A stretch of 64,000 bases of DNA from Fibrobacterota bacterium. GTDB lineage: Bacteria; Fibrobacterota; Fibrobacteria; UBA11236. The stretch spans positions 72,249 to 136,248 of the forward strand of contig JAQBPO010000064.1 of the NCBI GenBank assembly GCA_028287465.1. Direction: 5' to 3'. Of this stretch, positions 1 through 64,000 are shown in pieces. Position numbers and translations under genes: made by a program. The first letter of the stretch is position 1. Each line of letters starts with the position of its first letter. The notes under the pieces were generated by a model. That model was not told the DNA's origin. It saw only the letters and a list, made by a program, of their open reading frames with translations, and did not search any database.

Positions 1-2
1 AC

Positions 3-1433
3 CCGGACCACTCGCAAAAGGCGAAAGAGGTCCTGCGGGTCGAGGCCCTGTCCGAAACCACCCTTGCCCAGATCCTGAGGCTGACTTCGCGCCAGGAGGA
101 GCTGTTCCGGGATTGGGTCTTCGTGCTGCAGCGGGATTTCCGGACGCAGAAATGGTCCTACCTGGCCAAGCTTGCGCCCGTCCAGGAGATGACCCTCGGA
201 GAGGGCGATGAGGCCAGGCAGGTCAAGTTGGATTACCGCCGCATCCTCAATCGCCAAGGCGGCATCGGCAAGATCATGGTACTGGCCCAGGACGTCACCG
301 AGGCCCGGCGGACGACCCATCGGCAGCAGGAGGAAAAGGTCCGGAGCGAAGACCGGGTGAAAATCATTCTAGGCGTGGCCAGCTATCCCCAGGAAACCAT
401 CCACGAATTCCTAAGGGATACCGCCGCCAGGATCCATGCCCTGCAAAAACGCATCGAGGAGATCCCCAGGGACGATTATGAGGCCGTCCAAGGGATGAAT
501 CCCTCGGGGGACGGATTCGCCTGGGTCGCGCCCGTATTCCGGAATTGCCATACCATCAAGGGCAATGCCGGCGCATTCGGATTCGACGCCCTGGCCGCCG
601 TGGCCGAAAAACTGGAGAACCGCCTTCAGAGCCTCAAGGTCGAGAAATCAAGGCGCGCCTTCCGGCCCGCGGAAATGCGGGGCCTGCTGAGCGCTATGAT
701 GGAGGAGCTCCAGAAGGTGAACGAAGTCTACCTTACGATTTCGGGTAATGTGGACGAGGTTTTCCTGCGCCTGCCAGAAAAGAACGTCGCCAGGATCGTG
801 GAGACGGCGGCCCTCCTGAACCGCCAGGCGCAGTCGCCGGAGATGGCCCGCTTCCTGGAATCCTGCAAGCAGATGTCCTTCCAGAGCCTGGAATCCCTGG
901 CCAGGAAATACCGGGATCTGACCGCGCGCATCGGCAACAAGGTTGGAAAGGACGTGATCTTCGAAACGGTTCCCAAGCATCAGGAAATCGATCCCACCGT
1001 GCTCTACCGGATCGACGAGGCCCTGGTCCATCTCATCCGCAATGCCATGGCCCATGGCATGGAATCCAAAGGGGAAAAACGGGATCCGGCAAAAGGGCCG
1101 GGCCGGATAGAATTGTCCTATGGACGCGCCGCAGGGTCCCACGTTTTCAAGGTAAGCGACAACGGTAAGGGCGTGGATCGCGAGGCCTTGGTGAACAAGG
1201 CCGTTTTCATGGGAATCCTGACCAAGGAAGCCTCGCAATCCTTGGATCAGGAGGAGATGCTTGATCTTATCTTCCAACCCGGCCTGAGCACCAACTCCAC
1301 CATCGATACGATTTCCGGACGCGGGCTGGGGCTCGCCATCGTCGCCGAAAACGTGAAAGCGGGAGGCGGAACCTTGTCGGTGGAAAGCCGCCCGGGACTC
1401 GGGACGAGCGTCACGATTTCCTTACCGGTATAG
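3..1433 (+). CDS. CheA-like histidine kinase (HPt P1 + dimerisation + HATPase_c), no CheW-like P5 domain; 5' end runs off the window
   Basis: The reading frame is open from nt 3 to the GTG at 123 with no stop, so the gene starts upstream of the window. FRNCHTIKGNAGAFGF matches the CheA P1 phospho-His motif. The N-box is IRNAMAHGME, the G1 box is DNGKGVD and the G2 box is GRGLGLAIV. The ORF stops right after the HATPase. Confidence 0.7.
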   Translation, partial: PDHSQKAKEVLRVEALSETTLAQILRLTSRQEELFRDWVFVLQRDFRTQKWSYLAKLAPVQEMTLGEGDEARQVKLDYRRILNRQGGIGKIMVLAQDVTEARRTTHRQQEEKVRSEDRVKIILGVASYPQETIHEFLRDTAARIHALQKRIEEIPRDDYEAVQGMNPSGDGFAWVAPVFRNCHTIKGNAGAFGFDALAAVAEKLENRLQSLKVEKSRRAFRPAEMRGLLSAMMEELQKVNEVYLTISGNVDEVFLRLPEKNVARIVETAALLNRQAQSPEMARFLESCKQMSFQSLESLARKYRDLTARIGNKVGKDVIFETVPKHQEIDPTVLYRIDEALVHLIRNAMAHGMESKGEKRDPAKGPGRIELSYGRAAGSHVFKVSDNGKGVDREALVNKAVFMGILTKEASQSLDQEEMLDLIFQPGLSTNSTIDTISGRGLGLAIVAENVKAGGGTLSVESRPGLGTSVTISLPV

Positions 1434-1456
1434 CGGCAAAGCGGTGATGCGCGCCA

Positions 1457-3490
1457 TCAGGCGAAATCGGCGAAGCTTCTGTCGGCCGCATGGACGGCGC
1501 CTGAATTGCCCTTGAAGCGCCACCGCTTGCCTTGGGCCGAAGCCTTCAGGATCAAGTTGCGATCCTGGAAGCGGAGGATGGTTCCCGGAAAGGCCTCGCC
1601 CTTGACCCAGATGAAGCAATCCCCGGGATTGTACAACCGGGCCTCAAGCGCGCGCACCTCGGCGGCCAGGGATTCCCGCATCGGCTTGAGGATTTGCGTC
1701 ACCCCGCGCGAACGCTGTTCCAGCAACCGGATGTCGCCTTTCACGTCCGTGCCCCATCGGATCAACCCCTGCAACTTGGCCGCCATGATTTCCAGGAACG
1801 CCAAGTCGGTCTCGACCTCCTTGAAGGCGGCTTTCTTCCGGTTCAATTCCAATTCCACTTCGAAATCCTTGCCGACCTCAAGGATGGTCTTGACCCCCGT
1901 CCTGCTGCCGGCATTGTAGATCTCGATCCCGGTATAGGCCAGCAGGTGGCCTCCCACCACGGAATTGCCCAGGGTTTTCATGGTGATGGATTTCATGGCG
2001 CACAATTGCGCGTTCACCACTTCATTGTAGACGATGATGTCGGAATGCGACTCGATGCGCTGGTTCCGGATGAAGCCGATGCTCACCGAACTCAACTTCG
2101 ACTTGATCACGCCCTTTCCCGAACCCGTGAAACCGCCCTTGACCACGATGGCGCCCTCGGAAACGATGGATCCGTTCTCCACGACCCCGGAGATCTCCAC
2201 GTCGCCCTTGGCCTTGATTTCGAGGTTGTCGCGGACGTCCCCGAATATCTCCACCGAACCCGGAAATGCGATATTCCCCGTCTTCAAGGAAACGTCTTCG
2301 TTGATTTGCAGGACTTGCACGACCTCCGGCACCCCATTCGAAAGCACCAACCTGCCGTCCCGGGCGGCGATGACGAAGGCCGGATCGGATAGTTGAAGCT
2401 CGGTATTGCCGCCCAAGGCATGGCTGTAGGCGGCCACCGGTTTCGGCGGAATGGCCTGGCCGAACACATCAATGCCCACCGTTCCCGGGATCGGCGCGAT
2501 CACCTTGGATAGGGGCGTGCCTTTCTTGACGGTGCGGAAAAAGGAAAAGGACTTGAAGTCGACCCTGCCGGCTTTATCGGGCTCGGGCAGGAGGGGCTCC
2601 GGATTGATGAGCAATTCCAGGCGGCCGTTCTTCCCGGGGGTGCTGGCTTTACCCGAAAGGATCAACCCCTCCTGGTTTTTCCCGGTGGCGGCGAAAGCGT
2701 CGAAGGCCGACGCCACCTTGTTCATGTCCGGAGCGAACGCGAAATTCCGTTCCAGGATCATTTTCTCCAGGTACTTCATCGTCGGCTTGAAATCGTCGTC
2801 ATCCTCCTTCCGCAACAAGATGCGTACCGACATCCTGTCGTGCGAAACCCGGATGCAATCGCGGTCGGCGGTCCGGGGCCCCAGGATTTTGAAAGTGTTG
2901 TCCTCGACAACCAGGATCCCGCGCTTGAGGGCCACCCATCTGAACTCCTCCTCCAATATGGCATTCCCGGGCCTGGGAAGCGGGCTGTTCTCCGGACCGG
3001 TCGGAATGGCCGCACCGAAAACCCCGATGCCCGGAACGCCTTTCTTGATCCCGGTGAAACTCAGGATCAAGTCGCCGACTTCCACCAAGGTCGCGGCATC
3101 TACGGATTTTTCCGTGACGTCGAACGGTTCGTTCCCCAATCGGCACTTGACGCGGGTAAGCTCATCCTCTTCCATCAGATAGGACTTGGCGATCCGCAAA
3201 CCCAGGACTTCATCATCGGTGGGCGCCACGCCGCTGGCCACGATGATGGAGTGGATCTCCTCCAGGGTTTCCGCGAATTGCCCGTCCTCCGGTTTGCCCA
3301 GCAGGTTATGGGCCAATTGCAGGCTGGGCTTGTCTATGAATTCCGGGGCGATGCCGGCCTGGGCGAGCACCTGTTGCATCGATTCGACGTTCCCGTACTT
3401 CGACCTGGATTCTTCGGGCGTGAACCCATGGATGAGGAGCTGGGCCCCTAACCCCCCATTGCAGGGATTCACATCAATATGCATGCTCAA
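1457..3490 (-). CDS. FapA / DUF342 family protein (flagellar-assembly-protein-A-like; C-terminal beta-helical GxVxxGxI repeats)
   Basis: 677 aa. It has repeated segments of the type GNIAFPGSVEIFGDVRDNLEIKAKGDVEISGVVENGSIVSEGAIVVKGG, as in DUF342. It is convergent with the CheA-like gene. Confidence 0.55.
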   Translation of the reverse strand: MSMHIDVNPCNGGLGAQLLIHGFTPEESRSKYGNVESMQQVLAQAGIAPEFIDKPSLQLAHNLLGKPEDGQFAETLEEIHSIIVASGVAPTDDEVLGLRIAKSYLMEEDELTRVKCRLGNEPFDVTEKSVDAATLVEVGDLILSFTGIKKGVPGIGVFGAAIPTGPENSPLPRPGNAILEEEFRWVALKRGILVVEDNTFKILGPRTADRDCIRVSHDRMSVRILLRKEDDDDFKPTMKYLEKMILERNFAFAPDMNKVASAFDAFAATGKNQEGLILSGKASTPGKNGRLELLINPEPLLPEPDKAGRVDFKSFSFFRTVKKGTPLSKVIAPIPGTVGIDVFGQAIPPKPVAAYSHALGGNTELQLSDPAFVIAARDGRLVLSNGVPEVVQVLQINEDVSLKTGNIAFPGSVEIFGDVRDNLEIKAKGDVEISGVVENGSIVSEGAIVVKGGFTGSGKGVIKSKLSSVSIGFIRNQRIESHSDIIVYNEVVNAQLCAMKSITMKTLGNSVVGGHLLAYTGIEIYNAGSRTGVKTILEVGKDFEVELELNRKKAAFKEVETDLAFLEIMAAKLQGLIRWGTDVKGDIRLLEQRSRGVTQILKPMRESLAAEVRALEARLYNPGDCFIWVKGEAFPGTILRFQDRNLILKASAQGKRWRFKGNSGAVHAADRSFADFA

Positions 3491-3941
3491 TCTCGCCTTC
3501 CCATTTCCGCAAGACGGCGATCAGCTTTTCCTTTTCCTGCGGATCCAAATCCGCGGGCTTATGCGTCGCATCCAGGTATTTCGCGAACTGCTGGATATCC
3601 AACGGTTTGGACAGGAATCCCAAGACATTGGGGAATTTCCCCAGTTCCGATTTTTCCTTGAACTGGAATTCCGCCATGATGAGAACGGGAGCGGTCACCT
3701 TGGCCCGCAAAAGCCCTTTGAGAAAGCGGGGCGGATCGAGTCCCCGGGTGGGCAGGCCCAGAATGATGAGATGGTATTTCCGGGCCATTGCGTAGTGCAA
3801 GCCCACGGTTGCCGACTCGAAGGAATCCAGGGAATACTTCCTGGTCTGGCAGAACCTCTCGACCAATCTCAAAATCGCGGGCGGGGAGTTGATGTGGAGA
3901 AGCCGGCGCGTAGCCGGGGACGTCTCCTTGCGGGATTCCAT
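3474..3941 (-). CDS. CheY-like pseudo-receiver domain protein (the phospho-acceptor Asp and the acidic pocket are missing)
   Basis: 155 aa with REC-like topology. It has LIILG where LILD is expected, NSPP in place of the DD pair, and the conserved K is kept in FLSKP. It overlaps the FapA gene by 17 nt, so they form an operon. Confidence 0.45.
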   Translation of the reverse strand: MESRKETSPATRRLLHINSPPAILRLVERFCQTRKYSLDSFESATVGLHYAMARKYHLIILGLPTRGLDPPRFLKGLLRAKVTAPVLIMAEFQFKEKSELGKFPNVLGFLSKPLDIQQFAKYLDATHKPADLDPQEKEKLIAVLRKWEGEIEHAY

Positions 3942-4137
3942 TGTGTAGTAAGTAACGCACTACACTCGGGATCGAGTCAATTCTATTAGCAGAGGATATC
4001 CTTACAAGGCGTGCGCAATCCCTGGCATTTTACTTAAGTCGGTTTTCAAGGGGGTGCTTTTCCGTACTGTCGAATTTGCCGCCGGACCCCTAAAAGGGGT
4101 CCCCGCGCTTACGCGCTTTATCCGATGACCGAAAAAA

Positions 4138-4214
4138 TGGGGTGGACGACGGGACTTGAACCCGCGACCAGTGGAACCACAATCCACTGCTCTACCAACT
4201 GAGCTACGACCACC
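4138..4214 (-). tRNA. tRNA-His: tRNA-His (anticodon GTG) with genome-encoded G-1 and 3' CCA
   Basis: The reverse complement reads GGTGGTCGTAGCTCAGTTGGTAGAGCAGTGGATTGTGGTTCCACTGGTCGCGGGTTCAAGTCCCGTCGTCCACCCCA. The anticodon loop is TTGTGGT, and an extra 5' G sits opposite discriminator C, which is a His hallmark. It is very similar to E. coli tRNA-His. There is one U-U mismatch in the acceptor stem at positions 5-68. Confidence 0.85.
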
Positions 4215-4349
4215 GCGATGCCCGTTAATTTATAAACGACGCCGACTTATGCCAAGGTGAAAGCGGCCCGGGCGGGGCGTAATAGCGCTCGGAAGCGCCG
4301 GGAAGGACGGAGGGAAGCCCGAATGAGGGCGGAAAAGCGGGAGAGCGGC

Positions 4350-4592
4350 TCAGGCCTGTCTGGAAAGGACCCGGACCGGGCTCTCTTCCAGGGTGAATTC
4401 GGGGGAAACGTTCAGGTAGGTCTTGGCGTGGCCTTCCACTACCGTGGAGGCCTTGCGGGGCGGCGGAGGCAGGAGCTTTACGGTAAATTGATTGTCCCCG
4501 AACTTCCGGTTCTCATGATACATGAACACCGAAAACCCCAGCAGAAAGAGGGCGAAACCGGTGAAGAAAGTAGTGATCGCGTAGGTGAGCAC
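4350..4592 (-). CDS. small hypothetical membrane protein (one TM helix)
   Basis: 80-aa ORF with a hydrophobic N-terminal helix, AITTFFTGFALFLLGFSVFMY. The competing + strand ORF is Arg-rich and of GC-artefact type. Confidence 0.25.
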   Translation of the reverse strand: MLTYAITTFFTGFALFLLGFSVFMYHENRKFGDNQFTVKLLPPPPRKASTVVEGHAKTYLNVSPEFTLEESPVRVLSRQA

Positions 4593-4835
4593 ATGAGGAT
4601 TATAGCACCCGGCTTTTTTATTTGTCCATGCGCGGGGACGGTTTATTTGTCCGCTGGCATTGGTCCGGCATCAAAAACCCATAAGCGCATGAACCCGAAT
4701 AATGTTTAGAATCCAGGGTTTTTTTGGGAGGGTAGGGAGTATCTTTTCTTGCATTCCTGCGCCTGGGGGGCCGTTCGCGGGTTCGGGGGGTTGTGCCGTG
4801 GTTTCCACCATGCGTACCAAGAGGGGAAAAGGGTA

Positions 4836-6851
4836 ATGATGGCTCGAATCGGAGCTTTGCGTCCTGGCTTTACCGCGCTGACCGCCGCCGCGGCCGCCGG
4901 TTTCATCTCCGCGGCCGCGTTATGGCTGTCGGCTTGCAACGTTTTCGCGCCCTTGGCCGCGGACGGCGACAAGGATCTCACCTATCGGGGCCTTATCCTC
5001 AAAGGCAACGCCGCCATCAACGAGGAGGAATACGCGGATGCGGAAACCTACTTCGCCCGCGCCAAGGCCCTGAATCCCAAGGGTTCCGAAGCCTACCTCT
5101 ACCATTCCAAGGCCCTGGTAAGCCTTTACAAGATCGATTACAACTCCCTGAACGACGAGTTCAACGCCCGACGTAACAAGGACGGCACCGGCAAGAAGGG
5201 GATCCCGTTCGTCGATTCCGGCACCACCCTCGCCAAGATCGACAGCACCTATTATCCGGTGGCGCAGTCGGTGGAGAACCTGGAACACATCCTCCGCCAT
5301 TCCCGGGATACGGTCCTGATCCCCGGAGGCTATAAGCTCCTTCCGGACGGGGACACGGCCGGCGACGGGAAGGTATCGGAAGGCGTGGCCCGGCTCGACC
5401 TGGGCATCCTGCAGACCATCAAAGGCATGCTCGGGCCCCTCGACCTGGACGGCAACAACCATATCGACGACGCCTGCGGCCTCAACCTCTGCCCCGACAA
5501 AGGCCCCTGCCTCCAGAGCGCCGCCTACCTGAAGAAATGCAAGGAGGGCCTTGCCAGCGAGATCAACGGCTTCGAACGCTTCAAGCAACTGACGCGCAGC
5601 CTCGACATCAACGACCTCGACACCAAGGACCTCCGGGCCCGCAACGTCTCCAGCAACCCCAACGACATCAACGATTTCCTGGACAAGATGCAAGGGCCGA
5701 TCGCATCCTCGAGCTTCAACCTGGATTCCGTGACCGGAGCCATGAACAGCCACGGCGAGGCCGCCCTGAGCGGCCAGTTGTCCGAGATCGTCTCGAACGT
5801 CTCGGATCTGAGCAACTTCCTCTCCTACATGCGCTTCAACGACAACCTGGACAACGATTACGACGACCAGGACAGCTCGGGCAAGGGAACGCGCATGGTC
5901 TGGCATGACTACGACAAGGACGGAGGCATCCACTACGACTACGACGACGATGCGGTGACCCTGGCGGGATATACCGGGACCCCCCGCAATAACGAAGCCC
6001 ACAATATCGGGCACCCCCTGCATCGCATGCTCCACCCGGAGCTATACGTCAGATTCACGGACAGCTCCTGGGCCAAACGCCCCATCAGCAAGGACGCCAG
6101 CAAGAACGCCCGCGGCGCGACCATGATCAAGCATTGCCAGGATGCGGCCAAGACCCTGAACGTGGACGGCAAGGTGACGGACATCGTCATCGCCAACCTC
6201 GTCGCCAAGACCTGCTCGACCTACACCTCCATCCTCAAGTCCACGGTCCGGCCCCCGGCCCGGAGCGACTGGCAGTCCGGCACCTTCGGCGTCGACGAGG
6301 AGATGATCGACGAACGCGACAACGATTACGACGGCATCAAGGACGAGGACGCGCGCAACGCCCCGGGTATGGACGATGACGACGACGCCCTGCTTTCGGT
6401 CTCCATGATAGGGACCTCGCCGGCCCCCATGGTCTGGGCCGACGTTCCCGGGCACGCCAACAAATGCCCTGAGATCGACACCACCAAGGCCATGCTCCCC
6501 CCGCCCTTCGCCAAGCAGTTCTGCATCGGCTCCCTGGAGCATCGCATCTACCTGGCCCAGCACGGCGGCCGGGATACCCTGGCCGTCTACTACTCGCGGT
6601 TCCTGGGGGAGGGACCCAGCAAGAATTGCCTCGAGGACTTCGACAAGCTCGACCCCGCCTTCAAGGCCGCGGTGGGCCTGAAAACCTCTACCGATGACGC
6701 CGTGCTCGACGCCTGCCAATTCAAGCATATCTGGAAGGCCCCCAGGCCCGTCCATTCCGAATGGACCTCGGGCGTGTTCGGCATCGATGAGGAACTTCCG
6801 GACGGGGTCGATAACGACGGCGACGGCTGGATTGACGAGGACCTGAAATGA
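4836..6851 (+). CDS. secreted lipoprotein: TPR-like N-region, Cys-rich middle, duplicated Asp-rich calcium-binding-like (thrombospondin type-3-like) repeats
   Basis: Signal peptide with lipobox ...ALWLSAC. Start chosen at the MMARIG ATG (4836), which lies inside the longer ORF. Internal repeat W.SG.FG.DEE..D..DND.DG..DED occurs twice. There are many Cys residues. Confidence 0.5.
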   Translation: MMARIGALRPGFTALTAAAAAGFISAAALWLSACNVFAPLAADGDKDLTYRGLILKGNAAINEEEYADAETYFARAKALNPKGSEAYLYHSKALVSLYKIDYNSLNDEFNARRNKDGTGKKGIPFVDSGTTLAKIDSTYYPVAQSVENLEHILRHSRDTVLIPGGYKLLPDGDTAGDGKVSEGVARLDLGILQTIKGMLGPLDLDGNNHIDDACGLNLCPDKGPCLQSAAYLKKCKEGLASEINGFERFKQLTRSLDINDLDTKDLRARNVSSNPNDINDFLDKMQGPIASSSFNLDSVTGAMNSHGEAALSGQLSEIVSNVSDLSNFLSYMRFNDNLDNDYDDQDSSGKGTRMVWHDYDKDGGIHYDYDDDAVTLAGYTGTPRNNEAHNIGHPLHRMLHPELYVRFTDSSWAKRPISKDASKNARGATMIKHCQDAAKTLNVDGKVTDIVIANLVAKTCSTYTSILKSTVRPPARSDWQSGTFGVDEEMIDERDNDYDGIKDEDARNAPGMDDDDDALLSVSMIGTSPAPMVWADVPGHANKCPEIDTTKAMLPPPFAKQFCIGSLEHRIYLAQHGGRDTLAVYYSRFLGEGPSKNCLEDFDKLDPAFKAAVGLKTSTDDAVLDACQFKHIWKAPRPVHSEWTSGVFGIDEELPDGVDNDGDGWIDEDLK

Positions 6852-7975
6852 CGCGCAATACCGTTCTTTTCGCCGCCACCCTGGCCTTGGCCGCCGCGGG
6901 CCCCGCGAGCGTTTCCGCCGAGGCCGGCCCCCAGTTCCGCGACACCAAGTCGCAATCCCTGGGGCGCACCGGAGTCGCTTCTTCCCACGGCGGTACGGCC
7001 CTGTTCCTGAATCCCGCGGCCCTGGCGCGCTCGCAAGGCGGAGAGCTGGGCATGTCCATGGACCTGGGGGTGAATTCGGTCCTGGTGGACTATGCGTCCT
7101 GGGCCGCCGACAACTACAAGTACCTCAACAATATGGACTCCCTGCTGACCAAGATCGGCCCGGTGGACAACAAGTGGGCCCCCTTCTCCCAGTCGCTCAT
7201 GCTCTACGGCAATTGGGAAGGCGTCGGGTTCAGCGTCCTGTCGGATACGCGCTACAACCTCACCTTGGGCAAGGCTGTGGTGACGCCGGTGCCCGGCATC
7301 GGCGCCCTATCGGACCTGGTCCTGACGGCCGGCCGCGGGTTCAACGCCGAAGACGGCTACCGGTTCGGCTTCGCCCTCAAGTACATCTACCGGCTGCGCT
7401 TCGAGGATCGCCTGGTGGGCACCACGGACGAGGAGTTCTACAAGGTGAAGGAGTCCTGGGAAAAGCCGGACGCGGGATGGTCGGACAAGCTGGCCAAGAT
7501 CCAGGTGGCCGGCGATATCGCCGAAACCAAGCAGGGCGTGGGCGCCAATCTCGGCGCGGAAAAGGACATCAACGCGGATTGGACCGCCGGCCTCTCCCTC
7601 CTGGACTTCCCCACCGTCATGAACCAGCGGTTCACCCGGCCCGAAATCAATCTCGGCCTGGCGTTCCATCGCGACGTGGACTGGGTCCCGGACCTGGACA
7701 ACAAGTTGCTCGTGAACCTCGATTGGCAGCGCTTCCTGATCCCGGGCACGCCCTGGTTCAAGCAGCTTAAGGCCGGCGTGGCCATGGAAGGCTGGATGAA
7801 GAAGCGTCCGGTCAGCTATATCGGTGTCGGCCTGAACGACGGCTATCCCACCTTCGGCGTCCGCTTCGGCTATATCGTCTACCTGAGCTACGTCTACGTG
7901 GCGGAGGAAATCGGCACCTACCCCGGCCAGGAGAAGCTGAGCTTCCACAAGCTCGTCCTGCAAGCCGAAATTTAA
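6848..7975 (+). CDS. putative outer-membrane beta-barrel protein (signal peptide, alternating amphipathic strands, C-terminal aromatic-X pattern)
   Basis: N-terminus MTRNTVLFAATLALAAAGPASVSA. The start overlaps the upstream lipoprotein stop (ATGA), so the two are translationally coupled. The composition is Gly/Tyr/Asn-rich and beta-strand-like. Confidence 0.4.
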   Translation: MTRNTVLFAATLALAAAGPASVSAEAGPQFRDTKSQSLGRTGVASSHGGTALFLNPAALARSQGGELGMSMDLGVNSVLVDYASWAADNYKYLNNMDSLLTKIGPVDNKWAPFSQSLMLYGNWEGVGFSVLSDTRYNLTLGKAVVTPVPGIGALSDLVLTAGRGFNAEDGYRFGFALKYIYRLRFEDRLVGTTDEEFYKVKESWEKPDAGWSDKLAKIQVAGDIAETKQGVGANLGAEKDINADWTAGLSLLDFPTVMNQRFTRPEINLGLAFHRDVDWVPDLDNKLLVNLDWQRFLIPGTPWFKQLKAGVAMEGWMKKRPVSYIGVGLNDGYPTFGVRFGYIVYLSYVYVAEEIGTYPGQEKLSFHKLVLQAEI

Positions 7976-8016
7976 GGGGAACGACGGGACGAGGGGAAGG
8001 ACCCTCGGCGGCGGGC

Positions 8017-8862
8017 CTATCCGCGGTTCAGCTTTTCCAGCAGGGCGGAATGGGTAACGCCGTTGGAACCGATCAGGCCCTTGGTAAGGACGGGGTTGGG
8101 CGAACGGAAGTCGAGCCGCTTGCCTTCCAGATCCGTCAGCCTGCCGCCGGCCTCTTCCAGGATCAGCTGGGTGGCGCCCAGATCCCATAGGCACATCGGG
8201 TTTTGCGGAGGGGACACGAAGGCCGTATAGGCCCCGCGCGCGACCTCGTTGATCTTGAGGGAACCGTTCATGCGATGGAAGGGCGGATTGCCCAGCTTGC
8301 GCAGCAGATCGGTCAGCCCCGGGGATTGGCGGCCATGGGACGTGATCAGGCTGGGCCGCGTTTCCTGGGATACCTTCACGGGAATCACCTGCACCATTTC
8401 CGGTTCTTCGGCCACGAAGGCGCGATAGGCCCCTTCGCCCTTCACGGCGAAATACACTTCGCCCAATTCCGGCTTGTAGGTCATTCCCACCTCCGGCCGC
8501 CCTTCGAAGGCGAGCGCCAGGATGCAGCCGTAATGCTGGCCGTTGCGGATGAAGCTCGAGGTGGAGTCCAGGGGATCGAGGATCCAGCAGCGCGTGGCCT
8601 CATGCCACGGGGCCGCTTCCGGATTCAAATGCCAGGTTTCCTCGTTGAGGATGGCGTCCCCGGGGAACTGGCGTCCTATCTCGCCGTCCAGGTAGGCGGC
8701 CACCTGATGATCGATCTGGGTCACGATGGATCGGTCCGGCTTGTAGGAGACCTCGGTGCCGGCGAGCCGTCCGGCCAGGAGTTGCTTCCCGGCCTCCAGG
8801 ATGAGGCGGTACATGAACTCGAGTTCGGAGGCGTAACGGGAAGCGGCGAAAACCTTCTGCAT
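8017..8862 (-). CDS. inositol-monophosphatase family protein (CysQ-like 3'(2'),5'-bisphosphate nucleotidase)
   Basis: The WILDPLDST metal-binding motif and a C-terminal WD...A..I..EAGG motif. Confidence 0.6.
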   Translation of the reverse strand: MQKVFAASRYASELEFMYRLILEAGKQLLAGRLAGTEVSYKPDRSIVTQIDHQVAAYLDGEIGRQFPGDAILNEETWHLNPEAAPWHEATRCWILDPLDSTSSFIRNGQHYGCILALAFEGRPEVGMTYKPELGEVYFAVKGEGAYRAFVAEEPEMVQVIPVKVSQETRPSLITSHGRQSPGLTDLLRKLGNPPFHRMNGSLKINEVARGAYTAFVSPPQNPMCLWDLGATQLILEEAGGRLTDLEGKRLDFRSPNPVLTKGLIGSNGVTHSALLEKLNRG

Positions 8863-8897
8863 CGATTCCTAAGATAGCATTTGCGGAAGTGCGGCGC

Positions 8898-10004
8898 TTA
8901 TTCCGGAGAGGCGGCCGCGCCTGCGGGCGCAGACGATATCGACCCCGCCTGCGCGGAAACCGCGGGCTTGGGGACGAAGGGCGACCTTGCGGGACCCCTG
9001 CGGAGCCGGCCGAGCAAATCGAACGGGTCCTCCCAGATCAAAGCCCTGCCCGCGCCATCGGGGATCCCTGACCCCTTCGGTCCGCGGATGCCCAGGGAAG
9101 CGGTCAGGAAGCCCCGCTCTTTCATCCAGGCCGCGCAGAGGCCGGGCCACGTGGCCAGTTCGGGGAGATCGGGCGCGCCCGCCGCGCCGTTCGCCAGGCC
9201 GAAACCGTGGGGCCCATGATCGTACAGCTTCATCTGCGCGGGGACGCCCGCCTTCACCAGGGAATCGTAATAGATGATGGAATTGTCGACGAGCACCGTC
9301 CCATCGTCCTTGGCGTGCACCAGGAATGCTGGCGGGGTGGAGACATCCACGTGTTTCTCATTGGACAGGAAGCGCATGTCTTCCACCGAAGGATTGTCCC
9401 CCAGAAGGCTCTTGCGGGATCCGATGTGGGCGAACGGCCCCTCCATGGTGATCACGGGATAGCCCAGGATCTGGAACCAGGGCTTGCAGGATTGGCGATC
9501 GACCGAGTCCGCGGCCAGGGGATTGCCCGCGTCGTAATGCGTGGCCACCGTGGAAGCCAGGTGCCCGCCCGCGGAGAAGCCTACTATGCCTATCCGGTCC
9601 GGTTGGATCTTGTAGCGCTTGGCATTGGCCCGCGCCCAGCGCATGGCCCTCTTGGCGTCGTTCATCTCGATGGGGTGGTGATAAGGCGTGACGCGGTACT
9701 TGAGCACGAAGGCGGAGACGCCCAGGCCGTTCAGCCACTTGGCGACCTGGATGCCTTCCTTGTCCGTGGCCAGATGGTCGTACCCGCCGCCGGGGCAGAT
9801 GACCGCGGAGGTGCCGGTGGAGGGATTGACGCTCGTCGGGTAGAAGGTAAGGGAGGGTTTGGAGGCGGCCGTGGTGTCCGTGGCGCCCGGAGCGCCCTTC
9901 GGCCAAAGCGGTTCCGCGGTCTGACCCGACGCCGTTCCGGTCATAGTGGCCAGGAAAGCGGAAAGCAAGAACGCGCCAAAGGCTTTCGGCCGGTAAGCTG
10001 ACAC
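8898..10004 (-). CDS. secreted alpha/beta-hydrolase esterase (acetyl-esterase / carbohydrate-esterase-like), paralog 1
   Basis: Signal peptide. Oxyanion motif PGGGY, nucleophile elbow GFSAGGHLAS, then HAKDD and HGFGL acid/His motifs. Confidence 0.65.
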   Translation of the reverse strand: MSAYRPKAFGAFLLSAFLATMTGTASGQTAEPLWPKGAPGATDTTAASKPSLTFYPTSVNPSTGTSAVICPGGGYDHLATDKEGIQVAKWLNGLGVSAFVLKYRVTPYHHPIEMNDAKRAMRWARANAKRYKIQPDRIGIVGFSAGGHLASTVATHYDAGNPLAADSVDRQSCKPWFQILGYPVITMEGPFAHIGSRKSLLGDNPSVEDMRFLSNEKHVDVSTPPAFLVHAKDDGTVLVDNSIIYYDSLVKAGVPAQMKLYDHGPHGFGLANGAAGAPDLPELATWPGLCAAWMKERGFLTASLGIRGPKGSGIPDGAGRALIWEDPFDLLGRLRRGPARSPFVPKPAVSAQAGSISSAPAGAAASPE

Positions 10005-10090
10005 CCTGGTATTTCCCTTCCCCGGCCTAAAGATATACCGGAATCCGGCCCCGCGTGAGCGGCATTTCCGGGGAAAAGCGAGTTCCGGGG

Positions 10091-11131
10091 TCAGCGCTGG
10101 CGCCCTGCGGCATCAATGAAGCCCCATTCCCCCGTCTCCGCGCGGAATCCGAAACCCCTGACCGCGTCCTGGTCCCGGCGGGCCTCAAGGGAGGCCATGG
10201 GCCGGCGCAGGGAGGTGGCCGTCTTGAAGAAGCCTTGCTTGTCCATCCAGGCGGCGGCCAGGGCCGGCCAGGTGGCCAGGATGGGATCGTTGGGAGCCCC
10301 GCCCACGCCGTCCGCCAGGCCGAAACCATGCCCGCCCTTTTCGTACAGCTTGAGCTCGGCGGCCACGCCGCGCCGCTTGAGGGAATCGTAATAGGCCTGG
10401 GAGTTCCGCACCGGGACAGCATTGTCGTCCTTGGCGTGCAGGAGGAATGCCGGGGGTGTCTTGGACGTTACCTGTTTCTCGTTGGACAGGGAGTCGATCA
10501 GGATCTGGGACGGCGCGTCCCCCAGGAGGGCCAGGCGCGATCCGCCGTGGGTGAAGGCCGCGTCCATGGTGATGACCGGATAGCCCAGCAGGGACCAATC
10601 GGGCCGGCATCCTTGGCGATCGATGCTGTCGGCGGCCGCGGCGTTCCCGGAATCGTAATGCGTGGATACCGTGGACGCGAGGTGGCCCCCGGCGGAGAAA
10701 CCCAGCACCCCCACGCGCTTGGGATCGATGCCATACTGCCGTGCATGGGACCTGACCCAGCGCACCGCGCGCTGCCCGTCCCACATCTCGATGGGATGGC
10801 GGTATCCGGCGGAGCCCAGGCGGTACTTGACCACGAAGGCGGAGACGCCCAGGGTGTTGAGCCATTTGGCGGGTTGCAGGCCTTCATGATCCATGGCGAG
10901 GCCCGTATAGCCTCCGCCGGGGAAAACGACCACGGCGGCCCCGTTCCCCTTCCCCGCCGCTACGGGATATGGGGTGATGGTGGGCTTGTCCACGGCGGCC
11001 GTGCCTTTGGCGCCGGGCGCCCCTCCGGGCCAGAGCAGGGCTTCCACCTGGGCCGTCGCCGCCAAAGGCAGGATCAGGAAGGTGGAAATACAGAAACGGA
11101 TCAGACCGGTACGGACGCGTGCTGGCAACAT
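10091..11131 (-). CDS. secreted alpha/beta-hydrolase esterase, paralog 2
   Basis: About 55-60% identical to paralog 1 with the same motifs (GFSAGGHLAS, HAKDD, HGFGL). Start placed at the internal M before signal peptide MLPARVRTGLIRFCISTFLILPLAATAQ. The longer ORF N-terminus is Arg/Pro-rich. Confidence 0.6.
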   Translation of the reverse strand: MLPARVRTGLIRFCISTFLILPLAATAQVEALLWPGGAPGAKGTAAVDKPTITPYPVAAGKGNGAAVVVFPGGGYTGLAMDHEGLQPAKWLNTLGVSAFVVKYRLGSAGYRHPIEMWDGQRAVRWVRSHARQYGIDPKRVGVLGFSAGGHLASTVSTHYDSGNAAAADSIDRQGCRPDWSLLGYPVITMDAAFTHGGSRLALLGDAPSQILIDSLSNEKQVTSKTPPAFLLHAKDDNAVPVRNSQAYYDSLKRRGVAAELKLYEKGGHGFGLADGVGGAPNDPILATWPALAAAWMDKQGFFKTATSLRRPMASLEARRDQDAVRGFGFRAETGEWGFIDAAGRQR

Positions 11132-11381
11132 TTCCCCCCCATTTCGGCCGGCCGGAACCCTCCGGGGCCATGACCGGAAACCACGCATCGGTGGTTTCGC
11201 GGGCCCCGGGTCACGGCTTTGCCGGCCATGCCTGTCTTGAAAAGGTAAGCAAGGTTGGGGAAAATCACCGCTAACCATTCAGTAAAAACGGCAAAACCGC
11301 CTACCCGGAGTTAAATTAGGTCTTTTCTCCTTGAACCGGGGCTATGGTAAACATGGTATTGGACATCTCCCGTAGAGGATA

Positions 11382-11897
11382 ATGGGTCTGGGAACCATCA
11401 AGGCGGACATGGGAATAGCGGCTCAAAAGGGATTCACCTTTCTCGAGGTCATGGTCGTCGTGATCGTGATGGGCCTGCTCGCGCTCCTGGCCTTCAATCC
11501 CATGCGGAACTATCTGCATCGGATGGAATTCAAGAACTGCAGCCAGAACGTCAAGCATCTGATCCAGACCGCGCAGTCCAAGGCCATGGGCAATCCCAAT
11601 GTCCATATCGGGGTCTTTTTCGACCGGTCGACCACCCCGCATAAGGCATTCCTGTTCCAGGACAAACTCAACCCGGCCTCTTACCGCTATGACGGCTCCG
11701 GGGATCCCGCCTACCTGCAGCCGGAGAAACTCAAGGCGGGAATGTCCTTCAAGACCATACCGGGGTATCCGCCCGAAATCGTCTTCCGGGGGGACGGCTC
11801 GGCCTGGAAGAGCATGAAGATCATCCTCACCGACGGTACCCTGCAGGATACCCTGGACATCCTTGCCAGCACGGGCCGGGTACGGGTGGGCAAATGA
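11382..11897 (+). CDS. type IV pilin-like pseudopilin (GspH/FimT-like) with prepilin cleavage/methylation N-terminus
   Basis: Leader ...AQKG|FTFLEVMVVVIVMGLLA with Glu at +5. An AGAGGA Shine-Dalgarno lies 5 nt upstream of the ATG at 11382. Its stop overlaps the next start (ATGA). Confidence 0.6.
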   Translation: MGLGTIKADMGIAAQKGFTFLEVMVVVIVMGLLALLAFNPMRNYLHRMEFKNCSQNVKHLIQTAQSKAMGNPNVHIGVFFDRSTTPHKAFLFQDKLNPASYRYDGSGDPAYLQPEKLKAGMSFKTIPGYPPEIVFRGDGSAWKSMKIILTDGTLQDTLDILASTGRVRVGK

Positions 11898-12313
11898 TCG
11901 CCGGGCCCGTCCCATCCGGCCGCGGCGGCGGGCAGTCCGGACTCACCCTGATGGAGATCATGATCGCCATCGTGGTCATCGCCATAGGCGTGGGCGTATT
12001 CGTCACCATGCAGAAGAACTCGGGCAGCAACCTGGCCGGGAACAGCAAGATGATGCGGGCGGGGCAGCTGGTGGAAAAGCACGTAGAGGCCATGCGGATC
12101 GGCATCGCGCGGGACACGGCGGGCAATTGGCCGCCCAACGACACCTCCTACACCGAAGCCGGGCTCAAGGTGGAGCGGAGGATCTCGCAGGCGGTATCGC
12201 CCAAGACCCTGACGGTCCTCTCCAATGTCCGCAAGGTGGATATCATCGTTTCCTGGGGCAAGTCGCACCAGGACAGCCTGGACGTAACGACCTATGTATC
12301 GCGCAGATTCTGA
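11894..12313 (+). CDS. pseudopilin (GspI/PilV-like), prepilin-type N-terminus
   Basis: GQSG|LTLMEIMIAIVVIAIGV with Glu at +5. It is translationally coupled to both neighbours. Confidence 0.55.
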   Translation: MIAGPVPSGRGGGQSGLTLMEIMIAIVVIAIGVGVFVTMQKNSGSNLAGNSKMMRAGQLVEKHVEAMRIGIARDTAGNWPPNDTSYTEAGLKVERRISQAVSPKTLTVLSNVRKVDIIVSWGKSHQDSLDVTTYVSRRF

Positions 12314-13097
12314 ACCGCAAAGGGGATTCACCCTCGTGGAAATCACGGTGGCCCTGGTGGCCTCCGGGATCCTCATCGCCGGGCTCGCGCGCTTTTTCCG
12401 GGACTTCAACCATTCCTACAACAGCCAGGAACAGGTGAGCGATCGCGACCTCAACGCCCACTACGCGGTGCGCCGCCTGAGCGAGACCCTGATGTCGGCC
12501 GGAGCCAACCTGCCCAGCGAGGATTGGAGCATCCTCAACCTCCCGGAAGGCAGCCCGGGGCACCGGTTGCGCCTTTCGGTCAATCCGCGCGGGGGCGTGC
12601 AATACATGGCGGCTCCCCTGGCGGGAGTTCTCGAGGTCACGGTCGATGACGCCAAGGGTTTCGCCGAGGCCACGGCCATCCTCGCGGATCCCCAGGCCGA
12701 TGGCGTACCGACCTTCAAGGTTGAAATCGATCAGGCCTACAACAGCGACGGGTTCGTCAACGGTTTCAAGGTCACGGGCGCCAGCGCCGTCCTGCGGCTC
12801 TCGTCCACCCTTACCCTCGAGGCGGGCGACGCCGTCTATGCCTACGCCGTCGAGGATTACCGGCTCCTGGACGGCAACCTGATGCTGAACGACATGGTGC
12901 TCGCGGAGAACATCCAGAACCTCACCTTCACCGCCTATACGACCGGCCAATCGACGACCACCCAATGGTCCGCCATGCGCTCGGCCAAGATCCAGATCAC
13001 CGCCCGCACCCGCAACCGGGATCCGGCCCTGACCGACAATGACGGCTACCGTCTCATCGATCTTTCGATGGACGTGCTCCTGAGGAACCGCCTATGA
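12294..13097 (+). CDS. pseudopilin (PilW/GspJ-like), prepilin-type N-terminus
   Basis: QRG|FTLVEITVALVASGILIAG. Size and position fit the third minor pilin. Confidence 0.55.
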   Translation: MYRADSEPQRGFTLVEITVALVASGILIAGLARFFRDFNHSYNSQEQVSDRDLNAHYAVRRLSETLMSAGANLPSEDWSILNLPEGSPGHRLRLSVNPRGGVQYMAAPLAGVLEVTVDDAKGFAEATAILADPQADGVPTFKVEIDQAYNSDGFVNGFKVTGASAVLRLSSTLTLEAGDAVYAYAVEDYRLLDGNLMLNDMVLAENIQNLTFTAYTTGQSTTTQWSAMRSAKIQITARTRNRDPALTDNDGYRLIDLSMDVLLRNRL

Positions 13098-14851
13098 TGG
13101 ATCCGCGACCGTCTCCGCAACCTTCCGGGAACCTGCCCGCGGCCCTTCCCGGCCGCGGCCAGTCCGGGTTCATCCTCATCTTCTCCATCCTTATGATGCT
13201 CGGGGTATCCACCCTCGCCATCGGCATGGTCTACAACGCCCATCATGGCCAGGTTACGGCGCAGAACTACAAGAACCGCCTGCGCGCCTTCTACGCGGCG
13301 GACGGCATGCGCGCCCTGTTGGCGCAGGAGGTCATGGACGGCAACGTCAAGCGTTACATCGACACCTCCCTATCGGGCGAGATCGAAGGCGAAGTCTGGG
13401 ACGGGGCCGGAGGGGGGATCGCGGCCTTGAAATCGGCCATGAGCGTCCGCGGCCCGGATCGCAAGGTGACTTCGCCCTACCTTGGATCCAACTACAAGAA
13501 CGTCACCAACTACGGGATACGCTGGCGCGGTTACCTCATCCCTCCGGCCACCGGGTCATACACCTTCTTCGTCCGCGCGGATGATGAGGGGGAATTCTAC
13601 CTGAGCAGCGACGAGAGTCCCGCCAACCTTTCCGGGGCACCCATCGCCAGAATCGGATCCTGGGTCTTCCAATGGCCTACCTCCGGATCCGGGGTTTCCC
13701 CATCCGTATCCCTCAAGATCGGTGTGCGGTACTATTTCGAATTCCTCCACTCCCAGGGCATCGGAGCGGGGTTCGGCCAGGTCGGCTGGCGCGGCCCCAA
13801 GTACATGACCGAGCGCCCCGTCCCGGGAAAGCGCTTGGCCGCCTTCGGATCGAAAAAGGAGAAGTGGGACACCGTCAAGGTCGGCATGGGCAAGGTCAAA
13901 TACGCTCTCTCCGAGGCGGGGCCCCTGGTCTACACCCTGAACACGGAAGCCATCATGGGAGGCAAGGGCGATACCACCTTCCGCTCCCCGCTGACCCAGA
14001 CCCTCAGCATGCGCGGGGACAATCCCGCGCCGCCGGAAACCCTATGGCAGCGCGTGATCTTCTACGACTTCCATTCGGACCGGAGCAATCCGGATTTCGA
14101 TCGCGGCGGCCCGGATTTCTTCGAGAACAAGGTCAGCCCGGGCATGGTGAAGACCAAAGGTCTCCGCTACACCACGGAGAATGCATCGTTCTTCGGCCTG
14201 GACTCCATCGGCAAGCCGATGCTGGGCCCCTCGCCCGATTTCAATTGCGGCATCGACCGCTGGTTCACCGAATGGAAGCCGGGCTGGTTCGGCACCTACG
14301 CATACGCGGGCGGAGGGGGCGACTGCACCGAGTCCAATCCCGGCCATGACCAGACTTACAGGAACGTCGTGATACGGGACTCGCTCCCCTTCATCCAACG
14401 CAAGGACCTGGGCGCCAACGCCTACCAGTTCAAGCGGTTCGGCACCGATGAGGAGGCCGCTTTCACGCCCCTGGACGGGCGCGGCCTGGGTAACGAGGGC
14501 GCTACGGACAAGCTCGGGACGCCGCGCAACTATTCCTTCTGCATGGAGCTCCACTCCCAGTTCGAGCACACTTCGGGCATGAATTTCGAATTCAACGGGG
14601 ACGATGACGTCTGGCTCTACATCAACGATTCCCTCGTGATGGATCTCGGCTTCGTGCACAAATCCACCTACGGAATCGTGGCCCTGGACGATCTGCCCCT
14701 GACCTTCGGCGAAACCTATCCCCTGGATTTCTTCTATTGCGAAAGGCAGCGGTTCGGCTCGAGCATCGATCTGATCACCAACCTGCCCGTGCTCCTGAAA
14801 GCGGGCAAGCCGACTTCCAGCTGGAAGCGGGACTATGGCAACCTGGAATAG
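13094..14851 (+). CDS. GspK/PilX-like minor pilin fused to PA14 and fibro-slime domains (candidate pilus-tip carbohydrate adhesin)
   Basis: N-terminus GQSG|FILIFSILMMLGVSTLAIG with no Glu at +5, which is typical of GspK/PilX. PA14 segment YGIRWRGYLIPPATGSYTFFVRADDEGEFYLS. C-terminal fibro-slime signature GDDDVWLYINDSLVMDLGFVH...YPLDFFYCERQ. Confidence 0.6.
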   Translation: MMDPRPSPQPSGNLPAALPGRGQSGFILIFSILMMLGVSTLAIGMVYNAHHGQVTAQNYKNRLRAFYAADGMRALLAQEVMDGNVKRYIDTSLSGEIEGEVWDGAGGGIAALKSAMSVRGPDRKVTSPYLGSNYKNVTNYGIRWRGYLIPPATGSYTFFVRADDEGEFYLSSDESPANLSGAPIARIGSWVFQWPTSGSGVSPSVSLKIGVRYYFEFLHSQGIGAGFGQVGWRGPKYMTERPVPGKRLAAFGSKKEKWDTVKVGMGKVKYALSEAGPLVYTLNTEAIMGGKGDTTFRSPLTQTLSMRGDNPAPPETLWQRVIFYDFHSDRSNPDFDRGGPDFFENKVSPGMVKTKGLRYTTENASFFGLDSIGKPMLGPSPDFNCGIDRWFTEWKPGWFGTYAYAGGGGDCTESNPGHDQTYRNVVIRDSLPFIQRKDLGANAYQFKRFGTDEEAAFTPLDGRGLGNEGATDKLGTPRNYSFCMELHSQFEHTSGMNFEFNGDDDVWLYINDSLVMDLGFVHKSTYGIVALDDLPLTFGETYPLDFFYCERQRFGSSIDLITNLPVLLKAGKPTSSWKRDYGNLE

Positions 14852-14925
14852 ACCGTGTCCCGCCCGGGACTATGGCAACCTGGAATAGACCTCGTCCCGC
14901 CCGGGACCATGGGAATCTTGGGTAG
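14815..14925 (+). repeat. about 37-bp direct tandem repeat x3; copy 1 is the last 37 nt of the pilin-adhesin gene including its TAG
   Basis: ...gggactatggcaacctggaatag / accgtgtcccgcccgggactatggcaacctggaatag / acctcgtcccgcccgggaccatgggaatcttgggtag. Each copy ends in TAG. Confidence 0.8.
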
Positions 14926-14931
14926 CGGAAC

Positions 14932-15954
14932 TCACTTCGCATTTTGACTTCTCCCGCCGAAGGCCGGAGAATCGGGACTGACGGCGGGCCTTCCCAGGAT
15001 CCCCCGGGCTTCCATCCATTTCGCGCATTGCGACGGCCAGGTGGACAGCTGCTCCATGCCCGGTTCCCCGTTCCGCTCCGCCGCCAGGCCGAAAGCATGG
15101 CCCCCCTGCACGAAGGCCAGGAACTCCACGGGTACCTTGGCCCGCCGCAACGCTTCCGCATAGGCCTGGCTGTTGGCGATGGCCACGACGGGATCGGCCT
15201 CGGCATGCACCAGGAAGGCCGGCGGCGCGCCCCCTTCGACCTGGGTTTCAAGGGACAAATAGGACAGGGTGGCGGCATCGGGCGAGCGCCCCAGCAGATT
15301 GATGCGCGAGGCGCGGTGGGTGAAGGGCGCCTCCATGGAGATGACCGGGTAGATCAGGATCTGGAAATCCGGACGGCAGGAAACGCGCTCGACCGGATCC
15401 GCCGCTGCCGGATCGCCTCCGTCATTGTGGGTCGCCACGGTCGCCGTCAGATGGCCGCCCGCGGAAAACCCCAGCATGCCTATCCGGCGGGGATCGAGAT
15501 GGAAGCGCGCGGCATTGGCCCGCACCCAGCGCACCGCCCTTTGCCCATCCTCCATCTGCGCGGGATGGTGGAACGCCGGTCCCAAGCGGTATTCGAGCAG
15601 GAAGGCATGGATCCCCAGGGACCGCAGCCACAGGGAGGGCTCCACCCCCTCCTTCTTGCGGGCGAGCATGCCATAGGCGCCGCCGGGGCATACCACCATG
15701 GCGGCTCCGTTGGCGGAGTCCCTGACGGGAGCGTATAGGGTGAGGAATGGCGCGGATCGGGCAGAATCCTTCCCGATGAAGGCCACCTGCGGCTCCTTGG
15801 ACGCGGCCGGATCGATGCGGATGCTCCGGGGCCGGGTGGCCCCGGCGCCGTGGGCCGAAAGGACGATGGCCAGGATTCCGGCGATGCCGGAAAGCGGCGG
15901 CCGGCGCAACGCCGGGATTCCGGCCCGCGCGGGGTAACGTCGGGGGGACGGCAC
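14932..15954 (-). CDS. secreted alpha/beta-hydrolase esterase, paralog 3
   Basis: Motifs PGGAY, GFSAGGHLTAT, HAEAD and HAFGL. It is convergent with the pilin operon. Confidence 0.6.
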   Translation of the reverse strand: MPSPRRYPARAGIPALRRPPLSGIAGILAIVLSAHGAGATRPRSIRIDPAASKEPQVAFIGKDSARSAPFLTLYAPVRDSANGAAMVVCPGGAYGMLARKKEGVEPSLWLRSLGIHAFLLEYRLGPAFHHPAQMEDGQRAVRWVRANAARFHLDPRRIGMLGFSAGGHLTATVATHNDGGDPAAADPVERVSCRPDFQILIYPVISMEAPFTHRASRINLLGRSPDAATLSYLSLETQVEGGAPPAFLVHAEADPVVAIANSQAYAEALRRAKVPVEFLAFVQGGHAFGLAAERNGEPGMEQLSTWPSQCAKWMEARGILGRPAVSPDSPAFGGRSQNAK

Positions 15955-15967
15955 CTTCTTCAGGGTT

Positions 15968-16411
15968 TCAGCGGGTGAACTTCCAGGCCAGGCCCAGGAT
16001 CGCGCCCACGACGATCAGGAGGAGGAGGATCTTGACGGCCATGGGCATGCCGCCCTTGGTTTCCTCGTTGAGCCAATCGGGAGCGGTGGCTGGAGCGTCG
16101 GAGGCCGGGGCCTCCCCTTCGCCCGGCGCGCCTTCGGCTCCGGAGGCGGCTTGGCCTTCGGCGGCCGCCGGCGCATCGGCGCCCGCATAACCCGCCATCT
16201 CCTGGGGATAGGCCGTGGTCTCGGATCCCGGAGCGCGATCGAACGCGCCTTCCGCGGGCGCGTCCAAGCCGTCCATGCCGCGGCGCTTTCCTTCGTTCAG
16301 GATCAGCTTGACGGCCACTTCGGGACCGGTGGCGCGGCTCGACGAGAGCATTTGCATCAGCTTCGCGTCGGAAACCGTGGAGAGGCGTTTTTCGAATTCA
16401 TCCAGTTTCAT
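15968..16411 (-). CDS. hypothetical tail-anchored membrane protein with an Ala/Pro/Glu-rich low-complexity linker
   Basis: C-terminal TM AVKILLLLIVVGAILGLAW, with no N-terminal signal peptide. Confidence 0.4.
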   Translation of the reverse strand: MKLDEFEKRLSTVSDAKLMQMLSSSRATGPEVAVKLILNEGKRRGMDGLDAPAEGAFDRAPGSETTAYPQEMAGYAGADAPAAAEGQAASGAEGAPGEGEAPASDAPATAPDWLNEETKGGMPMAVKILLLLIVVGAILGLAWKFTR

Positions 16412-16573
16412 CGACCAGGCCTTTCAATGGCGTTCCCGCCGCGGCCGCCCATTCCTGGGAGTCGCGCCGGAAACAAGGCCGCCGGTTCAAAGGGGGCTCC
16501 TTGGAGCCCTCGCCGGATCGGCCATTGGCCTAGATTGTAGCAAACAAATTATGCCCGCTGCAAAGGGGTCTTT

Positions 16574-18361
16574 TTATCGTAAACCCAGGCCCCGTATCTC
16601 GTTGCCGCGGAGGAAGCCGAACTTGGCCACCTTGAGCCGCTTTCCCCGCTCCACGTTGTCGCGCGGATCCTGCCCGTAGGAGAATTCCGCCCGCATGATA
16701 TAGACCCCGGTGGAAATGAGATTTCCGTCATGGGAGACGGGAAACCAGGCGAACCGAAGCAGAAACGCGCGGGTTTCCGGATCCCGCGCGAGCTTGCCCG
16801 ATAGCAGGTCCTCGCGGGTGACGGTGAGTTCGGTCCGGTTCACGAACTGGCCCAGGTTGTCGAAGACGGCCAGCTTCAGGGTCGCCGGATGGGAGAGCTT
16901 GAAGCCGAAAACGGCAACCCCGGGATTCCCTTCCGCCCCGGTATTGCCCCGGATCCAATCCCCCGCGGATTCGGGATGCAGGGGGACATAGGTCTTGGCC
17001 TCCCCTTGCGCATCCTTGCTCGTCAGGAGCACGAAGGGATCCTTGACCTGGGCGGGCTTCACGGGCGTGCCCGAGGTTACCCCCTTCTCCGCGACCAGTT
17101 CCCCGATGACGATATCCGGCAACCGCGTTTCCACCGGGCGCCATGGATTGGCGGGATCGGCGGGTTTGCCCTGGGCGTCTTTCACCTGGGAAACCCCGGC
17201 GATGGCCACCTTGTAGCCGTCCCCGGGGACATCGGGGGATCCGGGCGCGATGGTGAAGGTCCACTGCCGGGAGAACCCGTTGACGGCGGAATCGGCGCGG
17301 ACGGCGGACATATCCACCCTCACCTCATTGCCGGAGGGATCGAGGAACTTGAGCACGGAAGGCGCGTCCACCTTCACCGGTCCGGAGAATAGCACCACCA
17401 GCTGGACCCCCGGGATCTCGTTCAGGTTCGTATCCGCCACCACCTTCCAGGCCCGGGAAATCTCCGGCCCCACGACCGCCGGCGGATCAAGCGGCTTGTC
17501 GGTGTTCTTGAGTTCAAGCGAGGTCGTGATGGTCAGGCGGGAAGCCTCGACGCGGCGCTCGGCGAAAAAGAAATCGAGATAATAGGGCTTCCCGTCCGCC
17601 AGTCCCAGGGTGTCCAGATTGACCTCGGCGAATTCCGCCGCATGCAGGCCCCCCAGATCGATCACGAGTTTATCGTTTATGAATACCCACACGTCATCAT
17701 CCCCGCGGAAGGCGAATTGCTGGCCGGACCCCTGCTTGTACGTGAACCGGGAGTGGAACTCGAAGGTGAACCCGAAATTGTGCTTGCCGAGATCGACTCC
17801 CTCGGAAATACCGGTCTGCCGGTGGCCGAAGGTCGTCGTCACGGATGGGACCTGGGGCTTCAGGGAAGGGACCTTGTCGTCATCAAGGGGGAAGAATTCC
17901 TGGTTGTCGTACTTGTAGACGTTGCCGTCCTTGGTGAAGTTGACATCCAGGAAAAAGGCCCGGTTGATGTCCGGGGAACGGGTGGTGTACCACTCGTTGA
18001 ACCGGCTGCGGAAGCAATTGGGAGGGGTATCGTACCCGGGCTTGAGAGCGGGCCCGGCCTCGTCGCGGTCGTAGGGGATCAGTCCCGCGAGCCTGTCCGG
18101 ATTGGCGTCCGCTGAGGAAAGCGCGGTCTGCACGGCCCCCTTGGCCGCGGAAGGCCTGTCGAAACAGCCCCAGCCTTCCCAGCCGCCGGGATTCCATGTT
18201 TGATTGAAATCCGGATGCCCGCCGGTCGTCGTCTTGGGCAGCAATTCCTGGAAATCCCGGGCGATGCCCGTCAGATTCAATTGGGCCTGCGCCGCCAGCG
18301 CGGCCCCCAGCAGAAATACCCCGGCTTTTCCAATCCACGCAAACCATATGCTTCCCCGCAT
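16574..18361 (-). CDS. secreted fibro-slime domain protein with a C-terminal sorting-type domain
   Basis: Signal peptide. Fibro-slime core FRGDDDVWVFINDKLVIDLGGLHAAEF...YYLDFFFAERR. C-terminus LKLAVFDNLGQFVN...ISTGVYIMRAEF resembles T9SS CTDs. Confidence 0.6.
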   Translation of the reverse strand: MRGSIWFAWIGKAGVFLLGAALAAQAQLNLTGIARDFQELLPKTTTGGHPDFNQTWNPGGWEGWGCFDRPSAAKGAVQTALSSADANPDRLAGLIPYDRDEAGPALKPGYDTPPNCFRSRFNEWYTTRSPDINRAFFLDVNFTKDGNVYKYDNQEFFPLDDDKVPSLKPQVPSVTTTFGHRQTGISEGVDLGKHNFGFTFEFHSRFTYKQGSGQQFAFRGDDDVWVFINDKLVIDLGGLHAAEFAEVNLDTLGLADGKPYYLDFFFAERRVEASRLTITTSLELKNTDKPLDPPAVVGPEISRAWKVVADTNLNEIPGVQLVVLFSGPVKVDAPSVLKFLDPSGNEVRVDMSAVRADSAVNGFSRQWTFTIAPGSPDVPGDGYKVAIAGVSQVKDAQGKPADPANPWRPVETRLPDIVIGELVAEKGVTSGTPVKPAQVKDPFVLLTSKDAQGEAKTYVPLHPESAGDWIRGNTGAEGNPGVAVFGFKLSHPATLKLAVFDNLGQFVNRTELTVTREDLLSGKLARDPETRAFLLRFAWFPVSHDGNLISTGVYIMRAEFSYGQDPRDNVERGKRLKVAKFGFLRGNEIRGLGLR

Positions 18362-18510
18362 ACGCCCCCCTTATTGATAGTCCATTCCGAATCCGCGTCG
18401 AGCCGATCCGCGGGGACTTGCCTGCCCCCGCCATCGCGCTTACCGTCCACAATTGCTAATTTACGGGCCTGTCGATGCACATCTCTCGTTTACAACCAAA
18501 GGAGCGTCCC

Positions 18511-19662
<1,152 letters not shown>

Positions 19663-19667
19663 TCCTC

Positions 19668-19702
19668 GGGAGCCCCGGTACGGGGCTCCTCCACCTTTCT
19701 CC
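19668..19702 (+). terminator. candidate intrinsic terminator after the PPIase gene
   Basis: Perfect hairpin gggagccccg-gta-cggggctcc (9-10 bp stem) followed by a T-biased tccacctttctcc. Confidence 0.4.
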
Positions 19703-19714
19703 GGGACAATACGC

Positions 19715-21202
19715 GTGAACATCCGAACCGGCCTTTCCACCCTGCTAATCTTCCTTGCCGTTTCCGCCCATGCGGACAAGCTCAAGGATCACCTTTCCGT
19801 ATTCTTCGATATGGAGCCGCAGGATTCCGTGGTCGCCCTGGAACAGAAGTCCCCCACCCTGCTCTGGGTCACCGTGGCCGATCCCGCCTCCGGCAAGACC
19901 CGGGTTCTCAAAGAGGAAGTGGGCGCCAAGCCCATGGAAAAGCTCCTCATGGAGTCCAATGACCTTGGCCTCAAGACCCTGCACCTCTCCTCCACCGACG
20001 ATGCCGCCCCGGCGGCGGGCGCCGACAGGAACGGGTCCAGCCGCCCTTCCGAAAGCGCGGCCCCCAAGGTAACCGGAACGGTACCCTCCGAGGCCGGCGC
20101 CGGCCGCCCCCCGATCAACGGCAAGACGCCCCACAGCCTCAGCAGCCAGACCAAGAACCGCATGTACTACATGACCACCCAGACCATCGCGTCCACCTAC
20201 GTCTACGGCATCGCCCTGCCTTCCGCCTACGATAACGTTTCCACCAAGGCCCGCATCGCCACGCCCATGATCGTCGCGCCCTTCGCTTTCGGCGCGAACT
20301 TCTACTTCGCCAAGAACCGGCCCTTCGAGGACTCTCACCTGAAAGGCACGAGCTACCTCAGCATGGCCGCCCTGTACGCCTCCCACGCCCTCCCCTTCAC
20401 CATCCTCGACTGGGACAACAACCCCTACCGCGTCGCCAGCTTCCTCTCCATGGCCGCGTATCCCGCGGGCATCTATGCGGGATACAAGCTGGGGGACAAA
20501 TACGTGGACCTGCCGGGCCGCATCGACATCCAGAGCAAGTTCGCCCTCGGCTTCGGCCTGCTCGGCTTCTTCACCCCCTTCCTGTATTTCCAGCATATCG
20601 AAGATCATGACGAGGCCGTCATCAAACTCGGCCTGGGGCAATCCCTGGTGCTGGCGACCGGCGGCCATTTCCTAGCGGATCATTACCGCACCGGCGAGAA
20701 CATCCCGGACGGCGTGAATACGGGCATCATGGACCATACGGCCCTGGGAGCCCTGGCCGGATTGGAGATCGCGGCCTTGAGCGACGCTTCCACGGTACGT
20801 CCCTGGCTGGGCACCGCCTTGCTGGGCGGAACGGTCGGCTTCATGGAAGGCTTGTGGTATTACCAGAAGAGCTACGACAGCAAGGAGCGGGGCCTTTACA
20901 ATTCCCTCGGCGCCCTGGCCGGGACCCTGATGGGAGGCGGCATCGCCTTCCTGGCCATCGACGACAAGGACTCGGACTACAAGATAAAGGCCATGCTGAC
21001 CTCCCTATTGGTGGGGGGGACCTGGTTCGGCTACTGCGCCACCAACCTGCTTACCGACGGCATGGAGGATCGCACCGCGTCCCGCAAAGAGACCTGGATC
21101 GATCATTTGGCCTTCAATCCCATCCCCATGCCCGAACCCACCACCCGGGATCGGGAGGTGTACATGCGTTACCGCGTCCAAGGCGTTACCTACCGATTCT
21201 GA
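19715..21202 (+). CDS. hypothetical polytopic membrane protein (signal peptide, Ser/Ala/Pro-rich linker, Gly-rich multi-TM C-terminal domain)
   Basis: N-terminus MNIRTGLSTLLIFLAVSAHA. The C-terminal half has many hydrophobic Gly-rich helices. I recognise no known motif. Confidence 0.45.
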   Translation: MNIRTGLSTLLIFLAVSAHADKLKDHLSVFFDMEPQDSVVALEQKSPTLLWVTVADPASGKTRVLKEEVGAKPMEKLLMESNDLGLKTLHLSSTDDAAPAAGADRNGSSRPSESAAPKVTGTVPSEAGAGRPPINGKTPHSLSSQTKNRMYYMTTQTIASTYVYGIALPSAYDNVSTKARIATPMIVAPFAFGANFYFAKNRPFEDSHLKGTSYLSMAALYASHALPFTILDWDNNPYRVASFLSMAAYPAGIYAGYKLGDKYVDLPGRIDIQSKFALGFGLLGFFTPFLYFQHIEDHDEAVIKLGLGQSLVLATGGHFLADHYRTGENIPDGVNTGIMDHTALGALAGLEIAALSDASTVRPWLGTALLGGTVGFMEGLWYYQKSYDSKERGLYNSLGALAGTLMGGGIAFLAIDDKDSDYKIKAMLTSLLVGGTWFGYCATNLLTDGMEDRTASRKETWIDHLAFNPIPMPEPTTRDREVYMRYRVQGVTYRF

Positions 21203-21204
21203 AC

Positions 21205-21254
21205 GGATTGGGGCGCCCGCCCCTCTTCGGGATTGGGGCGGCCCGCCCCGCTTC
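21205..21254 (+). repeat. imperfect 24-26-nt direct repeat x2, each with a GC hairpin, 3 nt after the stop codon
   Basis: ggattggggcgcccgcccctcttc / gggattggggcggcccgccccgcttc. The ggggcg..cgcccc cores are self-complementary. Confidence 0.6.
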
Positions 21255-21395
21255 GTGAAGCCAAGCACTTGCCGATTGTGACGTTGTTCCCGAAGGTTCC
21301 GAAACCCGCCGACAAACCATGCGTGGCGCCCGGGAAAACATTCTATTATATGGAATTAGCTAGGTAGTGGTGGGGGAAGCTTAGCGCGGAAATTC

Positions 21396-22757
21396 GTGGT
21401 TTGGGATCTCAAGAATAGGGATGATGAACGTATGAAGCTGGTTGAGGTGATCCAGCCCACCCCGGACGTCATCCGACTGTTCCTTGAGCCGCGGTTACAG
21501 GCCGGCAATTTCGTACTCTCCCTGCTGCATTCCCTCGGCCAGGAAAAGGCCAACAACTTCACCAACGTCAACTCCTATCTCGAATCCTCCCTCGGGGACT
21601 CGTTCCAGACCCTCGAGGAAATGGGCGACTTCCAGTTGCAACTGGAACAGACCAAGCCCAAGGGGCCCGTGCCTCCGGGATTCGACAAGCGCCTGGAGGC
21701 CGATTACGCCGACCTCAAGAGCAAGGCGCAAAGCAGCCTGGTGGAATTGCACCGCGCCAAGATCAGGCTGAACGATCTCAAGATCGCCCTGTGCAGGTTC
21801 ATCATCCTCTACGAGTCCCCGAGCAAGACCATCCAGAGGCAATACCATTCGGTCGAGGAATGGATGGACGCGGCCGCCTTGGCGGAGATGCGCCTGACGC
21901 GCGCCATGTCCCCGACGGTCGATCGCAACCTGCAGAAGCTGCTGGCGCTTTTCATGACCTTCCGCTCCATCGTCTGCTCCTACGACGGCCCGTCCGTCTA
22001 CATCCGCCAGATCGAGAACTCCCTCGCTTCCCTGGACGCCATCTACGAGAAGATCCGCCTGGAAATGGAAGTGCTCAAGGCGACGCGCAACCTGGTGGAA
22101 ACCCGCCGGGAGCTTTCCACCGCCAAGATCAACCTGTCCAGCCTGCAGCACCAGTTGCAGGAAAAAGCGGCGAAGGACGAGCAGCTGGTCAAGCTGATGG
22201 CCCTGCAGGAGAAGTCCTCCTTCCCGCAGATCTTCATCATCGGCGTCTGCCTGGTGGCGCTTTCCGGCATGATCGGCTATTTCCTCATGAACAACGCCCA
22301 GGGCGGCAAGCGCGGCGGCGGGGAAGTGCTGTCGCAAGGCTCCTGCCGCGAGATCGAGCGCCAACTGGAGCGCTCGCCGCGGTACAAGACCCAGGTGCTG
22401 ATCTTCCGCAAGTTCGGCCGCGAGGTATTCTTCAGGGCCAACTCCATGACCTGCGAAAAGCTCTACCGCCTGGACTCCCTGCAGATCCAGTCCCTGGGCG
22501 ACGTGCTCAAGGCGGATTACGAGGCCGGCAACCAGGCCGAGGCATCCTACAACGGCAACCGCGTGCTGCAGGTGAAGGACGTGGGCATCAACAAGCTGGT
22601 GATCAAGCTATCCAACCGCACCTCGGACAATATGCCTTACAAGGTGAAGGTGCTTGAACGCGCGACCCAGATGCGCGCCATCCTCGAGCCTGACAAGAAC
22701 GGGTTGGAGGAGGATCTTCTGATCGTGGACTTGTCGCTCAAGCGCGCGACGGAGTAG
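21396..22757 (+). CDS. hypothetical coiled-coil protein with one central TM helix
   Basis: The N-terminal 270 aa are heptad-like and rich in Q/L/E/K. The TM is IFIIGVCLVALSGMIGYFLM. It has a C-terminal domain of about 150 aa. The start may instead be the internal MKLVEV at 21432. Confidence 0.45.
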   Translation: MVWDLKNRDDERMKLVEVIQPTPDVIRLFLEPRLQAGNFVLSLLHSLGQEKANNFTNVNSYLESSLGDSFQTLEEMGDFQLQLEQTKPKGPVPPGFDKRLEADYADLKSKAQSSLVELHRAKIRLNDLKIALCRFIILYESPSKTIQRQYHSVEEWMDAAALAEMRLTRAMSPTVDRNLQKLLALFMTFRSIVCSYDGPSVYIRQIENSLASLDAIYEKIRLEMEVLKATRNLVETRRELSTAKINLSSLQHQLQEKAAKDEQLVKLMALQEKSSFPQIFIIGVCLVALSGMIGYFLMNNAQGGKRGGGEVLSQGSCREIERQLERSPRYKTQVLIFRKFGREVFFRANSMTCEKLYRLDSLQIQSLGDVLKADYEAGNQAEASYNGNRVLQVKDVGINKLVIKLSNRTSDNMPYKVKVLERATQMRAILEPDKNGLEEDLLIVDLSLKRATE

Positions 22758-22809
22758 GAAGCGGATCGCGACGGGCTCCCGGCCCGCGAAGCACCGGCCC
22801 GTAGAAGCC

Positions 22810-23208
22810 TCAGGCCTTCTCTTGCGGCGTCCCCAGCACGTGCTCGATGGTTTCCCTGAGGGTTTTCAATTCGTAGGGCTTGCCGATGACGGCGGTGAAG
22901 CCGGCCGAGGTTTTCGAGGCGTCCTGATCCTGCTCGGAAAATCCGCTGGATAGGATGCCTTTCGCCTCGGGATCGATCAAGCGCAATTGCTCCATGGTCT
23001 TGAAACCATCCATGCCGTCCGGGACCAGCCAGTCGAGGATGGCCGCGTCGAAAGGATGGCCGGAATCCTTATGGGCCTTGAAGATTTCCAGGGCCTGCTC
23101 CCCGTTGCGGGCCAGGACCGCTTCGTATCCAAGGAATTCCAGCATTTTGCCGGCCACGGTCCGGACCAGATCCTCGTCGTCCATGACCAGTATTTTTCCC
23201 TTAGGCAA
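22810..23208 (-). CDS. single-domain response regulator (CheY-like receiver)
   Basis: ILVMDDEDLVR, phospho-Asp context AAILDWLVPDGMDG and K in VIGKPYEL. Confidence 0.75.
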   Translation of the reverse strand: MPKGKILVMDDEDLVRTVAGKMLEFLGYEAVLARNGEQALEIFKAHKDSGHPFDAAILDWLVPDGMDGFKTMEQLRLIDPEAKGILSSGFSEQDQDASKTSAGFTAVIGKPYELKTLRETIEHVLGTPQEKA

Positions 23209-23369
23209 AATCGAGGCTCCTTGCTTGTATTTATCTCAATATAAGTTTCTCGCGTCGGGAATCCCTAAATTGATTCCAAAACCCGGGCTGTTGTCTGGTA
23301 AATCGGCCATTTCCAAACTTTCCCCTTGTCAATTCCCCGCCTGCCGCCTATTCTTGCGTCAGGCCCGCC

Positions 23370-24218
23370 ATGGAATCCATCTTCTCGTATACCGACTATC
23401 GGCGCTACCTTGCCGACTTTTTTGAGGAACGTAAGCGCCTCAATAAGCATTTCTCCCTGCGCATGCTCGCCGAGCGTTCGGGATTCAAGGCCCGCGATTA
23501 CCTGATGAGGGTCATGCGGGGCGACCGCAACCTATCCCTGGAAGGGGCCGGTAAGTTGTCCCTATTCTTCCGTTTTTCGGAAAAACAGACCGAGTATTTC
23601 CGCACTTTGGTGCAGTTCAACCAGGCTCCGACGACCTCGGAAAAAGAGCGATGCTTCCTGCGCCTTTCCGAAATCCAGAAGTACGGCGCCCATCAGAAAT
23701 TGCGCCAGAATCAATTCGAATACCTCACCGCCTGGTATCACAGCGCCTTGCGCTCCCTGCTTCCCGTCATCGACCTGAAATCCCTGCCTGAAGGCAAGGA
23801 TGGTTGGGAAAAGGTGGCCAGGCTGCTGGATCCTCCCATCACGCCCAAGCAGGCGAGGGATTCCGTGGAGCTGCTGATGCGGCTCGGCTTGTTGTCCCGG
23901 GACGCCAAGGGCAAGTATGCCGTGGCCGAATCGGCCCTCACCACCGGGGATGAAGTGGCCTCCCTGGGCGTGGCCGCCTTCCACCGCGCGACCATGGAAT
24001 TGGCCAAGCGCTCCATCGACCGGCACCCGCCCACGGCCCGCGACATCAGCGGGCTCACCATGAGCGTTTCCCAGGACGGCTTCCGCCGCATCAAATCGGA
24101 GATCCGCGCCTTCCGCAAGAAAATCCAGGCCATCGCCACGACGGACGTCGGCGAGGACATGGTCTACCAACTCAACCTGCATCTCATCCCGATGACCCGG
24201 AACCAGGGAGCCCCATGA
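23370..24218 (+). CDS. DUF4423 / TIGR02147-like protein (Fibrobacter succinogenes paralogous family), N-terminal HTH-like region
   Basis: The N-terminal pattern YTDYRRYLADFFEERKRLNKHFSLRMLAERSGFKARDYLMRVMRGDRNLSLEG is as I recall for the TIGR02147 family. Its stop overlaps the next gene start (ATGATGA). Confidence 0.45.
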   Translation: MESIFSYTDYRRYLADFFEERKRLNKHFSLRMLAERSGFKARDYLMRVMRGDRNLSLEGAGKLSLFFRFSEKQTEYFRTLVQFNQAPTTSEKERCFLRLSEIQKYGAHQKLRQNQFEYLTAWYHSALRSLLPVIDLKSLPEGKDGWEKVARLLDPPITPKQARDSVELLMRLGLLSRDAKGKYAVAESALTTGDEVASLGVAAFHRATMELAKRSIDRHPPTARDISGLTMSVSQDGFRRIKSEIRAFRKKIQAIATTDVGEDMVYQLNLHLIPMTRNQGAP

Positions 24219-26161
24219 TGAATGCGTCCTTTTCCGGATCGGGCATCCTGCGGGCTCTCCTTTGCGTCCTCTTCGCGGCGGCCTCCTTCCATGGGCTTTC
24301 CGGCTGCATGCACGATGACGGACCGTCGACGGAAACCGGCAACCCCAATATCTCCGGCACGTTGCGGGACGCCTCCGGGGAACCGGCCGCGGGGACGGTT
24401 AAGCTGTTCCGCCTTCCGGCGCCTGCCCCGGCCGGGTCCATCGATTCCACCGCGCTCATAGCGCCCGTGCTGTTGAAGATCCTTTCCATCAAGGCGGACG
24501 GCCGCTACCGGTTCGACTCCCTGCCCCCCGGCGGCTTCGCCCTCGAAGGCATTGATGCCGCAGGAACCCGGTTCGCCCTGGCACGGGACCTGGCCCTGGC
24601 CGGACCCAAGGAGCGGGTGCGGCGCGATCTGGCCGTCAAGAGTCCCGGAAGGGTGCGCGGAAGGGTGACCCGCGGCAACGATGCGCGGCCGCCGGGGATC
24701 GCCGGGGACGAAGGCATCCTGGTGCGCCTGTCCGGGGCCGACCGCTCCGCCACCACGGACGCATCGGGCGGCTATACCCTGGATAACGTGCCCGAAGGCG
24801 CCTACCGGGTGGCCTTCGCCGCCGCGGACGGCCATTACCTCCCGCGTTTTTTCGATTCGGCCTTCGTCGTATCCGGGGAGGATCTGGAATTGCATCAGGT
24901 GAACCTGGAATGGAGCCCCTTCATCGCTCCCCCTCCCCCGCTCGGCGTCAAGGCCGCGGCCGATTCCGCGGCCGCTTCCGCGGCCGGCACGGTGCGCGTG
25001 GAATGGCGCGCGGTGCGCATCGCCGGGGACGGGCTGGATCATTACGTTGTGGTGCGCGCGGACTCCGGGAACGCGGGCGATACCCGGGAATTCCTCACCC
25101 AGGATACCGCGTTCATCGACACGATCAAGGCGCTCCCTCCGGGACGGAGCTTGCGCTATACCGTTCGGGCGGTGAACTCCCTCGGGCAGGCCGGTCCTGC
25201 CGCCGGGACGAACGGCCCGATCGTGGTTCCCGTCCCGAAGGACACGATCGTGACGGGAGCGGGGTCCTTGCAGGCGCTGGTCCTGCTGGCGGGTTCGCCC
25301 GCGCCGGGCGCGAGGGTCCTGCTGTACGGCGCGCCGGGTTCGCCCGGTCTCCCGGGAACCCCGCCCAAGGCGGTCAAGCTCCTGGATAGCGCCGTGGGCG
25401 ACGCCCAGGGGCTCGTCCTGCTCCGGGAACTGCCCGCCGGGAGATATACCCTGTACGCCAGGACCGCGGCCGGATTGGGGGCGATATCGGCTGGGGTAAC
25501 GCCCATGCTTCCCGCCGGTCCGCTTCGGACCGACACCCTGGCGCTGGCGCTGCCCGGAAGCGTGGAAGGGTACGCGACCCGCAGCGGGTTCTGGGTCTCC
25601 ACCCCGCTCAAGGGAGACGAGAACATCCGGGCGAGCCTGGCGGATGCGCCCTTCGCGACCCTGACCGATTACGGCAGCCCGCCGCAAGGCGCCCGCTTCC
25701 GGCTGACCGATGTCCCTCCGGGCGCGTACCGCCTGGTGGTCTCCGCCCCGCCGGATTCCTACTTCGTGGCGGACACCCTGGAGATCGCGGTCCGGGCGGG
25801 GGCGGTCACGACCCTGGCCGCTCCGGTCGAATGCGCGTACAATCCCGATGCCCCGCCTCCCAAGGCCTCCAACCTGCGCATCACGGCGTCCGCCCGCAAT
25901 AAGGTCTCCCTGGCCTGGGATTTCGCCGCCAGATACCCCGCCCTCAAGGGCTTCCGGGTGCTGCGCCTGGACAGTAACCTGCGTGCTACTGACTCTTCGG
26001 CCGTGTCAGGGGCGGCGTCCTACGAGGACGATATTTCCGGGATCCCGGCGGGGACCTTGATCCGGTATGTGGTGAGGGTGGCGGCCCTTTCGGGCCGGGA
26101 AGGCGCGCAGACCGGGGACGCGGGCGGAAACGCGGTCCCTTTCACGGTACCCGGGCCCTAG
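24215..26161 (+). CDS. large lipoprotein with carboxypeptidase-regulatory-like (CarboxypepD_reg) and fibronectin-III-like beta-sandwich domains
   Basis: Lipobox FHGLSGC. CarboxypepD_reg-like segments ISGTLRDASGEPAAGTVKLF and TDASGGYTLDNVPEGAYRV. FN3-like segments ...VEWRAV...LRYTVRAVNSLGQAG and KVSLAWD...IRYVVRVAALSG. Confidence 0.5.
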   Translation: MMNASFSGSGILRALLCVLFAAASFHGLSGCMHDDGPSTETGNPNISGTLRDASGEPAAGTVKLFRLPAPAPAGSIDSTALIAPVLLKILSIKADGRYRFDSLPPGGFALEGIDAAGTRFALARDLALAGPKERVRRDLAVKSPGRVRGRVTRGNDARPPGIAGDEGILVRLSGADRSATTDASGGYTLDNVPEGAYRVAFAAADGHYLPRFFDSAFVVSGEDLELHQVNLEWSPFIAPPPPLGVKAAADSAAASAAGTVRVEWRAVRIAGDGLDHYVVVRADSGNAGDTREFLTQDTAFIDTIKALPPGRSLRYTVRAVNSLGQAGPAAGTNGPIVVPVPKDTIVTGAGSLQALVLLAGSPAPGARVLLYGAPGSPGLPGTPPKAVKLLDSAVGDAQGLVLLRELPAGRYTLYARTAAGLGAISAGVTPMLPAGPLRTDTLALALPGSVEGYATRSGFWVSTPLKGDENIRASLADAPFATLTDYGSPPQGARFRLTDVPPGAYRLVVSAPPDSYFVADTLEIAVRAGAVTTLAAPVECAYNPDAPPPKASNLRITASARNKVSLAWDFAARYPALKGFRVLRLDSNLRATDSSAVSGAASYEDDISGIPAGTLIRYVVRVAALSGREGAQTGDAGGNAVPFTVPGP

Positions 26162-26170
26162 AATCCCCTC

Positions 26171-26743
26171 TCAGGGACGCGGCATCACCGCCGCCTGGGC
26201 GAAGGCGGAGGCCAAAATCAGGATCAAGACGAATCCGGGCACGCGCACGAAGGCCCAGGCCCATTTGCTCCAATTGGCGGCGGCATAGATGGTGAACAGG
26301 GAATGCAGGACCAGCCACCAGGGCAGCTGGAAGCTGAGGACGCGGAAGGTCTCGGAGACCGTCTCCTTGTCCAGTTGAGGGTTCATGGCCACCAGCTTGT
26401 CCAGGCCGATGTACTTGTTGGCCACGTCCAGCAGCATGGCGCGGTGGAAGACGTAGAATGCGATCAGCATGGCCGCGGCCAGGACCACGTTGATTACCGC
26501 CCCATGGATCTTGAAGAAGAAGTCGTCCTGGGTGCGCAGGGATGCGGTCACGAAGACGGCCAGGACCAGGAATCCGACCACGCTCATGTAATCGAGCGCG
26601 CCGAAGGCCGCTACCGTATAGCCCACCTCCACCGCGCCCAGGATGAGGGCGCCCCAAAGGGCCTTGCGTTTACCGCCGAAGCTGTCCATCACCAGGTAGG
26701 CGATGACGGGGAGGAATCCGAACCAGACGAGGGATGAGTTCAT
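26171..26743 (-). CDS. YciB/IspZ-like inner-membrane protein (intracellular septation protein A family), 5 TM
   Basis: 190 aa with hydrophobic topology and size matching YciB. The N-terminus is FLPVIAYLVMDSFGG. Confidence 0.4.
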   Translation of the reverse strand: MNSSLVWFGFLPVIAYLVMDSFGGKRKALWGALILGAVEVGYTVAAFGALDYMSVVGFLVLAVFVTASLRTQDDFFFKIHGAVINVVLAAAMLIAFYVFHRAMLLDVANKYIGLDKLVAMNPQLDKETVSETFRVLSFQLPWWLVLHSLFTIYAAANWSKWAWAFVRVPGFVLILILASAFAQAAVMPRP

Positions 26744-26840
26744 AAGCGTTTCATTCCGGGGAAGGGCACCAATATAGCAGTTAACCTACCATATCGGTAA
26801 CCGTCCCGACAGGTAACCATGCCCCAATAACCCAACACGG

Positions 26841-26899
26841 CCCTGACCGGCCGGTCCCGAGGCCGGCCGGTCAGGGGGGAAAAGTTGTTATTTTAAACC
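26841..26899 (+). promoter_or_regulatory. perfect 14-bp inverted repeat (8-nt spacer) plus an AT-rich TGTTAT-containing patch upstream of folE2; possible operator
   Basis: ccctgaccggccgg-tcccgagg-ccggccggtcaggg at 26841-26876. aaaagttgttattttaaacc at 26880-26899, about 60 nt upstream of the folE2 start. Confidence 0.35.
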
Positions 26900-26960
26900 A
26901 CTGACGCCAATCCCCACCAGGCCCATAGAACGGGCCCTGCGGGCCTCCCGGAGATCCAAC

Positions 26961-27812
26961 ATGGTCAAGCCTTCCAAGTCGACGACGAAACAACCCTCGG
27001 TCCTGCCGGACCCGATCGCTTCCATCGCGGACGTGCAGAACCTGGAAGACACCAGGCGCATCGCCATCGACAAGGTGGGCATCAAGTCGATCCGCCATCC
27101 GGTCCGGGTGAAGGATCGCTCGAGAGGCGAACAGCACACCATCGCCAATTTCAACATGTACGTCTATCTGCCGCACAATTTCAAGGGCACGCACATGTCC
27201 CGCTTCGTGGAGATCCTCAACGCGCGCGAAACCGAGATCACCGTGGAGTCCTTCAAGGGCATGCTCCCTGAGATGATCGAGAAGCTCAACTCCGAGGCCG
27301 GCAACATCGAAATGACCTTCCCCTACTTCGTGAACAAGGCCGCCCCCGTTTCCGGGGTCAAGAGCCTGATGGACTACGAGGTGACCTTCATAGGCGAGAT
27401 CAACAAGACCGGCGCTTGCATGACCTTGAAGGTGGTCGTGCCCGTGACGAGCCTCTGCCCCTGCTCCAAGAAGATCTCCGACTACGGGGCCCACAACCAG
27501 CGGTCCCACGTAACCGTGTCCGCCCGCATCGCCAAGGGCCCGCACTTCCTGTGGATCGAGGACATCATCGACCTGGTCGAGTCGGTCGCCTCCTGCCAGT
27601 TGTACGGCCTGCTCAAGCGTCCGGACGAGAAATACGTGACCGAACGCGCCTACGACAATCCCAAATTCGTCGAGGACATGGTGCGCGACACCGCTCACCT
27701 CCTGGACCAGGACAAGCGCATCTCCCATTACGTTGTGGAATCGGAGAATTTCGAATCCATCCACAACCACTCGGCCTATGCCATGATCGAGAGGGACAAG
27801 ACCCGGAAGTGA
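26961..27812 (+). CDS. folE2: GTP cyclohydrolase FolE2 / MptA (type-2 GTP cyclohydrolase I, DUF198)
   Basis: Conserved [19 protein letters not shown] and [10 protein letters not shown] metal-site motifs. 283 aa. GGAG Shine-Dalgarno 8 nt upstream. Confidence 0.8.
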
Positions 27813-27824
27813 TCCGGAGCGGGA

Positions 27825-30800
27825 TCACCCTCCCGCGATCGGGTCCTTTTCCCCGGCCGTTTCCCCGGCCGTTTCACCGGCCGTTTCACCGGCCAGGCCG
27901 ACCGCCTTGCCCGCATTGCCCGCGGGCTTTTCCTTATCCTTCCCGCCCGTGCCGTCCAGCACTTCCCGCACCTTGGCCGATAGGGCCGCCGGGCTGAAGG
28001 GCTTTCCGATGAAGGAGGCCTGCGCGGTATATACGCCGTGGCGGATGATGGCATCCTCGGTGTATCCCGACATGAACAATACCTTCACTTCGGGCCGGGT
28101 CGCCTTGAGCCGCTCCGCCAGCTCGCGTCCGCTCATCCCGCCCATCACCACGTCGGTCAGCAGCAAGTGGATGCCGGTGTCCCGGATCTTGGTCTCCAAC
28201 AGCTCCAGCGCCTGCTCACCGCCCGGGGCCTCGAAAACGGTATATCCTCCCACCTCGAGCACGTCGCGGACCAGACGCCGGACCGCATCCTCGTCTTCCA
28301 CCAGGAGGATGGTCTCGGTTCCGCCGGCGGAGCGCAGGGCGCGTTCCCGCATGCGCGATTTCTCCGGCTTCTCCTGCTTGGTCCCGGCCGGGAGGAAGAT
28401 CGAAAAGGTGGTGCCCTTCCCCGGCTCGGTCTCTACGCTGATGGATCCGTTCGACTGCTTGACCGCGCCGTAGACGGTCGACAGGCCGAGGCCCGTGCCC
28501 TTGTCCTTGGACTTGGTGGTGAAAAAGGGTTCGAACAGGCGCGAACGGGTCTCCGCATCCATGCCCGTCCCGTTGTCCGAAACGGTCAGCTGCGCGTACT
28601 CCCCGGGAGTCAATTCGAGGGTTGCCGGGGTGCGGGCCTCGTTCTTGAGATGGATGTTTTCGGTGGAAACCATGAGGTCGCCGCCGTTGGGAAGGGCGTC
28701 CCGCGCATTGAGGACCAGGTTGAGGATGACCTGTTCCATCTGGCTGGGGTCCGCGATCACCTTGGTCAGCTTGGGATCCAGGCGGGTCTGGAAGATGATG
28801 TTCTCGCCGATGAGGCGGCGCAGCATGGTTTCCATGCTCAGCACCACGGCGTTGAGATCGAGGACCCGGGGGGCCAGCACCTGCTTACGGCTGAAGGAGA
28901 GCAGCTGGCTCGTGAGGTCCGCCGCGCGCGCGCCGGCCTTGCGGATCTCCTCGATATGCGCGCGCTTGGGATCCTCCTTGGGCACGGTCATCAGGAGCAG
29001 ATCGCTGAAGCCGTTGATGGCGGTCAGCAGGTTGTTGAAATCATGGGCCACGCCCCCGGCGAGCCGCCCCACGGCCTCCATCTTCTGGGATTGGCGGAGC
29101 TTATCCTCGCTGGCCTTGAGCGCGTCCTCGGCCCGCTTCCGATCGTTGATATTCCGGACGATGCCCTCGAAATAGGCTACGCTCCCTCCCAGGCGCCGGA
29201 TGGGCTGGGCGTTCACTTCCACCCAAACCGGGACGGCCCTCTCGCGCTCCAGTTCCACCGAGAAGGTTTCGCCCTTGTCCGAGAAGGCGAGGGAATCCCC
29301 GCCCGCCGGCAGGAGGCGCGGCCGCACGGTTCCCACCAGTTGGCTGCGGTCCGAGTAACCCATCATGGCCACCAGGGCCGGATTGGCGTCCAGGACGGTC
29401 CCGTCCGGCGCGCAGCGGTAGATGCCGTCCAGGGAACGTTCGAACAGGGTGCGGTATTTCTCCTCGGAACGGCGCAGGTCCCGGTAAAGCAGCATGGCCC
29501 CGAGGGCCGTGGAGATGCGGGTGGAGATGTCCTTGAACATCGGGAATTCCTCGGCCCGCCAAGGCGCGGCGACCGGCCCGCGCAGGAGGCATAGGATCCA
29601 CGGACGGCCCACCTGGGGGCGCACCGAGATGGCTTTGATGGTACCGACGCGAAGGGAATCCCTCCAATACGGTTCGCCGGGGAGCGGCTGAACCCCTCCG
29701 AAGACCACGGGTTCGTCGCTGGCTTTGCAGGCCAACACGATTTCCTGGAAGCCGGCTTCCGCGGGCAGGGTCTCGATATCCGAGACGGCGAAAACCGGCT
29801 CGGCTTTGGCGGATCCCTTGCGCGGGCGCTCCGCCGAGAACTGGATGTGGAATCCCGTGGTTTCATCATCCGCGAGGTGGATGAGCCAGGCACGGTCGCA
29901 TGCGAATACGTCGAGCATCCTCGCCATGGCCGCAGGCAGGGCGCGCTCCACGTCCTGGGTACGTTCGATGGCGCCGGAAACCTGGTTCACGCCTTCCAGG
30001 TAACGCACGTGCTCGGCCGCGGAAACCTCCGCCCGCCGGACTTCCGAGATATCCTGCAGGACCGTGACCGCCAGATGGACCTTGCCTTGGCCGTCCAGGA
30101 TCGGCCTGGCGTTGACCACGACCCATCGCTCCATCCCCGTCTCCCGCGATCGGTAGCAAATCACCTCACCCTGTACGGTTTCGCCGAGCAGGGCGCGTCT
30201 CCCGGGAAGCCGTTCCTTGGGGTAGGGCTTCATGGATTCATCGAAGGTTTCATAGGGATGGAGAATCTTTTCGAAAGGCCGGTTGATGAGCTCTTCCGGG
30301 CGCGCGCAATCCAGCATCCGCGCGGCCGCGTCATTGGCGAAAACGGTAATGCCGGCCGTGTCGAAGGCGAATACGGGCGAATCCACCGTCTTGATGATGA
30401 TATCGAGCTCCAGGCGGGAAGGCAGGCCCGCCTCTTCCGTCGAGGGAACCGGTTCCGCGGATCCGCCGCGGGATCGACTTTCCTGGACAAGGTCGGCCAA
30501 GCTTCCAGCGAGGCTTTGGACCAATTCCCGCTCAGGCCCGGTCCAGTCCCTGGGTTCCGTGTCCCAGACCGCGAGAACCCCGAGGCATGACCCTTGCCCA
30601 TTCTTGACGGGAGCGCCGAGAAAGGCGCGCAGGCCTTCGGCGGGGAAACCGGAACCCGCTTGGTGCTTAGGCTTGGTCCCGCCTCCGTCCAGGGATTTCG
30701 ACAGGGGTCCCCCGAAAGCGGCATCCACCAGGAAGTCCCATTCCAGGGGCCATTCGGGCCGATCCATGAGTCCGGCCGGAAGGCCATGGAAACCCCTGGG

Positions 30801-30977
30801 AAGCAGGGATCTTTCCCCGAGCAGCAGGAACGCGGAGCTCGTGGCCCTTAGGCTCAGGGAAACCGTGCGGAGGAACCGATTGAGGGCTGGGGGAGGGTCG
30901 GATTCCGCCAAACCCGTCGCCGCCACGGCTCGCAATCGGGCTTCATCCGCCAGTCTGATCGGGTAATCCGGATGCAT
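27825..30977 (-). CDS. hybrid sensor histidine kinase / response regulator (GAF and PAS sensors, HisKA, HATPase_c, C-terminal receiver) with an (ETAG)n tail
   Basis: H-box QKMEAVGRLAGGVAHDFNNLLTAINGFSDLL. HATPase GTGMD...GTGLGLSTVYG. REC ILLVEDEDAVR...LLLTDVVMGGMSG...KVLFMSGY. Confidence 0.8.
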   Translation of the reverse strand: MHPDYPIRLADEARLRAVAATGLAESDPPPALNRFLRTVSLSLRATSSAFLLLGERSLLPRGFHGLPAGLMDRPEWPLEWDFLVDAAFGGPLSKSLDGGGTKPKHQAGSGFPAEGLRAFLGAPVKNGQGSCLGVLAVWDTEPRDWTGPERELVQSLAGSLADLVQESRSRGGSAEPVPSTEEAGLPSRLELDIIIKTVDSPVFAFDTAGITVFANDAAARMLDCARPEELINRPFEKILHPYETFDESMKPYPKERLPGRRALLGETVQGEVICYRSRETGMERWVVVNARPILDGQGKVHLAVTVLQDISEVRRAEVSAAEHVRYLEGVNQVSGAIERTQDVERALPAAMARMLDVFACDRAWLIHLADDETTGFHIQFSAERPRKGSAKAEPVFAVSDIETLPAEAGFQEIVLACKASDEPVVFGGVQPLPGEPYWRDSLRVGTIKAISVRPQVGRPWILCLLRGPVAAPWRAEEFPMFKDISTRISTALGAMLLYRDLRRSEEKYRTLFERSLDGIYRCAPDGTVLDANPALVAMMGYSDRSQLVGTVRPRLLPAGGDSLAFSDKGETFSVELERERAVPVWVEVNAQPIRRLGGSVAYFEGIVRNINDRKRAEDALKASEDKLRQSQKMEAVGRLAGGVAHDFNNLLTAINGFSDLLLMTVPKEDPKRAHIEEIRKAGARAADLTSQLLSFSRKQVLAPRVLDLNAVVLSMETMLRRLIGENIIFQTRLDPKLTKVIADPSQMEQVILNLVLNARDALPNGGDLMVSTENIHLKNEARTPATLELTPGEYAQLTVSDNGTGMDAETRSRLFEPFFTTKSKDKGTGLGLSTVYGAVKQSNGSISVETEPGKGTTFSIFLPAGTKQEKPEKSRMRERALRSAGGTETILLVEDEDAVRRLVRDVLEVGGYTVFEAPGGEQALELLETKIRDTGIHLLLTDVVMGGMSGRELAERLKATRPEVKVLFMSGYTEDAIIRHGVYTAQASFIGKPFSPAALSAKVREVLDGTGGKDKEKPAGNAGKAVGLAGETAGETAGETAGEKDPIAGG
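27851..27898 (+). repeat. 12-bp tandem repeat (ccggccgtttcc) x4 inside the 3' end of the kinase gene, in frame, encoding ETAG repeats
   Basis: ccccggccgttt ccccggccgttt caccggccgttt caccggcc. The protein tail is GETAGETAGETAGEKDPIAGG. Confidence 0.8.
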
Positions 30978-31254
30978 GTGTCCTTAGCGTTTGGTACGCG
31001 TCGCCCAGAAAGCTTCAATATATGAATTCCCCCTACCCGCATGGAAAAAAATGGCGAAGCTAACGATTCTGAAGGCCCCGCGATGGTGTGAAGGCTCCCC
31101 GGGAGCCTATAGACAAAGGGGTGCCCGCTTAATATCTTCTCGACCGCCTTGCAGGAAGCGCTCCGGGAAGAAACCGGAGATATGGAGAAACCGCCCATCG
31201 GGTGGATTCCCCTAAATGACCCGCCCGGCGGTTCATCGCATAACGAGGAATTCC

Positions 31255-31460
31255 GTGAGAATCGGAAGCGAGCTCGTCGCTGTAAGCGGTACGAAACTTC
31301 CAGGCGGAGCCCTTTCAATGGGCCGCCGACCACTGGTTCACCTCTACTTCGACCCCCGGGTCGGGAAGCGGACCGGGAAGGGGAAGGAGTAGGCAGGCAG
31401 TCGCGCCACAAGCGCGGCTTCCGGAATCCGCGAGCCAGAAGACTCACCTGCCAGGGATCT
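31255..31460 (+). promoter_or_regulatory. candidate cobalamin (AdoCbl) riboswitch in the 630-bp leader of the BtuB-like receptor gene
   Basis: Segments resembling btuB-leader elements, in the correct order. GGTACGAAACTTCC at 31288-31301 is like GGTGCGAAnTCC. GACCACTGG at 31328-31336 is B12-box-like. GGGAAGCGG and GGGAAGG follow. AGCCAGAAGAC-tca-CCTGCC at 31433-31452 compares with AGCCAGGAGACCTGCC. The matches are imperfect. Confidence 0.35.
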
Positions 31461-31608
31461 GATTGGCCTTCGAAGCCGAGGTCGACGGAATGCAGCCGGA
31501 ATCCCAAGGATCCCGATCCGCCTCCGTTGCCCCCCGTTCCGATAGTCCGGTCCCATACTGCGTCCCGTCCGGCCCAGATCCCGGACGCCGCGAGGAGTTT
31601 CGGGCATC

Positions 31609-33657
31609 ATGGCTTTACGGCCCGCCTATTTGGGGATCTACGCGATCCTGGTTTTCGCGCCGTGGGCCTTCCCCGCCGGGGCGGAACCGCGCGTAGACAC
31701 CTTGGAGCTCCCGGACCGGGAGGGGCGCCCGCTCCCGCCGCCGCCGGCCGCCGCCAAATCCGTGCTCATACCATCCGATGAGGATCGCCAGCTGAGGGAT
31801 CTGGGCGATGTCCTTGAACGCATGTCCGGCCTCCATGTGATGCGGACCGGGCAGTTGGGCGATTACCTGGGGGTTTCCATCCGCGGCTCCTCGGAAGGCC
31901 AGGTCAATGTCTATGTCAACGGAGTGCTCAAGAATCCCGGCGGGGACCCGTCCCTGTTCCTGGGGGATTACGATCTCTCGCGGGTGGAGCGCATCGAGGT
32001 CTATAAGGGGCTCGCTCCCGACGACCTTCCCGGATCCCCCATGGGCGGTGCCATCAATATCATAACGCGCCAGACCGCAAGCGGCCAAGGGGTGCGGGCG
32101 GCACTGACCGCCGGATCCTTCGGATCCCTCCGCGCCAATGGAAGCGTGGACGCGAGCCGGGACGGCCTGAAGCTTCACGCCCAGGCGGGCAGGGACCAGA
32201 GCGAGGGCGACTTCACCTACTACGATGACGCCGGCACGGAGTTCAAGCCCGGTCGGCATCCGGAAGGGGCGCCCAGGCTCGGTGAAGGCGATCTGGTCCG
32301 CAAGACCCGCAGGAACAACGCCCATGGCTTCAGCGAGTTCGACGCGGCCATCGCCTATGCCCCCGCCCCCAGTGCGGAGTTGGGGCTTCAGGCGGATTAT
32401 TCGAGCTTGCGCAAACACATCCCGTCTCCTTATGCGAGCGTCGACTCCTCCGTTTCGGTCGCGGCCTTCCGCGAATCCGATCGCCTCTCGGCCCGCGCCT
32501 ACGGCCGCTGGTCCCTTCCGGGGCTCGAATTGGGCGCGGACGTCTCGGGCGGCTTCCAGGGCGACCTTTTCGTGGACACCTCCATGGCCGGCGGCGCCGT
32601 AGGATTGGGATACGACGATGACGGCAACGACTATTCGGATGCCGCGGTCACCCTCACGGCGCGCGCGGGGATTAGGGAAGGGTTGACCCTTTCCGCCCTG
32701 GCCTCGTACGGGTTAACGGGCTATCGCTACACCAATCGCTTCACGGGAATCGGCCATCCCACCCTGCTCCGCTATACAGGCGACGGGAAGATCACGCCTA
32801 CCTGGGTCTTCCGCCGCCACACCCTGCAGGCCGTCCTCGGCGCCACCCTTCATCTGGAGGAGGAGAGCGCGGGGCCCGCAACGGCCTACGGAGCGGCGGA
32901 AGGATCGGACGGCGATCGTGGCGGGCACTATTCCGCGCGCCTGGGCTACCAGTACCGCCCGTTCGACGGCTTCTGGCTTTTCCTCCAGGGCGGCAATGCC
33001 TATCGGATCCCCACCTTCTTCGAGCGTTTCGGGGATCGCGGCACCCTGCTCGCCAACCCGGATCTGCGTTCCGAGGCGGGCCTGAACGCCTCGATCGGGG
33101 CTCATGCCCAATCGCGCTCGATCTCGCTTGACGTGCAGGGATTCGTCTCGGACGGTAAGCGCATCATCACCATGGTGACGAACTCCCAGTTCGTGATGAT
33201 ATACCGTAACTCCGGGGATACCCGTACCTATGGGCTGGAGGCGGGCCTGTCCCTGGCGCCGAGGACCTGGACCCGCACCGATCTGGATCTCACCCTGCAA
33301 AAGGCCGAGAACCTGTCCGGCGGGACCAAGGTGGACGACTACAAGCTCATCCCCTACCGCCCCCTGACCCAGGCCTCCCTGCGCCAGACCTTCAAGCGCG
33401 GACCCTGGTCGCTCGCGGCCTTGGGATACTACCAGGGCCTCACCTATCCCAACGCCTCGAACCGGCCCAGCCTGTTCGACGGATACAGCCACAATACCGA
33501 ATGGAAGTCCCATTGCGATCTCACGCTTTCCCGGCGGGGCCGGCACGTCCTGGCCGCCGCCTCGGTGCGCAACCTTTTCGACTCCCGCGATTTCGATTTC
33601 TTCAACTACCCCTTGCCGGGCCGGAGCTACGCCGCCACCCTGCAGACCGATTTCTAA
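31609..33657 (+). CDS. TonB-dependent outer-membrane receptor (BtuB-like by context)
   Basis: Signal peptide. Plug-domain motifs GVSIRGSSEGQVNVYVNGV and RIEVYKG. It is 682 aa and ends with a C-terminal Phe (...LQTDF). Confidence 0.75.
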   Translation: MALRPAYLGIYAILVFAPWAFPAGAEPRVDTLELPDREGRPLPPPPAAAKSVLIPSDEDRQLRDLGDVLERMSGLHVMRTGQLGDYLGVSIRGSSEGQVNVYVNGVLKNPGGDPSLFLGDYDLSRVERIEVYKGLAPDDLPGSPMGGAINIITRQTASGQGVRAALTAGSFGSLRANGSVDASRDGLKLHAQAGRDQSEGDFTYYDDAGTEFKPGRHPEGAPRLGEGDLVRKTRRNNAHGFSEFDAAIAYAPAPSAELGLQADYSSLRKHIPSPYASVDSSVSVAAFRESDRLSARAYGRWSLPGLELGADVSGGFQGDLFVDTSMAGGAVGLGYDDDGNDYSDAAVTLTARAGIREGLTLSALASYGLTGYRYTNRFTGIGHPTLLRYTGDGKITPTWVFRRHTLQAVLGATLHLEEESAGPATAYGAAEGSDGDRGGHYSARLGYQYRPFDGFWLFLQGGNAYRIPTFFERFGDRGTLLANPDLRSEAGLNASIGAHAQSRSISLDVQGFVSDGKRIITMVTNSQFVMIYRNSGDTRTYGLEAGLSLAPRTWTRTDLDLTLQKAENLSGGTKVDDYKLIPYRPLTQASLRQTFKRGPWSLAALGYYQGLTYPNASNRPSLFDGYSHNTEWKSHCDLTLSRRGRHVLAAASVRNLFDSRDFDFFNYPLPGRSYAATLQTDF

Positions 33658-33676
33658 CCCAAGCAAAAGGATCCTC

Positions 33677-34795
33677 ATGCCATTCAACACTCCTAGCCGC
33701 GCCCGCGCCGGCATCGCCATCCTCGGTCTCCTGTCCGTGGCGGGACTCGATTCCTGCTTGAACCAGGAAAAGGCGGACGATCCGGTCAGTACCGAAAAGG
33801 CCTTCGTATTCACCGTGAATTCGGACTACAAGACCGGCAGCTATTCCGCTACCGGCATCGACAGCGCATTCGTCAGCCGCGACATCGACGCCATCCACTC
33901 CGATGCGGGCGTACGCTACCTGGGCGGCAACGACATTTTCGTGCTCAACCGGTTCGGGCGGGACAATCTGCAGGTCGTGGATCGCCATAACCTCAAGACG
34001 GTCCTCCAGGTCGCCTTTCCGGCGTTATCCAACCCGCACGATATCGCGGTCAAGGACAGCCTGCTCTACGTCGGTTTTTACGGCGCCTATTCCAAGATCG
34101 GCATCTACAAGCAGTCGGACGGGACCAAGGCCGGGGAAATCGATCTGGCCGCTTACGCGGATACCGCCGATCATTTCCCCGAAGTGACCGAGCTCCTGTT
34201 CATCGGCAAGGATCTCTACGCCCTGATCGCCAACATGGACAACAAGACCTACGGATTCCTGCAGGGCCGCCTCGCGAAAATCGATGTCGCGACCAAGGAG
34301 GTCAAGGTCCTGGACCTTCCCATCAGCAATCCCGTTTCCATGTCCTACGACAAGGCCGCGAACAAATTGTACATCCCCTGCCGCGGGGCCTTCTTCAAGC
34401 CGGGCTCCTTTACCGACCTGGAACTGGACGGCGGCATCGTGGGCGTGAAGCTCTCCGCATTCTCCATCGCGGACACCCTCGCCACGGAAGCCGCCCTGGG
34501 CGGCAGCCTGGGCAAGGCCTATCTGGACGACGGGCGCCTGATCATGGACCTCACCGCAACGGCGGGAGAAAAGCTGGTCGCCATCTCCCTGAAGGACGGC
34601 AAGGCGGAGGAGTGGGCGTCGCTGAAGCCGTATAGCCTGGGCGGCACCGACATCGACGCGAAGAACGGCACCTTGTACATCGGCGATCGCGAAAATGGGT
34701 TGCGCTTTTTCGACCTCGCGACCGGTAAGGAAAAGGACGGGTCCCCGATCAGGATGAGCGATCTGCCCATCAGCGATCTGGCCGTGATCCGGTGA
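33677..34795 (+). CDS. surface lipoprotein with beta-propeller-like repeats (BtuG/YncE-like by context)
   Basis: Lipobox AGLDSC. Repeated blade-end motifs ...LYVGFYG, ...LYALIAN, ...LYIPCRG and ...LYIGDRE. It sits immediately downstream of the TonB receptor. Confidence 0.45.
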   Translation: MPFNTPSRARAGIAILGLLSVAGLDSCLNQEKADDPVSTEKAFVFTVNSDYKTGSYSATGIDSAFVSRDIDAIHSDAGVRYLGGNDIFVLNRFGRDNLQVVDRHNLKTVLQVAFPALSNPHDIAVKDSLLYVGFYGAYSKIGIYKQSDGTKAGEIDLAAYADTADHFPEVTELLFIGKDLYALIANMDNKTYGFLQGRLAKIDVATKEVKVLDLPISNPVSMSYDKAANKLYIPCRGAFFKPGSFTDLELDGGIVGVKLSAFSIADTLATEAALGGSLGKAYLDDGRLIMDLTATAGEKLVAISLKDGKAEEWASLKPYSLGGTDIDAKNGTLYIGDRENGLRFFDLATGKEKDGSPIRMSDLPISDLAVIR

Positions 34796-35001
34796 TTCCG
34801 AGGGAGACGGTCCTGAGCGCGGTCGTTTCGCCCTGCACCCGCCTCTGCAGGCTCGATGGGGATCGGCATCACTGCCTCGGCTGCGGCCGCACCCTGCCGG
34901 AATTGGCGGAATGGGCCTCAGCCCCCGATACGCGCAAAAACGGGATCCTGGAAAGGCTCGCGGCTTCCGGTTTCACGCCGCGCCCTCCTGACCTGATTTG
35001 A
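34792..35001 (+). CDS. DUF1289-type small Cys-rich (putative Fe-S / zinc) protein
   Basis: SPCTRLCRLDGDRHHCLGCGRTLPELAEW pattern. ATGA overlap with the upstream gene. Confidence 0.5.
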   Translation: MIPRETVLSAVVSPCTRLCRLDGDRHHCLGCGRTLPELAEWASAPDTRKNGILERLAASGFTPRPPDLI

Positions 35002-35038
35002 CCTTCCCACCGGGGACGCCGCGCGCTACAATGGTCCC

Positions 35039-36922
35039 ATGCTCCGCTTTTCCTGGGAATGGGATCTGCTGGCTTCCCCGGAAGCCCTTTGGCCCCTGGT
35101 TTCGGATTCCGATCGCTTCAACCGCGATTCCGGGATCCCCAACCTCGTGATGAGGGGGGAAGGACCCGAAAGGGTGATCGCCTTCAAGAAATTCGGCTAC
35201 CTGGTGCGTTGGCGCGAAGAACCGTTCGAATGGTCCCGTCCGCGCCGCTTCGCGGCCGCGCGCCATTACCTGAGCGGACCGTTCCGGGAAATGAAGGTCG
35301 CGGTCCACCTGGATCCTTTGCCCTCGGGAGGCACGCGCCTGCGGTACGAAACCACCGTGGAACCGCGTCATCCCTGGTCCGGTCCCGCCCTGTCCCTGGG
35401 ATTCCGTCTGATCCTGAAGCGCCGCTTCACCGCGATCTTCCGCGCCTATGATCGGGCCGCTATACGATCCGCATCGGACCCGCAATCCCAGGCGGATCCG
35501 GCTTCCGGAGGCGCGCCGGGCATGCTGCGCGCTCCCGCCGCCGCGCCGCTCACCGCTCCGGAACGTACCTTCGCCCCCTCCGGCAAGGCCCGCCTGTCCG
35601 CGCGCTTCCAGGACCTGCTTGCCGCAGGGGCCGACCCGCGCCTGGCCGCACGCCTGCGCCTGTTGCTGGAGGACGGTGACGATTCGGAACTGACCCGCAT
35701 CCGTCCCTATGCCATGGCCGCCGTCTGGGGAGCCGATCGCAGGGCCACCCTGGAAACCTGCATGCTCGCGGCCCGGACCGGTCTCCTGGATTTCCGCTGG
35801 GATCTGCTGTGCCCGTCCTGCCGCGGGGCCAAATTCACCGCCGCCCGCCTCAAGGACATCCGCGGGCCCGTGCATTGCGATTCCTGCAACATCGATTTCC
35901 GCGCCGCCTTCGATCGTTCCGTAGAGGTCACCTTCGCGGCCAACCGCTCCATCCGCGCTCCTTCGTCGGGGGAGTACTGCGTAGGCAGCCCCCAACGCAC
36001 TCCCCATGTGCACCTGCGCCATACCCTGGAGCCGCGCACGGCCATGACCGTGGATCTGGTCCTCGATCCGGGAAGGTACCGCCTGCGTTCCCCTTCCTTC
36101 GAAGGCGCCTGTCACCTGCGCGCCGGGAAGGACGGGAACGTCCACGCGCATGCCGAACCCGGTCCCGGAGGCTGGCCCCACGGCGAGACGGTCTGGAATA
36201 CCCATACGCGCCTATCCCTGGCCAATCCCACGGACCGCCCACTCGTATTCATCCTGGAGCGCAATGCCTGGGCCGACGACGCGGCCACGGCCGCCGAGGT
36301 CACCGCCCTGCAAAGCTTCCGCGATTTGTTCGCCGACGAGGCGCTGCGCCCGGGCGAGGAGATATCGGTGGGCAGCCTGGCCTTCCTCTTCACCGATCTG
36401 CGCGGTTCCACCCGCCTCTACCGCGATGCCGGCGACGCCAAGGCCTTCGGCCTGGTCATGGAGCATTTCGACATCCTCAAGGCCGTCATAGCCGAAGAGG
36501 GCGGCGCGGTGGTCAAGACCATCGGCGACGCCGTGATGGCCGTATTCCCCAGGCCCCATTCCGCCGTGCGCGCGGCCCTGGAAGCGCACCGCCGCCTCCG
36601 GGAATCGCAGCCTTCCCTGGTGCTCAAGGCCGGGGTCCATTGCGGCCCCTGCATCGCCGTGAGCCAGAACGATCGCCTGGATTATTTCGGTTCCACCCTC
36701 AACCTGTCCGCGCGGCTGCTGGGGTTCTCCCAAGGGGGTGACCTGGTGGTTACCCAGGAGACCGGGCGGGATCCGGAAACCGCCTCCTGGCTGGCGGCCA
36801 ATGCCGGCACCTGCAAGATCGAGAAAATCAGCACCCCGATCCGGGGTTTCGAACAGGACGCCTTCGCCCTCCTGCGTATTTCCCCCGATGCGGCCGTATC
36901 CGCCCCCGCCGTGACGAAATAA
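35039..36922 (+). CDS. class III adenylate/guanylate cyclase domain protein with an N-terminal ligand-binding-like domain and a Cys4 zinc-ribbon-like segment
   Basis: Cyclase domain FLFTDLRGSTRLY...VVKTIGDAVMAVFP...GVHCGPCIAV...GSTLNLSARL. CPSCRG...CDSC in the middle. Confidence 0.65.
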   Translation: MLRFSWEWDLLASPEALWPLVSDSDRFNRDSGIPNLVMRGEGPERVIAFKKFGYLVRWREEPFEWSRPRRFAAARHYLSGPFREMKVAVHLDPLPSGGTRLRYETTVEPRHPWSGPALSLGFRLILKRRFTAIFRAYDRAAIRSASDPQSQADPASGGAPGMLRAPAAAPLTAPERTFAPSGKARLSARFQDLLAAGADPRLAARLRLLLEDGDDSELTRIRPYAMAAVWGADRRATLETCMLAARTGLLDFRWDLLCPSCRGAKFTAARLKDIRGPVHCDSCNIDFRAAFDRSVEVTFAANRSIRAPSSGEYCVGSPQRTPHVHLRHTLEPRTAMTVDLVLDPGRYRLRSPSFEGACHLRAGKDGNVHAHAEPGPGGWPHGETVWNTHTRLSLANPTDRPLVFILERNAWADDAATAAEVTALQSFRDLFADEALRPGEEISVGSLAFLFTDLRGSTRLYRDAGDAKAFGLVMEHFDILKAVIAEEGGAVVKTIGDAVMAVFPRPHSAVRAALEAHRRLRESQPSLVLKAGVHCGPCIAVSQNDRLDYFGSTLNLSARLLGFSQGGDLVVTQETGRDPETASWLAANAGTCKIEKISTPIRGFEQDAFALLRISPDAAVSAPAVTK

Positions 36923-37035
36923 ACCGCAACCTTTCCCAAAAAACCAAAGCTTTTAGTCAGATCTTTGTCATATCATAAGGGTGATTGGGGGATTGGCGTC
37001 CCCTGGCCCGCCGCCCGGGTACGCCAGACAATCTT

Positions 37036-38862
37036 ATGGTGATCAGCCCTTCGCGAACCGTCCTTCGGCCCGTCCTTCTCACCGCCTTCTACCTGTTTTG
37101 CCCAAATCTCTTTTGCGCTAAACCCGCCGCGGCTGCCGAGGACTACGCCGCATGGCCCAACGCCACCGACGTCATCCTGAACACCTCCGCGACCGGCGCC
37201 GGCGTGGCCGGCACCGTCGCCAATTTCCCGGTGCTGGTACGGCTCACCTCCGCCAACTTCCCCTTTTCCCAGGCCGGCGGGAAAGGCCGGGACATCCGTT
37301 TCTCGAAACAGGATCGCACCCCGCTCGATTACGAGATCGAACGCTGGGACTCGACCCGCGCCCAGGCCGAGATCTGGGTCAGGCTGGACGAGGTGCGCGG
37401 GAACGCCGCGGGACAGATCGTGCGGATGTACTGGGGAAACCCGTCGGCCGCGGACAGTTCCGACGCGGCGGCCGTCTTCCGGGGGGCTGACGGCTATGTG
37501 GCCGCCTGGCACTTGGGGGTTCCCGGGACCGCGGCGCGCCCGAACGCGGTGGCGGGAGGCAATCCGGCGGCGCCCAACTCGTACGATGGGGACGAGAATT
37601 CCGCCGGCCTCATCGCCGGCGCGGACAGCCTGGACGGAACCGCTACCGGGGATTTCCTGGACATCGGCGACGGTTATACGGAGTTCACCGCCGGATTCAC
37701 CTATTCGGCCTGGGTCTATCCCACCGCCATGAAACGATGGTCGCACGTCCTCGACCTGGGGAACGGCACCGGCAACGACAACATCATCGTGAACCGGGTG
37801 GACACCACCGCGGCCATGGGATTCCACAATTGGACCGGGACCAACTCCTACGCCAAGGAGGTGCCCAACCAATGGGCGCTCAATCAATGGCAGTTCATCA
37901 CGGTCACCATGACGGGGAAGAACGTGCGCATGTACAAGAACGGCGCGCAAATCCTGGCGGACACCCTTCCCGGCGCCATGACCGGCGTGAACCGCACGAC
38001 CAACTACCTGGGCAAATCCAACTGGGCCGCGGACGATTTCTTCCAGGGCAAGCTGGACGAACCCGTTCTGGCCAAGACCGTGCGCAGCGCCGACTGGATC
38101 AAGCTGAGCTACCAGAACCAGCGCGCCGCCCAGACCCTGGTGACGGTGGTGAAGCCGGTGCAGTGCGCGGCCAGGATAAGCGTCCCCCCCGATACCACGG
38201 TGCCGGAAGGCGGTTCACTTACCCTGAACGCCGGCGTCGAATGCGCGGCGGGCTTCTCCTGGTCCGTGATCTCCGGGCCGGCGCCGCGCATCCTGGATCC
38301 GGAAACCAAATCCCTGGCCGTAGCGATCCCCCGCGTGGCCGCCGACACCGTCATCGTGTACCGCCTGACCGCGGAATTCTCCGACTCCACCAGGACCCGG
38401 GACGTGCGCGTGCGCATCAAGGAATCCATCCCGGATCCGATCTTCACCCTTCCCGCCATCCCATCCTGGAGCGGCAAGGAAGCGATTGCCTACCGGCCCG
38501 CCATCTCCAACCTGGCCGCCATCAAGGCCAGCCGGGATTCGGCGCTGCATTGGACGTGGAGTTTCGCCGGACCGGCCGTGGATACGTCCTGGCTGGAGGA
38601 CGGCATGACCTTGAAAAGCGCGGAGGGCGCGGGCGCATTGCAGATCGGGTTGTGCCTGGACAACGGCGGGCCGATCGTTTGCAGGAACGCCGCTTTGACC
38701 ATCACCGGTTCCGCGGCCTCCATGCTCCAGGCCCAATCGACTCCCCAAGGCCAAATAACCAAAACGGACCCCGGCCGTGACGCCCTCGGAAGGGCGGCGG
38801 ACGGGCCGATTACGCCTCGCAAGGCCGGCCGGCCGGGAATTGCGCGTTACCCCCGAAAATAA
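37036..38862 (+). CDS. secreted DUF2341 + LamG (concanavalin-A-like) protein, MshQ-like, with a shared C-terminal module; paralog A
   Basis: DUF2341-like FPVLVRLTSANFPFSQAGGKGRDIRFS...YEIERWD...AEIWVRL. LamG-like FTYSAWVYPTA...NQWQFITVTMTGKNVRMYKNGAQI...FQGKLDEP. Start placed at MVISPSRTVLRPVLLTAFYLFCP (signal peptide). Confidence 0.55.
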   Translation: MVISPSRTVLRPVLLTAFYLFCPNLFCAKPAAAAEDYAAWPNATDVILNTSATGAGVAGTVANFPVLVRLTSANFPFSQAGGKGRDIRFSKQDRTPLDYEIERWDSTRAQAEIWVRLDEVRGNAAGQIVRMYWGNPSAADSSDAAAVFRGADGYVAAWHLGVPGTAARPNAVAGGNPAAPNSYDGDENSAGLIAGADSLDGTATGDFLDIGDGYTEFTAGFTYSAWVYPTAMKRWSHVLDLGNGTGNDNIIVNRVDTTAAMGFHNWTGTNSYAKEVPNQWALNQWQFITVTMTGKNVRMYKNGAQILADTLPGAMTGVNRTTNYLGKSNWAADDFFQGKLDEPVLAKTVRSADWIKLSYQNQRAAQTLVTVVKPVQCAARISVPPDTTVPEGGSLTLNAGVECAAGFSWSVISGPAPRILDPETKSLAVAIPRVAADTVIVYRLTAEFSDSTRTRDVRVRIKESIPDPIFTLPAIPSWSGKEAIAYRPAISNLAAIKASRDSALHWTWSFAGPAVDTSWLEDGMTLKSAEGAGALQIGLCLDNGGPIVCRNAALTITGSAASMLQAQSTPQGQITKTDPGRDALGRAADGPITPRKAGRPGIARYPRK

Positions 38863-39006
38863 ATCCAGCCTCCGCCCAAGATCCTAAAACGATTTCCCGC
38901 CTCCGGGACGTATCGTATTGGCGGGGGGATGACGTTCCGGCTACCGCCGGGGCGGCGTCATCAAGATCACGTGGCAAACAACCTGGCTCGCGATTTCCGT
39001 CGTACC

Positions 39007-40833
39007 ATGCTCAACATCGGCTCCAAGGCCTTCCTTACGGCTTCGGCCCTGGGCGCCGTGGCCATGATGGCCGCCGCGGAAGCGGCGGAAAACTATTCCA
39101 CCTGGGGACGCGCCTCGGACCTCATCCTGGATACCTCGCCCGCGGGCGCGGACGTTCCCGGCCCCCTGAGCGACTTCCCCCTGCTGGTCCGGCTCAACGC
39201 GTCCAACTTCACCTTCGCCGAAGCGCGCGGCCGGGGCCAGGACATCCGCTTCTCCGATGCGGCCGGGTCGCCGCTCGACTACCAGATCGAGCGCTGGGAT
39301 TCCGCGCGGGCCCTCGCGGAGATCTGGGTCAGGATCCCCCTTGTCTCGGGCAATGCCGCCGGGCAGACCTACCATATGCATTGGGGCAAATCGACGGCCG
39401 CCGACAGTTCGGACGGGCGGGCGGTGTTTTCGAACCACCAGGTGGCGGTGTGGCACATGGGCGGGACCGGAGCCAACGCCCGCGCAAACTCCGCCCCAGG
39501 CGGCCAGGCGGCCCAACCGTACAATTACGAATCCGACAAATCCCGCGATGGCATCATCGCCAAGGCGGACACCCTGGACGGCCAGGATCCCGGCGATTAC
39601 CTGGACATCGGGGACGGATACCAGGACTTCTCCGGCGGCTTCAGCTTTTCCATCTGGGCCTACCCGACCGCCGTGAAGAACTACGCCCGCTTCTTCGAAT
39701 TGGGCAACGGCGAAAGCGCGGACAATATCATGCTCACGCGCGACGGGACATCCGACGACCTGCGATTCGACAATTACAATCCCGGGGCCACGGTAAGCAC
39801 GGTCAAAAGCGGCGCGGCCATCTCCCTGAACCAATGGCAGCAATTCGGCGTCAACGTCTCCACGTCCGGGCTCGCGAAGATCTACAAGAACGGCGCGGTC
39901 ATCGCGCAAGGACAGCTCACCAATACCGTAGCCAACGTCTGGCGCGCTTCCAACTTCCTGGGGAAATCGAATTGGACCTGGGACGCCTATTTCCAGGGCA
40001 TGCTGGACGAACCGGCGCTGAGCAATATCAGCCACAGCGACAACTGGTACAAGCTCTGCTACCAGAACCAGAGGCAGGCCCAGACCCTGGTCACGGTCAA
40101 GCGCCCCGCCCTCTGCCAATCCCGGTTCAAGGGGCAGGCCGACACGGCGGTGAATGAAGGAGCCACGGTGAATCTGACGGGCACGGCAGACTGCGCTACC
40201 GGGGTATCCTGGAGCGTCCTTTCCGGGCCCGCCCCGCGCATCCTCGATCCGGAAATGAAGGTCCTCACGGTCGCGATGCCCCGCGTTTCCGGGGAGACCG
40301 TCATCGTCTACCGGTTCGCCGCCGCCTACGCGGATTCCTCGCCCTACAAGGATGTCCGGGTGACCATACGGGAGACCGTCCCCGATCCCGATTTCACCAT
40401 GCCTCCGCTCACCGCATGGGACGGCAAGATCGCCGTGGCCTACCGGCCCGCCATCGCGAACCTTTCCGCCATCAAGGCTTCGGCGTCTCCCGTCATCCAT
40501 TGGGCCTGGACCTTGTCCGGCGTGGCCGCGGATACCGCCTGGCTCGCGGACGGACTCAACCTCAAGACCGCCGCGGCGGAAGGGCCCTTGCAGATAGGAT
40601 TGTGCCTGGACAATTCCGGTGCCCGCGTTTGCAAATCAGCCTCGATCACGGTCTCCCGCACCGCCGGCAGCACCTCGTCCTTGATCGATCGGACCGCCGC
40701 CTCGGCCAAGCGCCCGGGGGATCCCAGGGCGGACCGTGAATGGCGCGACGCATCCGGCCGTCTCCGGACCGGCGCCTACGGCGGCATCAACCCGGGCGGC
40801 CGCTTCGCAGGCAAATCCAGGCCAGCCCCATGA
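39007..40833 (+). CDS. secreted DUF2341 + LamG protein; paralog B of the upstream gene
   Basis: Same architecture and about 60% identity to paralog A (FPLLVRLNASNFTFAEARGRGQDIRFS...). Signal peptide MLNIGSKAFLTASALGAVAMMAAA. Confidence 0.55.
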   Translation: MLNIGSKAFLTASALGAVAMMAAAEAAENYSTWGRASDLILDTSPAGADVPGPLSDFPLLVRLNASNFTFAEARGRGQDIRFSDAAGSPLDYQIERWDSARALAEIWVRIPLVSGNAAGQTYHMHWGKSTAADSSDGRAVFSNHQVAVWHMGGTGANARANSAPGGQAAQPYNYESDKSRDGIIAKADTLDGQDPGDYLDIGDGYQDFSGGFSFSIWAYPTAVKNYARFFELGNGESADNIMLTRDGTSDDLRFDNYNPGATVSTVKSGAAISLNQWQQFGVNVSTSGLAKIYKNGAVIAQGQLTNTVANVWRASNFLGKSNWTWDAYFQGMLDEPALSNISHSDNWYKLCYQNQRQAQTLVTVKRPALCQSRFKGQADTAVNEGATVNLTGTADCATGVSWSVLSGPAPRILDPEMKVLTVAMPRVSGETVIVYRFAAAYADSSPYKDVRVTIRETVPDPDFTMPPLTAWDGKIAVAYRPAIANLSAIKASASPVIHWAWTLSGVAADTAWLADGLNLKTAAAEGPLQIGLCLDNSGARVCKSASITVSRTAGSTSSLIDRTAASAKRPGDPRADREWRDASGRLRTGAYGGINPGGRFAGKSRPAP

Positions 40834-41836
40834 ACAGCGCCGTGGCCCCGTAGGCCAGGGTTATCATGCGGGTTACGTCCCGGGGCGCCCCCCCTTCCGG
40901 AGCGTCACCGGGCCCGATCCATATTTCATTGACCAGGATCCCGTGTTTGCGGATGGGGCCCGCCAGGCGGATATCCAACGCCCCGGCCGCGGCGGTCTCG
41001 CTCCAACCCTTGTTGGGGCCCGGCAAAAGGGCATGCTGGCCGATCGCGACGGTCCAGGCCTTGCGCCCGGAGTATCCCGGAACGAGGCAAGCGAAGAGGG
41101 CAATGAGGCCCAGGCAGAGGCGCGCCGGGATCCAATTCATCACGTCGTCCAGGCGCGCGCCGAACCAGCCGAAGCGGAGATAACGTTCGTCCTTGTATCC
41201 CACCATGGAATCCATGGTGCTCGCCACCTTGAACAGGATAAGGCCCGGCAGGCCCAGCAAGGCGAACCAGAACAAAGGCGCGATCACGCCGTCGCATAGG
41301 CTTTCAGCCAGGCTTTCCACCGCGGCCCGGTTGCACGCCGCGAAGTCCATGCTGTCGACGTCCCGGCCCACCAGCATGGCCGTGGCCGCACGGGACGCGG
41401 CCAAATCCCCGCGCCGGGTGGCCACCGCAATCCGTTTGCCGTGGCGGATGAGATCGCCGAGGGCCAACAGGCTGTATCCCAGATAGGCCCTCCAGATCCA
41501 ATCCATCGCCCAGCCATAGGCGGGCGCGCCCGCGGCCTCCCCGGCCTTCCTCAGGGCGAAGGACACGGCCCAACCGGCGCCGTCGAAACCGGCCGCGAGG
41601 GACAGGAAGAGGAGGAATCCGCCGAACCGCCCGTCCAGACCGAACCAGCGCAGTCGGGATTCGGCCGACGCCAACGCCTTGCCCATCACCCGGATGGGGT
41701 GCAACCGGTACTGCGGATCGCCCAGGACGATGTCGAGCGCGAGGCAGATGGCGATGAAGGGGAAAGGGCCCCGGAGCGGGCCGTCCGGTCCGAACAGGCC
41801 GATGATGCCCACCCTTACTTCCATTTCTCGCGCCAC
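40787..41836 (-). CDS. cobD: cobalamin biosynthesis protein CobD/CbiB (adenosylcobinamide-phosphate synthase)
   Basis: Polytopic membrane protein with LGDPQYRLHPIRVMG and RD...SPNKGWSETAAAGALDIRLAGP motifs, about 330 aa. Confidence 0.7.
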   Translation of the reverse strand: MAREMEVRVGIIGLFGPDGPLRGPFPFIAICLALDIVLGDPQYRLHPIRVMGKALASAESRLRWFGLDGRFGGFLLFLSLAAGFDGAGWAVSFALRKAGEAAGAPAYGWAMDWIWRAYLGYSLLALGDLIRHGKRIAVATRRGDLAASRAATAMLVGRDVDSMDFAACNRAAVESLAESLCDGVIAPLFWFALLGLPGLILFKVASTMDSMVGYKDERYLRFGWFGARLDDVMNWIPARLCLGLIALFACLVPGYSGRKAWTVAIGQHALLPGPNKGWSETAAAGALDIRLAGPIRKHGILVNEIWIGPGDAPEGGAPRDVTRMITLAYGATALFMGLAWICLRSGRPG

Positions 41837-43011
41837 CCCAGGGCCAAGGCCTGCGCGGCCAGCGCGGGAATATCGGAGGATTGCGCCGCCAGGGCCGAGC
41901 GGAAGTACGGGAATGCTTCCGTCTTCGCCGCCAGCCCCGCCGCCATCATGGCCGCCTGGTTGGCCAGGAGTTCCCGGCCCGAGGCTTCAGGTAGGGTTCC
42001 GTATGCGATGCGATCGCGCACCGCGGCCAAGGCGTAAGCCGCTCCGGCCACGAGGGGTTCATGGACCACGGCCTGGAAGTTCGCCTGCAGCAGGGCCCGG
42101 TCCTTCTCCTCGAGATGCGCGCATGCGGCCTCGAGCAGCTTCGCCTCTTCCACCCCGAACCTCCCCAGGGCGTGGATGAGATTGCGGGTGCGCGAAGGTT
42201 CCAGCCCGTTCTGCCAGCGCAGGGCTTCCTTGGTCGCTTCCGTCACGGCGCGGGCGAGGATCTCACCCAGCTTGGAATGCTTACCGGTCCAGGTCTTGGG
42301 GCCGCGGGCGGGATCGATGGGCGCGGCAAGGCAGAACTGGTCCGTGCCGGTTCCGGTGGCCAGGTTCGGGGAAAAGCGGCTGGACACGGCCAGCTCCAGG
42401 AGCGCCGCCGTCTTCGCTTCGGTCATGGTGGCTACGGCGCGGCTCAAGGCGGCGGGCAGCAAAGGCCAATTGAAGATCACCATGGTATTGATGGTTCCCG
42501 GGACGGCATGAACGGGTTTCCAGGCGGTCGCGGCGTTCCCCGTCCCGGCCGCTCCGCCCTCCATGCCGCTCTCATGCTTTTCATGCCAGGTGGCGGGATC
42601 CCCCGCCCTGCCCGCATTGCCCTGCACGCCGGCGGTCACGACCGACCATACCGTGATCTCCTCGAAGGACTCCTCCCGGACCGATGCGTACTGCATGTTC
42701 GCGGCCGTGCCCATCAAGGCGGTTTCCTCCGCCGGGACCCCGGCCTCTTCGCAGGCCAGGCCATGGTAGGCCTCCTGTCCCTGTCCGATCAAGATGTCAT
42801 GGCGGGCGATATGCCCCTTCCCTTCCGTGCTCTGATGGTTCAGGAGGAAGCGCATCCGTTCGGACTGGCCTCCGTTCACGTGGGAGGTGGAGAGGACCAG
42901 ATGGGGTTTTTTTAGATCGGCGGACAGGAAACGGCCTCGCCTGCGCAGGGTGAACCCGTCCGTCTCCAGCAAGGTGATCGCGTCGGCGGCGGGATCGTTG
43001 GCGTTCTTCAT
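41815..43011 (-). CDS. CbiZ-like adenosylcobinamide amidohydrolase family protein with a C-terminal extension of about 150 aa
   Basis: Start placed at MKNANDPAADAITLLETDGF. The longer ORF N-terminus is GC-artefact-like. It contains LVLSTSHVNGG and GTGTDQF segments and overlaps cobD by 22 nt. The family assignment is from memory. Confidence 0.35.
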   Translation of the reverse strand: MKNANDPAADAITLLETDGFTLRRRGRFLSADLKKPHLVLSTSHVNGGQSERMRFLLNHQSTEGKGHIARHDILIGQGQEAYHGLACEEAGVPAEETALMGTAANMQYASVREESFEEITVWSVVTAGVQGNAGRAGDPATWHEKHESGMEGGAAGTGNAATAWKPVHAVPGTINTMVIFNWPLLPAALSRAVATMTEAKTAALLELAVSSRFSPNLATGTGTDQFCLAAPIDPARGPKTWTGKHSKLGEILARAVTEATKEALRWQNGLEPSRTRNLIHALGRFGVEEAKLLEAACAHLEEKDRALLQANFQAVVHEPLVAGAAYALAAVRDRIAYGTLPEASGRELLANQAAMMAAGLAAKTEAFPYFRSALAAQSSDIPALAAQALALGWREKWK

Positions 43012-43056
43012 CGCCGAAAAGTAGCACCAAAGCGGGACAGGCGGTAGAATCGGGGT

Positions 43057-43830
43057 ATGAGGTCCCTGGCCGCGGCCGCCGCCGCCTGCATGTTCCTGTC
43101 CTGCCTTGCCCCGTGGCAATCCGGCGAGCGCTCCTGCGCGGATTCGGCGCGCCTGGATTTCCCCGTGGATCTGGCGGCCTATGCGGCCAACGGCAGCCTG
43201 TGGCCCTTCGGCGTCCACGGAGGCACCAATCCGGAAGGCCATCCCGGCATCGACCTGTTCCTGGATACCGCCGACGCGGAGGGGGATATCGCCGTCCGGG
43301 CCTCTTTCTCCTCCGAGATCATCTCCATAACGCCGGAAACGGAATTCCCCGGCAGCTCCTGCATCGTCATGGATTCCGCCTGCGTGGAAGTGAACCTCTG
43401 CCATGTGCGCTTGGATCCGTCCCTCAAGGAAGGCGGCAAGGTGAAGCGCGGGCAGGTGCTCGGGACCGTAGGCCTGGCCGGGAGCGAGGGCCGCTTGGCC
43501 CTGCATTTCGGGACGTACAGCGGCCGGGACGCCGACCTGGCGTGCCCGGCGGATTTCCTGGATCCGGATACCGTGCTATGCCGCCTGGGGCTTTCCGCGG
43601 GGGGGAAGGCGCCTTCCCGGTGTGGTTACGCGCCGGGTACGGTAACCTTGATGGGACGATCGGAATACGGGGAGCGCTTTCCCCGGGAGCTTGCCGTCAA
43701 GTGCGCGGACGGGTCCACCCAGGTATTCGACCTCGCCGCCGAGAACGCCCTCTGCAGCCCCCGTTATTCCCCAGCGGACCGCTCCCGGATGCTGACCTGC
43801 CTGGGCAATGCCTGCGCCGGGGTCTGGTAG
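43057..43830 (+). CDS. lipoprotein, possibly an M23/LytM-like metallopeptidase domain
   Basis: Lipobox MFLSCLAP. HPGIDLF and RLALHFGTY resemble the M23 HxxxD and HxH motifs. Rich in Cys. Confidence 0.3.
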   Translation: MRSLAAAAAACMFLSCLAPWQSGERSCADSARLDFPVDLAAYAANGSLWPFGVHGGTNPEGHPGIDLFLDTADAEGDIAVRASFSSEIISITPETEFPGSSCIVMDSACVEVNLCHVRLDPSLKEGGKVKRGQVLGTVGLAGSEGRLALHFGTYSGRDADLACPADFLDPDTVLCRLGLSAGGKAPSRCGYAPGTVTLMGRSEYGERFPRELAVKCADGSTQVFDLAAENALCSPRYSPADRSRMLTCLGNACAGVW

Positions 43831-44021
43831 CGGCCCTCCATTCCGGCCTTCCCCGGGATTGGGCCGGACCCGCTCCCATGCCGACCGCATCTGCTCCGAT
43901 CGCCTGCGTCCCTCCCATGGAACGAGGAACATATGGATTGAGTGTTTTTGGAGCTTTTGGAGTTTTGAAACCCTCAAAATAAGCGCCTTTCGAGCCCTGG
44001 ATAGGTGAAATTCCCAAGGTT

Positions 44022-44051
44022 TTAAACTTCGGGCCCGCATTATCTTATAAT
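44022..44051 (+). promoter_or_regulatory. sigma-70-like promoter candidate (TTAAAC, 18-nt spacer, TATAAT) in an AT-rich island
   Basis: ttaaac-ttcgggcccgcattatct-tataat, about 50 nt upstream of the ATG at 44103. Confidence 0.3.
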
Positions 44052-44102
44052 CCGAGGGGAACGCGGGCTCCTAGCCGCGACCATGGGGAAAGCGAAATAA
44101 CA

Positions 44103-44600
44103 ATGAATCCCAGCCTGGTCTTGGGTATGGTGATGGTCGCAACGACCGTAGGTCTTGCTCCGGCCCAGAATCTGGGATTGGGGACGGGATCGCGCTCGAA
44201 TCCGGCCGAAGATTCCTCCGCAGCCATCGAAGGGCGCCAGGAGCGCCAGGACGAGGCCCCCAACCCGCGCAAGACCCAATTCAACCGCCGCCTGGGTCTG
44301 GCCGCCAGGAAGGCCAGGGTCTTCGATCCCAAGGAATTCGAAGCGCGCGGCCGCGAATTGCAGGGGCAGTACTACGAAATCGGCACGCCGGCGAACCCCA
44401 AGCAGCAAACCGGCCCGAACGCCACCGTAGGCACCATGGCCCTGAATCCTAAATCCGGATCGAAGCAATGGGTATTCTGGGTCGGCGTGGCGGGTGCCGC
44501 GGGTGTTTCCGCGGGAACGGTGGGATACCTCCTGATGAACAAGGCGCATCCGGCCTCGGCGCCGCCCCCCAAACACCTGGTCCTGACGGACGAACCCTGA
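44103..44600 (+). CDS. hypothetical secreted/membrane protein
   Basis: N-terminal hydrophobic MNPSLVLGMVMVATTVGLAPAQ and a C-terminal TM WVFWVGVAGAAGVSAGTVGYLLM. Confidence 0.4.
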   Translation: MNPSLVLGMVMVATTVGLAPAQNLGLGTGSRSNPAEDSSAAIEGRQERQDEAPNPRKTQFNRRLGLAARKARVFDPKEFEARGRELQGQYYEIGTPANPKQQTGPNATVGTMALNPKSGSKQWVFWVGVAGAAGVSAGTVGYLLMNKAHPASAPPPKHLVLTDEP

Positions 44601-44605
44601 ACCGT

Positions 44606-45598
44606 ATGTCCGCCCGCCCCGCATTCCTTGCCTGCCTGGCGATTCCCGCGCTCGCGCTGGGCCTTATGATGGCGGGCTGCCAGACCGCCGAGGTCCCCGA
44701 AGCGGAAACGGTGCTGGACGTCAAGCTGAACGATTCCCTCAGCCGCTACGACCGGGTGGTCGTGCAGATCGTGGATCGGGCGGATACCAACAAGGTGCTC
44801 GCGACCTTGTTCGACGGTCAGCTCCGCTTGCCGGGCAAGGGGATCGACCCGTATCCGCTGGGATCCCTGGCGAAGCAATCCTTCATCGTCAAGGTGACCG
44901 CCTATAAGGCCCTGGGGCAACTGGCCCTGAACACCCTGATTTTCTACGAGGGCGGAACGGCCAAGCCGAGCGTGCTCCATAAGGAAGTGCCTCCCTTGAT
45001 CCCGCACGATTGGCTGACCAAGATCACCCCGTCCCAAGGCGCCTTGTCCCCGGCCTTCGACAAGGACTCCCTCAACTACACCATCAACGTGGCCTCCGGG
45101 GCCGCCCTTACTTTTTCCATGACGCCCTTCTACAACGGGGCCTCGATCGCGTTCGACGGACAATCGCTCGCCGCCGGGACGGCGAGCAAGGCCATCACGG
45201 TCGAAACCGAGCCGGATACCGTCTCCGTTCTGGTCACGGACCTTTCCACCGGCGTCGCCTCCACGCGCACCTACAGCATCATCGTCAAGCCCATAGAGGC
45301 GCCTGGCATCTACCTGGGAAGCCTGGTGCCCAGCGCCGGTACCCTCAATCCTCCCTTCAAGGCCATCACCCAGATCTATTCCCTCAAGCTCCCTCCCGGC
45401 GTGGACACGGTGGCGTTCGTCATCACCCCCGCGGACGCGAGAACCATGACCATGACCGTCAACGACAAGGCGGTCCTCCCGGGCCAGCGTTCCCAGACCT
45501 TCAAAATCCTACCGGGAATTTCCTTCCCGATTCCCATCCAGGTCTACCGCGACGGCAATTCCCGATTCTACCAGGTGACCGTTGACTTGGCGAATTAG
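44606..45598 (+). CDS. lipoprotein with two cadherin-like beta-sandwich domains
   Basis: Lipobox GLMMAGC. ITPSQGALSPAFDKDSLNYTINV and LVPSAGTLNPPFKAITQIYSLKL match the G.LSP.F......Y...V cadherin-like pattern. Confidence 0.5.
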   Translation: MSARPAFLACLAIPALALGLMMAGCQTAEVPEAETVLDVKLNDSLSRYDRVVVQIVDRADTNKVLATLFDGQLRLPGKGIDPYPLGSLAKQSFIVKVTAYKALGQLALNTLIFYEGGTAKPSVLHKEVPPLIPHDWLTKITPSQGALSPAFDKDSLNYTINVASGAALTFSMTPFYNGASIAFDGQSLAAGTASKAITVETEPDTVSVLVTDLSTGVASTRTYSIIVKPIEAPGIYLGSLVPSAGTLNPPFKAITQIYSLKLPPGVDTVAFVITPADARTMTMTVNDKAVLPGQRSQTFKILPGISFPIPIQVYRDGNSRFYQVTVDLAN

Positions 45599-45714
45599 CC
45601 CGGATTAAGGCAACCGGCGCTCTCCATTAGTGCCTGGTAACGTTCCCGACACCCCTACTTTTCCACCCCTGTCGATAAGTCTTAATTCAGATTATCACCC
45701 AATCAGGAGGTCCC

Positions 45715-46440
45715 ATGCTTCACAGCATGCGCAAATTCGGATGTCTCTCTCTCGTTGTCGTCGCTACCCTCGGTGGCCGGTCCTGGGGCCAAAGCCAAAC
45801 CAATATCACCGTGCAGGGCGATGGGCAGACCCAAGCGGCGCCTGCCGCCAAGGATACCGTGAAGATGGTCCCGGAAGGTTCCGTGGTAGTGCCTACCCCG
45901 AGCGGAACGGCCGTGATCGACGATCAGGCCTATACCCCGCCGGATACCGCCAGCGAAGTGGGAGCCATTCCGCCTTCCCAGGTCAAGGTGCTGCAGAACC
46001 GCAGGGAATCCAAGCAGTTCACCGGCGCGGGTTTCGGCCCGGCGGGGTTCGGCAATATCGATGAGAAGATGCCCGCGTATGATGTGTATGCCGGGCACTT
46101 CTGGGAAGTGAACAAGCATGCGGCCATCAAGGCCCTGGGCGAGGTCGCTTCCGACTTCGATCGCGCCACCCTGGCCAACCTGCAGCTGGGCGCCAACCTG
46201 TACGCCATGCCCACCGACATCTCCCCTTACGTGGGTGCCGGCTTGGGCCTCGGTTACGGGACCGTTCCCGGGGACCGTTCCTTCGGATTCAACGTAGGGG
46301 CCTCCATCGGGGCCTTGCTCTTCCGCACCTCGAACGCCCAGATGAACCTCGAAGGCAGCGCGCAGACCATGCTGTCCGAATTGGGCGAAGATAAGAGCAT
46401 GCCCACCGTCTACGCGGCCCGCCTCGGCGTGCTGTTCTAG
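45715..46440 (+). CDS. outer-membrane beta-barrel protein (OmpA-barrel / OmpW-like), C-terminal Phe
   Basis: Signal peptide. Gly-rich amphipathic strands (VGAGLGLGYGTV, FGFNVGASIGALLF) and a terminal ...RLGVLF. AGGAGG Shine-Dalgarno 4 nt upstream. Confidence 0.55.
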   Translation: MLHSMRKFGCLSLVVVATLGGRSWGQSQTNITVQGDGQTQAAPAAKDTVKMVPEGSVVVPTPSGTAVIDDQAYTPPDTASEVGAIPPSQVKVLQNRRESKQFTGAGFGPAGFGNIDEKMPAYDVYAGHFWEVNKHAAIKALGEVASDFDRATLANLQLGANLYAMPTDISPYVGAGLGLGYGTVPGDRSFGFNVGASIGALLFRTSNAQMNLEGSAQTMLSELGEDKSMPTVYAARLGVLF

Positions 46441-46634
46441 ACGGCGTATCGCCTAAGCCCGTCAAGGCGCCGGTGGGAAGAAGGCGACGGACGGGTAAAG
46501 CGCGGGACGAGATCCCCGGCCGGGAGCCGACTCCCCCGGGGAACCCCCGCGCACTGAAGGGCCTCCATGCGAATGGAGGCCCTTCCCATTCCAGGTCCTC
46601 GGGAAGCGATGATCGGAAGGGCCGGGATGCCGGC

Positions 46635-47840
46635 TCAGGCCGCGTCGAACACGGCGACGCATTCCACGTGGCGCGTATGCGGGAACATGTCAACGGGCGA
46701 CACCGAGACCAGGCGCATGGATCCCTCCAGGGCGCGCGCGTCCCGGGCCAAGGTGGCGGGATTACAGGATACGTATACCAGGCGGGCCGGACGCATGCGG
46801 CCCAAAGCGTCCCGCACGGGCACCTCAAGGCCTTTGCGCGGCGGGTCCACGATGACGGCGTCGGCGGAGGAGATGGCGTCCCCGGGGAGACCGGCCGCTG
46901 AAAGGACGCGTCCGGGATTCTCAAGGGCCTCCGCCACGTCGGCGGTCAGAAAGCGGACGTTACCGGCGCCGTTTCCGGTGGCCGCGTCCTTGGCCGCCTG
47001 TACGGAGGCCGCGTTTTCCTCGATGCCGAGGACGGAGCCCGCGCGGCGCGAGGCCCATAAGGCGATGGAGCCGATCCCGGAAAAGAGGTCCAGGGCCTTG
47101 GCCCCTTCGGGCACCGCTCCGGCCGCAAGGTCGTAAAGGCGGGGGGTCTGGAACGGATTGACCTGGAAGAAGGTGGACATGCCCACCTGGAACAGGAAGG
47201 GACCGAGCTGCTCGCGGAGATGGGGACGGCCCCACCACAAGCGTTCCTCGCCGCCCAGCACCACGTTGGTGCGCTCGGCGTTGATGCTCTGCACGATGCC
47301 GACCAGTTCGCCGCCTTCAGGAATGGATGCGAGCGCCTCGCGGCACCGGCGCAGCAGATCGGGGATCAGATCGCGCGGTCCCGCGCCAGGGCCGTTGGTC
47401 ACGAGTCCCAGCAGGATTTCGCCCGTGCCGGCGCCTTTGCGCAGCAGCAGGTGGCGGAGCCATCCTATCCGGACACCCTCCTGATAGACCGGGACATTGT
47501 TCTCCATGGCCCAGTCCCTGACCGCCCAGGCCACGCGGGACAATCCGGGCTCCTGCACCAGGCATTCGCTTTGATCGACGACCATGTGGGACCCAGCGGC
47601 GAAGCAGCCGACCGTGACCGCCAGGGAGTATCCCCGGTTTTCCAGGCCGAAAGGCAATTGCACCTTGTGGCGATACCCTTCCGTTCGCGGACTGGGGAGA
47701 ATGGGATCGATGCGCAGGCCCGGCCAGGCGGAAAAATGGCGCCGCAACTCCTCTTCCTTGAGGATCAGTTGCGACGGGTAATCCTGATCCAGGATCTGGC
47801 AGCCGCCGCAGACGGGGAAATGGGAGCAGGGCGAATCCAT
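46635..47840 (-). CDS. rlmD: 23S rRNA (uracil-C5)-methyltransferase RlmD/RumA family
   Basis: Fe-S Cys cluster CSHFPVCGGCQ. SAM motifs DLFSGIGSIAL and VDPPRKG. C-terminal YVSCNPATLARD and PVDMFPHTRHVECV. Confidence 0.7.
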   Translation of the reverse strand: MDSPCSHFPVCGGCQILDQDYPSQLILKEEELRRHFSAWPGLRIDPILPSPRTEGYRHKVQLPFGLENRGYSLAVTVGCFAAGSHMVVDQSECLVQEPGLSRVAWAVRDWAMENNVPVYQEGVRIGWLRHLLLRKGAGTGEILLGLVTNGPGAGPRDLIPDLLRRCREALASIPEGGELVGIVQSINAERTNVVLGGEERLWWGRPHLREQLGPFLFQVGMSTFFQVNPFQTPRLYDLAAGAVPEGAKALDLFSGIGSIALWASRRAGSVLGIEENAASVQAAKDAATGNGAGNVRFLTADVAEALENPGRVLSAAGLPGDAISSADAVIVDPPRKGLEVPVRDALGRMRPARLVYVSCNPATLARDARALEGSMRLVSVSPVDMFPHTRHVECVAVFDAA

Positions 47841-47935
47841 GGGGTTTGCTATGAAGATGCAAAACCTGCGCCGCAACGGCAATGCGCGCCCGTAGGGGGG
47901 CGCGCATGAGGAACCGGATTACGGGGAATGGGGGA

Positions 47936-49006
47936 TTAGCGGACTACGACCAGGCCGGAAGCGGAGGGGCCCTGGGAAGCCGTGCGCCAGTAGTAGACTC
48001 CGGGGGCCGCCGCATGGCCGGCCGCATCCAGGCGATCCCATTCCGCCGCGGCGGAGTTGCCGGCGCCCAAGGTCCTGACCAGGCGGCCGGAGCGATCGAA
48101 GATGGCGACGGGCGAAGCCTTGACGGCCGAGTTCAGGGCGACCCGGGGCTTGAGGCCCGCGGTAACCGGCGTCCCGATGGTCAGGTTGGTGGTGATGGTG
48201 CAGCTGGAGGAGGCGGTATGGCGTTCCGCGAAGAAGAAGTCGAAGGGATAGCTCTTGCCGCTTTCAAGCCCAAGGGCCCCCTTGAGGGAATCCAGGTTGA
48301 CGGTGGCGGTCTGCAGGGCATGCACGCCGCCCAGGTCGGCCACGCGCTTCCCGTTCAGGAACAGCCAGATATCGTCGTCGCCGGAAATGGTGACCAACTG
48401 GCCCTGTCCTTCCGTATAGGTGAAGTTGGTGTGCAACTCCATGGTGAACCCGTAATCGTGCTGGGACAGGTCGACGCCGTCCACGGTTCCGGTCTGGAGA
48501 TGCCCGAACGTTCCTTCCGCCGGATTCACCTTGGTGAAGGTGTTGCCGTTATCGATGGGGAAGAAGGTCTTGTCGCCGAAGGTATAGGCGCCCTTGGCTT
48601 CGTCCCAGTCGAAGCGCATGTCGACGAGGAAAGCGCGATTGATCCCCGGCTTGTCGGAGAACCAATCGGAGAAGCGATCGACGGGGGAATAGCACTTGGC
48701 CAAACTCGAGGGCAGGGAGTCCACGAGCTTGGGGTTCCGGTTGTCGCCGACGAAGGCGCCTCCGTCCGCGGGCCCGTTCACGTCCAGATCGGGCTGCACG
48801 GTATTGACGCCGAGCTCCTGGGCGCTGCAGCCGTTCCCGTTGTTGAAATGGGGATGCGCCCCGGCGGTATCGCTCGGGCTGATCTCCTTGAAGTCGCGGA
48901 CCTTGGCCGTGACCGAGACGGCATTATGGGTTTGCGCCGAGACGGCGGCAACGCAGCAGAACAGGGCGCAGAAGGTCGGTACCATTGAAGGCATGTTTGT
49001 TTTCAT
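47936..49006 (-). CDS. secreted fibro-slime domain protein with a T9SS-type C-terminal sorting domain
   Basis: Signal peptide. ISGDDDIWLFLNGKRVADLGGVH...YPFDFFFAERH. CTD VAIFDRSGRLVRTL...WDRLDAAGHAAAPGVYYWRTAS. Confidence 0.65.
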   Translation of the reverse strand: MKTNMPSMVPTFCALFCCVAAVSAQTHNAVSVTAKVRDFKEISPSDTAGAHPHFNNGNGCSAQELGVNTVQPDLDVNGPADGGAFVGDNRNPKLVDSLPSSLAKCYSPVDRFSDWFSDKPGINRAFLVDMRFDWDEAKGAYTFGDKTFFPIDNGNTFTKVNPAEGTFGHLQTGTVDGVDLSQHDYGFTMELHTNFTYTEGQGQLVTISGDDDIWLFLNGKRVADLGGVHALQTATVNLDSLKGALGLESGKSYPFDFFFAERHTASSSCTITTNLTIGTPVTAGLKPRVALNSAVKASPVAIFDRSGRLVRTLGAGNSAAAEWDRLDAAGHAAAPGVYYWRTASQGPSASGLVVVR

Positions 49007-49322
49007 TTGAATTCACTCCGTTTGCGGGAGGTCCTTCAGGGCCTCACCAGATTGTTTGGCGCGGGACGGTGGGCGCCGAAATTCCCCGCCTCCCGTACCG
49101 AAAATAAACTCCGCAACCCGGGCAAGGGAATTATTTGTAGGGAAAATCCGACATGTCCCGAGGACGGATTCGGGCATTTTGCGGTCGCTTTTTCCGCATT
49201 TACGGGACATGGCAAGAGATTCGGCTTGCCCGGCAACGCCCGGTTACATATGGGGAAAATGTGTCCCTACGCAGGAGGACGGGGCCCGGTTCGGGGCGAC
49301 ACGCGGCGGTTACCCCTTGGGA

Positions 49323-51257
49323 TCAGGAGGCTTCGCGGGCCGCGTCGAGGACGGCCCTGACCTTGGCGGCCAGCTGCGCAGGGGAGAACGGCTTCTCCAG
49401 GAACGCATCGGCCGGAACGACGATGCCGCGGTCGGCCAGGCTTTCCAGGGAATGCCCGGAAATGAAAACGGCGCGCAGCCCCGGCTTCAGGGCCTGGAGC
49501 GCTTCCGCCAATTCGTCCCCGCCTTCGCCGCGCAGCATGATGTCCGTGACGACCAGATCCACCTCGTCCGGTCGCTGGGTAACGAGGTCCATGGCTTCCG
49601 CCGAGGATGCGGCCTCGAGCAAGCCGAATCCGTAACGCTCGAGGATGGTCACCAGCATCTCGCGAAGGCTCGGTTCGTCTTCCACGACCAGGATGGTTTC
49701 GCGGTTCGGCCGCGCTCTCCAGGCCGTTTCTCCGGATGAGGGCTCCTCCGGCGCCGTCTGCACGGTCGCGAGCGCCAGCAGAATCCGGAACCGGCTTCCC
49801 CGGCCCGGCCCGCTTTCCACGGAGATCCCGCCGCGGGCCTGGCTGACTATGCCGTAAACGGTGGCCAAGCCCAATCCCGTGCCGCGTCCGCCGCGCTTGG
49901 TGGTGAAGAACGGTTCGAACAGGCATTCCAGGGTTTCCCTGTCCATCCCCGTCCCCGTGTCCTCGATGGTGATCGAGACATGCTCGCCCGTACCGGAAGC
50001 GAGATGGGTGAAGGCCTCGGATCCATCCACATCCGCCAATCGGGTGCTCAGGGTCAGGATGCCGCCCTCGGGCATGGCATCGCGGGCGTTGACGGTGAGG
50101 TTGAGGATCAATTGTTCCAGTTGCCCCGGCTCCAGGCGGACCGCCGATTCACCCGCGTCCAACCGCAGGCGGAACTCGACCCGATCCCCGATCAAGCGTT
50201 GGAGCACGGGAGCCATTTCCGTGATGGCCGCGTCAACGCCCACGGTCCGGGCCTCATCGCCCTCGGAACGGCTGAAGGACATCAGGCTGCGCGTCATGGC
50301 GGCAGCGGTATCCCCCGCCCTGCGGATGGCCTTGAGGCCAGAGGCGATGGGGCCTTCCACGCCGGAAAGGCTCAGCAGATGCTCGCTATAACCGTTGATG
50401 GCGGTGAGCAGGTTGTTGAAATCATGCGCCACGCCCCCGGCCAGGCGGCCCAACGCTTCCATCTTGAGGGATTGCCTGACAGGCTCGGACCGGGAAGGAT
50501 CGCCTTCGACGCCGGATTCCTGCCCGCCTTCGTTATGTTCCATGGAGGCGAGGTACAGGGCCACCGCGGGGGCATCATTGAGCATCGCGCCCTTGACGAA
50601 CACCCGGCACCGCGTGGCCGGTCCATCCGGCCGTTCCAGGCGCGCGGTGAAACGGGATTCCGGGATCTCCCCGGCCGCGGCGTCCAGGGCCTTTTCCAGG
50701 GCGGGCCTGGCGTCTTCCGGGAAGAGCTCGAGGATGGAGGCCTCGGCCAATCCGGCCTCCCCGCGGCCGAGGATTTCCAGGCTCACGGGATTGGCCATGA
50801 TGACGCGGCGGCCGGCCGCCAAAATGATCCCGATGGGCGCCGAATCGAACAGGGCGCGGAAACGCCGAGCCTCCGCCCGGGAACGCAGGACGGCCTGGCG
50901 CAGGGCCTGGGCCAAGGCTCCCCCATCCAATCCGTCCTTGTCCAGGCAGGCTTGGGCCCCTTCGATGATGAGGGTTTCGGCCAGGGCCGGATCGCCTCCG
51001 TTAGTCAAGGCCACCATGGGGGCGCCCGGGAGGATGGCGGCGGCGCGCCGGAATCCTTCGGGACCCTTGGCATCGGGAAGCGAGAGGTCGAAGAGGACCG
51101 CGTGGATGCCTCCTGAGGCGCGCGCTTGCGCGGCCAGGGCGGAGGCTTTGGAAAGCTTGTCCGCATGCACCACGGTAAAACCGGGTTGGGCGGAGAGCAA
51201 TGCCCTGGCGATCCCGCCCCTGCCTTCAATCAACAGAACGCTCAGGTTTTCCGGCAT
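49323..51257 (-). CDS. hybrid histidine kinase with receivers at both ends (REC-PAS-HisKA-HATPase-REC)
   Basis: H-box LKMEALGRLAGGVAHDFNNLLTAINGYSEHLL, nearly identical to the kinase at 27.8-31 kb. C-terminal REC ILVVEDEPSLREM...LVVTDIMLRGEGG. Start placed at MPENLSVLLIEG. Confidence 0.75.
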   Translation of the reverse strand: MPENLSVLLIEGRGGIARALLSAQPGFTVVHADKLSKASALAAQARASGGIHAVLFDLSLPDAKGPEGFRRAAAILPGAPMVALTNGGDPALAETLIIEGAQACLDKDGLDGGALAQALRQAVLRSRAEARRFRALFDSAPIGIILAAGRRVIMANPVSLEILGRGEAGLAEASILELFPEDARPALEKALDAAAGEIPESRFTARLERPDGPATRCRVFVKGAMLNDAPAVALYLASMEHNEGGQESGVEGDPSRSEPVRQSLKMEALGRLAGGVAHDFNNLLTAINGYSEHLLSLSGVEGPIASGLKAIRRAGDTAAAMTRSLMSFSRSEGDEARTVGVDAAITEMAPVLQRLIGDRVEFRLRLDAGESAVRLEPGQLEQLILNLTVNARDAMPEGGILTLSTRLADVDGSEAFTHLASGTGEHVSITIEDTGTGMDRETLECLFEPFFTTKRGGRGTGLGLATVYGIVSQARGGISVESGPGRGSRFRILLALATVQTAPEEPSSGETAWRARPNRETILVVEDEPSLREMLVTILERYGFGLLEAASSAEAMDLVTQRPDEVDLVVTDIMLRGEGGDELAEALQALKPGLRAVFISGHSLESLADRGIVVPADAFLEKPFSPAQLAAKVRAVLDAAREAS

Positions 51258-51465
51258 CGGCCTTCCGCTCCTTGGCAGGCCCGTCCGGCCGACCTTGGGA
51301 TATACGCTTGCAAACCTTACCATAGGCGGAACGGGCGCTTCAACGGGATTGCGGGGTCATCGGGCGCGGAATCGGGTCCGGGAACGCCCGAAAATGGCGT
51401 AACGAGGGCTTGCGGGGACCTCGGGAAAAAGCGATGCGGAGGAGCGGACGGGGCGGGACCCGGTC

Positions 51466-54117
51466 TCAGGGCCAGGGGTGTTTCGGATAGCGGCGCTTAA
51501 GCTCCTTTTTGACCTCGGGATAAGTGTTGATCCAGAAGCTCGACAGGTCCGAGGTCTTCTGGACCGTTCGATAGTTGGGAGCCAGGATATCGTATACGAT
51601 CTCCACCTTGCCCTCGAGGATGGAGGTCCGGCCTTGCATGCCGACGAAATCCCCCAGCCGGGCGGAAAGCTCCGGTGGCGCGTTCTCGAAATAGGTGAGC
51701 TTGCCCATCCGGCCCCCCGCAAGCTTCAGGGAGACCGGCGCGGCCTTGTCCACGAAGGAGGCCAGGGAATCCCCGAGGTACTCCCGTAACGCGCGCGATA
51801 CGGAGGCCGATTCCAGATCCCGCACCGAGGATCGGCCTTCGCAGATCTCATGGTAGATGAGGCGCCAATCCTCCTCGTCCAGCTTGGGCAGGCCGTATTC
51901 CGGGAAATGCTTCGCGGCGAGGCGGATGCGCTGGACCCATTGCTTCGCCTCGTCGTCGAAATTGGGGAGCTCGATTTCGCCGGATACGAGCCGGTCCACC
52001 AGCAGGCGCTCGGACTCTTCCGGGCTGAGCACTCCGTCCTTGAGGGTCTTGCGCTCTAGCGCCAGCCCCCGGAAGAGCAGGTGCTCCTCCTGTGTCACGC
52101 GCCCGCGCGCCTCGTCCCATCCGCCCACCTTGGCCCAGCGGCACTCTCCCGGAAAGGCATCCTCCACCCAGGCGGGCTCGCAGGGAAGCAGCATGGGGAT
52201 GCCCACCTGCCGGTTCTGGTTGGCGCCGCCGGTCTCGTGCAGCTCCAGCGCCAGGATCACGCTTATGTTGGCGGGCACCTGCCCGGATTCGACCACGCCC
52301 TTGCGCCCGTCCGCCAGCAGGAAACTCAGGGACTTGTCCGCGCGCACGGCGATGCGATCCTGGAATGGGACGATCCAGCACCGGGTGGCCGCGGCGCGCA
52401 GCCGATCCTCCTCCTGTTGCGGAGTCAGGCGGTGCGTGGACGGAACGCCGCCCTTGCCCGCCGGAACCGTCCCGGCCCGATCTCCCTGCGGGAGCCCTCC
52501 CACCGCGGGGGCCTTGTCGAGAAGGCGCAACAACTGCTTGTAGGATTCCCGGGTCTCCCGATCGAACCGGCGCGCCTCCACGTCCGTGGCCAGATCGATG
52601 CCCAAGGCGAACAGATCCGCCGGGGCCCCCTTGGCCCTTCGCGTCTGGGATTCCAGGACGGCCGCCATGGCCGCGGCCTGGGGACCCACGCCCGCGCGTT
52701 TCGCGTCGAGCAGGACCCGCGCCAGCACCGGATGGGCCGGGAACCGGACCAGGGTGCGCCCGATGTCCGTGATCCGGCTGCCGCCCGCGGCGGGAACGCC
52801 GTCCGCGGCGGCGACGCCGGCGCCCCCCGTAACGGACGCGCCTCCCCCCTCGGTACCGGGGGCGGTACCCCCTGAGGGCAGGATGGCGCCGATGCGCTCC
52901 AGGGACTTCTCGGCCTTGTCCCACAAGGGCCGGGCGGGAGGCGTGAGCCAGGGGATCAGCATGTCCCCTTCCGTCCCGGAAGCCTTATTGATGCGGCCGA
53001 AGCGATCGGCCAGGGAATGGAGGGAGAGCACCATGTCCGTGGGCTCCACGCGCAGGATTTCCGGATCGAGCGCGGCGGGCATGGCGCGCTCGCGGTCCGC
53101 GCTCCATAGGCGGATGCAGGTTCCCGGCGCCGTGCGGCCGGCGCGGCCCGCCCTCTGGCGGGCGTTCTGCAGGCTGATGGAACCGAGGTAAAGCGTATTC
53201 ATGTCCCTTTGGGTGCTGTACGCGGCGATGCGCGCCTGCCCGGAGTCGATCACCACCGTGATCCCGGGGATGGTCAAAGAGGTCTCCGCCACGTTCGTGG
53301 ACACGATTACGCAGGTCCCGGATTGCGGCGCGCGCAGGGCGCGCTGCTGGGCTTCCATGTCCATGGAGCCGTGCAGTTCGAAAAGGCCGATGCCGTGCTG
53401 GCGGCAAAGCGGATCGAATGCCTCCAGGGTTCGGCGGATCTCGCCTTGGCCGGGCATGAAGATCAGTACGGATCCGGAGAGGCCCTGGGACAGGAGCCGT
53501 TTGAATGCGCGCAGGGCCTGCAGGTTCATGGGCTCCTGGGTCATGGGGGGCTGATGGGATATTTCGACCGGGAAGGTCTCCGCGGCCACCTCGATGAGGG
53601 GGGCGGGCGCCAGGTAAGCCTTGAGGCCTTCCAGTTCCAGGGTCGCGGACATCACCACCATGGCCAGATCCGGCCGCGCGTGGGCACGCAGCCGCTTCAG
53701 CCAGGCCAAGGTGGCGTCCGCCTCCAGGGTGCGTTCGTGGAATTCGTCCAGCAGGACGGTGCCGATGCCTTCCAGGAGAGGGTCGCCCAGCAATTGCTGG
53801 AAGAACACGCCGTAGGTCTGGTAGAGGATGCGCGTATCCTCCTTGGATTTCCCTTCGAAGCGGACCTGGTATCCGACCGTGCCGCCCACCGCCTCGCCCA
53901 TCTCCTCGGCCACGCGCAAGGCCAGGTTGCGGGCCGCGATGCGCCGGGGCTGGAGCACCAGGATCTTCCCGGGCCTGTCCAGCAGGTAACGCGGGACCTG
54001 GGTGGACTTGCCCGTTCCCGGCGGCGCGCACAGGATGAGGACCCGGTCACGGGCGACCGCATCGACGATGGCCTGCCGGTGGGCGAGGATGGGGAGGACG
54101 GGAAGGTTCATGGACAT
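51466..54117 (-). CDS. hrpB: ATP-dependent DEAH-box helicase HrpB with a Gly/Ala-rich insertion
   Basis: Motif I CAPPGTGKSTQVP, motif II LLDEFHER and an HrpB-type C-terminal region. The insertion is GGTAPGTEGGGASVTGGAGVAAADGVPAAGGS. The start is ambiguous between MSMNL at 54117 and MNL at 54111. Confidence 0.75.
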   Translation of the reverse strand: MSMNLPVLPILAHRQAIVDAVARDRVLILCAPPGTGKSTQVPRYLLDRPGKILVLQPRRIAARNLALRVAEEMGEAVGGTVGYQVRFEGKSKEDTRILYQTYGVFFQQLLGDPLLEGIGTVLLDEFHERTLEADATLAWLKRLRAHARPDLAMVVMSATLELEGLKAYLAPAPLIEVAAETFPVEISHQPPMTQEPMNLQALRAFKRLLSQGLSGSVLIFMPGQGEIRRTLEAFDPLCRQHGIGLFELHGSMDMEAQQRALRAPQSGTCVIVSTNVAETSLTIPGITVVIDSGQARIAAYSTQRDMNTLYLGSISLQNARQRAGRAGRTAPGTCIRLWSADRERAMPAALDPEILRVEPTDMVLSLHSLADRFGRINKASGTEGDMLIPWLTPPARPLWDKAEKSLERIGAILPSGGTAPGTEGGGASVTGGAGVAAADGVPAAGGSRITDIGRTLVRFPAHPVLARVLLDAKRAGVGPQAAAMAAVLESQTRRAKGAPADLFALGIDLATDVEARRFDRETRESYKQLLRLLDKAPAVGGLPQGDRAGTVPAGKGGVPSTHRLTPQQEEDRLRAAATRCWIVPFQDRIAVRADKSLSFLLADGRKGVVESGQVPANISVILALELHETGGANQNRQVGIPMLLPCEPAWVEDAFPGECRWAKVGGWDEARGRVTQEEHLLFRGLALERKTLKDGVLSPEESERLLVDRLVSGEIELPNFDDEAKQWVQRIRLAAKHFPEYGLPKLDEEDWRLIYHEICEGRSSVRDLESASVSRALREYLGDSLASFVDKAAPVSLKLAGGRMGKLTYFENAPPELSARLGDFVGMQGRTSILEGKVEIVYDILAPNYRTVQKTSDLSSFWINTYPEVKKELKRRYPKHPWP

Positions 54118-54326
54118 GCAGTCTAAGGTCTTAAAAGTGGGGAGGCATGCCAAGGTTGAAGGACCGCTCGGGGTTTTACTTCAACTTTACCCGCATACCG
54201 CGCGTTCCCGGGCCGCAAGAGGGCGCCGGACAAGGCCTTACCTACCGTCGTATGGTTGTATTCGGGCCCGCCATATTGCGATAATGAAGCCGAAGCAAAG
54301 CACCCGCGCCAACCTGGAAAGAAATC

Positions 54327-55103
54327 GTGGATATAACAACAATCATGGGCCCGGTCGTCGCCATCGGCATGATCCTGCTCGGGATGATCCTGGAAGGCGG
54401 GCATGTCCAGTCCCTGATCCAGCTGACGGCCTTCATGATCGTGGGAGGCGGCACGGCCGGAGCCATCCTCGCCAGCTTCCCCCTGGACCATACCGTCCAG
54501 GCCTTGAAGGCGCTCAAGATCTGCATCATCCCCCCCAAGTCGGATCACGAAAAGGTCATCGCCGAGCTGACCGAACTCTGCCAGTTCGCGCGCAAGAACG
54601 GCATCATGGCCCTCGAAGGCAAGGCCAAGGCGCACCCGGACGCGTTCACGCGCAAGGGATTGTCGCTCGTGGTGGACGGCATCGATCCCGCCATGCTCCT
54701 GAGCATCATGGAAACCGAGCTGGAGACTTTCGAAGAGCACGCCAAGATCCCCATCCCCGTCATGGAAGGCGGCGGCGCCTACGCGCCCACCGTCGGCATC
54801 ATCGGCGCCGTGCTCGGCCTTATCCACGTGATGTCCAATCTGGACGATCCTTCCAAGCTGGGAGGCGGCATCGCCACCGCCTTCGTGGCCACGATCTACG
54901 GCTTGACCATCGCGAACGTCATCGCCCTGCCCCTCGCCTCCAAATACAAGATCCGCGTGGCCCAGATGGTCCACGAGAAGAACATGATCCTGCAGGGCCT
55001 GGTGGCCCTCCAGAACGGCGAGAACCCCCATTTCCTGAGCCAACGCCTCCGGGCCTTCCTCCCCGGCGGCGGGCATGGGGCCAAAGAGGGCGCGGCGCAC
55101 TGA
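54327..55103 (+). CDS. motA: flagellar-motor-type stator protein MotA/PomA (MotA/TolQ/ExbB proton-channel family)
   Basis: 258 aa with 4 TM. N-terminus MDITTIMGPVVAIGMILLGMILEGG. C-terminal TM pair GAYAPTVGIIGAVLGLIHVM...ATAFVATIYGLTIANVIALPLA. Confidence 0.7.
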   Translation: MDITTIMGPVVAIGMILLGMILEGGHVQSLIQLTAFMIVGGGTAGAILASFPLDHTVQALKALKICIIPPKSDHEKVIAELTELCQFARKNGIMALEGKAKAHPDAFTRKGLSLVVDGIDPAMLLSIMETELETFEEHAKIPIPVMEGGGAYAPTVGIIGAVLGLIHVMSNLDDPSKLGGGIATAFVATIYGLTIANVIALPLASKYKIRVAQMVHEKNMILQGLVALQNGENPHFLSQRLRAFLPGGGHGAKEGAAH

Positions 55104-55130
55104 GCGCGCCCGTCCCGAACATTCAAGCAC

Positions 55131-55931
55131 ATGGCCAGGAAGCACAAACACCCGGAACACGTCAACCACGAACGTTGGCTCGTCTCCTACGCGGATTTCA
55201 TCACCCTTCTCTTCGCCACCTTCACGGCGCTCTACGCGCTCAGCAAGGCGGACGCGAACAAGGCCAAGGTCGTGGCCGATGGCCTGCGCGAGGCCTTCGG
55301 CGTCAGCGGCGCCAAGATGGTCAATATGGAGGCCCTGGACGTCAACGGCATCCCATCGGACAAATCCCGCCTTCCCAAAGGCGAAGGCAACGAGAACAAG
55401 ACCGAGCCTTCCACCAAGGAGGCCGGCAAGCAGGAGTTCGAGGAAATCAAGAAGGCGGTCGAGGAGTTCCTCATGACCAAGGGCATGCTCAACAAGGTCT
55501 CAATCGATCAGCAGGAACGTGGCCTGGTGGTCAGCCTGAAGGAAGCGGGATTCTTCGAATCGGGGAACGCGGACGTGAAGGACGGTGCCCTGCCCATTCT
55601 GGCGGAGCTGGCCGAGAAGATCAAGCAGTACCGGAATCCCGTCCGCATCGAGGGCCATACCGACAATGTCCCCATGAGCTCGCGGACCTATCCCACCAAT
55701 TGGGAGCTGTCCTCCGCGCGCGCGACCAACATGGCCCGGGTGCTTACGGACCGGTTCAAGGTGCCGCCGGGCAAGATGTCCGCCACCGGCTACGGGGAGT
55801 TCCGGCCCAAGACCTCCAACGACACCCCCGCGGGCCGCGCCCGCAACCGCCGCGTCGATATCGTGATCCTGTCCGGCAAGGCCGAGGAATCCGAGCCCGA
55901 GACAATCATGGACGATAATGGGGGTGTCTGA
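55131..55931 (+). CDS. motB: MotB-like stator protein with an OmpA-like peptidoglycan-binding domain
   Basis: N-terminal WLVSYADFITLLFATF TM. OmpA-like RIEGHTDNVP...ELSSARATNMARVL...RNRRVDIVIL. Confidence 0.7.
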   Translation: MARKHKHPEHVNHERWLVSYADFITLLFATFTALYALSKADANKAKVVADGLREAFGVSGAKMVNMEALDVNGIPSDKSRLPKGEGNENKTEPSTKEAGKQEFEEIKKAVEEFLMTKGMLNKVSIDQQERGLVVSLKEAGFFESGNADVKDGALPILAELAEKIKQYRNPVRIEGHTDNVPMSSRTYPTNWELSSARATNMARVLTDRFKVPPGKMSATGYGEFRPKTSNDTPAGRARNRRVDIVILSGKAEESEPETIMDDNGGV

Positions 55932-57432
55932 CGGGCAACGCTTTCCCCGGGACCCCCAGCGCGCGTAGCTTCTGCGCCGCCGCGATCTGACCGCGCAGGA
56001 TTTCCAGGGAGACGGGTTTGGTGGTGTAGGCGTCCATGCCGCAGGCGAGGCATTTCTCCTTCGTCCCGGGCATGGCGTTGGCGGTCATGGCCGCGATCCA
56101 GGCCCTGCCTCCCGCTTTCGCCTCCAGCTCGCGGATGGCCGCGGTCGCCGAAAAGCCGTCCAGCAACGGCATCTGGCAGTCCATCAGGATGAGATCGAAG
56201 TTGTTGCGTTCGCACGCTTCGACGCCCTCCCTGCCGTTGACGGCCACCGCCGCCTCGAGGCCGAGGCTTTCGAGGTAGCCCTTCACCACCATCCGATTGA
56301 TCGCATTGTCCTCCACCACCAGGATCCGCAGGGAGGCAGGATCCCCTTTTCCGTCGTTACGGGCCGTAGCGCCGTCCACGACGGTGCGCGAGTCCGCGCC
56401 CTCCCCTTCCGCGGAAGCCTCCTCCGCTCCCGGCAATAAAGCCTGGAGGTCGGCCTGGAACGTCTCCGCACGCGCATGCAGGTCGGCCAGCCTTCGCACC
56501 GAGGAACCCATCATGGCGATATACCTGCGCTGGGTGTCGTCCAGGACGGTCCTGCCCAGCAATCCCGCCATGCGCGTGAGCCCGTGCAAGGGAATGCGCA
56601 TCTTCCGGTACAATCCCGTCAGGCGGAGCCGTTGCCCTTCGATCTCGACGGCGGCCCGTTCCAGCCGCTTCCGATCCGTTACGTCCCGGCCGAACATGGC
56701 CATGCCCGTGACGGCTTTTCCGGAAGTGATCGGATGGAAAGCGATTTCCAGGGTTCCGCGTCCACCCGCCCACTCCAAATCGTGCTCCTGGACGAACCGA
56801 TCGCGGTTGCGGATGCGGCGGGCGGCGTCTTCCCATTGGCTTTGCATTCCCGGGGACAGCCTTTCCAGCAGGCAGGAACCTTCCACCATGGGCTGGCCGG
56901 TCATTTTCATGCACAGCAGGCTCGCGGCCGAATTGAAGACCAGGATGTTGAATCCCAGATCCATGGACCAGATGGCATCCGTCGTGTTTTCGATCAGACC
57001 GTGCAGGTTGGCCTGATCCCGGCGGATGCGCGCCTCGGCCGCCCGCAAGGCCGCGGTCTCGCGGAAGGCATTGAGGGTGCGCATCACCATGGGGATGAAC
57101 CTGGACATGTTGGACTTGAGCACGTAATCCGCGGCGCCGTTCTTGAGCGATTCGATGGCGAGTTCCTCGCCGAGCATGCCCGAGAGGAAGATGAAGGGGA
57201 CGTTAGGGCATTCGCGCCTGCAGTGGGAAAGGGCCTTGAGGCCGTCGCCGCCGGGAACGTTGTGATCGGAAAGGATGAGGTCGAAGGGCTGGTCGTGGAG
57301 GGCGCTTTCGAAAGCGTCCCAGTCCGCCGCGCGGGTGAGGCGGAACCTCATGCCCTGGGCTTTGAGCAATTCCTCCACCATGTCGGCGAAGAAGGGATCG
57401 TCTTCCAGATGTAGGATGCGCAATTCTTGCAT
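55906..57432 (-). CDS. multidomain response-regulator-type phosphorelay protein (REC-PAS-HPt-like-REC)
   Basis: Start placed at MQELRILHLEDDPFF, which is in frame within the artefactually long ORF 55906..58731. REC1 is ...DLILSDHNVPGGDG. A PAS block follows. HPt-like IPLHGLTRMAGLLG. REC2 is ILVVEDNAINR...LILMDCQMPLLDG...TTKP. Confidence 0.55.
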   Translation of the reverse strand: MQELRILHLEDDPFFADMVEELLKAQGMRFRLTRAADWDAFESALHDQPFDLILSDHNVPGGDGLKALSHCRRECPNVPFIFLSGMLGEELAIESLKNGAADYVLKSNMSRFIPMVMRTLNAFRETAALRAAEARIRRDQANLHGLIENTTDAIWSMDLGFNILVFNSAASLLCMKMTGQPMVEGSCLLERLSPGMQSQWEDAARRIRNRDRFVQEHDLEWAGGRGTLEIAFHPITSGKAVTGMAMFGRDVTDRKRLERAAVEIEGQRLRLTGLYRKMRIPLHGLTRMAGLLGRTVLDDTQRRYIAMMGSSVRRLADLHARAETFQADLQALLPGAEEASAEGEGADSRTVVDGATARNDGKGDPASLRILVVEDNAINRMVVKGYLESLGLEAAVAVNGREGVEACERNNFDLILMDCQMPLLDGFSATAAIRELEAKAGGRAWIAAMTANAMPGTKEKCLACGMDAYTTKPVSLEILRGQIAAAQKLRALGVPGKALPVRHPHYRP

Positions 57433-57638
57433 GACGCCGGGCCGTTCGTTTGCAAAGTATAAGCACAGGGACGGACCGCGAACGGGCGGATCCACCCCTG
57501 CATTACGCACAAAATGTACGCGCGTTCCGGAGGCCCGGCAGGACGGGAAATCGGGGTCTTCGGGTAAAATTCCGGGAAAGTTTCCGGGTGCCGGCGGGAT
57601 TCCGGAACGGACGGCCCCGTGCCGGACTCCCGGGCCGC

Positions 57639-60600
57639 CTAAGGCAGTATTTCCAGGCGCGCGTTTTGATTCGCGAGGGCGCGCAGGGCGGGACCGGGGA
57701 GCTCCGAGGATTCCCCCGCATGCCCCCGGCCTTCCCATAGGAGCCTTCCCTGCCAGGTCCAGACGCGGGCCCTGCCGGGCCGGTTCCACAACAGGCGTCC
57801 CCCGTTCATGGCGATCGCGCCCATGGACCCGCCGCGGCCGGCCAGCCGCGCGGACAACCGGGAAATCGCCACCTGGGTGGCCGCGCAGGAAACGGCGCCG
57901 CCATTGTCCAGGCACAGGGTGACTTCCAGGATGCCGTCCTGCGCGGGACGGCTCAATACGAGGGAGTCGGAGGATTGGGCCGTATCGGCGATGTTTACGG
58001 ACAGGAACCATTGGTAGCGGAAGGCCGGCGAGTAGGGTGAGGCCTTGAGCTCGATCGCATTGGTCAGCTCCGGCCTGAGAGCGAGAGGCGCGTCCCCGTT
58101 CCATTTGGGTTTGGCGGGCAAAATGAACTTCGGATCCGGAATCGAGTTGCGGACGCGGACCGTCACGTCCTTGGATTCCTCGTTCGTTCCGTAGACCGCG
58201 GTGAACCGGTAGACCATCACCGTATCCCTGGACACGCGCGGCGCGGTGATGATGAGGGATTCCACTTCCGGATCCAGGATTTTCGGCGCGGGGCCGGAGA
58301 CGACGGACCAGGAGAAGCCTTGCGAGCAGGCGGCCTTGCCTTTCAGGAGGGCGGGCTGGCCCTCGTCCACCGTCAGGGTTTCCGGCAAGGCCTGGAAAAC
58401 GCTGTCGCAGACGGTCACGGTGAGCTTGGCATCGCGGCTGGTATCGGCCCCATACGCATTGCTGACGATGACGGTGAAGATCGCGCCGTCGTCGGAGAGC
58501 TTGGCCGTGTCCAGGGCGAAGGTGGAGTCGGTGGAGAGGATGGTCGCGCTCCCCCTGCGCCGCCATTTGAAGGCCACGGGTTGGGCGCCGATGGCCCCCA
58601 CGGTGAATACGGCTTTCTTCCCCTTGCCCACGAAGATGTCCGCGGGTTCCCGGGTGATAAGGGCCCCTTGCACCACGGTGAGCTTGGCTTCCCGGGTGGC
58701 CGCCTGGCCGTAGGCGTTGATCACGGTGCATGAATAGAGGGACGCGTTATCGCCCATAACGGTAGCTCCCAGGGCGAGGGTGGAATCCCGGGAGACCACG
58801 GTGGTATCCCCTTTCCTGCGCCATTGATACTCAAGGGCGCCGCTACCGGCGGCCCCGACGCTGAAGGAAGCCTTCTGTCCGGCCACGACGGCCGTGTCCC
58901 TGGGTTCGCGGGTCACTACGGCCGGCCGGTTCACTTTCAGGGCCGCATTGAAGGAGGTATCGCTGCCATAGGAATTGGCGACGATGCAGAAGTACGACGC
59001 GCCGCTGTCCGCCGGGGCGACTGAGGCCAAGGCCAGCACGGAATCCCCCGCGAGGAACCCGGGCGTCCCCGCCTTTTGCCACTGGTATCCCAAGGGACCG
59101 GAGCCGATCGCGCGCACCCTGAACGCGGCGGGTTTACCGGCGAGCACGGAAGTATCCTGCGGCTCCAGGGTGATGACCGGGATGACGCCTACGGTAAGCT
59201 TGGCCTCGCGCGTCAATGCCTGCCCGTAATCGTTGATCACGGTGCATTGGAAAAGGGCTCCGCTATCGCTCAACGCGGGCAAGGCCAGGACGTATTCGGC
59301 GGCCGTGGAAATCACCGCCGCATCCCCTTTGCGGCGCCATTCGTACTTGAGGGTGCCGCTTCCCGCGGCCGTAACCGTGAAGCGCGCCTCGCGGCCCGTC
59401 GCCACCTTAACGTCCAGGGGCTGCACGGTTATGGTCGGGATGGTGTTGACCGTCAGGACGGCTTCGGGCGAGGTGTCCGTGCCGTAAGGATTGGAAACGA
59501 TGCAATACCACGAGGTGCCGTTCTGGGAGGCCAGGACCGGATTGAAGGTCAAGGTCGATCCGGAAGCGACGGTGGCGGTATCGCCTTTCCTCTTCCATTT
59601 ATAGGCGAGGGGAGCGCTTCCCTTGGCCGAAACGGTGAAGGTGGCCACGGAGCCGGCCAAGAAGGATGCGCTTACGGGCCCCGCGGTGATCTTGGCGGGA
59701 TCGTTCACGTTGAGCTTCGCGTCTCCGGATTCGGTGGCGCCGTTCGCATTGGTGACGGCGCAATAGTAGAGCGCCCCGCTGTCGGAAGCCGCGGCCGAAG
59801 CGATGGTGAAGACGGCGTCGGTTGAAAGGACCGTCGCGTCCGGGCGTTTACGCCAGGCAAAGGCCAAGGTGGGCGCGCCCGTTGCGGCCACGGTGAACTC
59901 CGCCTTCGCCCCGGTCGAAACCGTAACGTCCTTGGGTTGGACGGTGATGGAAGGAGGGGCGAAAACCCAGCGGGAGTTGCCGGAACCGTTTGTGCAGTTG
60001 GACGCGGCCTTCCCGTCCTGGGCGCCGGTTACCGCGCTCTTGGCGATGGCCGCGAAATCCGCGTCCAGGGTCCCGCCGGCATGGATGGTCCAGGCCGAGC
60101 CGGGATTGAGGTTGAGCAGGTTGCCGGACTGCCCCGTCAGGGCGATGTTGCCGTCCGCGCCCAGGTCCCGGCCGCCCAGGTTCGCGAAGGTGGACGCGTT
60201 TCCGTTCGTAACCGTGAGGTTACCGGAGACGTTCACGTTGTTGCCGGCCAGGTTCAGGGTTCCCGCCGATTGGGCCAGGGATTTCCCGACCAGGGGCGCC
60301 CCCAGGCTGAGGGTTCCGGTTCCGGGATGCCGTACGTTGCCGATGGACCCGCCGGTGACGCTCAAGGTCTGGCTCGCCGGGGAGGCCGCGGCCATATCCA
60401 GGTTGGAATTGTCCGCGGAGCCGGAATTCTGGAGGGACAGGGTCACGTTCCCCTTGGCCGTCCAGGTACCGTTCCCCATCAGCAATTGCTGGGTGGGCGT
60501 TCCCGCCGATCCGTTGGCCGCCCGGAGGATGTCCCCGTCCGCGGCGACATTGGTGTTGTTGGCCCGGAAATCCAGGATACCCTGCAATCCCGAGGATCCC

Positions 60601-62072
60601 AGTTCATCCCGCAGGATGAGGGCGCCCTTGACCTGGAGGGTTCCGGGCGCCGTGGTGATCCGGGCCGGGAAGGTGGACCCGATCGCCCAAAGGTACAGGT
60701 TGGGAAAGGCCGCGTTCCCGGGCGTGAAGACCAGATTCTTGCCGGCGCCGGCGGTGCTTTGGCTCCGGATCTGGACATTGCCCGTCGCGGGCATGGCGGT
60801 GACGCCGGAGAAATTCGCATCGCCCTTTACGATCAGGGTATCCCCGGTGCCCAATGCCCGGAAAGCGCCGCCGCTGGCGGAGAGTCCGGCGAACTCATTG
60901 GTCCGGCTGCCCAGGTCGAACATACCGCCGGTCATGGTCAGGACCCCGGCCACCAAGGGCCGGTTGGTAATCTGGACCGTACCGTTCCCGGATTTGGATA
61001 TCGCCGGATGGATCGCGCCCGGCAGCGGGGAGAACAATTGCGTCGCCGAGGCCGAATTGAAGGCCAGGGTGCCGGTACCGGCATTGAGGGTGGCGGTCGT
61101 CCCGAAGTCGGCGTTTCCGGAAAGGGTCAGGGTGGAGGTCCCGAAGGAGAAGGCGCCGGTGTAGCCGTTCATGTCCAGGCTTTGCGCCGAAAGGTTGGCC
61201 GTCAGCAGGGCATTGGATTGGGCCGTGCTTGTGATGCCGCTGAAGGACATGTCCATATTGGCTGCGGTGATGTTCCCGTTCGCCTGGAAGTCGTCGAAGA
61301 CGACCGTGGTCGAAACCCCAAGATTATGGGAGGTTGCGAAAAGGCCGATCTGGGAATTGGCCGCCGCGCTCTGGGGCGAGCCGAATCCCAGAAGGGTCCA
61401 GGGAGCGTTCTGGGATGTCTTATAATACCCGTAGAAGACTCCGCCCTTCCTCGCGGCCCGGAGCCAGACGGGAAAGACCGGGACCAACGGAGCGACGCCT
61501 GGCCCGCCCGGGCTTTCGAACTCGCCTTGGGTACCGGTGGAATCGAACTGGATCTTGATGCCGTTCTGCGGGGTTACGACCACGGCGAAGCATCCACCGG
61601 CCGTCGGGTTGCCGAATTCGTCGTATATCAGGATGCCGGCCTTGGCCCATTCGTAGGAATTGCTCTGGGAGACCACCTGCACGGAAACGTCGAAGTTACC
61701 CGTGATGTCATCGCGCCAGACGGCCGTATACTGGTTGTCGGCGAACCAGATATCGTTACCCCTGCCGGTCAGGGTGAGCTTGTCGGCGGCGGCGGTCAGG
61801 CTGAAGGAACCGGTGGTCCCGTCATTGTCATTGTCGCGGAACTTCCAATTGGCATTGAGCGCATCGCTGGTGAAGTCGTCGTCAAAGCCGGACTTGGGCC
61901 AGGCGCCCCCGCCGTTACTGTATTGGGACCAGTTCCCGCTTTTTTGGACCTCGCCACCGCCGTTCAGCAGGTGCACGGAGGGATTCCAGAAGAAATTCTC
62001 GGCCCGCGCCGCGCCGCCCAGGACGAGGGCGAACAGGATCAGGCGCGAAAGGACGCGGCCCTTGGATCCCAT
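57639..62072 (-). CDS. giant secreted adhesin: concanavalin-like N-terminal domain, beta-helical passenger-type repeats, 6 tandem Ig (I-set-like) domains, and the shared C-terminal module plus tail
   Basis: Signal peptide MGSKGRVLSRLILFALVLGGAARA. Beta-helix repeats are of the GTGTLAFNSASA / GTLNLAGNNVNVSGNLTV type. Six 86-aa repeats with F.V.A.G..PL.Y.W.(R/K)KG...............SD.G.Y.C.V.N.G...S..A.L.V. The C-terminus matches the DUF2341-LamG proteins. Confidence 0.65.
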   Translation of the reverse strand: MGSKGRVLSRLILFALVLGGAARAENFFWNPSVHLLNGGGEVQKSGNWSQYSNGGGAWPKSGFDDDFTSDALNANWKFRDNDNDGTTGSFSLTAAADKLTLTGRGNDIWFADNQYTAVWRDDITGNFDVSVQVVSQSNSYEWAKAGILIYDEFGNPTAGGCFAVVVTPQNGIKIQFDSTGTQGEFESPGGPGVAPLVPVFPVWLRAARKGGVFYGYYKTSQNAPWTLLGFGSPQSAAANSQIGLFATSHNLGVSTTVVFDDFQANGNITAANMDMSFSGITSTAQSNALLTANLSAQSLDMNGYTGAFSFGTSTLTLSGNADFGTTATLNAGTGTLAFNSASATQLFSPLPGAIHPAISKSGNGTVQITNRPLVAGVLTMTGGMFDLGSRTNEFAGLSASGGAFRALGTGDTLIVKGDANFSGVTAMPATGNVQIRSQSTAGAGKNLVFTPGNAAFPNLYLWAIGSTFPARITTAPGTLQVKGALILRDELGSSGLQGILDFRANNTNVAADGDILRAANGSAGTPTQQLLMGNGTWTAKGNVTLSLQNSGSADNSNLDMAAASPASQTLSVTGGSIGNVRHPGTGTLSLGAPLVGKSLAQSAGTLNLAGNNVNVSGNLTVTNGNASTFANLGGRDLGADGNIALTGQSGNLLNLNPGSAWTIHAGGTLDADFAAIAKSAVTGAQDGKAASNCTNGSGNSRWVFAPPSITVQPKDVTVSTGAKAEFTVAATGAPTLAFAWRKRPDATVLSTDAVFTIASAAASDSGALYYCAVTNANGATESGDAKLNVNDPAKITAGPVSASFLAGSVATFTVSAKGSAPLAYKWKRKGDTATVASGSTLTFNPVLASQNGTSWYCIVSNPYGTDTSPEAVLTVNTIPTITVQPLDVKVATGREARFTVTAAGSGTLKYEWRRKGDAAVISTAAEYVLALPALSDSGALFQCTVINDYGQALTREAKLTVGVIPVITLEPQDTSVLAGKPAAFRVRAIGSGPLGYQWQKAGTPGFLAGDSVLALASVAPADSGASYFCIVANSYGSDTSFNAALKVNRPAVVTREPRDTAVVAGQKASFSVGAAGSGALEYQWRRKGDTTVVSRDSTLALGATVMGDNASLYSCTVINAYGQAATREAKLTVVQGALITREPADIFVGKGKKAVFTVGAIGAQPVAFKWRRRGSATILSTDSTFALDTAKLSDDGAIFTVIVSNAYGADTSRDAKLTVTVCDSVFQALPETLTVDEGQPALLKGKAACSQGFSWSVVSGPAPKILDPEVESLIITAPRVSRDTVMVYRFTAVYGTNEESKDVTVRVRNSIPDPKFILPAKPKWNGDAPLALRPELTNAIELKASPYSPAFRYQWFLSVNIADTAQSSDSLVLSRPAQDGILEVTLCLDNGGAVSCAATQVAISRLSARLAGRGGSMGAIAMNGGRLLWNRPGRARVWTWQGRLLWEGRGHAGESSELPGPALRALANQNARLEILP
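58517..60062 (-). repeat. six diverged tandem coding repeats of about 258 bp (Ig-like domains) inside the giant adhesin gene
   Basis: Periodic protein repeat seen in the translation. Boundaries are approximate (about +-30 nt). Confidence 0.6.
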
Positions 62073-62390
62073 GATATGATTATGGACAAACCGGAAAACC
62101 ACATGAACGAACATGCCACCACTCCAAATCCCCCTCGCTCAAGTCTTCTCCGCTGGGCGGGCCTAGTCCGAAGGCGCTTTGGATCCGCTCAGGCCCGAGA
62201 ACCGCGTCTCCCATTCCCGGGGAGGCCGCAATCCACGCATCCGCACCCCGTGTCCCCCAACCACTAACCGCGGGATCCGGAGCGAATGCGCCGCCAAATA
62301 ATAGTTATGGTATGGTTGGAGCGTATCGATCAGGCTGGATGAAAATTTGCCCCCGGATGGAACGAAAACCTAAAATCCTATATTAGCGGA

Positions 62391-63353
62391 GTGCCCGTTT
62401 TGCCGAAATTACCGTCCGTCATGTTGTTTCTCGCCGCCTGTTTCTGGGGAGTCTGCATCCCCATCATGAAGGCCTTGGGCACGGAACAGGCCATCCTGGC
62501 CCCCGAGGCGGGGTCCCTGGGCGGTTCCGCGGCCTCCTTATGCGCCCGCTTCGGCATCGCAGCCCTGTTCGTCCTGGCCTGGTCGCGCCGATCCCCGATG
62601 GGAATCAAGCCTGCGGAATGGGGGCACGGGGCCATTCTCGGAGGGTTCACCGCCGTCAGCATGTTCCTCCAGGTGGACGGCCTTAACTATACCAATGCCT
62701 CCACGGCCGGGTTCCTCATCGCCCTTTATTCCGTGCTCATACCCACCTTCACCTGGCTCGCGGGCAAACGCCGGATGACGCCGGTCCTGTTCCTGTGTTG
62801 CATGCTGGTGCTGGCGGGCATGGCGACCCTCACCGGCTTCGACCCGCGCTCCTTCCGCCTGGGGCGCGGGGAATGGGAGAACCTGGGCGCGGCCTGCCTG
62901 TTCGCGGGGCAGATCCTATGGGTGGACCGGGTGCCTTATGGCCGTGTCGATTCCGGCCGCCTCACCTTCGTCCTCTGCGCGTCGGTTTCCCTCGCCTGCC
63001 TGGCCGCCCTGGCCTTCCTGCCCGGCGGCGTTCCGGCCCTGATCCACGCGCATGCCTCAACCCGGGCCCTGGGGCTCACCCTGTTCCTGGCCCTCCTGGG
63101 AACGGCCGCGCCGTTCCTGCTCATGAACGGGTTCCAATCCAAGGTGGGACCGGTCGCGGCCGGGTTCATCTATTGCGTCGAACCGCTCACGGCGGCCCTG
63201 GGCGCGTTCTTCCTGCCGGAACTCCTGGTCCGCAGCCCGGATCTCTATGCGAACGAAGCCGTGACGGTGAAATTGGCCCTGGGCGGGCTGATGATCCTCG
63301 CGGCCAACCTGCTGCTGCTCCGCGATCGCTCCGGCACCACGCTCCCGGCGTAA
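62391..63353 (+). CDS. DMT-superfamily (EamA-like) transporter, 10 TM
   Basis: Two EamA-like halves, hydrophobic throughout, 320 aa. Confidence 0.55.
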   Translation: MPVLPKLPSVMLFLAACFWGVCIPIMKALGTEQAILAPEAGSLGGSAASLCARFGIAALFVLAWSRRSPMGIKPAEWGHGAILGGFTAVSMFLQVDGLNYTNASTAGFLIALYSVLIPTFTWLAGKRRMTPVLFLCCMLVLAGMATLTGFDPRSFRLGRGEWENLGAACLFAGQILWVDRVPYGRVDSGRLTFVLCASVSLACLAALAFLPGGVPALIHAHASTRALGLTLFLALLGTAAPFLLMNGFQSKVGPVAAGFIYCVEPLTAALGAFFLPELLVRSPDLYANEAVTVKLALGGLMILAANLLLLRDRSGTTLPA

Positions 63354-63421
63354 CCTTCCGATTACCTTGGCCCTGATCGGGTCGACGGGCGCCATGGGGC
63401 GTCCACCAACCCCGGAAGGGC

Positions 63422-64000
63422 CTAGCGGCCCGTTTTGACCGCGAGGAAATCCAGGCGCGCAGCCCCCATGCGCAGGGAGCGCTCCGCGCCCGCGGGCAAT
63501 TGCGCCGATGAACCGGGAGCGCCCCAGGTCTGCCACAGGATCCTGCCGCGCCAGTCCATGACCCGCGCCAGCCCGGGCCTGTTCCATCCGAGCCGGTTCC
63601 CGTCAAGCCAGACCGGACCCGAATGCGTCCTGCCCAGGAGCAGGGACAGGGAAATGCGCTTGACCTCCACCACGGCCTTGGAGCAGGACGGCGCGCCGCC
63701 ATTGTCCACGCACAGGGAGATCTCGATGTTGCCGTCCTCCTGCGCCTCATGCAGCACCAGGGAATCCCCCGCTACGCTGGAATCCGCGATGTAGGGATTG
63801 ACCGCCCACAGGTAACGCAGGGGATACTTGGGGAACTTCGCGAGCTCGGCCGCGTTCGCGATCTTGGGGCGGATGACCTTCTTGCCTTCGCCGTTCCAGG
63901 ACGGCAGGACGGGCAAGGCGACCGAAGGATCGGGAATGGTGTCCTTCACCTTGACGGTCACGTTCTTGGACTCCCAGTTGCCGCCGAACAGGGCCGAGAA
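63422..64000 (-). CDS. 3' part of a secreted surface protein carrying the same C-terminal module and sorting-type tail as the giant adhesin; 5' end lies beyond the window
   Basis: The frame stays open to nt 64000. ...VTVKVKDTIPDPSVALPVLPSWNGEGK...NIEISLCVDNGGAPSCSKAV...LGWNRPGLARVMDWRGRILW is parallel to the C-terminus of 57639..62072. Confidence 0.6.
   Translation of the reverse strand, partial: FSALFGGNWESKNVTVKVKDTIPDPSVALPVLPSWNGEGKKVIRPKIANAAELAKFPKYPLRYLWAVNPYIADSSVAGDSLVLHEAQEDGNIEISLCVDNGGAPSCSKAVVEVKRISLSLLLGRTHSGPVWLDGNRLGWNRPGLARVMDWRGRILWQTWGAPGSSAQLPAGAERSLRMGAARLDFLAVKTGR

Follow-up and report, generated by a model that had tools for sequence, protein, structure and literature searches.

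Two paralogous DUF2341-LamG proteins, putative surface glycan binders, are encoded within a gene cluster for vitamin B12 uptake and salvage in Fibrobacterota

The window examined here is the whole 64,000-nucleotide stretch of Fibrobacterota DNA that was analysed. An initial annotation had placed two adjacent genes within positions 36985-40833, and open reading frames on the same strand were found there at 36985..38862 and 38929..40833 (p1 and p2; Table 1). The p1 reading frame opens at a TTG codon (36985), but its orthologs and the NCBI gene call support the ATG at 37036, which yields a 608-aa protein; the identical protein is found in an independent Logan assembly. The true start of p2 is in doubt, because its signal peptide begins at Met27 (ATG 39007) of the called sequence. 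Both proteins carry signal peptides, as had been proposed, and these are of the Sec type; the DUF2341 and LamG motif strings quoted for the pair can be read in either translation. The family alignment that includes p1 shows conservation of the mature N-terminus, AEDY.xW. BLASTP aligned the two proteins over 577 aa with 49% identity and 66% similarity (E = 0). They are paralogs of old origin, in a family that is specific to Fibrobacterota and whose members are all about 600 aa long. The pair occurs together in at least four genomes and as a single copy in seven. The description of the genes as a tandem duplication was correct as to paralogy, but applies only in an old sense; each copy falls in a clade of its own, and both clades are conserved in several genomes.

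Table 1. Coordinates of the features discussed, in window positions.
Feature	Coordinates	Strand	Description
Cobalamin riboswitch	31212..31463	+	RF00174, 53.3 bits; directly upstream of receptor
TonB-dependent receptor	31609..33657	+	BtuB-like candidate
Lipoprotein, seven-bladed propeller	33677..34795	+	Best structural matches are Bacteroides BtuG
SRPBCC-DUF5939-nucleotidyl cyclase protein	35039..36922	+	Between BtuG-like gene and p1; missing here in some relatives
Element 5' of p1	36935..36991	+	Conserved, non-coding; CCCAAA..AAAGnCTTTT..TATCATA..GGGG; promoter or operator candidate
p1 (JWP91_3156)	37036..38862	+	608-aa secreted DUF2341-LamG-Ig-Ig protein
p1 signal peptide	37036..37137	+	Predicted from sequence; Sec-type, MVISPSRTVLRPVLLTAFYLFCPNLFCAKPAAAA / EDY, no standard lipobox
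p1 DUF2341 match	37285..37485	+	Pfam; AF2 beta-sandwich at residues ~35-160
p1 Laminin_G_3 jelly roll	37648..38100	+	Pfam; AF2 domain at residues ~170-365
p1 C-terminal module	38143..38703	+	PKD-like Ig and second Ig-like domain, ending in LCLDNGG...C motif
p1 basic tail	38704..38862	+	Predicted disordered; family-conserved G-R-D-A-x-G-R motif
Matching element 5' of p2	38880..38928	+	CCCAAGATCCTAAAAC..TATCGTATTGGCGGGGGG
p2 (JWP91_3157)	38929..40833	+	Paralog of p1, 634 aa as called
p2 DUF2341 match	39235..39432	+	Pfam
p2 Laminin_G_3 match	39592..40032	+	Pfam
cobD/cbiB	40787..41836	-	Convergent with p2; 3' ends overlap
cbiZ-type adenosylcobinamide amidohydrolase	41815..43506	-	ORF as listed; real start probably further downstream
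165-aa bitopic protein and cadherin-like lipoprotein	44103..45598	+	Also follow family members in genomes without a detected B12-locus homolog
Module with longer WNRPG...W.W.GR tail	57639..58460	-	End of 1491-aa Ig-repeat adhesin
Module with long tail	63425..64000	-	End of ORF running off the window

The DUF2341 plus LamG architecture assigned to these proteins was upheld by comparison with Pfam models, as p1 and p2 scored 55.6 and 51.3 bits against DUF2341 (PF10102; gathering threshold 23.4) and 75.9 and 59.9 bits against Laminin_G_3 (PF13385; gathering threshold 27.6), the latter a jelly-roll fold. The AF2 monomer model contained four domains, namely the DUF2341 sandwich, the LamG jelly roll and two Ig-like domains, followed by a disordered tail, with the C-terminal 50 residues at a pLDDT below 50. 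Its best fold matches were carbohydrate-binding modules, with domain 4 of the GH43 arabinanase AbnA (PDB 5hon) ranked first. This domain and the sialic-acid-binding CBM40 modules are the closest known folds to p1 and p2, but at a sequence identity of only 10-17%, and they are appended to enzymes, whereas p1 and p2 lack a catalytic domain.

The two Ig-like domains form part of a C-terminal module that, as had been suggested, is also found elsewhere in the window: residues ~380-598 of p1 and p2 aligned with 40-44% identity to the C-terminus of a 1491-aa Ig-repeat adhesin (57639..62114, minus strand), and the open reading frame at the window end matched as well. It had further been observed that p1 and p2 stop soon after the LCLDNGG motif and lack the WNRPG tail of the adhesin; we found that they do lack this tail and end 45-65 aa past LCLDN[GS]G. 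The proposal that their C-termini are frame-disrupted was rejected, since no alternative frame contained a WNRPG tail, the homologs of about 600 aa retain an in-frame basic D-A-x-G-R tail, and the independent assembly agreed. Arg and Lys are abundant in these tails, and D582, A583, G585 and R586 are invariant, or nearly so, in 39 full-length (~600 aa) family members. The p1 and p2 tails contain a [hydrophobic]-D-x-x-G-R strand motif; short basic [F/I]D..GR tails also end esterases in the window, and a PA14 protein in the window has a full FlgD_ig-type CTD with the same D-x-x-G-R motif. At E<=10, neither the tails of p1 and p2 nor that of the adhesin matched the Por_Secre_tail, CHU_C and FlgD_ig-type CTD models, whereas the CTD from L083, used as a control, scored on all three; this result counts against a role for the tail in sorting.

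Homologs outside the phylum, in Verrucomicrobia and Planctomycetes (loci L029-L049), aligned at about 30% identity across all four domains (residues ~30-557), the LDNGG motif included. They are longer (~1000 aa) and lack the basic D-A-x-G-R tail; the four-domain module is continued instead by a SASA carbohydrate esterase domain of about 450 aa (fusions in L032, L048 and L037), so that the module is found appended to carbohydrate-active enzymes. Within Fibrobacterota, one paralog adjoins SASA, BNR and rhamnogalacturonan-lyase-type genes. The DUF2341-LamG unit itself is widespread, with 5637 cluster representatives at E<=1e-30, and is repeated up to 21 times in giant proteins, one of which ends in a bona fide T9SS CTD.

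The initial annotation had regarded p1 and p2 as MshQ-type pilus proteins, a view that it would have given up if they clustered with lectins appended to glycoside hydrolases and unrelated to pili. This is essentially what we observed, in that the closest out-of-phylum homologs are joined to a carbohydrate esterase and the best fold match is a domain of an arabinanase. MshQ of the Vibrio cholerae MSHA pilus and PilY1/PilC are, like p1 and p2, secreted; they are large, and ligand binding has been proposed for them. In archaea, type IV pilus loci include genes for DUF2341 proteins, and these have been proposed as tip adhesins (PMC4858521). The window does contain pilin genes, a three-gene N_methyl operon with a PA14 protein (11382..14851) that lies, as had been noted, about 22 kb upstream of the pair. 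If p1 and p2 were tip adhesins of the MshQ/PilY1 type, they would serve a type IV pilus built from these minor pilins (11382-13097), one of which, at 12294-13097, is PilK-like. However, many unrelated genes on both strands separate the operon from the pair, and the operon closes with its own 585-aa PA14 protein. MshQ is about 1200 aa long, its gene directly follows the minor pilin genes mshDOP, and docking via its extreme C-terminal strand has been proposed (PMC12918778), whereas p1 and p2 are half that size (608 and 634 aa), do not follow minor pilins, and have a standard Sec signal and a C-terminus predicted to be disordered. No pilin-type families were found in the gene tables of the relatives' loci examined (10-kb flanks), no pilus-related match was found in NCBIfam and Pfam searches with p1 and p2, and none of the 25 matches listed, of 86 in annotated plasmid and chromid records, was named MshQ. 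With the esterase fusions of the same module added to these observations, a tip-adhesin function is very improbable and already close to refuted.

The unusual feature of the pair is its location inside a gene cluster for vitamin B12 uptake and salvage. The nine top Foldseek matches of the propeller lipoprotein model (pLDDT 90.5) were all B. thetaiotaomicron BtuG structures, at TM 0.7-0.8. In this uncultured soil Fibrobacterota lineage, riboswitch, BtuB-like receptor and BtuG-like lipoprotein together form a system of the Bacteroides type. The order receptor, BtuG-like gene, (cyclase), p1, (p2) and convergent cobD/cbiZ was conserved in at least 12 genomes, with p1 identity down to ~52%, and a cobalamin riboswitch was present in all seven relatives tested. 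In a neighbor-joining tree the locus-resident copies formed one clade, joined by only three others.

This setting raises the question of whether p1 and p2 assist, as accessory proteins at the surface, in corrinoid uptake of the Bacteroides type. As functional analogues of BtuH or BtuJ, they would bind cobalamin or cobinamide extracellularly and pass it to the BtuG-like lipoprotein and the BtuB-like receptor, and the salvaged cobinamide would then be remodelled by CbiZ and CobD. The BtuG resemblance, the riboswitch, the conserved gene order and the tree are all consistent with this idea. The pair lies downstream of, and on the same strand as, the riboswitch, receptor and BtuG-like gene. Bacteroides btu loci, moreover, encode several surface cobamide binders of unrelated folds and have internal promoters (PMC13616437, PMC12751083). 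BtuG, BtuH and BtuJ of B. thetaiotaomicron are encoded in a riboswitch-headed btuB-btuG-type locus, and p1 and p2 lie near similar genes; the layout of p1 and p2 can be likened to the PKD/Ig stalk and binding domain of BtuH and the jelly roll of BtuJ (PMC13616437).

Other observations argue against it. In the window, the sequence TATCRTA-N3-12-GGGG occurs only twice (0.07 expected), upstream of p1 and upstream of p2, within a promoter-like element that is kept upstream of p1 orthologs irrespective of which gene precedes them and is absent from the riboswitch leader and from cobD/cbiZ. Judged by these elements, p1 and p2 would be transcribed independently, each from its own copy. A cytoplasmic cyclase, in one genome together with a histidine kinase, separates the BtuG-like gene from p1, and the conserved adjacency may reflect inheritance rather than function, because synteny extends to clearly unrelated flanking genes. 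Unlike BtuG, BtuH and BtuJ, the family also has paralogs in contexts with no B12 link. More distant family members retain M23, 165-aa and cadherin-like neighbours, and homologs of the window's receptor, BtuG-like lipoprotein, cobD, cbiZ and riboswitch were not found at their loci, nor was the riboswitch found near paralogs or near homologs in other phyla. We detected no sequence similarity to BtuG, BtuH or BtuJ; comparison with Pfam gave no match to DUF4465, the BtuJ jelly roll, at E<=0.1, and the best 50-60 fold matches listed included neither a BtuH nor a BtuJ structure; the signal peptides are, in addition, of the Sec and not the lipoprotein type. A role for the pair in corrinoid capture is thus possible but weakly supported, and we consider it quite unlikely that p1 and p2 are analogues of BtuH or BtuJ, or that a relay of the kind outlined above operates through them. 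It is similarly doubtful that their clade represents, in Fibrobacterota, a novel class of proteins capturing corrinoids outside the cell, with a DUF2341-LamG head, an Ig stalk and a T9SS-like tail, feeding a BtuG-BtuB-type importer and CbiZ/CobD.

An alternative reading is that p1 and p2 are structural or adhesive components of the envelope. They would bind a protein or a polymer of the cell's own surface, as S-layer or cell-cell adhesion proteins do, and not a glycan from outside, and would act together with the 165-aa bitopic and cadherin-like proteins encoded downstream. Homologs of these two proteins follow the family members of L015, L023 and L025, and one relative encodes a fusion of Cadherin-like, DUF2341 and LamG domains. 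Among PDB sequences, the best match (E 1e-14) was a LamG domain from an S-layer-domain protein, and the C-terminal module is shared with the Ig-repeat adhesin. However, two or three genes lie between the pair and the 165-aa and cadherin-like genes in the window, and the fusions to an esterase outside Fibrobacterota suggest that the substrate is a carbohydrate. We regard an envelope function as unlikely.

The explanation that we favor, with a probability of roughly 0.55, is that both proteins are exported via Sec and act as non-catalytic binders, displayed on the cell surface or released from it and most likely recognizing a glycan; the two are old paralogs, each with its own promoter-like element. 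According to this model, the DUF2341 beta-sandwich and the LamG jelly roll would form a lectin- or CBM-like head with a glycan as its most likely ligand, and the two Ig-like domains would serve as a stalk. After export via Sec, the short basic D-A-x-G-R tail, which resembles a cut-down T9SS-type CTD or the "basic terminal domain" (BTD) of Fibrobacter enzymes, may act as a sorting or anchoring signal for display on, or release from, the cell surface. In F. succinogenes, a member of the same phylum, the BTD is a proposed T9SS signal and is borne by non-catalytic CBM proteins (PMC6851124, PMC3079729). Such BTD/Fpm-1 proteins, for example the CBM6+BTD protein Fisuc_2485 (PMC3079729; PMC6851124), share with p1 and p2 a Sec signal, a beta-sandwich head of carbohydrate-binding type and the lack of a catalytic domain, and their short, highly basic C-terminal tail, proposed to function in surface anchoring or as a T9SS signal, is similar by description to that of p1 and p2. 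The head of Fisuc_2485 is a CBM6, however, whereas p1 and p2 have DUF2341 and LamG, two interposed Ig-like domains and a tail unmatched by the T9SS-CTD models. It also counts against a glycan ligand that LamG folds bind proteins, steroids and other small molecules as well, and that no glycoside hydrolase or polysaccharide-utilisation gene adjoining the pair was found in the window. Glycan binding on its own, moreover, leaves unexplained the stable placement of the genes between those for B12 uptake and salvage.

If the favored reading is correct, the finding is an ordinary one: the pair joins a large and uncharacterised group of DUF2341/LamG surface proteins that has already been catalogued. 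Neither the pilus nor the frameshift idea needs to be retained. As the SASA esterase fusions and the repeats in giant proteins indicate, DUF2341-LamG behaves as an appended carbohydrate-binding unit, which serves better as a working annotation than type IV pilus component. Should the pair prove to bind corrinoids, it would represent a new B12-binding fold outside Bacteroidota, and would extend the "extracellular cobamide relay" of Bacteroides to another phylum via an unrelated binding fold.

Both open reading frames showed the codon-position GC pattern of real genes (GC3 of 0.83-0.84 in this 64% GC genome), and their products, p1 and p2, were exact database matches to genes JWP91_3156 and JWP91_3157 of a Fibrobacteres bacterium MAG. 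Profile searches placed both proteins past the Pfam thresholds for DUF2341 and Laminin_G_3, and the two were 49% identical over 577 aligned amino acids, confirming the initial annotation's description of adjacent DUF2341 and LamG paralogs. Comparison with orthologs placed the start of p1 at ATG 37036, giving a 608-aa protein; the true start of p2 is uncertain because its signal peptide begins at Met27. In an AF2 model built from the family alignment (mean pLDDT 86), DUF2341 formed a beta-sandwich (residues ~35-160) and LamG a jelly roll (~170-365), followed by two Ig-like domains (~370-462 and ~470-556) and a disordered tail. A PDB sequence search with p1 returned no useful match, and the only two NCBIfam matches of p1 and p2, to a myxosortase-dependent M36 peptidase and to FimH, were far below threshold, lay over the Ig-like region and were set aside. 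We consider p1 and p2 to be old paralogs encoding non-catalytic, surface-displayed lectin/CBM-like proteins, a reading to which we assign a probability of roughly 0.55.

Full-length relatives of at least 40% identity were confined to uncultured Fibrobacterota, with several paralogs per genome (MAG RYN_348, for example, supplied six loci). Neighbor-joining trees, of which the topology alone was used, and cautiously, placed p1 and p2 in separate clades that together held nearly all locus-resident genes, indicating an old duplication with subsequent loss in some genomes. A tandem duplication, as proposed, thus holds only as an ancient event. The DUF2341-LamG unit gave 5637 matches at E<=1e-30 among 1.84 billion cluster representatives, a single protein holding as many as 21 copies, and many Fibrobacterota and Chitinivibrionia loci contained tandem arrays or giant proteins of repeated units, one of these giant proteins terminating in a recognised T9SS CTD. 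Homologs in Verrucomicrobia/Planctomycetes were ~30% identical across all four domains and continued into a SASA carbohydrate esterase domain, that is, one of sialate O-acetylesterase type. These fusions come close to the glycoside-hydrolase-appended lectins unrelated to pili that the initial annotation had set against its own view.

That view, that p1 and p2 are MshQ-type pilus proteins, was not supported. The minor-pilin operon lies 22 kb from the pair, separated from it by genes of both strands that include esterases, isomerases and kinases, and closes with a PA14/GLEYA-domain protein of 585 aa, its most natural tip-adhesin candidate. No pilin-type family appeared in the gene tables of the relatives' loci examined, with 10-kb flanks. 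MshQ itself is a protein of ~1200 aa, encoded directly after mshDOP and proposed to dock via a C-terminal strand (PMC12918778); the link between DUF2341 and pili stems from archaeal loci (PMC4858521), and other authors regard DUF2341 as appended to ExbB-like proteins (PMC12505986). Matches listed for the unit in annotated plasmid and chromid records include an alginate lyase family protein, a MotA/TolQ/ExbB fusion and a "DUF2341 domain-containing protein"; none of those listed bears the name MshQ. Flagella are suggested for this Fibrobacterota lineage by genes elsewhere in the window, which encode a CheA-like kinase (Hpt + HATPase_c), FapA and a MotA/MotB stator pair.

The C-terminal module shared by p1 and p2 (residues ~380-598) was found to be real, as it also occurs at the C-terminus of the adhesin and in an open reading frame running off the window end. 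Its first part scored in the adhesin as a K319L-like PKD domain, and the module alone, used as a homolog query, gave only 12 matches, mostly short or fragmentary. The adhesin is a secreted protein of 1491 aa with at least five I-set/Ig_3 repeats, the shared PKD/Ig module and a tail of ~75 aa (WNRPG...W.W.GR) that matched no Pfam or NCBIfam model. The suggestion that the C-termini of p1 and p2 are frame-disrupted relative to this tail was rejected because translation of both genes beyond the LCLDN[GS]G motif revealed a WNRPG-like tail in none of the three frames. Furthermore, the tail motif G/R-x-D-A-x-G-R was conserved across 39 aligned family members, each about 580-630 aa long (G585 and R586 invariant, D582 and A583 in at least 90%), and an independent Logan assembly of SRR13312996 encoded the identical 608-aa protein. 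The motif of p1 and p2 aligned with the adhesin-tail segment ...W-T-W-Q-G-R-L-L-W, indicating that their tails are shortened, in-frame versions of the adhesin tail.

Short basic tails of the form [F/I]-D-x-x-G-R also terminate BD-FAE-type esterases of the window. Three BD-FAE/abhydrolase esterases ended in such tails with D-x-x-G-R-like motifs (FDLLGRLRRG, IDAAGRQR and RGILGRPA), and a second PA14 protein ended in a full FlgD_ig-type CTD (IFDRSGRLV...GVYYW). Taken together, the esterase tails and this CTD suggest that proteins of this genome share a C-terminal sorting signal, which occurs in a long and a truncated form. Many CAZymes and some non-catalytic CBM proteins of F. succinogenes carry a basic terminal domain proposed as a T9SS sorting signal (PMC3079729, PMC6851124). 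The tails of p1 and p2 are alike to this domain, a suggestive resemblance, yet the Pfam T9SS-CTD models matched neither their tails nor that of the adhesin.

Positions of the features discussed, in the window or, where a locus handle (L) is given, in another genome
Feature	Position	Strand	Remark
CheA-like kinase, FapA, MotA/MotB	123-3490; 54327-55931		
Esterases with basic tails, PA14 protein	8898-10004; 10091-11278; 14932-15954; 47936-49006	-	tail motifs; PA14 protein at 47936-49006
Pilin operon	11382-14851	+	three N_methyl pilins, then PA14 protein
Cobalamin riboswitch	31212-31463	+	Rfam; directly upstream of TonB-dependent receptor
Predicted BtuBG unit	31212-34795	+	
Cyclase	35039-36922	+	SRPBCC/Polyketide_cyc2, DUF5939, class III nucleotidyl cyclase; three-domain protein
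Shared non-coding element	36935-36991; 38880-38928	+	CCCAAA...TATCRTA-N3-12-GGGG; upstream of p1 and p2
p1 ORF	36985-38862	+	adjoins p2, same strand
p2 ORF	38929-40833	+	adjoins p1, same strand
165-aa protein + cadherin-like lipoprotein	44103-45598	+	
Adhesin	57639-62114	-	
165-aa/cadherin-like neighbours	L015 12002-12744; L023 14390-15942; L025 3688-4973		after family members
DUF2341-LamG-Ig-Ig + C-terminal SASA fusions	L032 9947-13150; L048 9902-13000; L037 7940-12949		~1000-1670 aa; Verrucomicrobia and Planctomycetes
Cadherin-like + DUF2341 + LamG fusion	L087 17077-18849		

Unexpectedly, the pair lies within a vitamin B12 locus. The lipoprotein following the TonB-dependent receptor, predicted to be a seven-bladed propeller, was modeled by AF2 at pLDDT 90.5, and its top nine PDB matches were BtuG of Bacteroides thetaiotaomicron (TM 0.7-0.8); on this model, the segment beginning at the riboswitch encodes a corrinoid uptake unit of the Bacteroides BtuBG type in an uncultured Fibrobacterota lineage, and it is kept in at least 12 related MAGs. 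The cyclase, p1 and p2 follow in that order, and the 3' end of p2 faces the convergently oriented cobD/cbiB and cbiZ. The same arrangement, with cyclase and p2 variably present, was found in L002-L013 and L089, and the riboswitch was confirmed in all seven relatives tested. Besides the window, L006, L007 and L089 had the tandem pair, as probably did L013 and L016, where a contig break splits it; a single copy occurred in L002, L004 and L008-L012. Most relatives, though not all, have the cyclase between the BtuG-like gene and p1; L089 carries a histidine kinase/response regulator hybrid there in addition.

This adjacency to B12 genes, stable over substantial divergence, raises the alternative that p1 and p2 capture corrinoids, for which Bacteroides offers a precedent in loci with several unrelated surface cobamide binders, including jelly-roll BtuJ and PKD/Ig-stalked BtuH, and with internal promoters (PMC13616437, PMC12751083). 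The intergenic regions from the receptor through the BtuG-like and cyclase genes to p1 contained no intrinsic terminator, and the BtuG-cyclase spacer folded no better than shuffled sequence, results that speak neither for nor against read-through. Against a B12 role, p1 and p2 are each preceded by a conserved element of their own. In orthologs, the p1 element lies 60-90 nt 5' of p1 whether the cyclase or the BtuG-like gene precedes, and includes a pair of short palindromes, AAAGnCTTT and CTTATCATAAG; p2 is preceded by a related element. The core TATCRTA-N3-12-GGGG occurred only at these two sites in the window (0.07 expected), indicating that p1 and p2 are probably under their own shared regulation, and the element may be a promoter or an operator. 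Cytoplasmic signalling genes also separate p1 from the BtuG-like gene, and the synteny runs on into unrelated flanks. Neighborhoods of paralogs lacked a B12 link, one of them including SASA, BNR and rhamnogalacturonan-lyase-type genes, and no cobalamin riboswitch was found near nine paralog loci or seven Verrucomicrobia/Planctomycetes loci. Finally, distant members (L015, L023 and L025) kept M23, 165-aa and cadherin-like-lipoprotein neighbors, with homologs of the window's B12 locus undetected. We therefore regard corrinoid capture as unlikely, and prefer the lectin/CBM-like reading.

The 165-aa protein (N-terminal signal, C-terminal TM helix) and the cadherin-like lipoprotein recur downstream of family members, including at loci in which homologs of the B12 genes were not detected, and one relative encodes a fusion of cadherin-like, DUF2341 and LamG domains. 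These two proteins and the family members may form a functional partnership. Corrinoid capture by p1 and p2 would, if true, be an interesting outcome.

Follow-up and report, generated by a model that had tools for sequence, protein, structure and literature searches.

The 64,000-nucleotide stretch of Fibrobacterota DNA analysed here (the window) raises the question of whether surface proteins of dissimilar build share a C-terminal domain that directs their sorting. The initial annotation had proposed that four proteins of different architectures end in a common module of about 230 aa, possibly a lineage-specific sorting or anchoring domain. The question is relevant to a phylum in which polymer degradation depends on cell-surface proteins, and its answer differs for the core of the module and for what follows it.

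A shared C-terminal cassette in four secreted proteins

When the C-terminal 257 aa of the giant open reading frame (57639-58412, minus strand) were used as a tblastn query, exactly three other places in the window matched, at 63443-64000 on the minus strand (47% identity, E 3e-49) and at 40111-40659 (45%, E 1e-46) and 38179-38778 (40%, E 9e-45) on the plus strand, the best match beyond these having an E value of 0.065. A MAFFT alignment yields the same ~230-aa pattern that had been described for the four C-termini, with the conserved motifs CA.G.SWSV.SGPAP[RK]ILDPE, VYR[FL], IPDP.F, W.G, RP.I.N, W.W, DT, and LC.DNGG...C. Two conserved Cys pairs are visible in it, and a further tail (L.WNRPG.ARV..W.GR.LW...G.S..LP) is confined to the giant protein and the partial gene, the latter point as previously claimed. 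The cassette common to the four secreted proteins is real, and its core of ~185 residues consists of two Ig-like domains (D1 and D2). In pairwise local alignments, the D1-D2 cores are 32-55% identical, with z-scores of 28-83 against 200 shuffles; at such low identities, recent duplication or gene conversion was rejected as the source of the similarity. The genes and their parts, with boundaries set by local HMMs for D1, D2, and the long tail (TL), are as follows.

36985..38862, plus strand: gene A, secreted DUF2341-LamG protein carrying the cassette (Pfam DUF2341 E 7.5e-15, Laminin_G_3 E 4.7e-21)
38161..38424, plus strand: A-D1, diverged K319L-like PKD (Ig-like) domain (local D1 HMM E 1.6e-43)
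38425..38706, plus strand: A-D2, lineage-specific Ig-like domain with IPDP..., W.G, RP, W.W, and LCLDNGGxxxC (local D2 HMM E 7e-40)
38707..38862, plus strand: short basic tail (TS) of A, pI 11.4, motif R-DALGR-A at 38779-38793
38929..40833, plus strand: gene B, paralogous DUF2341-LamG protein (Pfam; 51% identity to A over 589 aa)
40111..40374, plus strand: B-D1, PKD-like domain (local HMM E 9.5e-45)
40375..40656, plus strand: B-D2, Ig-like domain (local HMM E 9e-40)
40657..40833, plus strand: short basic tail (TS) of B, pI 11.65, motif R-DASGR-L at 40747-40761
57639..62114, minus strand: gene C, 1491-aa adhesin-like protein (Pfam Ig_3 and I-set E 1e-40, weak GH43_C2, K319L-like_PKD at residues 1248-1321)
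58146..58412, minus strand: C-D1, PKD-like domain (local HMM E 1e-43; AF2 pLDDT above 90)
57861..58145, minus strand: C-D2, Ig-like domain (local HMM E 2.7e-43; AF2 strands, module residues 110-183)
57639..57860, minus strand: long basic tail (TL) of C, 73 aa, pI 12.0, plus stop codon (domain 57642-57860; local TL HMM E 1e-34)
63941..64000, minus strand: gene D (partial, running off the window edge), final 20 residues of D1 (translation and alignment)
63659..63940, minus strand: D-D2, Ig-like domain (local HMM E 1.2e-39)
63422..63658, minus strand: long basic tail (TL) of D, pI 12.0, with a 5-aa extension and stop codon (domain 63440-63658; local TL HMM E 3.7e-35)

Genes A and B lie above the Pfam gathering scores for PF10102 (55.6 and 51.3 bits) and PF13385 (75.9 and 59.9 bits), and gene A (GC3 0.84) probably uses the ATG at aa 18 (MVISPS...) as its start, after which the N-terminus resembles a signal peptide. 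Gene C encodes, in order, a signal peptide, a ConA-like region, a β-helix (PATR-like), tandem I-set/Ig_3 domains (five stretches matched by Pfam), D1, D2, and TL; the relative P0012 is labelled 'autotransporter-associated beta strand protein' by its source. The four proteins do share the module, but their architectures number two, namely DUF2341-LamG proteins and ConA-like/β-helix/I-set-Ig adhesins, together with one partial gene that has its N-terminus beyond the window edge.

Two Ig-like domains form the core

D1 is a diverged K319L-like PKD domain. Its profile aligns with the PKD repeats of giant proteins, which Pfam assigns to PF22352 (with scores of up to 859 bits) or PF18911, at an hhalign probability of 98.5% (E 2e-15), and D1 shares with PF22352 and PKD_4 (PF18911) the fold, a detectable sequence relationship, and the W-x-(x)-SGP, 'DP', and P-x-V motifs in equal register. 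Unlike these families, it has a Cys pair of its own and is joined to D2 in one copy instead of forming arrays. Against a PF22352 gathering score of 27 bits, whole protein C reaches 30.1 bits with no single stretch passing, and isolated D1 segments score 17-22 bits (17 for C-D1, 21.8 for P0001). The AlphaFold model (pLDDT 88) consists of tandem Ig-like β-sandwiches, for which Foldseek returned titin-type tandem Ig structures. The initial annotation had set its reading against a match to a ubiquitous Ig-type domain, and it is to this category that the ~185-aa core belongs, with a K319L-like PKD domain as D1 and a tandem Ig model.

D2, the more derived of the two Ig-like domains, is unannotated; its LCxDNGGxxxC is invariant, and in this data set it is preceded by D1 in every case. 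A PDB sequence search with the module profile matched D1 alone, to Ig-like repeats of phage tail proteins and CRTAM, and found no relatives of D2. Its likeness to PKD repeats is weak and covers the C-terminal 57-61 columns alone (hhalign P 3e-4, probability 40%); in P0001, D2 has one sub-threshold PF22352 stretch. When isolated D2, TL, and TS were compared with Pfam and NCBIfam at E<=10, the sole matches were sub-threshold PF22352 and, on the TL of one relative, TIGR04183 and T9SS type C.

Two classes of basic tail

D2 is followed by TL, by TS, or, in relatives, by a canonical T9SS/FlgD_ig C-terminal domain (CTD), and these ends are interchangeable. TL comprises 73-78 aa with a pI of 12, ends 0-22 aa from the C-terminus in 35/35 proteins, and is 50% identical between C and D. 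Modelled alone by AF2, it is predicted to be a 73-residue mini β-sandwich of six strands and one helix (pLDDT 87-96 over residues 21-80). A motif B-like W/D-x-x-G-R is invariant, GxY is not evident, and the last strand reads A-R-L-E-I and is not K-rich. TL resembles the T9SS type A CTD (TIGR04183/PF18962; FlgD_ig-like) in location, size, and basic charge, in having a β-sandwich with a central ...D..GR.L strand (motif B-like), and in occupying the equivalent position in orthologous DUF2341-LamG-D1-D2 proteins. The profile and fold similarity is weak. No curated model reaches its threshold, the predicted topology is six strands plus a helix, the type A CTD being a seven-stranded 3+4 Ig-like β-sandwich, and motifs D (GxY) and E (terminal K/R) are not evident. 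The window tails gave no match to TIGR04183/PF18962 at the 23-bit cut-off, below which the TL of family member P0119 falls (16.8 bits with the T9SS type A model, E 0.005). A profile of 29 TL tails retrieved nothing at E<=0.01 from a 5.8-billion-protein k-mer database, a search that carries no weight, since it missed the known TL carriers as well.

TS, found on the LamG paralogs, has ~50 residues (the shortest, 51 aa) and a pI of 11.4-11.7, and is too short for the sandwich of a type A CTD. It consists of a disordered linker, a linear motif [RYFW]-[DN]-[AVL]-x-G-R-[RL], and then ~20 basic residues. The motif also stands at the ends of unrelated esterases in the window and of F. succinogenes enzymes.

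Both tails recall the basic terminal domain (BTD), or FPm-1, of Fibrobacter succinogenes, which has been proposed to be a T9SS CTD (Raut et al. 2019, PMC6851124). BTDs are defined as C-terminal segments of ~45-90 aa with a pI above 9 on secreted Fibrobacterota proteins (PMC6851124), and TS and TL agree with this definition in pI (11.4-12), length (51-78 aa), the signal-peptide-like N-termini of their carriers, and the origin of all related loci from Fibrobacterota MAGs. Shared features are the C-terminal position, the strong basicity, two length classes (~45 aa and ~70-90 aa), secretion, the phylum, and a D-x-x-G-[RK] strand motif, which appears as RFDLKGHR, YDFKGR, and VFDMQGR in BTDs and as RDALGR, RDASGR, TWQGR, and DWRGR here. 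TL and FPm-1 show marginal sequence similarity, for which hhalign gives P 0.009 across 17 columns with the DxxG[RK] strand at their centre, and TL has a helix but lacks the terminal GxYxV...K strands. For TS, the motif (RFDLKGHRIK and YDFKGRIIK in F. succinogenes) is the sole element shared with the short BTD, which stops right after it, whereas TS continues for ~20 residues. The carriers also differ, being lectin- or adhesin-type proteins with a D1-D2 stalk before the tail here and glycoside hydrolases in the case of BTDs.

Proposed role of the cassette

Taken together, tail interchange, basicity, resemblance to the BTD, and weak similarity to T9SS CTDs point to TL and TS as T9SS-type secretion or anchoring signals, and the reading to which we lean, with slightly better than even confidence, is that D1-D2 is an Ig-like stalk preceding such signals. 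The cassette would have three parts, the first two (D1 and D2, ~185 aa) being disulfide-containing Ig-like β-sandwiches that serve as a spacer or stalk outside the cell and may also bind a ligand, and the third the actual C-terminal signal in the interchangeable forms TL, TS, or canonical T9SS/FlgD_ig-type CTD. D1-D2 would originally have been part of the DUF2341-LamG family and would also have been taken up by an Ig-repeat adhesin family in this Fibrobacterota clade. We infer that TL and TS play in Fibrobacterota the part of the T9SS C-terminal signal and correspond to the BTD/FPm-1 of F. succinogenes. Once Sec had exported the protein, a PorV-type shuttle and an SprA-type translocon would recognise its tail at the outer membrane; the tail would then probably be cleaved, and the acidic mature protein (pI 5-6) would be displayed on, or freed from, the cell surface, with D1-D2 as the membrane-proximal stalk of the displayed form. 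An Ig-like domain ahead of a CTD has a parallel in gingipain RgpB, whose order is catalytic domain, IgSF domain, and CTD. The only candidate for T9SS machinery in the 64-kb window is a sub-threshold PorV_fam/BamG-like barrel (6848-7975); according to the literature, T9SS is present in the phylum (PMC9170169, PMC11205867).

An alternative, the one put forward in the initial annotation, would make the entire ~230-aa module, D1-D2 core included, a lineage-specific sorting or anchoring domain related to TIGR02145 (Fib_succ_major, FISUMP). The module does lie near the C-terminus in all four window genes, its close relatives are restricted to Fibrobacterota (12/12 related genome loci, from a search with a 6-sequence alignment, come from MAGs of this phylum) and are all 'hypothetical proteins' without a Pfam match on the cassette region, and its size is near the 175-200 aa or so of TIGR02145 (PMC4704652). 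Size and phylum are, however, all that the two share: no NCBIfam match at E<=0.1 was found in any of the four proteins, so the module is a different domain and the FISUMP identity was rejected, and the known Fibrobacter feature that is resembled (BTD/FPm-1) corresponds to the basic tail, not to D1-D2. Moreover, D1, a generic PKD repeat, builds long D1-only arrays in unrelated giant proteins as well (up to 42 matched stretches in one of these), and D1-D2 stands N-terminal to a GH29 fucosidase in P0138 and has an internal position in several proteins of 1000-2400 aa, including a DUF2341 protein from Verrucomicrobiota. Five relatives (P0087, P0102, P0105, P0114, and P0103) carry a canonical T9SS-like CTD after D1-D2, and with D1-D2 as the signal such a CTD would be superfluous. 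These occurrences largely refute the whole-module reading, which we now consider highly improbable; D1-D2 does not constitute a sorting signal on its own, and any sorting information most likely resides in the very basic tails behind it. Of the earlier proposal, a real, C-terminal, lineage-restricted, and unannotated module survives, together with a plausible sorting or anchoring role for the end of the cassette, but not the ~185-aa core as signal.

It is also conceivable, though unlikely, that D1-D2 mainly binds carbohydrate or cell-surface ligands and that the tails are electrostatic anchors to LPS, the outer membrane, or OMVs, as in the older BTD idea. The joining of D1-D2 to lectin-like LamG, GH29 fucosidase, and SASA esterase domains, the many invariant exposed-type residues of D2 (W104, R113, W135, D143, D149, D169, and N170), and a tail pI of about 12 agree with it; yet PKD/Ig tandems before C-terminal signals are a common spacer layout, bona fide T9SS-type CTDs replace the tails in orthologous architectures, the conserved DxxGR motif argues for specific recognition rather than charge alone, and proteomics detected no BTD peptides in mature F. 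succinogenes proteins (PMC6851124). For TS in particular, a non-functional origin, in which a former TL or CTD has degenerated or is being read through out of frame, would account for its low-complexity composition (R 16.5%, P 14.6%, A 11.6%, G 11.4%) in a 65% GC genome and for the fall of GC3 in gene A from 0.86 to 0.70 in the tail. Nevertheless, the ORF frame still has the highest GC3 in the tail (A, 0.70; B, 0.82), the motif is kept in 38/49 short tails of the family (47 of the 49 being representatives clustered at 50% identity) at a median of 20 aa from the C-terminus, no TL-like sequence was found by tblastn in other frames 3' of A or B, and unrelated enzymes end in the same motif. A frameshift or readthrough artefact was rejected in view of frame-specific GC3 and motif conservation, and a non-functional TS is very improbable.

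Implications

Within the favoured reading of a stalk followed by a signal, a stronger version, which we regard as doubtful, holds that TL and TS represent two classes of T9SS(-like) export signal that are specific to Fibrobacterota and new to description, TS being essentially linear with ~25-30 residues (R-D-A-x-G-R-R and then a basic end that contains aromatics) and D2 a new, co-evolved Ig-like adaptor. The 'short CTDs' of Prevotella have 43-55 aa, and the putative linear TS signal would be shorter. If TS is a working T9SS signal, it would help to define the minimal recognition element of the system, and if the tails are new signal classes, the minimal requirement for PorV/SprA recognition would be a single motif-B strand; otherwise, the arrangement is ordinary, Ig-like spacers ahead of C-terminal export signals being a common design. 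This previously unrecognised PKD plus Ig-like di-domain is present in hundreds of metagenomic sequences of uncultured high-GC Fibrobacterota that are annotated as 'hypothetical proteins', as well as in some DUF2341 proteins from other phyla. Proteins with either of the two unmodelled tail types are probably located at the surface or secreted, and with profile models of D2, TL, and TS the secretome of Fibrobacterota could be predicted better.

The three fibro-slime proteins of the window had been described as ending in T9SS-type CTDs, but only two of them have a CTD-like end: the protein at 13094-14851 has no CTD-like end, that at 16574-18361 is CTD-like by eye only, and that at 47936-49006 has a FlgD_ig match.

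Four related C-termini

The shared C-terminal module closes four translated open reading frames (ORFs) in the window (GC ~64%):

36985-38862, + strand: ORF A, DUF2341-LamG paralog, 625 aa
38929-40833, + strand: ORF B, DUF2341-LamG paralog, 634 aa
57639-62114, - strand: ORF C, giant Ig adhesin, 1491 aa
63422-64000, - strand: ORF D, partial, extending beyond the window

The C-terminal pattern ascribed to these ORFs in the initial annotation was reproduced nearly residue for residue by MAFFT alignment, and the similarity is real. In tblastn searches of the window, the last 257 aa of C matched the other three C-termini (E 3e-49, 1e-46, and 9e-45), the fourth-ranking match having E 0.065, and the cores, consisting of a K319L-like PKD domain (D1) and the Ig-like domain behind it (D2), share 32-55% identity (z-scores 28-83 relative to shuffled sequences). 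These are old paralogues rather than recent duplicates. The core is followed by a basic tail, either long (TL, 73 residues; C and D) or short (TS, ~50 residues; A and B). The cassette is real and mostly ordinary: a PKD plus Ig-like stalk, followed by a putative basic C-terminal export signal in lineage-specific versions.

Fold and homology of D1 and D2

The AlphaFold2 model of the cassette, built from a 10-sequence alignment, is confident (mean pLDDT 88) and contains three β-rich units, D1 (residues 1-88), D2 (90-183), and a mini-domain (200-256), with a short helical linker between the last two. Searches of the module against Pfam returned a weak PF22352 (K319L-like PKD) signal on D1, in one relative also on D2, and nothing beyond it. 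As D1-only arrays in giant proteins are labelled K319L-like_PKD and PKD_4 by Pfam, and module D1 matches their repeats at a probability of 98.5% (hhalign, E 2e-15), D1 is classified from its profile as a diverged PKD domain. D2 resembles PKD weakly (hhalign, P 3e-4), has no relative among PDB sequences, and occurs without D1 in zero cases in this data set.

Distribution and architectures

A k-mer-limited search yielded six relatives, all without annotation, one of them from a "Fibrobacteria bacterium" MAG, while a pattern scan of species-representative genomes gave 12 loci in six MAGs, all Fibrobacterota. When 1.84 billion representatives were searched exhaustively with the profile, 1332 proteins reached E<=1e-3, and 126 of them E<=1e-30. 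The profile was divided into D1, D2, and TL HMMs, with which the best matches, together with the database relatives P0001-P0006, were sorted into classes: D1-D2-TL in 35 proteins, ending 0-22 aa before the C-terminus; D1-D2 with a TS of 41-61 aa in 47; and internal or N-terminal D1-D2 in a further set. D1-only arrays occur in many giant proteins, where the local D1 HMM counts 4-19 copies and the full-profile search matches up to 42 stretches per protein. The closest genome relative is Fibrobacteres bacterium RYN_348, whose contig JAQBPN010000008.1 (loci L001 and L005) has a TL-type cassette (65% identity) located ~20 kb from a TS-type D1-D2 (47%), a spacing that mirrors genes A/B versus C and suggests conserved synteny.

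As a C-terminal cassette, the module is found in two architectures only. The 25 scanned TL carriers include 18 Ig_3/I-set adhesins resembling C and 4-5 DUF2341/LamG proteins; in a second set, made up of short-tail carriers, three proteins whose C-terminal extensions are longer, and P0114, all 24 scanned members have Laminin_G_3, accompanied by DUF2341 in 19. Elsewhere, D1-D2 immediately follows the signal peptide in a GH29 α-L-fucosidase (P0138), precedes a SASA esterase whose own end is a T9SS-like C-terminal domain (CTD; P0103), or sits mid-protein in 1000-2400-aa proteins, including one annotated Verrucomicrobiota DUF2341 protein. Because the pair begins right behind the LamG domain (~residue 350-380) in several non-C-terminal cases, DUF2341-LamG-D1-D2 looks like the ancestral unit, and D1-D2 and tail appear to have been gained together by the adhesin family of this Fibrobacterota clade. 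Given the internal and N-terminal occurrences, D1-D2 itself would not be the sorting element. The earlier proposal of a sorting domain corresponding to TIGR02145 is therefore largely refuted, NCBIfam having returned no relevant match to the module, TIGR02145 included.

Interchangeable tails and the proposed export route

The DUF2341-LamG-D1-D2 family has three alternative endings: TS, the commonest; TL (P0072, P0090, P0092, P0147); and a canonical T9SS-like/FlgD_ig CTD (P0087, P0102, P0105, P0114), for example "...ITILDVNGTPVRILPV...GVYVVRV...RKVVMN". The strongest case for TL and TS as possible functional equivalents of the T9SS CTD is that the three endings replace one another at a single position. 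TL alone folds confidently in AlphaFold2 (six strands and one helix; residues 21-80, pLDDT 87-96). TS carries the linear motif [RYFW]-[DN]-[AVL]-x-G-R-[RL] in 38/49 tails, most of the others having shortened xDGR variants, followed by a median of 20 R/P/A/G-rich residues (mean net charge +3.3) with, in most cases, one aromatic residue near the end. Across window proteins, [DN]xxGR occurs six times in the last 45 aa, against 1.3 expected.

Many enzymes secreted by F. succinogenes bear the basic terminal domain (BTD/FPm-1), which Raut et al. proposed to be a T9SS signal, based on its overlap with TIGR04183 and mature proteins devoid of BTD peptides (PMC6851124). Supplementary sequences of that study include a short class (...RFDLKGHRIK, ...RFDLKGNHLK, ...AYDFKGRIIK) and the long FPm-1 class (...VFDMQGRFLG...GIYMVK...RVAVK). 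Prevotella intermedia has functional T9SS CTDs that are only 43-55 aa long, with three strands and motifs B, D, and E kept (PMC11969387). Direct comparisons of TL with T9SS CTDs point in the same direction, although each is weak and none is significant alone: TL aligned with CTDs collected from F. succinogenes and the window at P 0.002 over 41 columns (hhalign; positive control FPm-1 versus the same CTDs, probability 92.5%), and the TL of P0119 reached E 0.005 and 16.8 bits against TIGR04183, below the 23-bit cut-off for membership.

We slightly favour the following account as a whole. By eye, A, B, and C begin with Sec signal peptide-like sequences, and Sec would carry these proteins into the periplasm. 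At the outer membrane, the phylum's T9SS-type machinery may recognise the basic tail and translocate the protein, the tail probably being cut off within the low-complexity linker behind D2. An acidic mature protein would then be displayed or released, with disulfide-braced D1-D2 as a putative membrane-proximal stalk from which the Ig/β-helix adhesin or lectin-like LamG head projects. Observed here are the domain anatomy, the homologies, and the interchangeable tail classes, whereas T9SS use, cleavage, and anchoring are inferred.

The tails (pI 11.4-12 for TS and TL) contrast in charge with the mature parts (5.1-5.9). In a rather improbable alternative, D1-D2 binds a ligand and the tails anchor by electrostatics alone. 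That TS is a non-functional remnant sequence is unlikely, as its motif is conserved and its GC3 is frame-specific. D2, TL, and TS are unannotated pieces, variants of kinds already known, of use in annotating Fibrobacterota secretomes and with a mild bearing on the minimal T9SS signal question.

Other genes in the window

Further genes are as follows:

4749-6851, +: 700-aa protein beside the β-barrel, one weak sub-threshold TPR_2 match
6848-7975, +: outer-membrane β-barrel-like protein, 375 aa, sub-threshold BamG (E 3e-4) and PorV/PorQ (E 1e-3)
8898-10004, 10091-11278, and 14932-15954, -: three paralogous BD-FAE/pectin-acetylesterase-like α/β hydrolases
11376-11897 and 12294-13097, +: two prepilin N-methylation-motif proteins, immediately 5' of the next gene
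13094-14851, +: PA14 and fibro-slime protein, pilin-like hydrophobic N-terminus
16574-18361, -: fibro-slime (TIGR02148) and PA14 protein, CTD-like end LKLAVFDNLGQFV...GVYIMR
47936-49006, -: fibro-slime (TIGR02148) and PA14 protein, FlgD_ig-type CTD (PF13860, 28.8 bits)
27825-30977, -: hybrid sensor histidine kinase-like protein by eye, ~1050 aa

The barrel, if PorV-like, bears on the T9SS hypothesis; the neighbouring 700-aa protein has acidic DNDGDGWIDED-type repeats at its C-terminus. The secreted acetylesterase-like proteins at 8898-10004 and 10091-11278 end in short tails (...FDLLGRLRRG... and ...IDAAGRQR*), whose DxxGR is the motif of the LamG-protein TS and the F. succinogenes short BTD. 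All three fibro-slime proteins had been thought to end in T9SS CTDs; the one at 13094-14851 has none, and the end of 16574-18361 matched no profile at E<=0.01. The genes at 11376-14851 (+) may be a cluster for minor pilins and a tip adhesin.

The regions 54327-55931 (+), 1457-3490 (-), and 123-1433 (+) together account for MotA/MotB stators, a FapA-family member, and a left-edge ORF whose C-terminus, judged by eye, resembles a histidine-kinase ATPase domain. Such genes are of motility or chemotaxis type, in a phylum that has long been regarded as non-motile (PMC4704652). At its C-terminus, the hybrid kinase-like protein has GETAGETAGETAGE peptide repeats in tandem.

Follow-up and report, generated by a model that had tools for sequence, protein, structure and literature searches.

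A predicted modular surface protein of environmental Fibrobacteria with an anciently diverged Ig array and a candidate C-terminal sorting or anchoring domain

The largest open reading frame in the window (the whole 64-kb stretch of Fibrobacterota DNA that was analysed) was originally predicted to encode a giant adhesin with internal DNA repeats. This locus raises the questions of what kind of protein the gene encodes, how such a protein would be sorted to or anchored at the cell surface, and whether its repeats make the gene prone to recombination. The reading frame is indeed uninterrupted, and no longer one exists in the window: it extends over 57639..62114 of the minus strand, with the first ATG yielding 1491 aa plus a stop codon. 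A second ATG at 62072, which was the start assumed in the original prediction, would yield 1477 aa (57639..62072). The ATG at 62114 has the sequence GGAG 7 nt upstream (spacer TGGTGGC), which is a conserved ribosome-binding site, and the N-terminal MFxHVV motif that results from this start is kept in orthologues. Since the start at 62072 has neither the conserved GGAG nor the MFxHVV N-terminus, 62114 is the likely start codon. A 1491-aa "hypothetical protein" at NCBI (JWP91_3171, from a Fibrobacteres MAG) has the same sequence as the product (100% identity). The gene, its parts and the neighbouring features are as follows, with the basis of each in parentheses.

57639..62114, minus strand: whole gene (intact open reading frame, identity to JWP91_3171, and a start with conserved GGAG and MFxHVV)
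62001..62114, minus strand: predicted extended Sec signal peptide, about 38 aa (read from the sequence; same layout in orthologues)
61881..62000, minus strand: conserved stretch at the N-terminus of the mature chain, FFWNPS...NWS...WPKS (alignment of 24 homologues, AF2)
61278..61880, minus strand: ConA-like beta-sandwich of the DUF1349 / GH43 C-terminal type (AF2 and fold searches)
59961..61277, minus strand: beta-helix of about 440 aa with abundant Gly, Asn, Thr, Ser and Ala (AF2 and fold searches)
58413..59960, minus strand: six tandem Ig_3/I-set-type domains, each of 258 nt / 86 aa (Pfam, repeat spacing, PDB matches)
59703-59960, 59445-59702, 59187-59444, 58929-59186, 58671-58928 and 58413-58670, minus strand: positions of these six Ig domains
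58149..58412, minus strand: module domain D1, a PKD/Ig-like sandwich with a conserved Cys pair (AF2, pLDDT >90)
57861..58148, minus strand: module domain D2, an Ig-like sandwich (invariant motifs IPDP, W, LCLDNGG and C; AF2)
57642..57860, minus strand: terminal basic domain of about 70 aa, pI 12 (AF2, pI, positions in homologues)
62115..62390, minus strand: upstream intergenic region or leader, shared with a divergent EamA gene (conserved blocks)
63422..64000, minus strand: upstream paralogue, cut by the window end (D2 and the same basic tail; 47% identity over the module by tblastn; the tails can be aligned)
55906..57432, minus strand: downstream gene for a REC-PAS-REC response-regulator-type protein of 508 aa (Pfam)

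Full-length relatives number twenty-odd, and all of them come from Fibrobacteres/Fibrobacteria MAGs or metagenome contigs. The full alignment of the C-terminal module was too variable to serve as the query in a search for related loci, and a six-sequence subset was used instead. With this alignment we found 10 loci. Nine are filed under the names Fibrobacterota, Fibrobacteria or Fibrobacteres, and the tenth only under 'uncultured bacterium'. A single-sequence search of species-representative genomes found no locus. JGI has named one homologue 'autotransporter-associated beta strand protein'.

The predicted signal peptide consists of an n-region, MFVHVVFRFVHNHIMGSKGRVLSR, and an h-region, LILFALVLGGAA, with a predicted cleavage site between ARA and EN (all read from the sequence), and the corresponding regions of orthologues have the same layout, with a variable linker of 10-50 aa. 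In the segment that follows, the residues W5, N6, P7, N23 and W24 are invariant in 24 homologues, and its pLDDT is 85-92 in the AF2 model. The head and helix are modelled confidently (pLDDT 91, pTM 0.86), and in this model the ConA-like domain, a jelly-roll beta-sandwich that can be superposed on ConA-like family members, packs against the beta-helix. Foldseek matched the ConA-like domain to 3o12 (3.8e-6). Its GH43_C2 score is 20.6 bits, as compared to a cut-off of 22.7, with profile positions 2-201 of 203 aligned, and distant relatives are annotated as PF07081 (DUF1349). PDB sequence searches with the ConA domain and with the beta-helix returned only noise. HMMs, the AF2 model and fold searches agree with the original prediction of a signal peptide, a ConA-like lectin domain and an autotransporter-like beta-helix.

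The head has the same ConA-like fold as the DUF1349 proteins (3mep, ECA2234, and 3o12, yeast YJL217W) and the C-terminal domain of GH43 beta-xylosidase (PF17851), but it is only 16-20% identical to these proteins, and its Pfam score is below threshold. Moreover, whereas the domain is part of an enzyme in GH43 beta-xylosidases, it is here the N-terminal module of a giant exported protein. The head may bind sugars, although its nearest families, DUF1349 and the GH43 C-terminal domain, are of unknown or accessory function.

The six repeats of 86 aa were expected to be I-set-like Ig domains rather than FN3 or BIG2 domains, and Pfam supports this assignment. Ig_3 (PF13927) matches with 1e-40 (138.6 bits, cut-off 30) and I-set (PF07679) with 1.8e-37 (127.7 bits, cut-off 23.7), in both cases over five stretches, and one repeat alone scores 43.9 bits with I-set, while neither fn3 nor Big_2 has a Pfam match in the protein. 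In a PDB sequence search, the array was best matched by Ig-like tail proteins of phages (9ncf_S, 6e-33, and 9c2d_S, 1e-29), with Robo, LRIG1, titin and contactin ranking below them. These phage domains and those of 'immunoglobulin domain-containing proteins' of Verrucomicrobia and Bacteroidota match the same Pfam families above the cut-off, and tandem Ig_3/I-set arrays are common in large bacterial surface proteins, as here. The present array differs from others in that it is short, lacks the B-F disulfide, and has positions that are each individually conserved across species. Repeats 1-5, but not repeat 6, have a Cys at the F-strand position, whereas at the B-strand position a Val stands instead of the Cys (e.g. 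AEFTVAATG), and on this reading of the sequence the canonical B-F intradomain disulfide of the Ig fold is not present in the six repeats. (The strand positions are those that we take to be B and F by comparison with the I-set pattern, rather than from a structure.) Many bacterial Ig domains have no B-F disulfide, and its absence does not exclude the Ig fold.

The repeats were also originally predicted to be well conserved and recombination-prone at the DNA level, with a repeat number that could vary. If the array were such a contingency region, unequal homologous recombination would alter its copy number from strain to strain or inside a population. The DNA periodicity on which this idea was to be tested is exact: a DNA repeat search found five successive spacings, each of 258 nt, within an array whose true extent is 58413..59960, and not 58517..60062 as initially thought. 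The numbers of Ig copies in family members (2, 3, 4, 6 or 7) also favour this explanation, as does the most similar pair, repeats 3 and 5 (61% nt identity and a 17-nt identical run), given that repeat 3 resembles repeat 5 of the orthologues. This likeness hints at one old duplication or conversion. However, pairwise identity among the six repeats is just 34-50% in amino acids and 47-61% in nucleotides, so that 'well-conserved' was an overstatement. The longest exact run common to repeats (17 nt) is within the background of 12-27 nt seen in other 4.4-kb pieces of the window, and Tandem Repeats Finder (57000..62500, minimum score 30) detected no array. In E. coli, recombination through RecA requires roughly 23-27 bp of perfect identity and drops off sharply as sequences diverge.

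Comparison with six-repeat orthologues, which are 56-61% identical overall, is likewise at odds with frequent recombination. Repeats 1, 2, 4, 5 and 6 are 50-69% identical to the same-numbered repeats of these orthologues, as against at most 50% to any sibling, and no concerted evolution of the repeats was detected in this comparison. Because five of the six repeats best match the orthologous repeat of the same number, the array is older than these species, and its repeats have escaped homogenisation. Since copy number differs in the family, gain and loss of whole domains do occur, but on a long evolutionary timescale, and it is in this sense that the predicted variation in repeat number holds. 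The nearest relatives in our data are just 61% identical to the protein, and variation at the level of strains is therefore not visible in the data. For this allele, the notion of a recombination-prone array is largely refuted, and we consider it improbable. In our preferred reading, the Ig array is a structural spacer of anciently diverged domains, not a recombination hot spot or a phase-variation device. Exact DNA periodicity alone does not imply recombinational instability; the repeats here are ancient and diverged.

The last 257 aa of the protein form three beta-sandwiches in an AF2 model (pLDDT 88), which correspond to D1, D2 and the terminal basic domain, or tail. All members of the six-sequence subset have C2 and C29 in D1, and the conservation of Cys pairs in both D1 and D2 is compatible with an extracytoplasmic location. 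The D1+D2 pair is found near the C-terminus of many proteins with differing N-terminal parts, and a profile search detected D1 as a repeat in multiple copies in giant proteins, where as many as 42 stretches matched. The tail is modelled as a small beta-sandwich with six strands and one short helix in about 60 aa (the strands span 200-256 in the numbering of the module model), and the linker that precedes it (189-195) has a pLDDT below 50. In 51 proteins the tail either ends the chain or is followed by no more than about 25 aa (tail-bearing Fibrobacteria MAGs include JAQBPN01, JALYSE01 and JADGQO01), and the N-termini of the full-length tail-bearing proteins that we inspected are all signal-peptide-like. 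The tail has no Pfam, NCBIfam or PDB match. NCBIfam searches with the whole protein and its pieces gave only weak PKD-region matches to M36 peptidases and no sorting-signal family, a PDB sequence search with the module returned only noise, and Foldseek with the three-domain C-terminal model returned only generic tandem-Ig matches, which say nothing about the tail.

The C-terminal module was thought to be shared with other genes of the window, and it does recur in three of them. However, the module including the terminal tail is common only to the cut gene (63422..64000), while two DUF2341 genes have only D1 and D2. The paralogues at 36985..38862 and 38929..40833 have only a short basic peptide after D1-D2. 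Equivalents of the cut gene in the orthologous loci L002, L004 and L005 encode about 1050 aa, with Ig domains in two of the three. In DUF2341-LamG-D1-D2 relatives, a FlgD_ig-like or Por_Secre_tail-like domain is found at the tail position, based on weak Pfam matches at or below the cut-offs. The conserved module (D1-D2 and basic tail) recurs on proteins with quite different heads.

A signal-peptide-like N-terminus and a compact beta-sandwich at the very end of the chain, as in this protein, are what would be expected of T9SS cargo. In addition, the tail has a pI of 12.0, and the BTD / Fpm-1 is defined as a highly basic C-terminal domain with a pI above 9 (PMC6851124). The basic terminal domains of F. 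succinogenes, a species of the same phylum as the source organism, have been proposed to be T9SS signals, and are reported to be missing from mature proteins (PMC6851124). Our protein resembles both T9SS cargo and the BTD enzymes of F. succinogenes in having a signal-peptide-like N-terminus, a flexible linker and a very basic folded C-terminal domain. The terminal basic domain is thus plausibly a C-terminal sorting or anchoring signal, which may be a divergent T9SS CTD like the F. succinogenes BTD. As compared to the CTD of T9SS cargo, it differs in its predicted fold of six strands and one helix within some 60 aa. Unlike known T9SS CTDs, however, the tail has no HMM or profile-profile similarity to this group. 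Neither the module nor the tail, nor any of 21 diverse tails, was matched by PF18962, TIGR04183 or TIGR04131 even at E = 10, an hhalign comparison between 51 tails and seven C-terminal domains of the CTD kind (PF18962 is a precomputed annotation in four, and the other three have weak Pfam matches only) gave a probability of 7%, and a PDB profile search with the tail and a Pfam scan of the 21 tails revealed no significant relationship. A scan of roughly 30 of the larger reading frames in the window revealed no gene of the T9SS machinery (PorV, PorU, SprA/Sov or PorKLMN). A PEP-CTERM or sortase-type signal was rejected, as the tail, read by eye, has no hydrophobic helix at the C-terminus.

It is possible, though we propose this only tentatively, that the tail together with D1-D2 belongs to an unrecognised class of C-terminal sorting or anchoring signals, which could be a T9SS CTD variant that is invisible to current HMMs or could serve another export route. 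If so, this class would be the hallmark of a surface proteome specific to this lineage, in uncultured Fibrobacteria from soil and freshwater, and a beta-helical, passenger-like adhesin would be exported without type V machinery. Moreover, if the tail is a sorting signal, the surface proteome of this lineage would be predictable from sequence. A protein with the same architecture might instead use its basic tail as a non-covalent anchor to anionic envelope polymers (LPS, capsule or eDNA) and reach them by another outer-membrane route. The pI of 12 and the lack of detectable sequence homology to T9SS CTDs would suit such an anchor, and the short basic peptide of the two paralogues mentioned above looks more like a charge patch than a folded signal. 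We nonetheless regard such an anchor as rather unlikely, because the tail is folded in the AF2 model and terminal or nearly so in the 51 proteins, because FlgD_ig-like or Por_Secre_tail-like domains (weak Pfam matches) occupy its position in relatives, and because the basic C-terminal domains of F. succinogenes are reported to be lacking from the mature proteins (PMC6851124).

With regard to the protein as a whole, our preferred reading, to which we assign a probability of roughly 0.6, is a Sec-exported modular protein of about 150 kDa, from an uncultured member of the Fibrobacteria, that is most likely located on, or extends from, the cell surface, and that functions in carbohydrate binding or attachment. 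If the tail is a sorting or anchoring signal, the C-terminus would be held at the outer membrane, the eight Ig-like domains and the beta-helix would form a stalk of tens of nanometres, and the lectin-like head would be presented distally, where it could bind a glycan. This architecture suggests an adhesin, and the same window encodes other lectin-type surface proteins (PA14, LamG and cadherin-like). The protein might alternatively be a secreted polysaccharide-degrading enzyme, in which the beta-helix is pectate-lyase- or GH28-like, or the ConA domain is GH16- or PL7-like, and the Ig domains are linkers. This is unlikely, since the best matches of the beta-helix are to the non-enzymatic passengers Vag8, EtpA and HxuA rather than to lyases, those of the ConA-like domain are to DUF1349 and a non-catalytic GH43 C-terminal domain, and no CAZy-type Pfam family reaches its threshold. 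GH16-type catalysis in particular was rejected, as the ConA-like domain, read by eye, has no ExDxxE motif.

The resemblance of the helix to the type V passengers of Bordetella (Vag8, 7akv), E. coli (EtpA, 8vba) and Haemophilus (HxuA, 4rt6) could further suggest a classical type V secreted adhesin, i.e. an autotransporter or a two-partner-secretion TpsA protein. The extended N-terminus with its conserved motif, loosely like type V extended signal peptides, and the JGI name of one homologue point in the same direction. However, the helix here is fused N-terminally to a ConA-like head and is followed by eight Ig-like domains, and the protein has no translocator barrel, TPS domain or partner transporter. 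Its C-terminus consists of three beta-sandwiches rather than a beta-barrel, there is no Pfam match to the autotransporter, TPS (Haemagg_act), ESPR or PATR families, and no TpsB/Omp85 partner is among the genes called beside the orthologues at six loci. We therefore consider type V secretion highly improbable. A type Va autotransporter was rejected on the grounds that there is no match to the 12-stranded barrel (PF03797) and that the last 257 aa are sandwiches, and TpsA for want of a PF05860 match and of an adjacent TpsB in the six orthologous loci. Under the preferred reading of a Sec-exported surface protein, a beta-helix like those of type V passengers is used outside type V secretion. The protein would be a moderately ordinary surface protein overall. 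Uncultured bacteria make contact with their substrates chiefly through large modular surface proteins, and here we have a confidently modelled example from environmental Fibrobacteria.

A response-regulator gene was predicted downstream on the same strand, and a gene encoding two receiver domains is indeed found there after a gap of 206 nt (Response_reg, 4.3e-38, in two stretches; PAS_4, weak; both Pfam). A receiver-domain gene is also found downstream in the orthologous loci L001, L002, L003 and L006, whereas L005 instead has a histidine kinase gene and two receiver genes at this position, and L004 has none. Overall, the orthologues at the six loci are accompanied by genes for EamA, for receiver-domain or histidine-kinase proteins, for MotAB and for HrpB. 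Rfam gave no match in 57300..64000 at E <= 1, and the conserved leader therefore contains no known riboswitch (e.g. for c-di-GMP). A possible hairpin in the leader, of which roughly 200 nt are conserved, shows some compensatory changes, in a set of only five sequences. Alignments of four to seven orthologous loci reveal conserved blocks in this region: ATAACTATTATTTG and GAGCGAGGGGG-TTTGGAG in the leader, and AATATAGGATTTT beside the EamA start.

The gene at 57639..62114 (-) is a single ORF without interruption and the longest in the window, as the original prediction had it, and encodes 1491 aa when counted from its first ATG. Its sequence matches at 100% identity the deposited metagenome protein 'MAG: hypothetical protein JWP91_3171 [Fibrobacteres bacterium]' and is therefore public, though uncharacterised. 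The start had been placed at the second ATG (62072), which yields 1477 aa, but two sequence features make the start at 62114 better supported. ATG 62114 is preceded, at 7 nt (TGGTGGC), by a GGAG element that is unchanged across seven orthologous loci, and no GGAG-like element was found ahead of ATG 62072. Furthermore, the N-terminal motif MFxHVV(F/L), encoded by 62073..62114 (-), is kept in most close orthologues (P0002-P0011, P0018 and P0020). Its MFxHVV codons vary at the third position (GTG/GTT/GTC) among orthologues, which argues for constraint on the protein rather than on the DNA. The motif is missing from a more distant clade (P0013-15, P0019), in which an 11-nt deletion places a different ATG at the ribosome-binding site. 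The signal peptide, as read from the sequence, has an n-region of approximately 24 aa and a hydrophobic core, LILFALVLGGAA, and is likely cleaved between ARA and EN. In orthologues as well, a variable linker of 10-50 aa separates MFxHVV(F/L) from the hydrophobic core, in an 'extended signal peptide' layout.

We consider the architecture of this putative adhesin close to settled; domain positions are numbered on the 1477-aa reading. For aa 25-704, 24 homologues yielded a confident AlphaFold2 model (pLDDT 91.2, pTM 0.86), which splits into two parts, the ConA-like head and the beta-helix. These are followed by six Ig domains of exactly 86 aa each (aa 705-1220; window 58413..59960). In the Pfam comparison these match Ig_3 (1e-40) and I-set (1.8e-37); fn3 and Big_2 gave no match. 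Among solved structures, the closest to them in sequence are the phage Ig-like tail proteins 9ncf_S (6e-33) and 9c2d_S, and the next PDB matches are Robo, LRIG1, titin and contactins. The scores and the PDB relatives together uphold the earlier description of the repeats as I-set-like. The canonical B-F disulfide is absent, with a Val at the B-strand position and an F-strand Cys in five of the six repeats.

Although the original prediction was largely right, and its domain interpretation good, its headline claim that the repeats are prone to recombination is not supported. The predicted periodicity is real, in that a repeat search of the DNA recovered six copies whose five successive spacings are each exactly 258 nt. 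However, Tandem Repeats Finder reported no array at this gene, the repeats compared in register share only 34-50% amino acid and 47-61% nucleotide identity, and the longest exact run common to two of them is 17 nt (repeats 3 and 5). Exact direct repeats of 12-27 nt occur in other 4.4-kb pieces of the window, so the gene is not an unusual recombination substrate. RecA-dependent exchange in E. coli requires approximately 23-27 identical bp, and divergence of this size suppresses it. In six-repeat orthologues (56-61% identical overall), each of repeats 1, 2, 4, 5 and 6 has its closest match in the query repeat of the same number (50-69%), whereas the best sibling identity among the query's own repeats is lower (43-50%). 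The array is therefore older than these lineages, and homogenisation of its copies has not occurred.

Repeat 3 (59187..59444) is the sole exception to this positional orthology, and resembles repeat 5 (58671..58928; 50% amino acid and 61% nucleotide identity, including the 17-nt run). The likeness is also found in orthologues, which points to a single ancient event in this lineage, a duplication or a partial conversion. Repeat number in the wider family is 2, 3, 4, 6 or 7, so whole-domain gain and loss does occur, over long times; this comparison covers relatives no closer than 61% identity, the value for the nearest relative among approximately 15 billion proteins. In one homologue (P0020; 950 aa, from a 1.76-Mb contig in ENA), the head, helix and first Ig repeat are normal, but the frame is lost from the start of repeat 2 and the protein ends early, which could reflect a frameshift in a pseudogene or faulty assembly within the array.

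The last 257 aa, the C-terminal module, were modelled as three small beta-sandwiches (pLDDT 88): D1 (aa 1221-1308) and D2 (aa 1309-1404), each with a conserved Cys pair, and, after a low-confidence linker, a terminal domain or tail of approximately 60-70 aa with a pI of 12. The module is shared, as predicted. It was detected by tblastn in three other window genes, but the terminal basic domain is common only to the first of these:

Window genes sharing the module
63422..64000 (-), paralogue cut by the window end; terminal basic domain also shared
36985..38862 (+), DUF2341 + Laminin_G_3 protein; D1-D2
38929..40833 (+), DUF2341 + Laminin_G_3 protein; D1-D2

Both DUF2341 proteins end instead in a short basic peptide after D2. 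In these proteins and their relatives P0079-P0129, this peptide is 40-50 aa long, with a recurring D/N-x-x-G-R motif (for example RDASGR, NAAGRR, RDLMGR). Homologues elsewhere instead have the folded basic tail (P0142, P0154, P0178, P0184) or a weakly scoring FlgD_ig-like or Por_Secre_tail-like domain (P0156, P0171, P0182). The C-terminal elements following D1-D2 look interchangeable.

A search of 1.84 billion representative proteins with the module profile gave 1932 proteins with E <= 1e-3, of which 160 have E <= 1e-30, and three groups can be told apart. In giant proteins the profile matches up to 42 stretches, mostly over D1, which is thus a widespread PKD-like repeat. Proteins of approximately 600 aa carry D1-D2, and those scanned are DUF2341-LamG proteins. 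The third group has the full D1-D2-tail at the C terminus of varied N-terminal parts. Among the proteins in hand, a tail HMM found 51, with the tail always at the C-terminal end or within approximately 25 aa of it, and the full-length tail proteins whose N-termini were inspected have a signal-peptide-like start. Among the module loci detected in species-representative genomes, nine come from records named Fibrobacterota, Fibrobacteria or Fibrobacteres and one from a record that bears only the name 'uncultured bacterium'.

The most likely function is that of a surface-exposed, lectin-tipped binding protein, in which the beta-helix and Ig-like domains would form a stalk under the tip and the lineage-specific C-terminal module would hold the protein at the surface; we assign this function and mechanism a probability of roughly 0.5-0.6. 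Such a protein is of a familiar kind, and real potential for novelty lies only in the orphan basic C-terminal domain.

For this tail, a T9SS-type sorting signal is the leading but unproven mechanism, and we make no claim of membership. The tail is small, folded, extremely basic and C-terminal, in a protein with a signal-peptide-like N terminus, and for enzymes of F. succinogenes, from the same phylum, a 'basic terminal domain' has been proposed as a T9SS signal that mature proteins lose (PMC6851124; PMC3079729). At the tail position, the DUF2341-LamG-D1-D2 proteins P0156 and P0171 have a FlgD_ig-like domain (24-27 bits) and P0182 a weak Por_Secre_tail match (16.8 bits), all at or below the Pfam thresholds (cut-off 27). 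Against this reading, even a cut-off of E = 10 gave no Pfam/NCBIfam CTD match for the tail, for the module or for a set of 21 diverse tails, and the tail profile gave only noise against the PDB. When the tail was compared by hhalign with seven CTD-type C-terminal domains (four with precomputed PF18962 annotation, three with only weak FlgD_ig-like/Por_Secre_tail matches), the expected 'vRIw..GRlL' strand was aligned, but with a probability of 7%. The scan of approximately 30 larger window ORFs showed no T9SS gene. Sortase or PEP-CTERM-type signals are disfavoured, as no hydrophobic C-terminal helix was seen on reading the tail, and type V secretion is excluded because the adhesin lacks a barrel and a TPS domain.

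The 276 nt 5′ of the gene (62115..62390) contain blocks conserved across diverged orthologous loci (ATAACTATTATTTG, GCGGATC...CGGAC and GAGCGAGGGGG-TTTGGAG), with counterparts as follows:

Leader counterparts at orthologous loci
L001, 9739-10000
L002, 9700-10000
L004, 3724-4000
L005, 3820-4102

The distal motif and the block adjacent to the ribosome-binding site are essentially unique to this locus in each genome. A hairpin with a few compensatory changes is possible from five compared sequences, Rfam gave no match in the leader, and the region may combine a promoter with a structured 5′ UTR. The AT-rich 13-mer AATATAGGATTTT (62372..62384; L001 9745-9757) is invariant in every locus. It is separated by 7 nt from the start annotated for the divergent EamA gene and is probably a translation-initiation or promoter element of that gene.

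Gene order is conserved at six orthologous loci (L001-L006), whose adhesins are 40-61% identical to the query:

Neighbouring genes in the window
62391..63353 (+), EamA transporter
55906..57432 (-), REC-PAS-REC
55131..55931 (+), motB
54327..55103 (+), motA
51466..54153 (-), HrpB (helicase)
49323..51323 (-), hybrid kinase

The divergent EamA gene is upstream in all six loci, and a same-strand receiver-domain gene, of REC-PAS(-REC) type, is downstream in four; L005 instead has, right after the adhesin, one histidine kinase gene and two receiver genes, and L004 lacks the regulator. Next comes the convergent motA-motB pair, found in five of the six loci. Beyond it, four loci have HrpB and two have a hybrid histidine kinase; several of the stretches examined stop before these positions.

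Further putative surface or lectin-type proteins are encoded at 13094..14851 (+), 16574..18361 (-), 44468..45598 (+) and 24215..26161 (+). Their domains are PA14 (twice), cadherin-like and CarboxypepD_reg/fn3-like, and the shared module is absent from all four in the tblastn search of the window. To our knowledge, cultured Fibrobacter are non-motile. The region 123..3490 encodes a CheA-like protein (Hpt + HATPase) and the flagellar-assembly protein FapA, which, with motAB (54327..55931), suggest a motile, chemotactic member of the Fibrobacterota.
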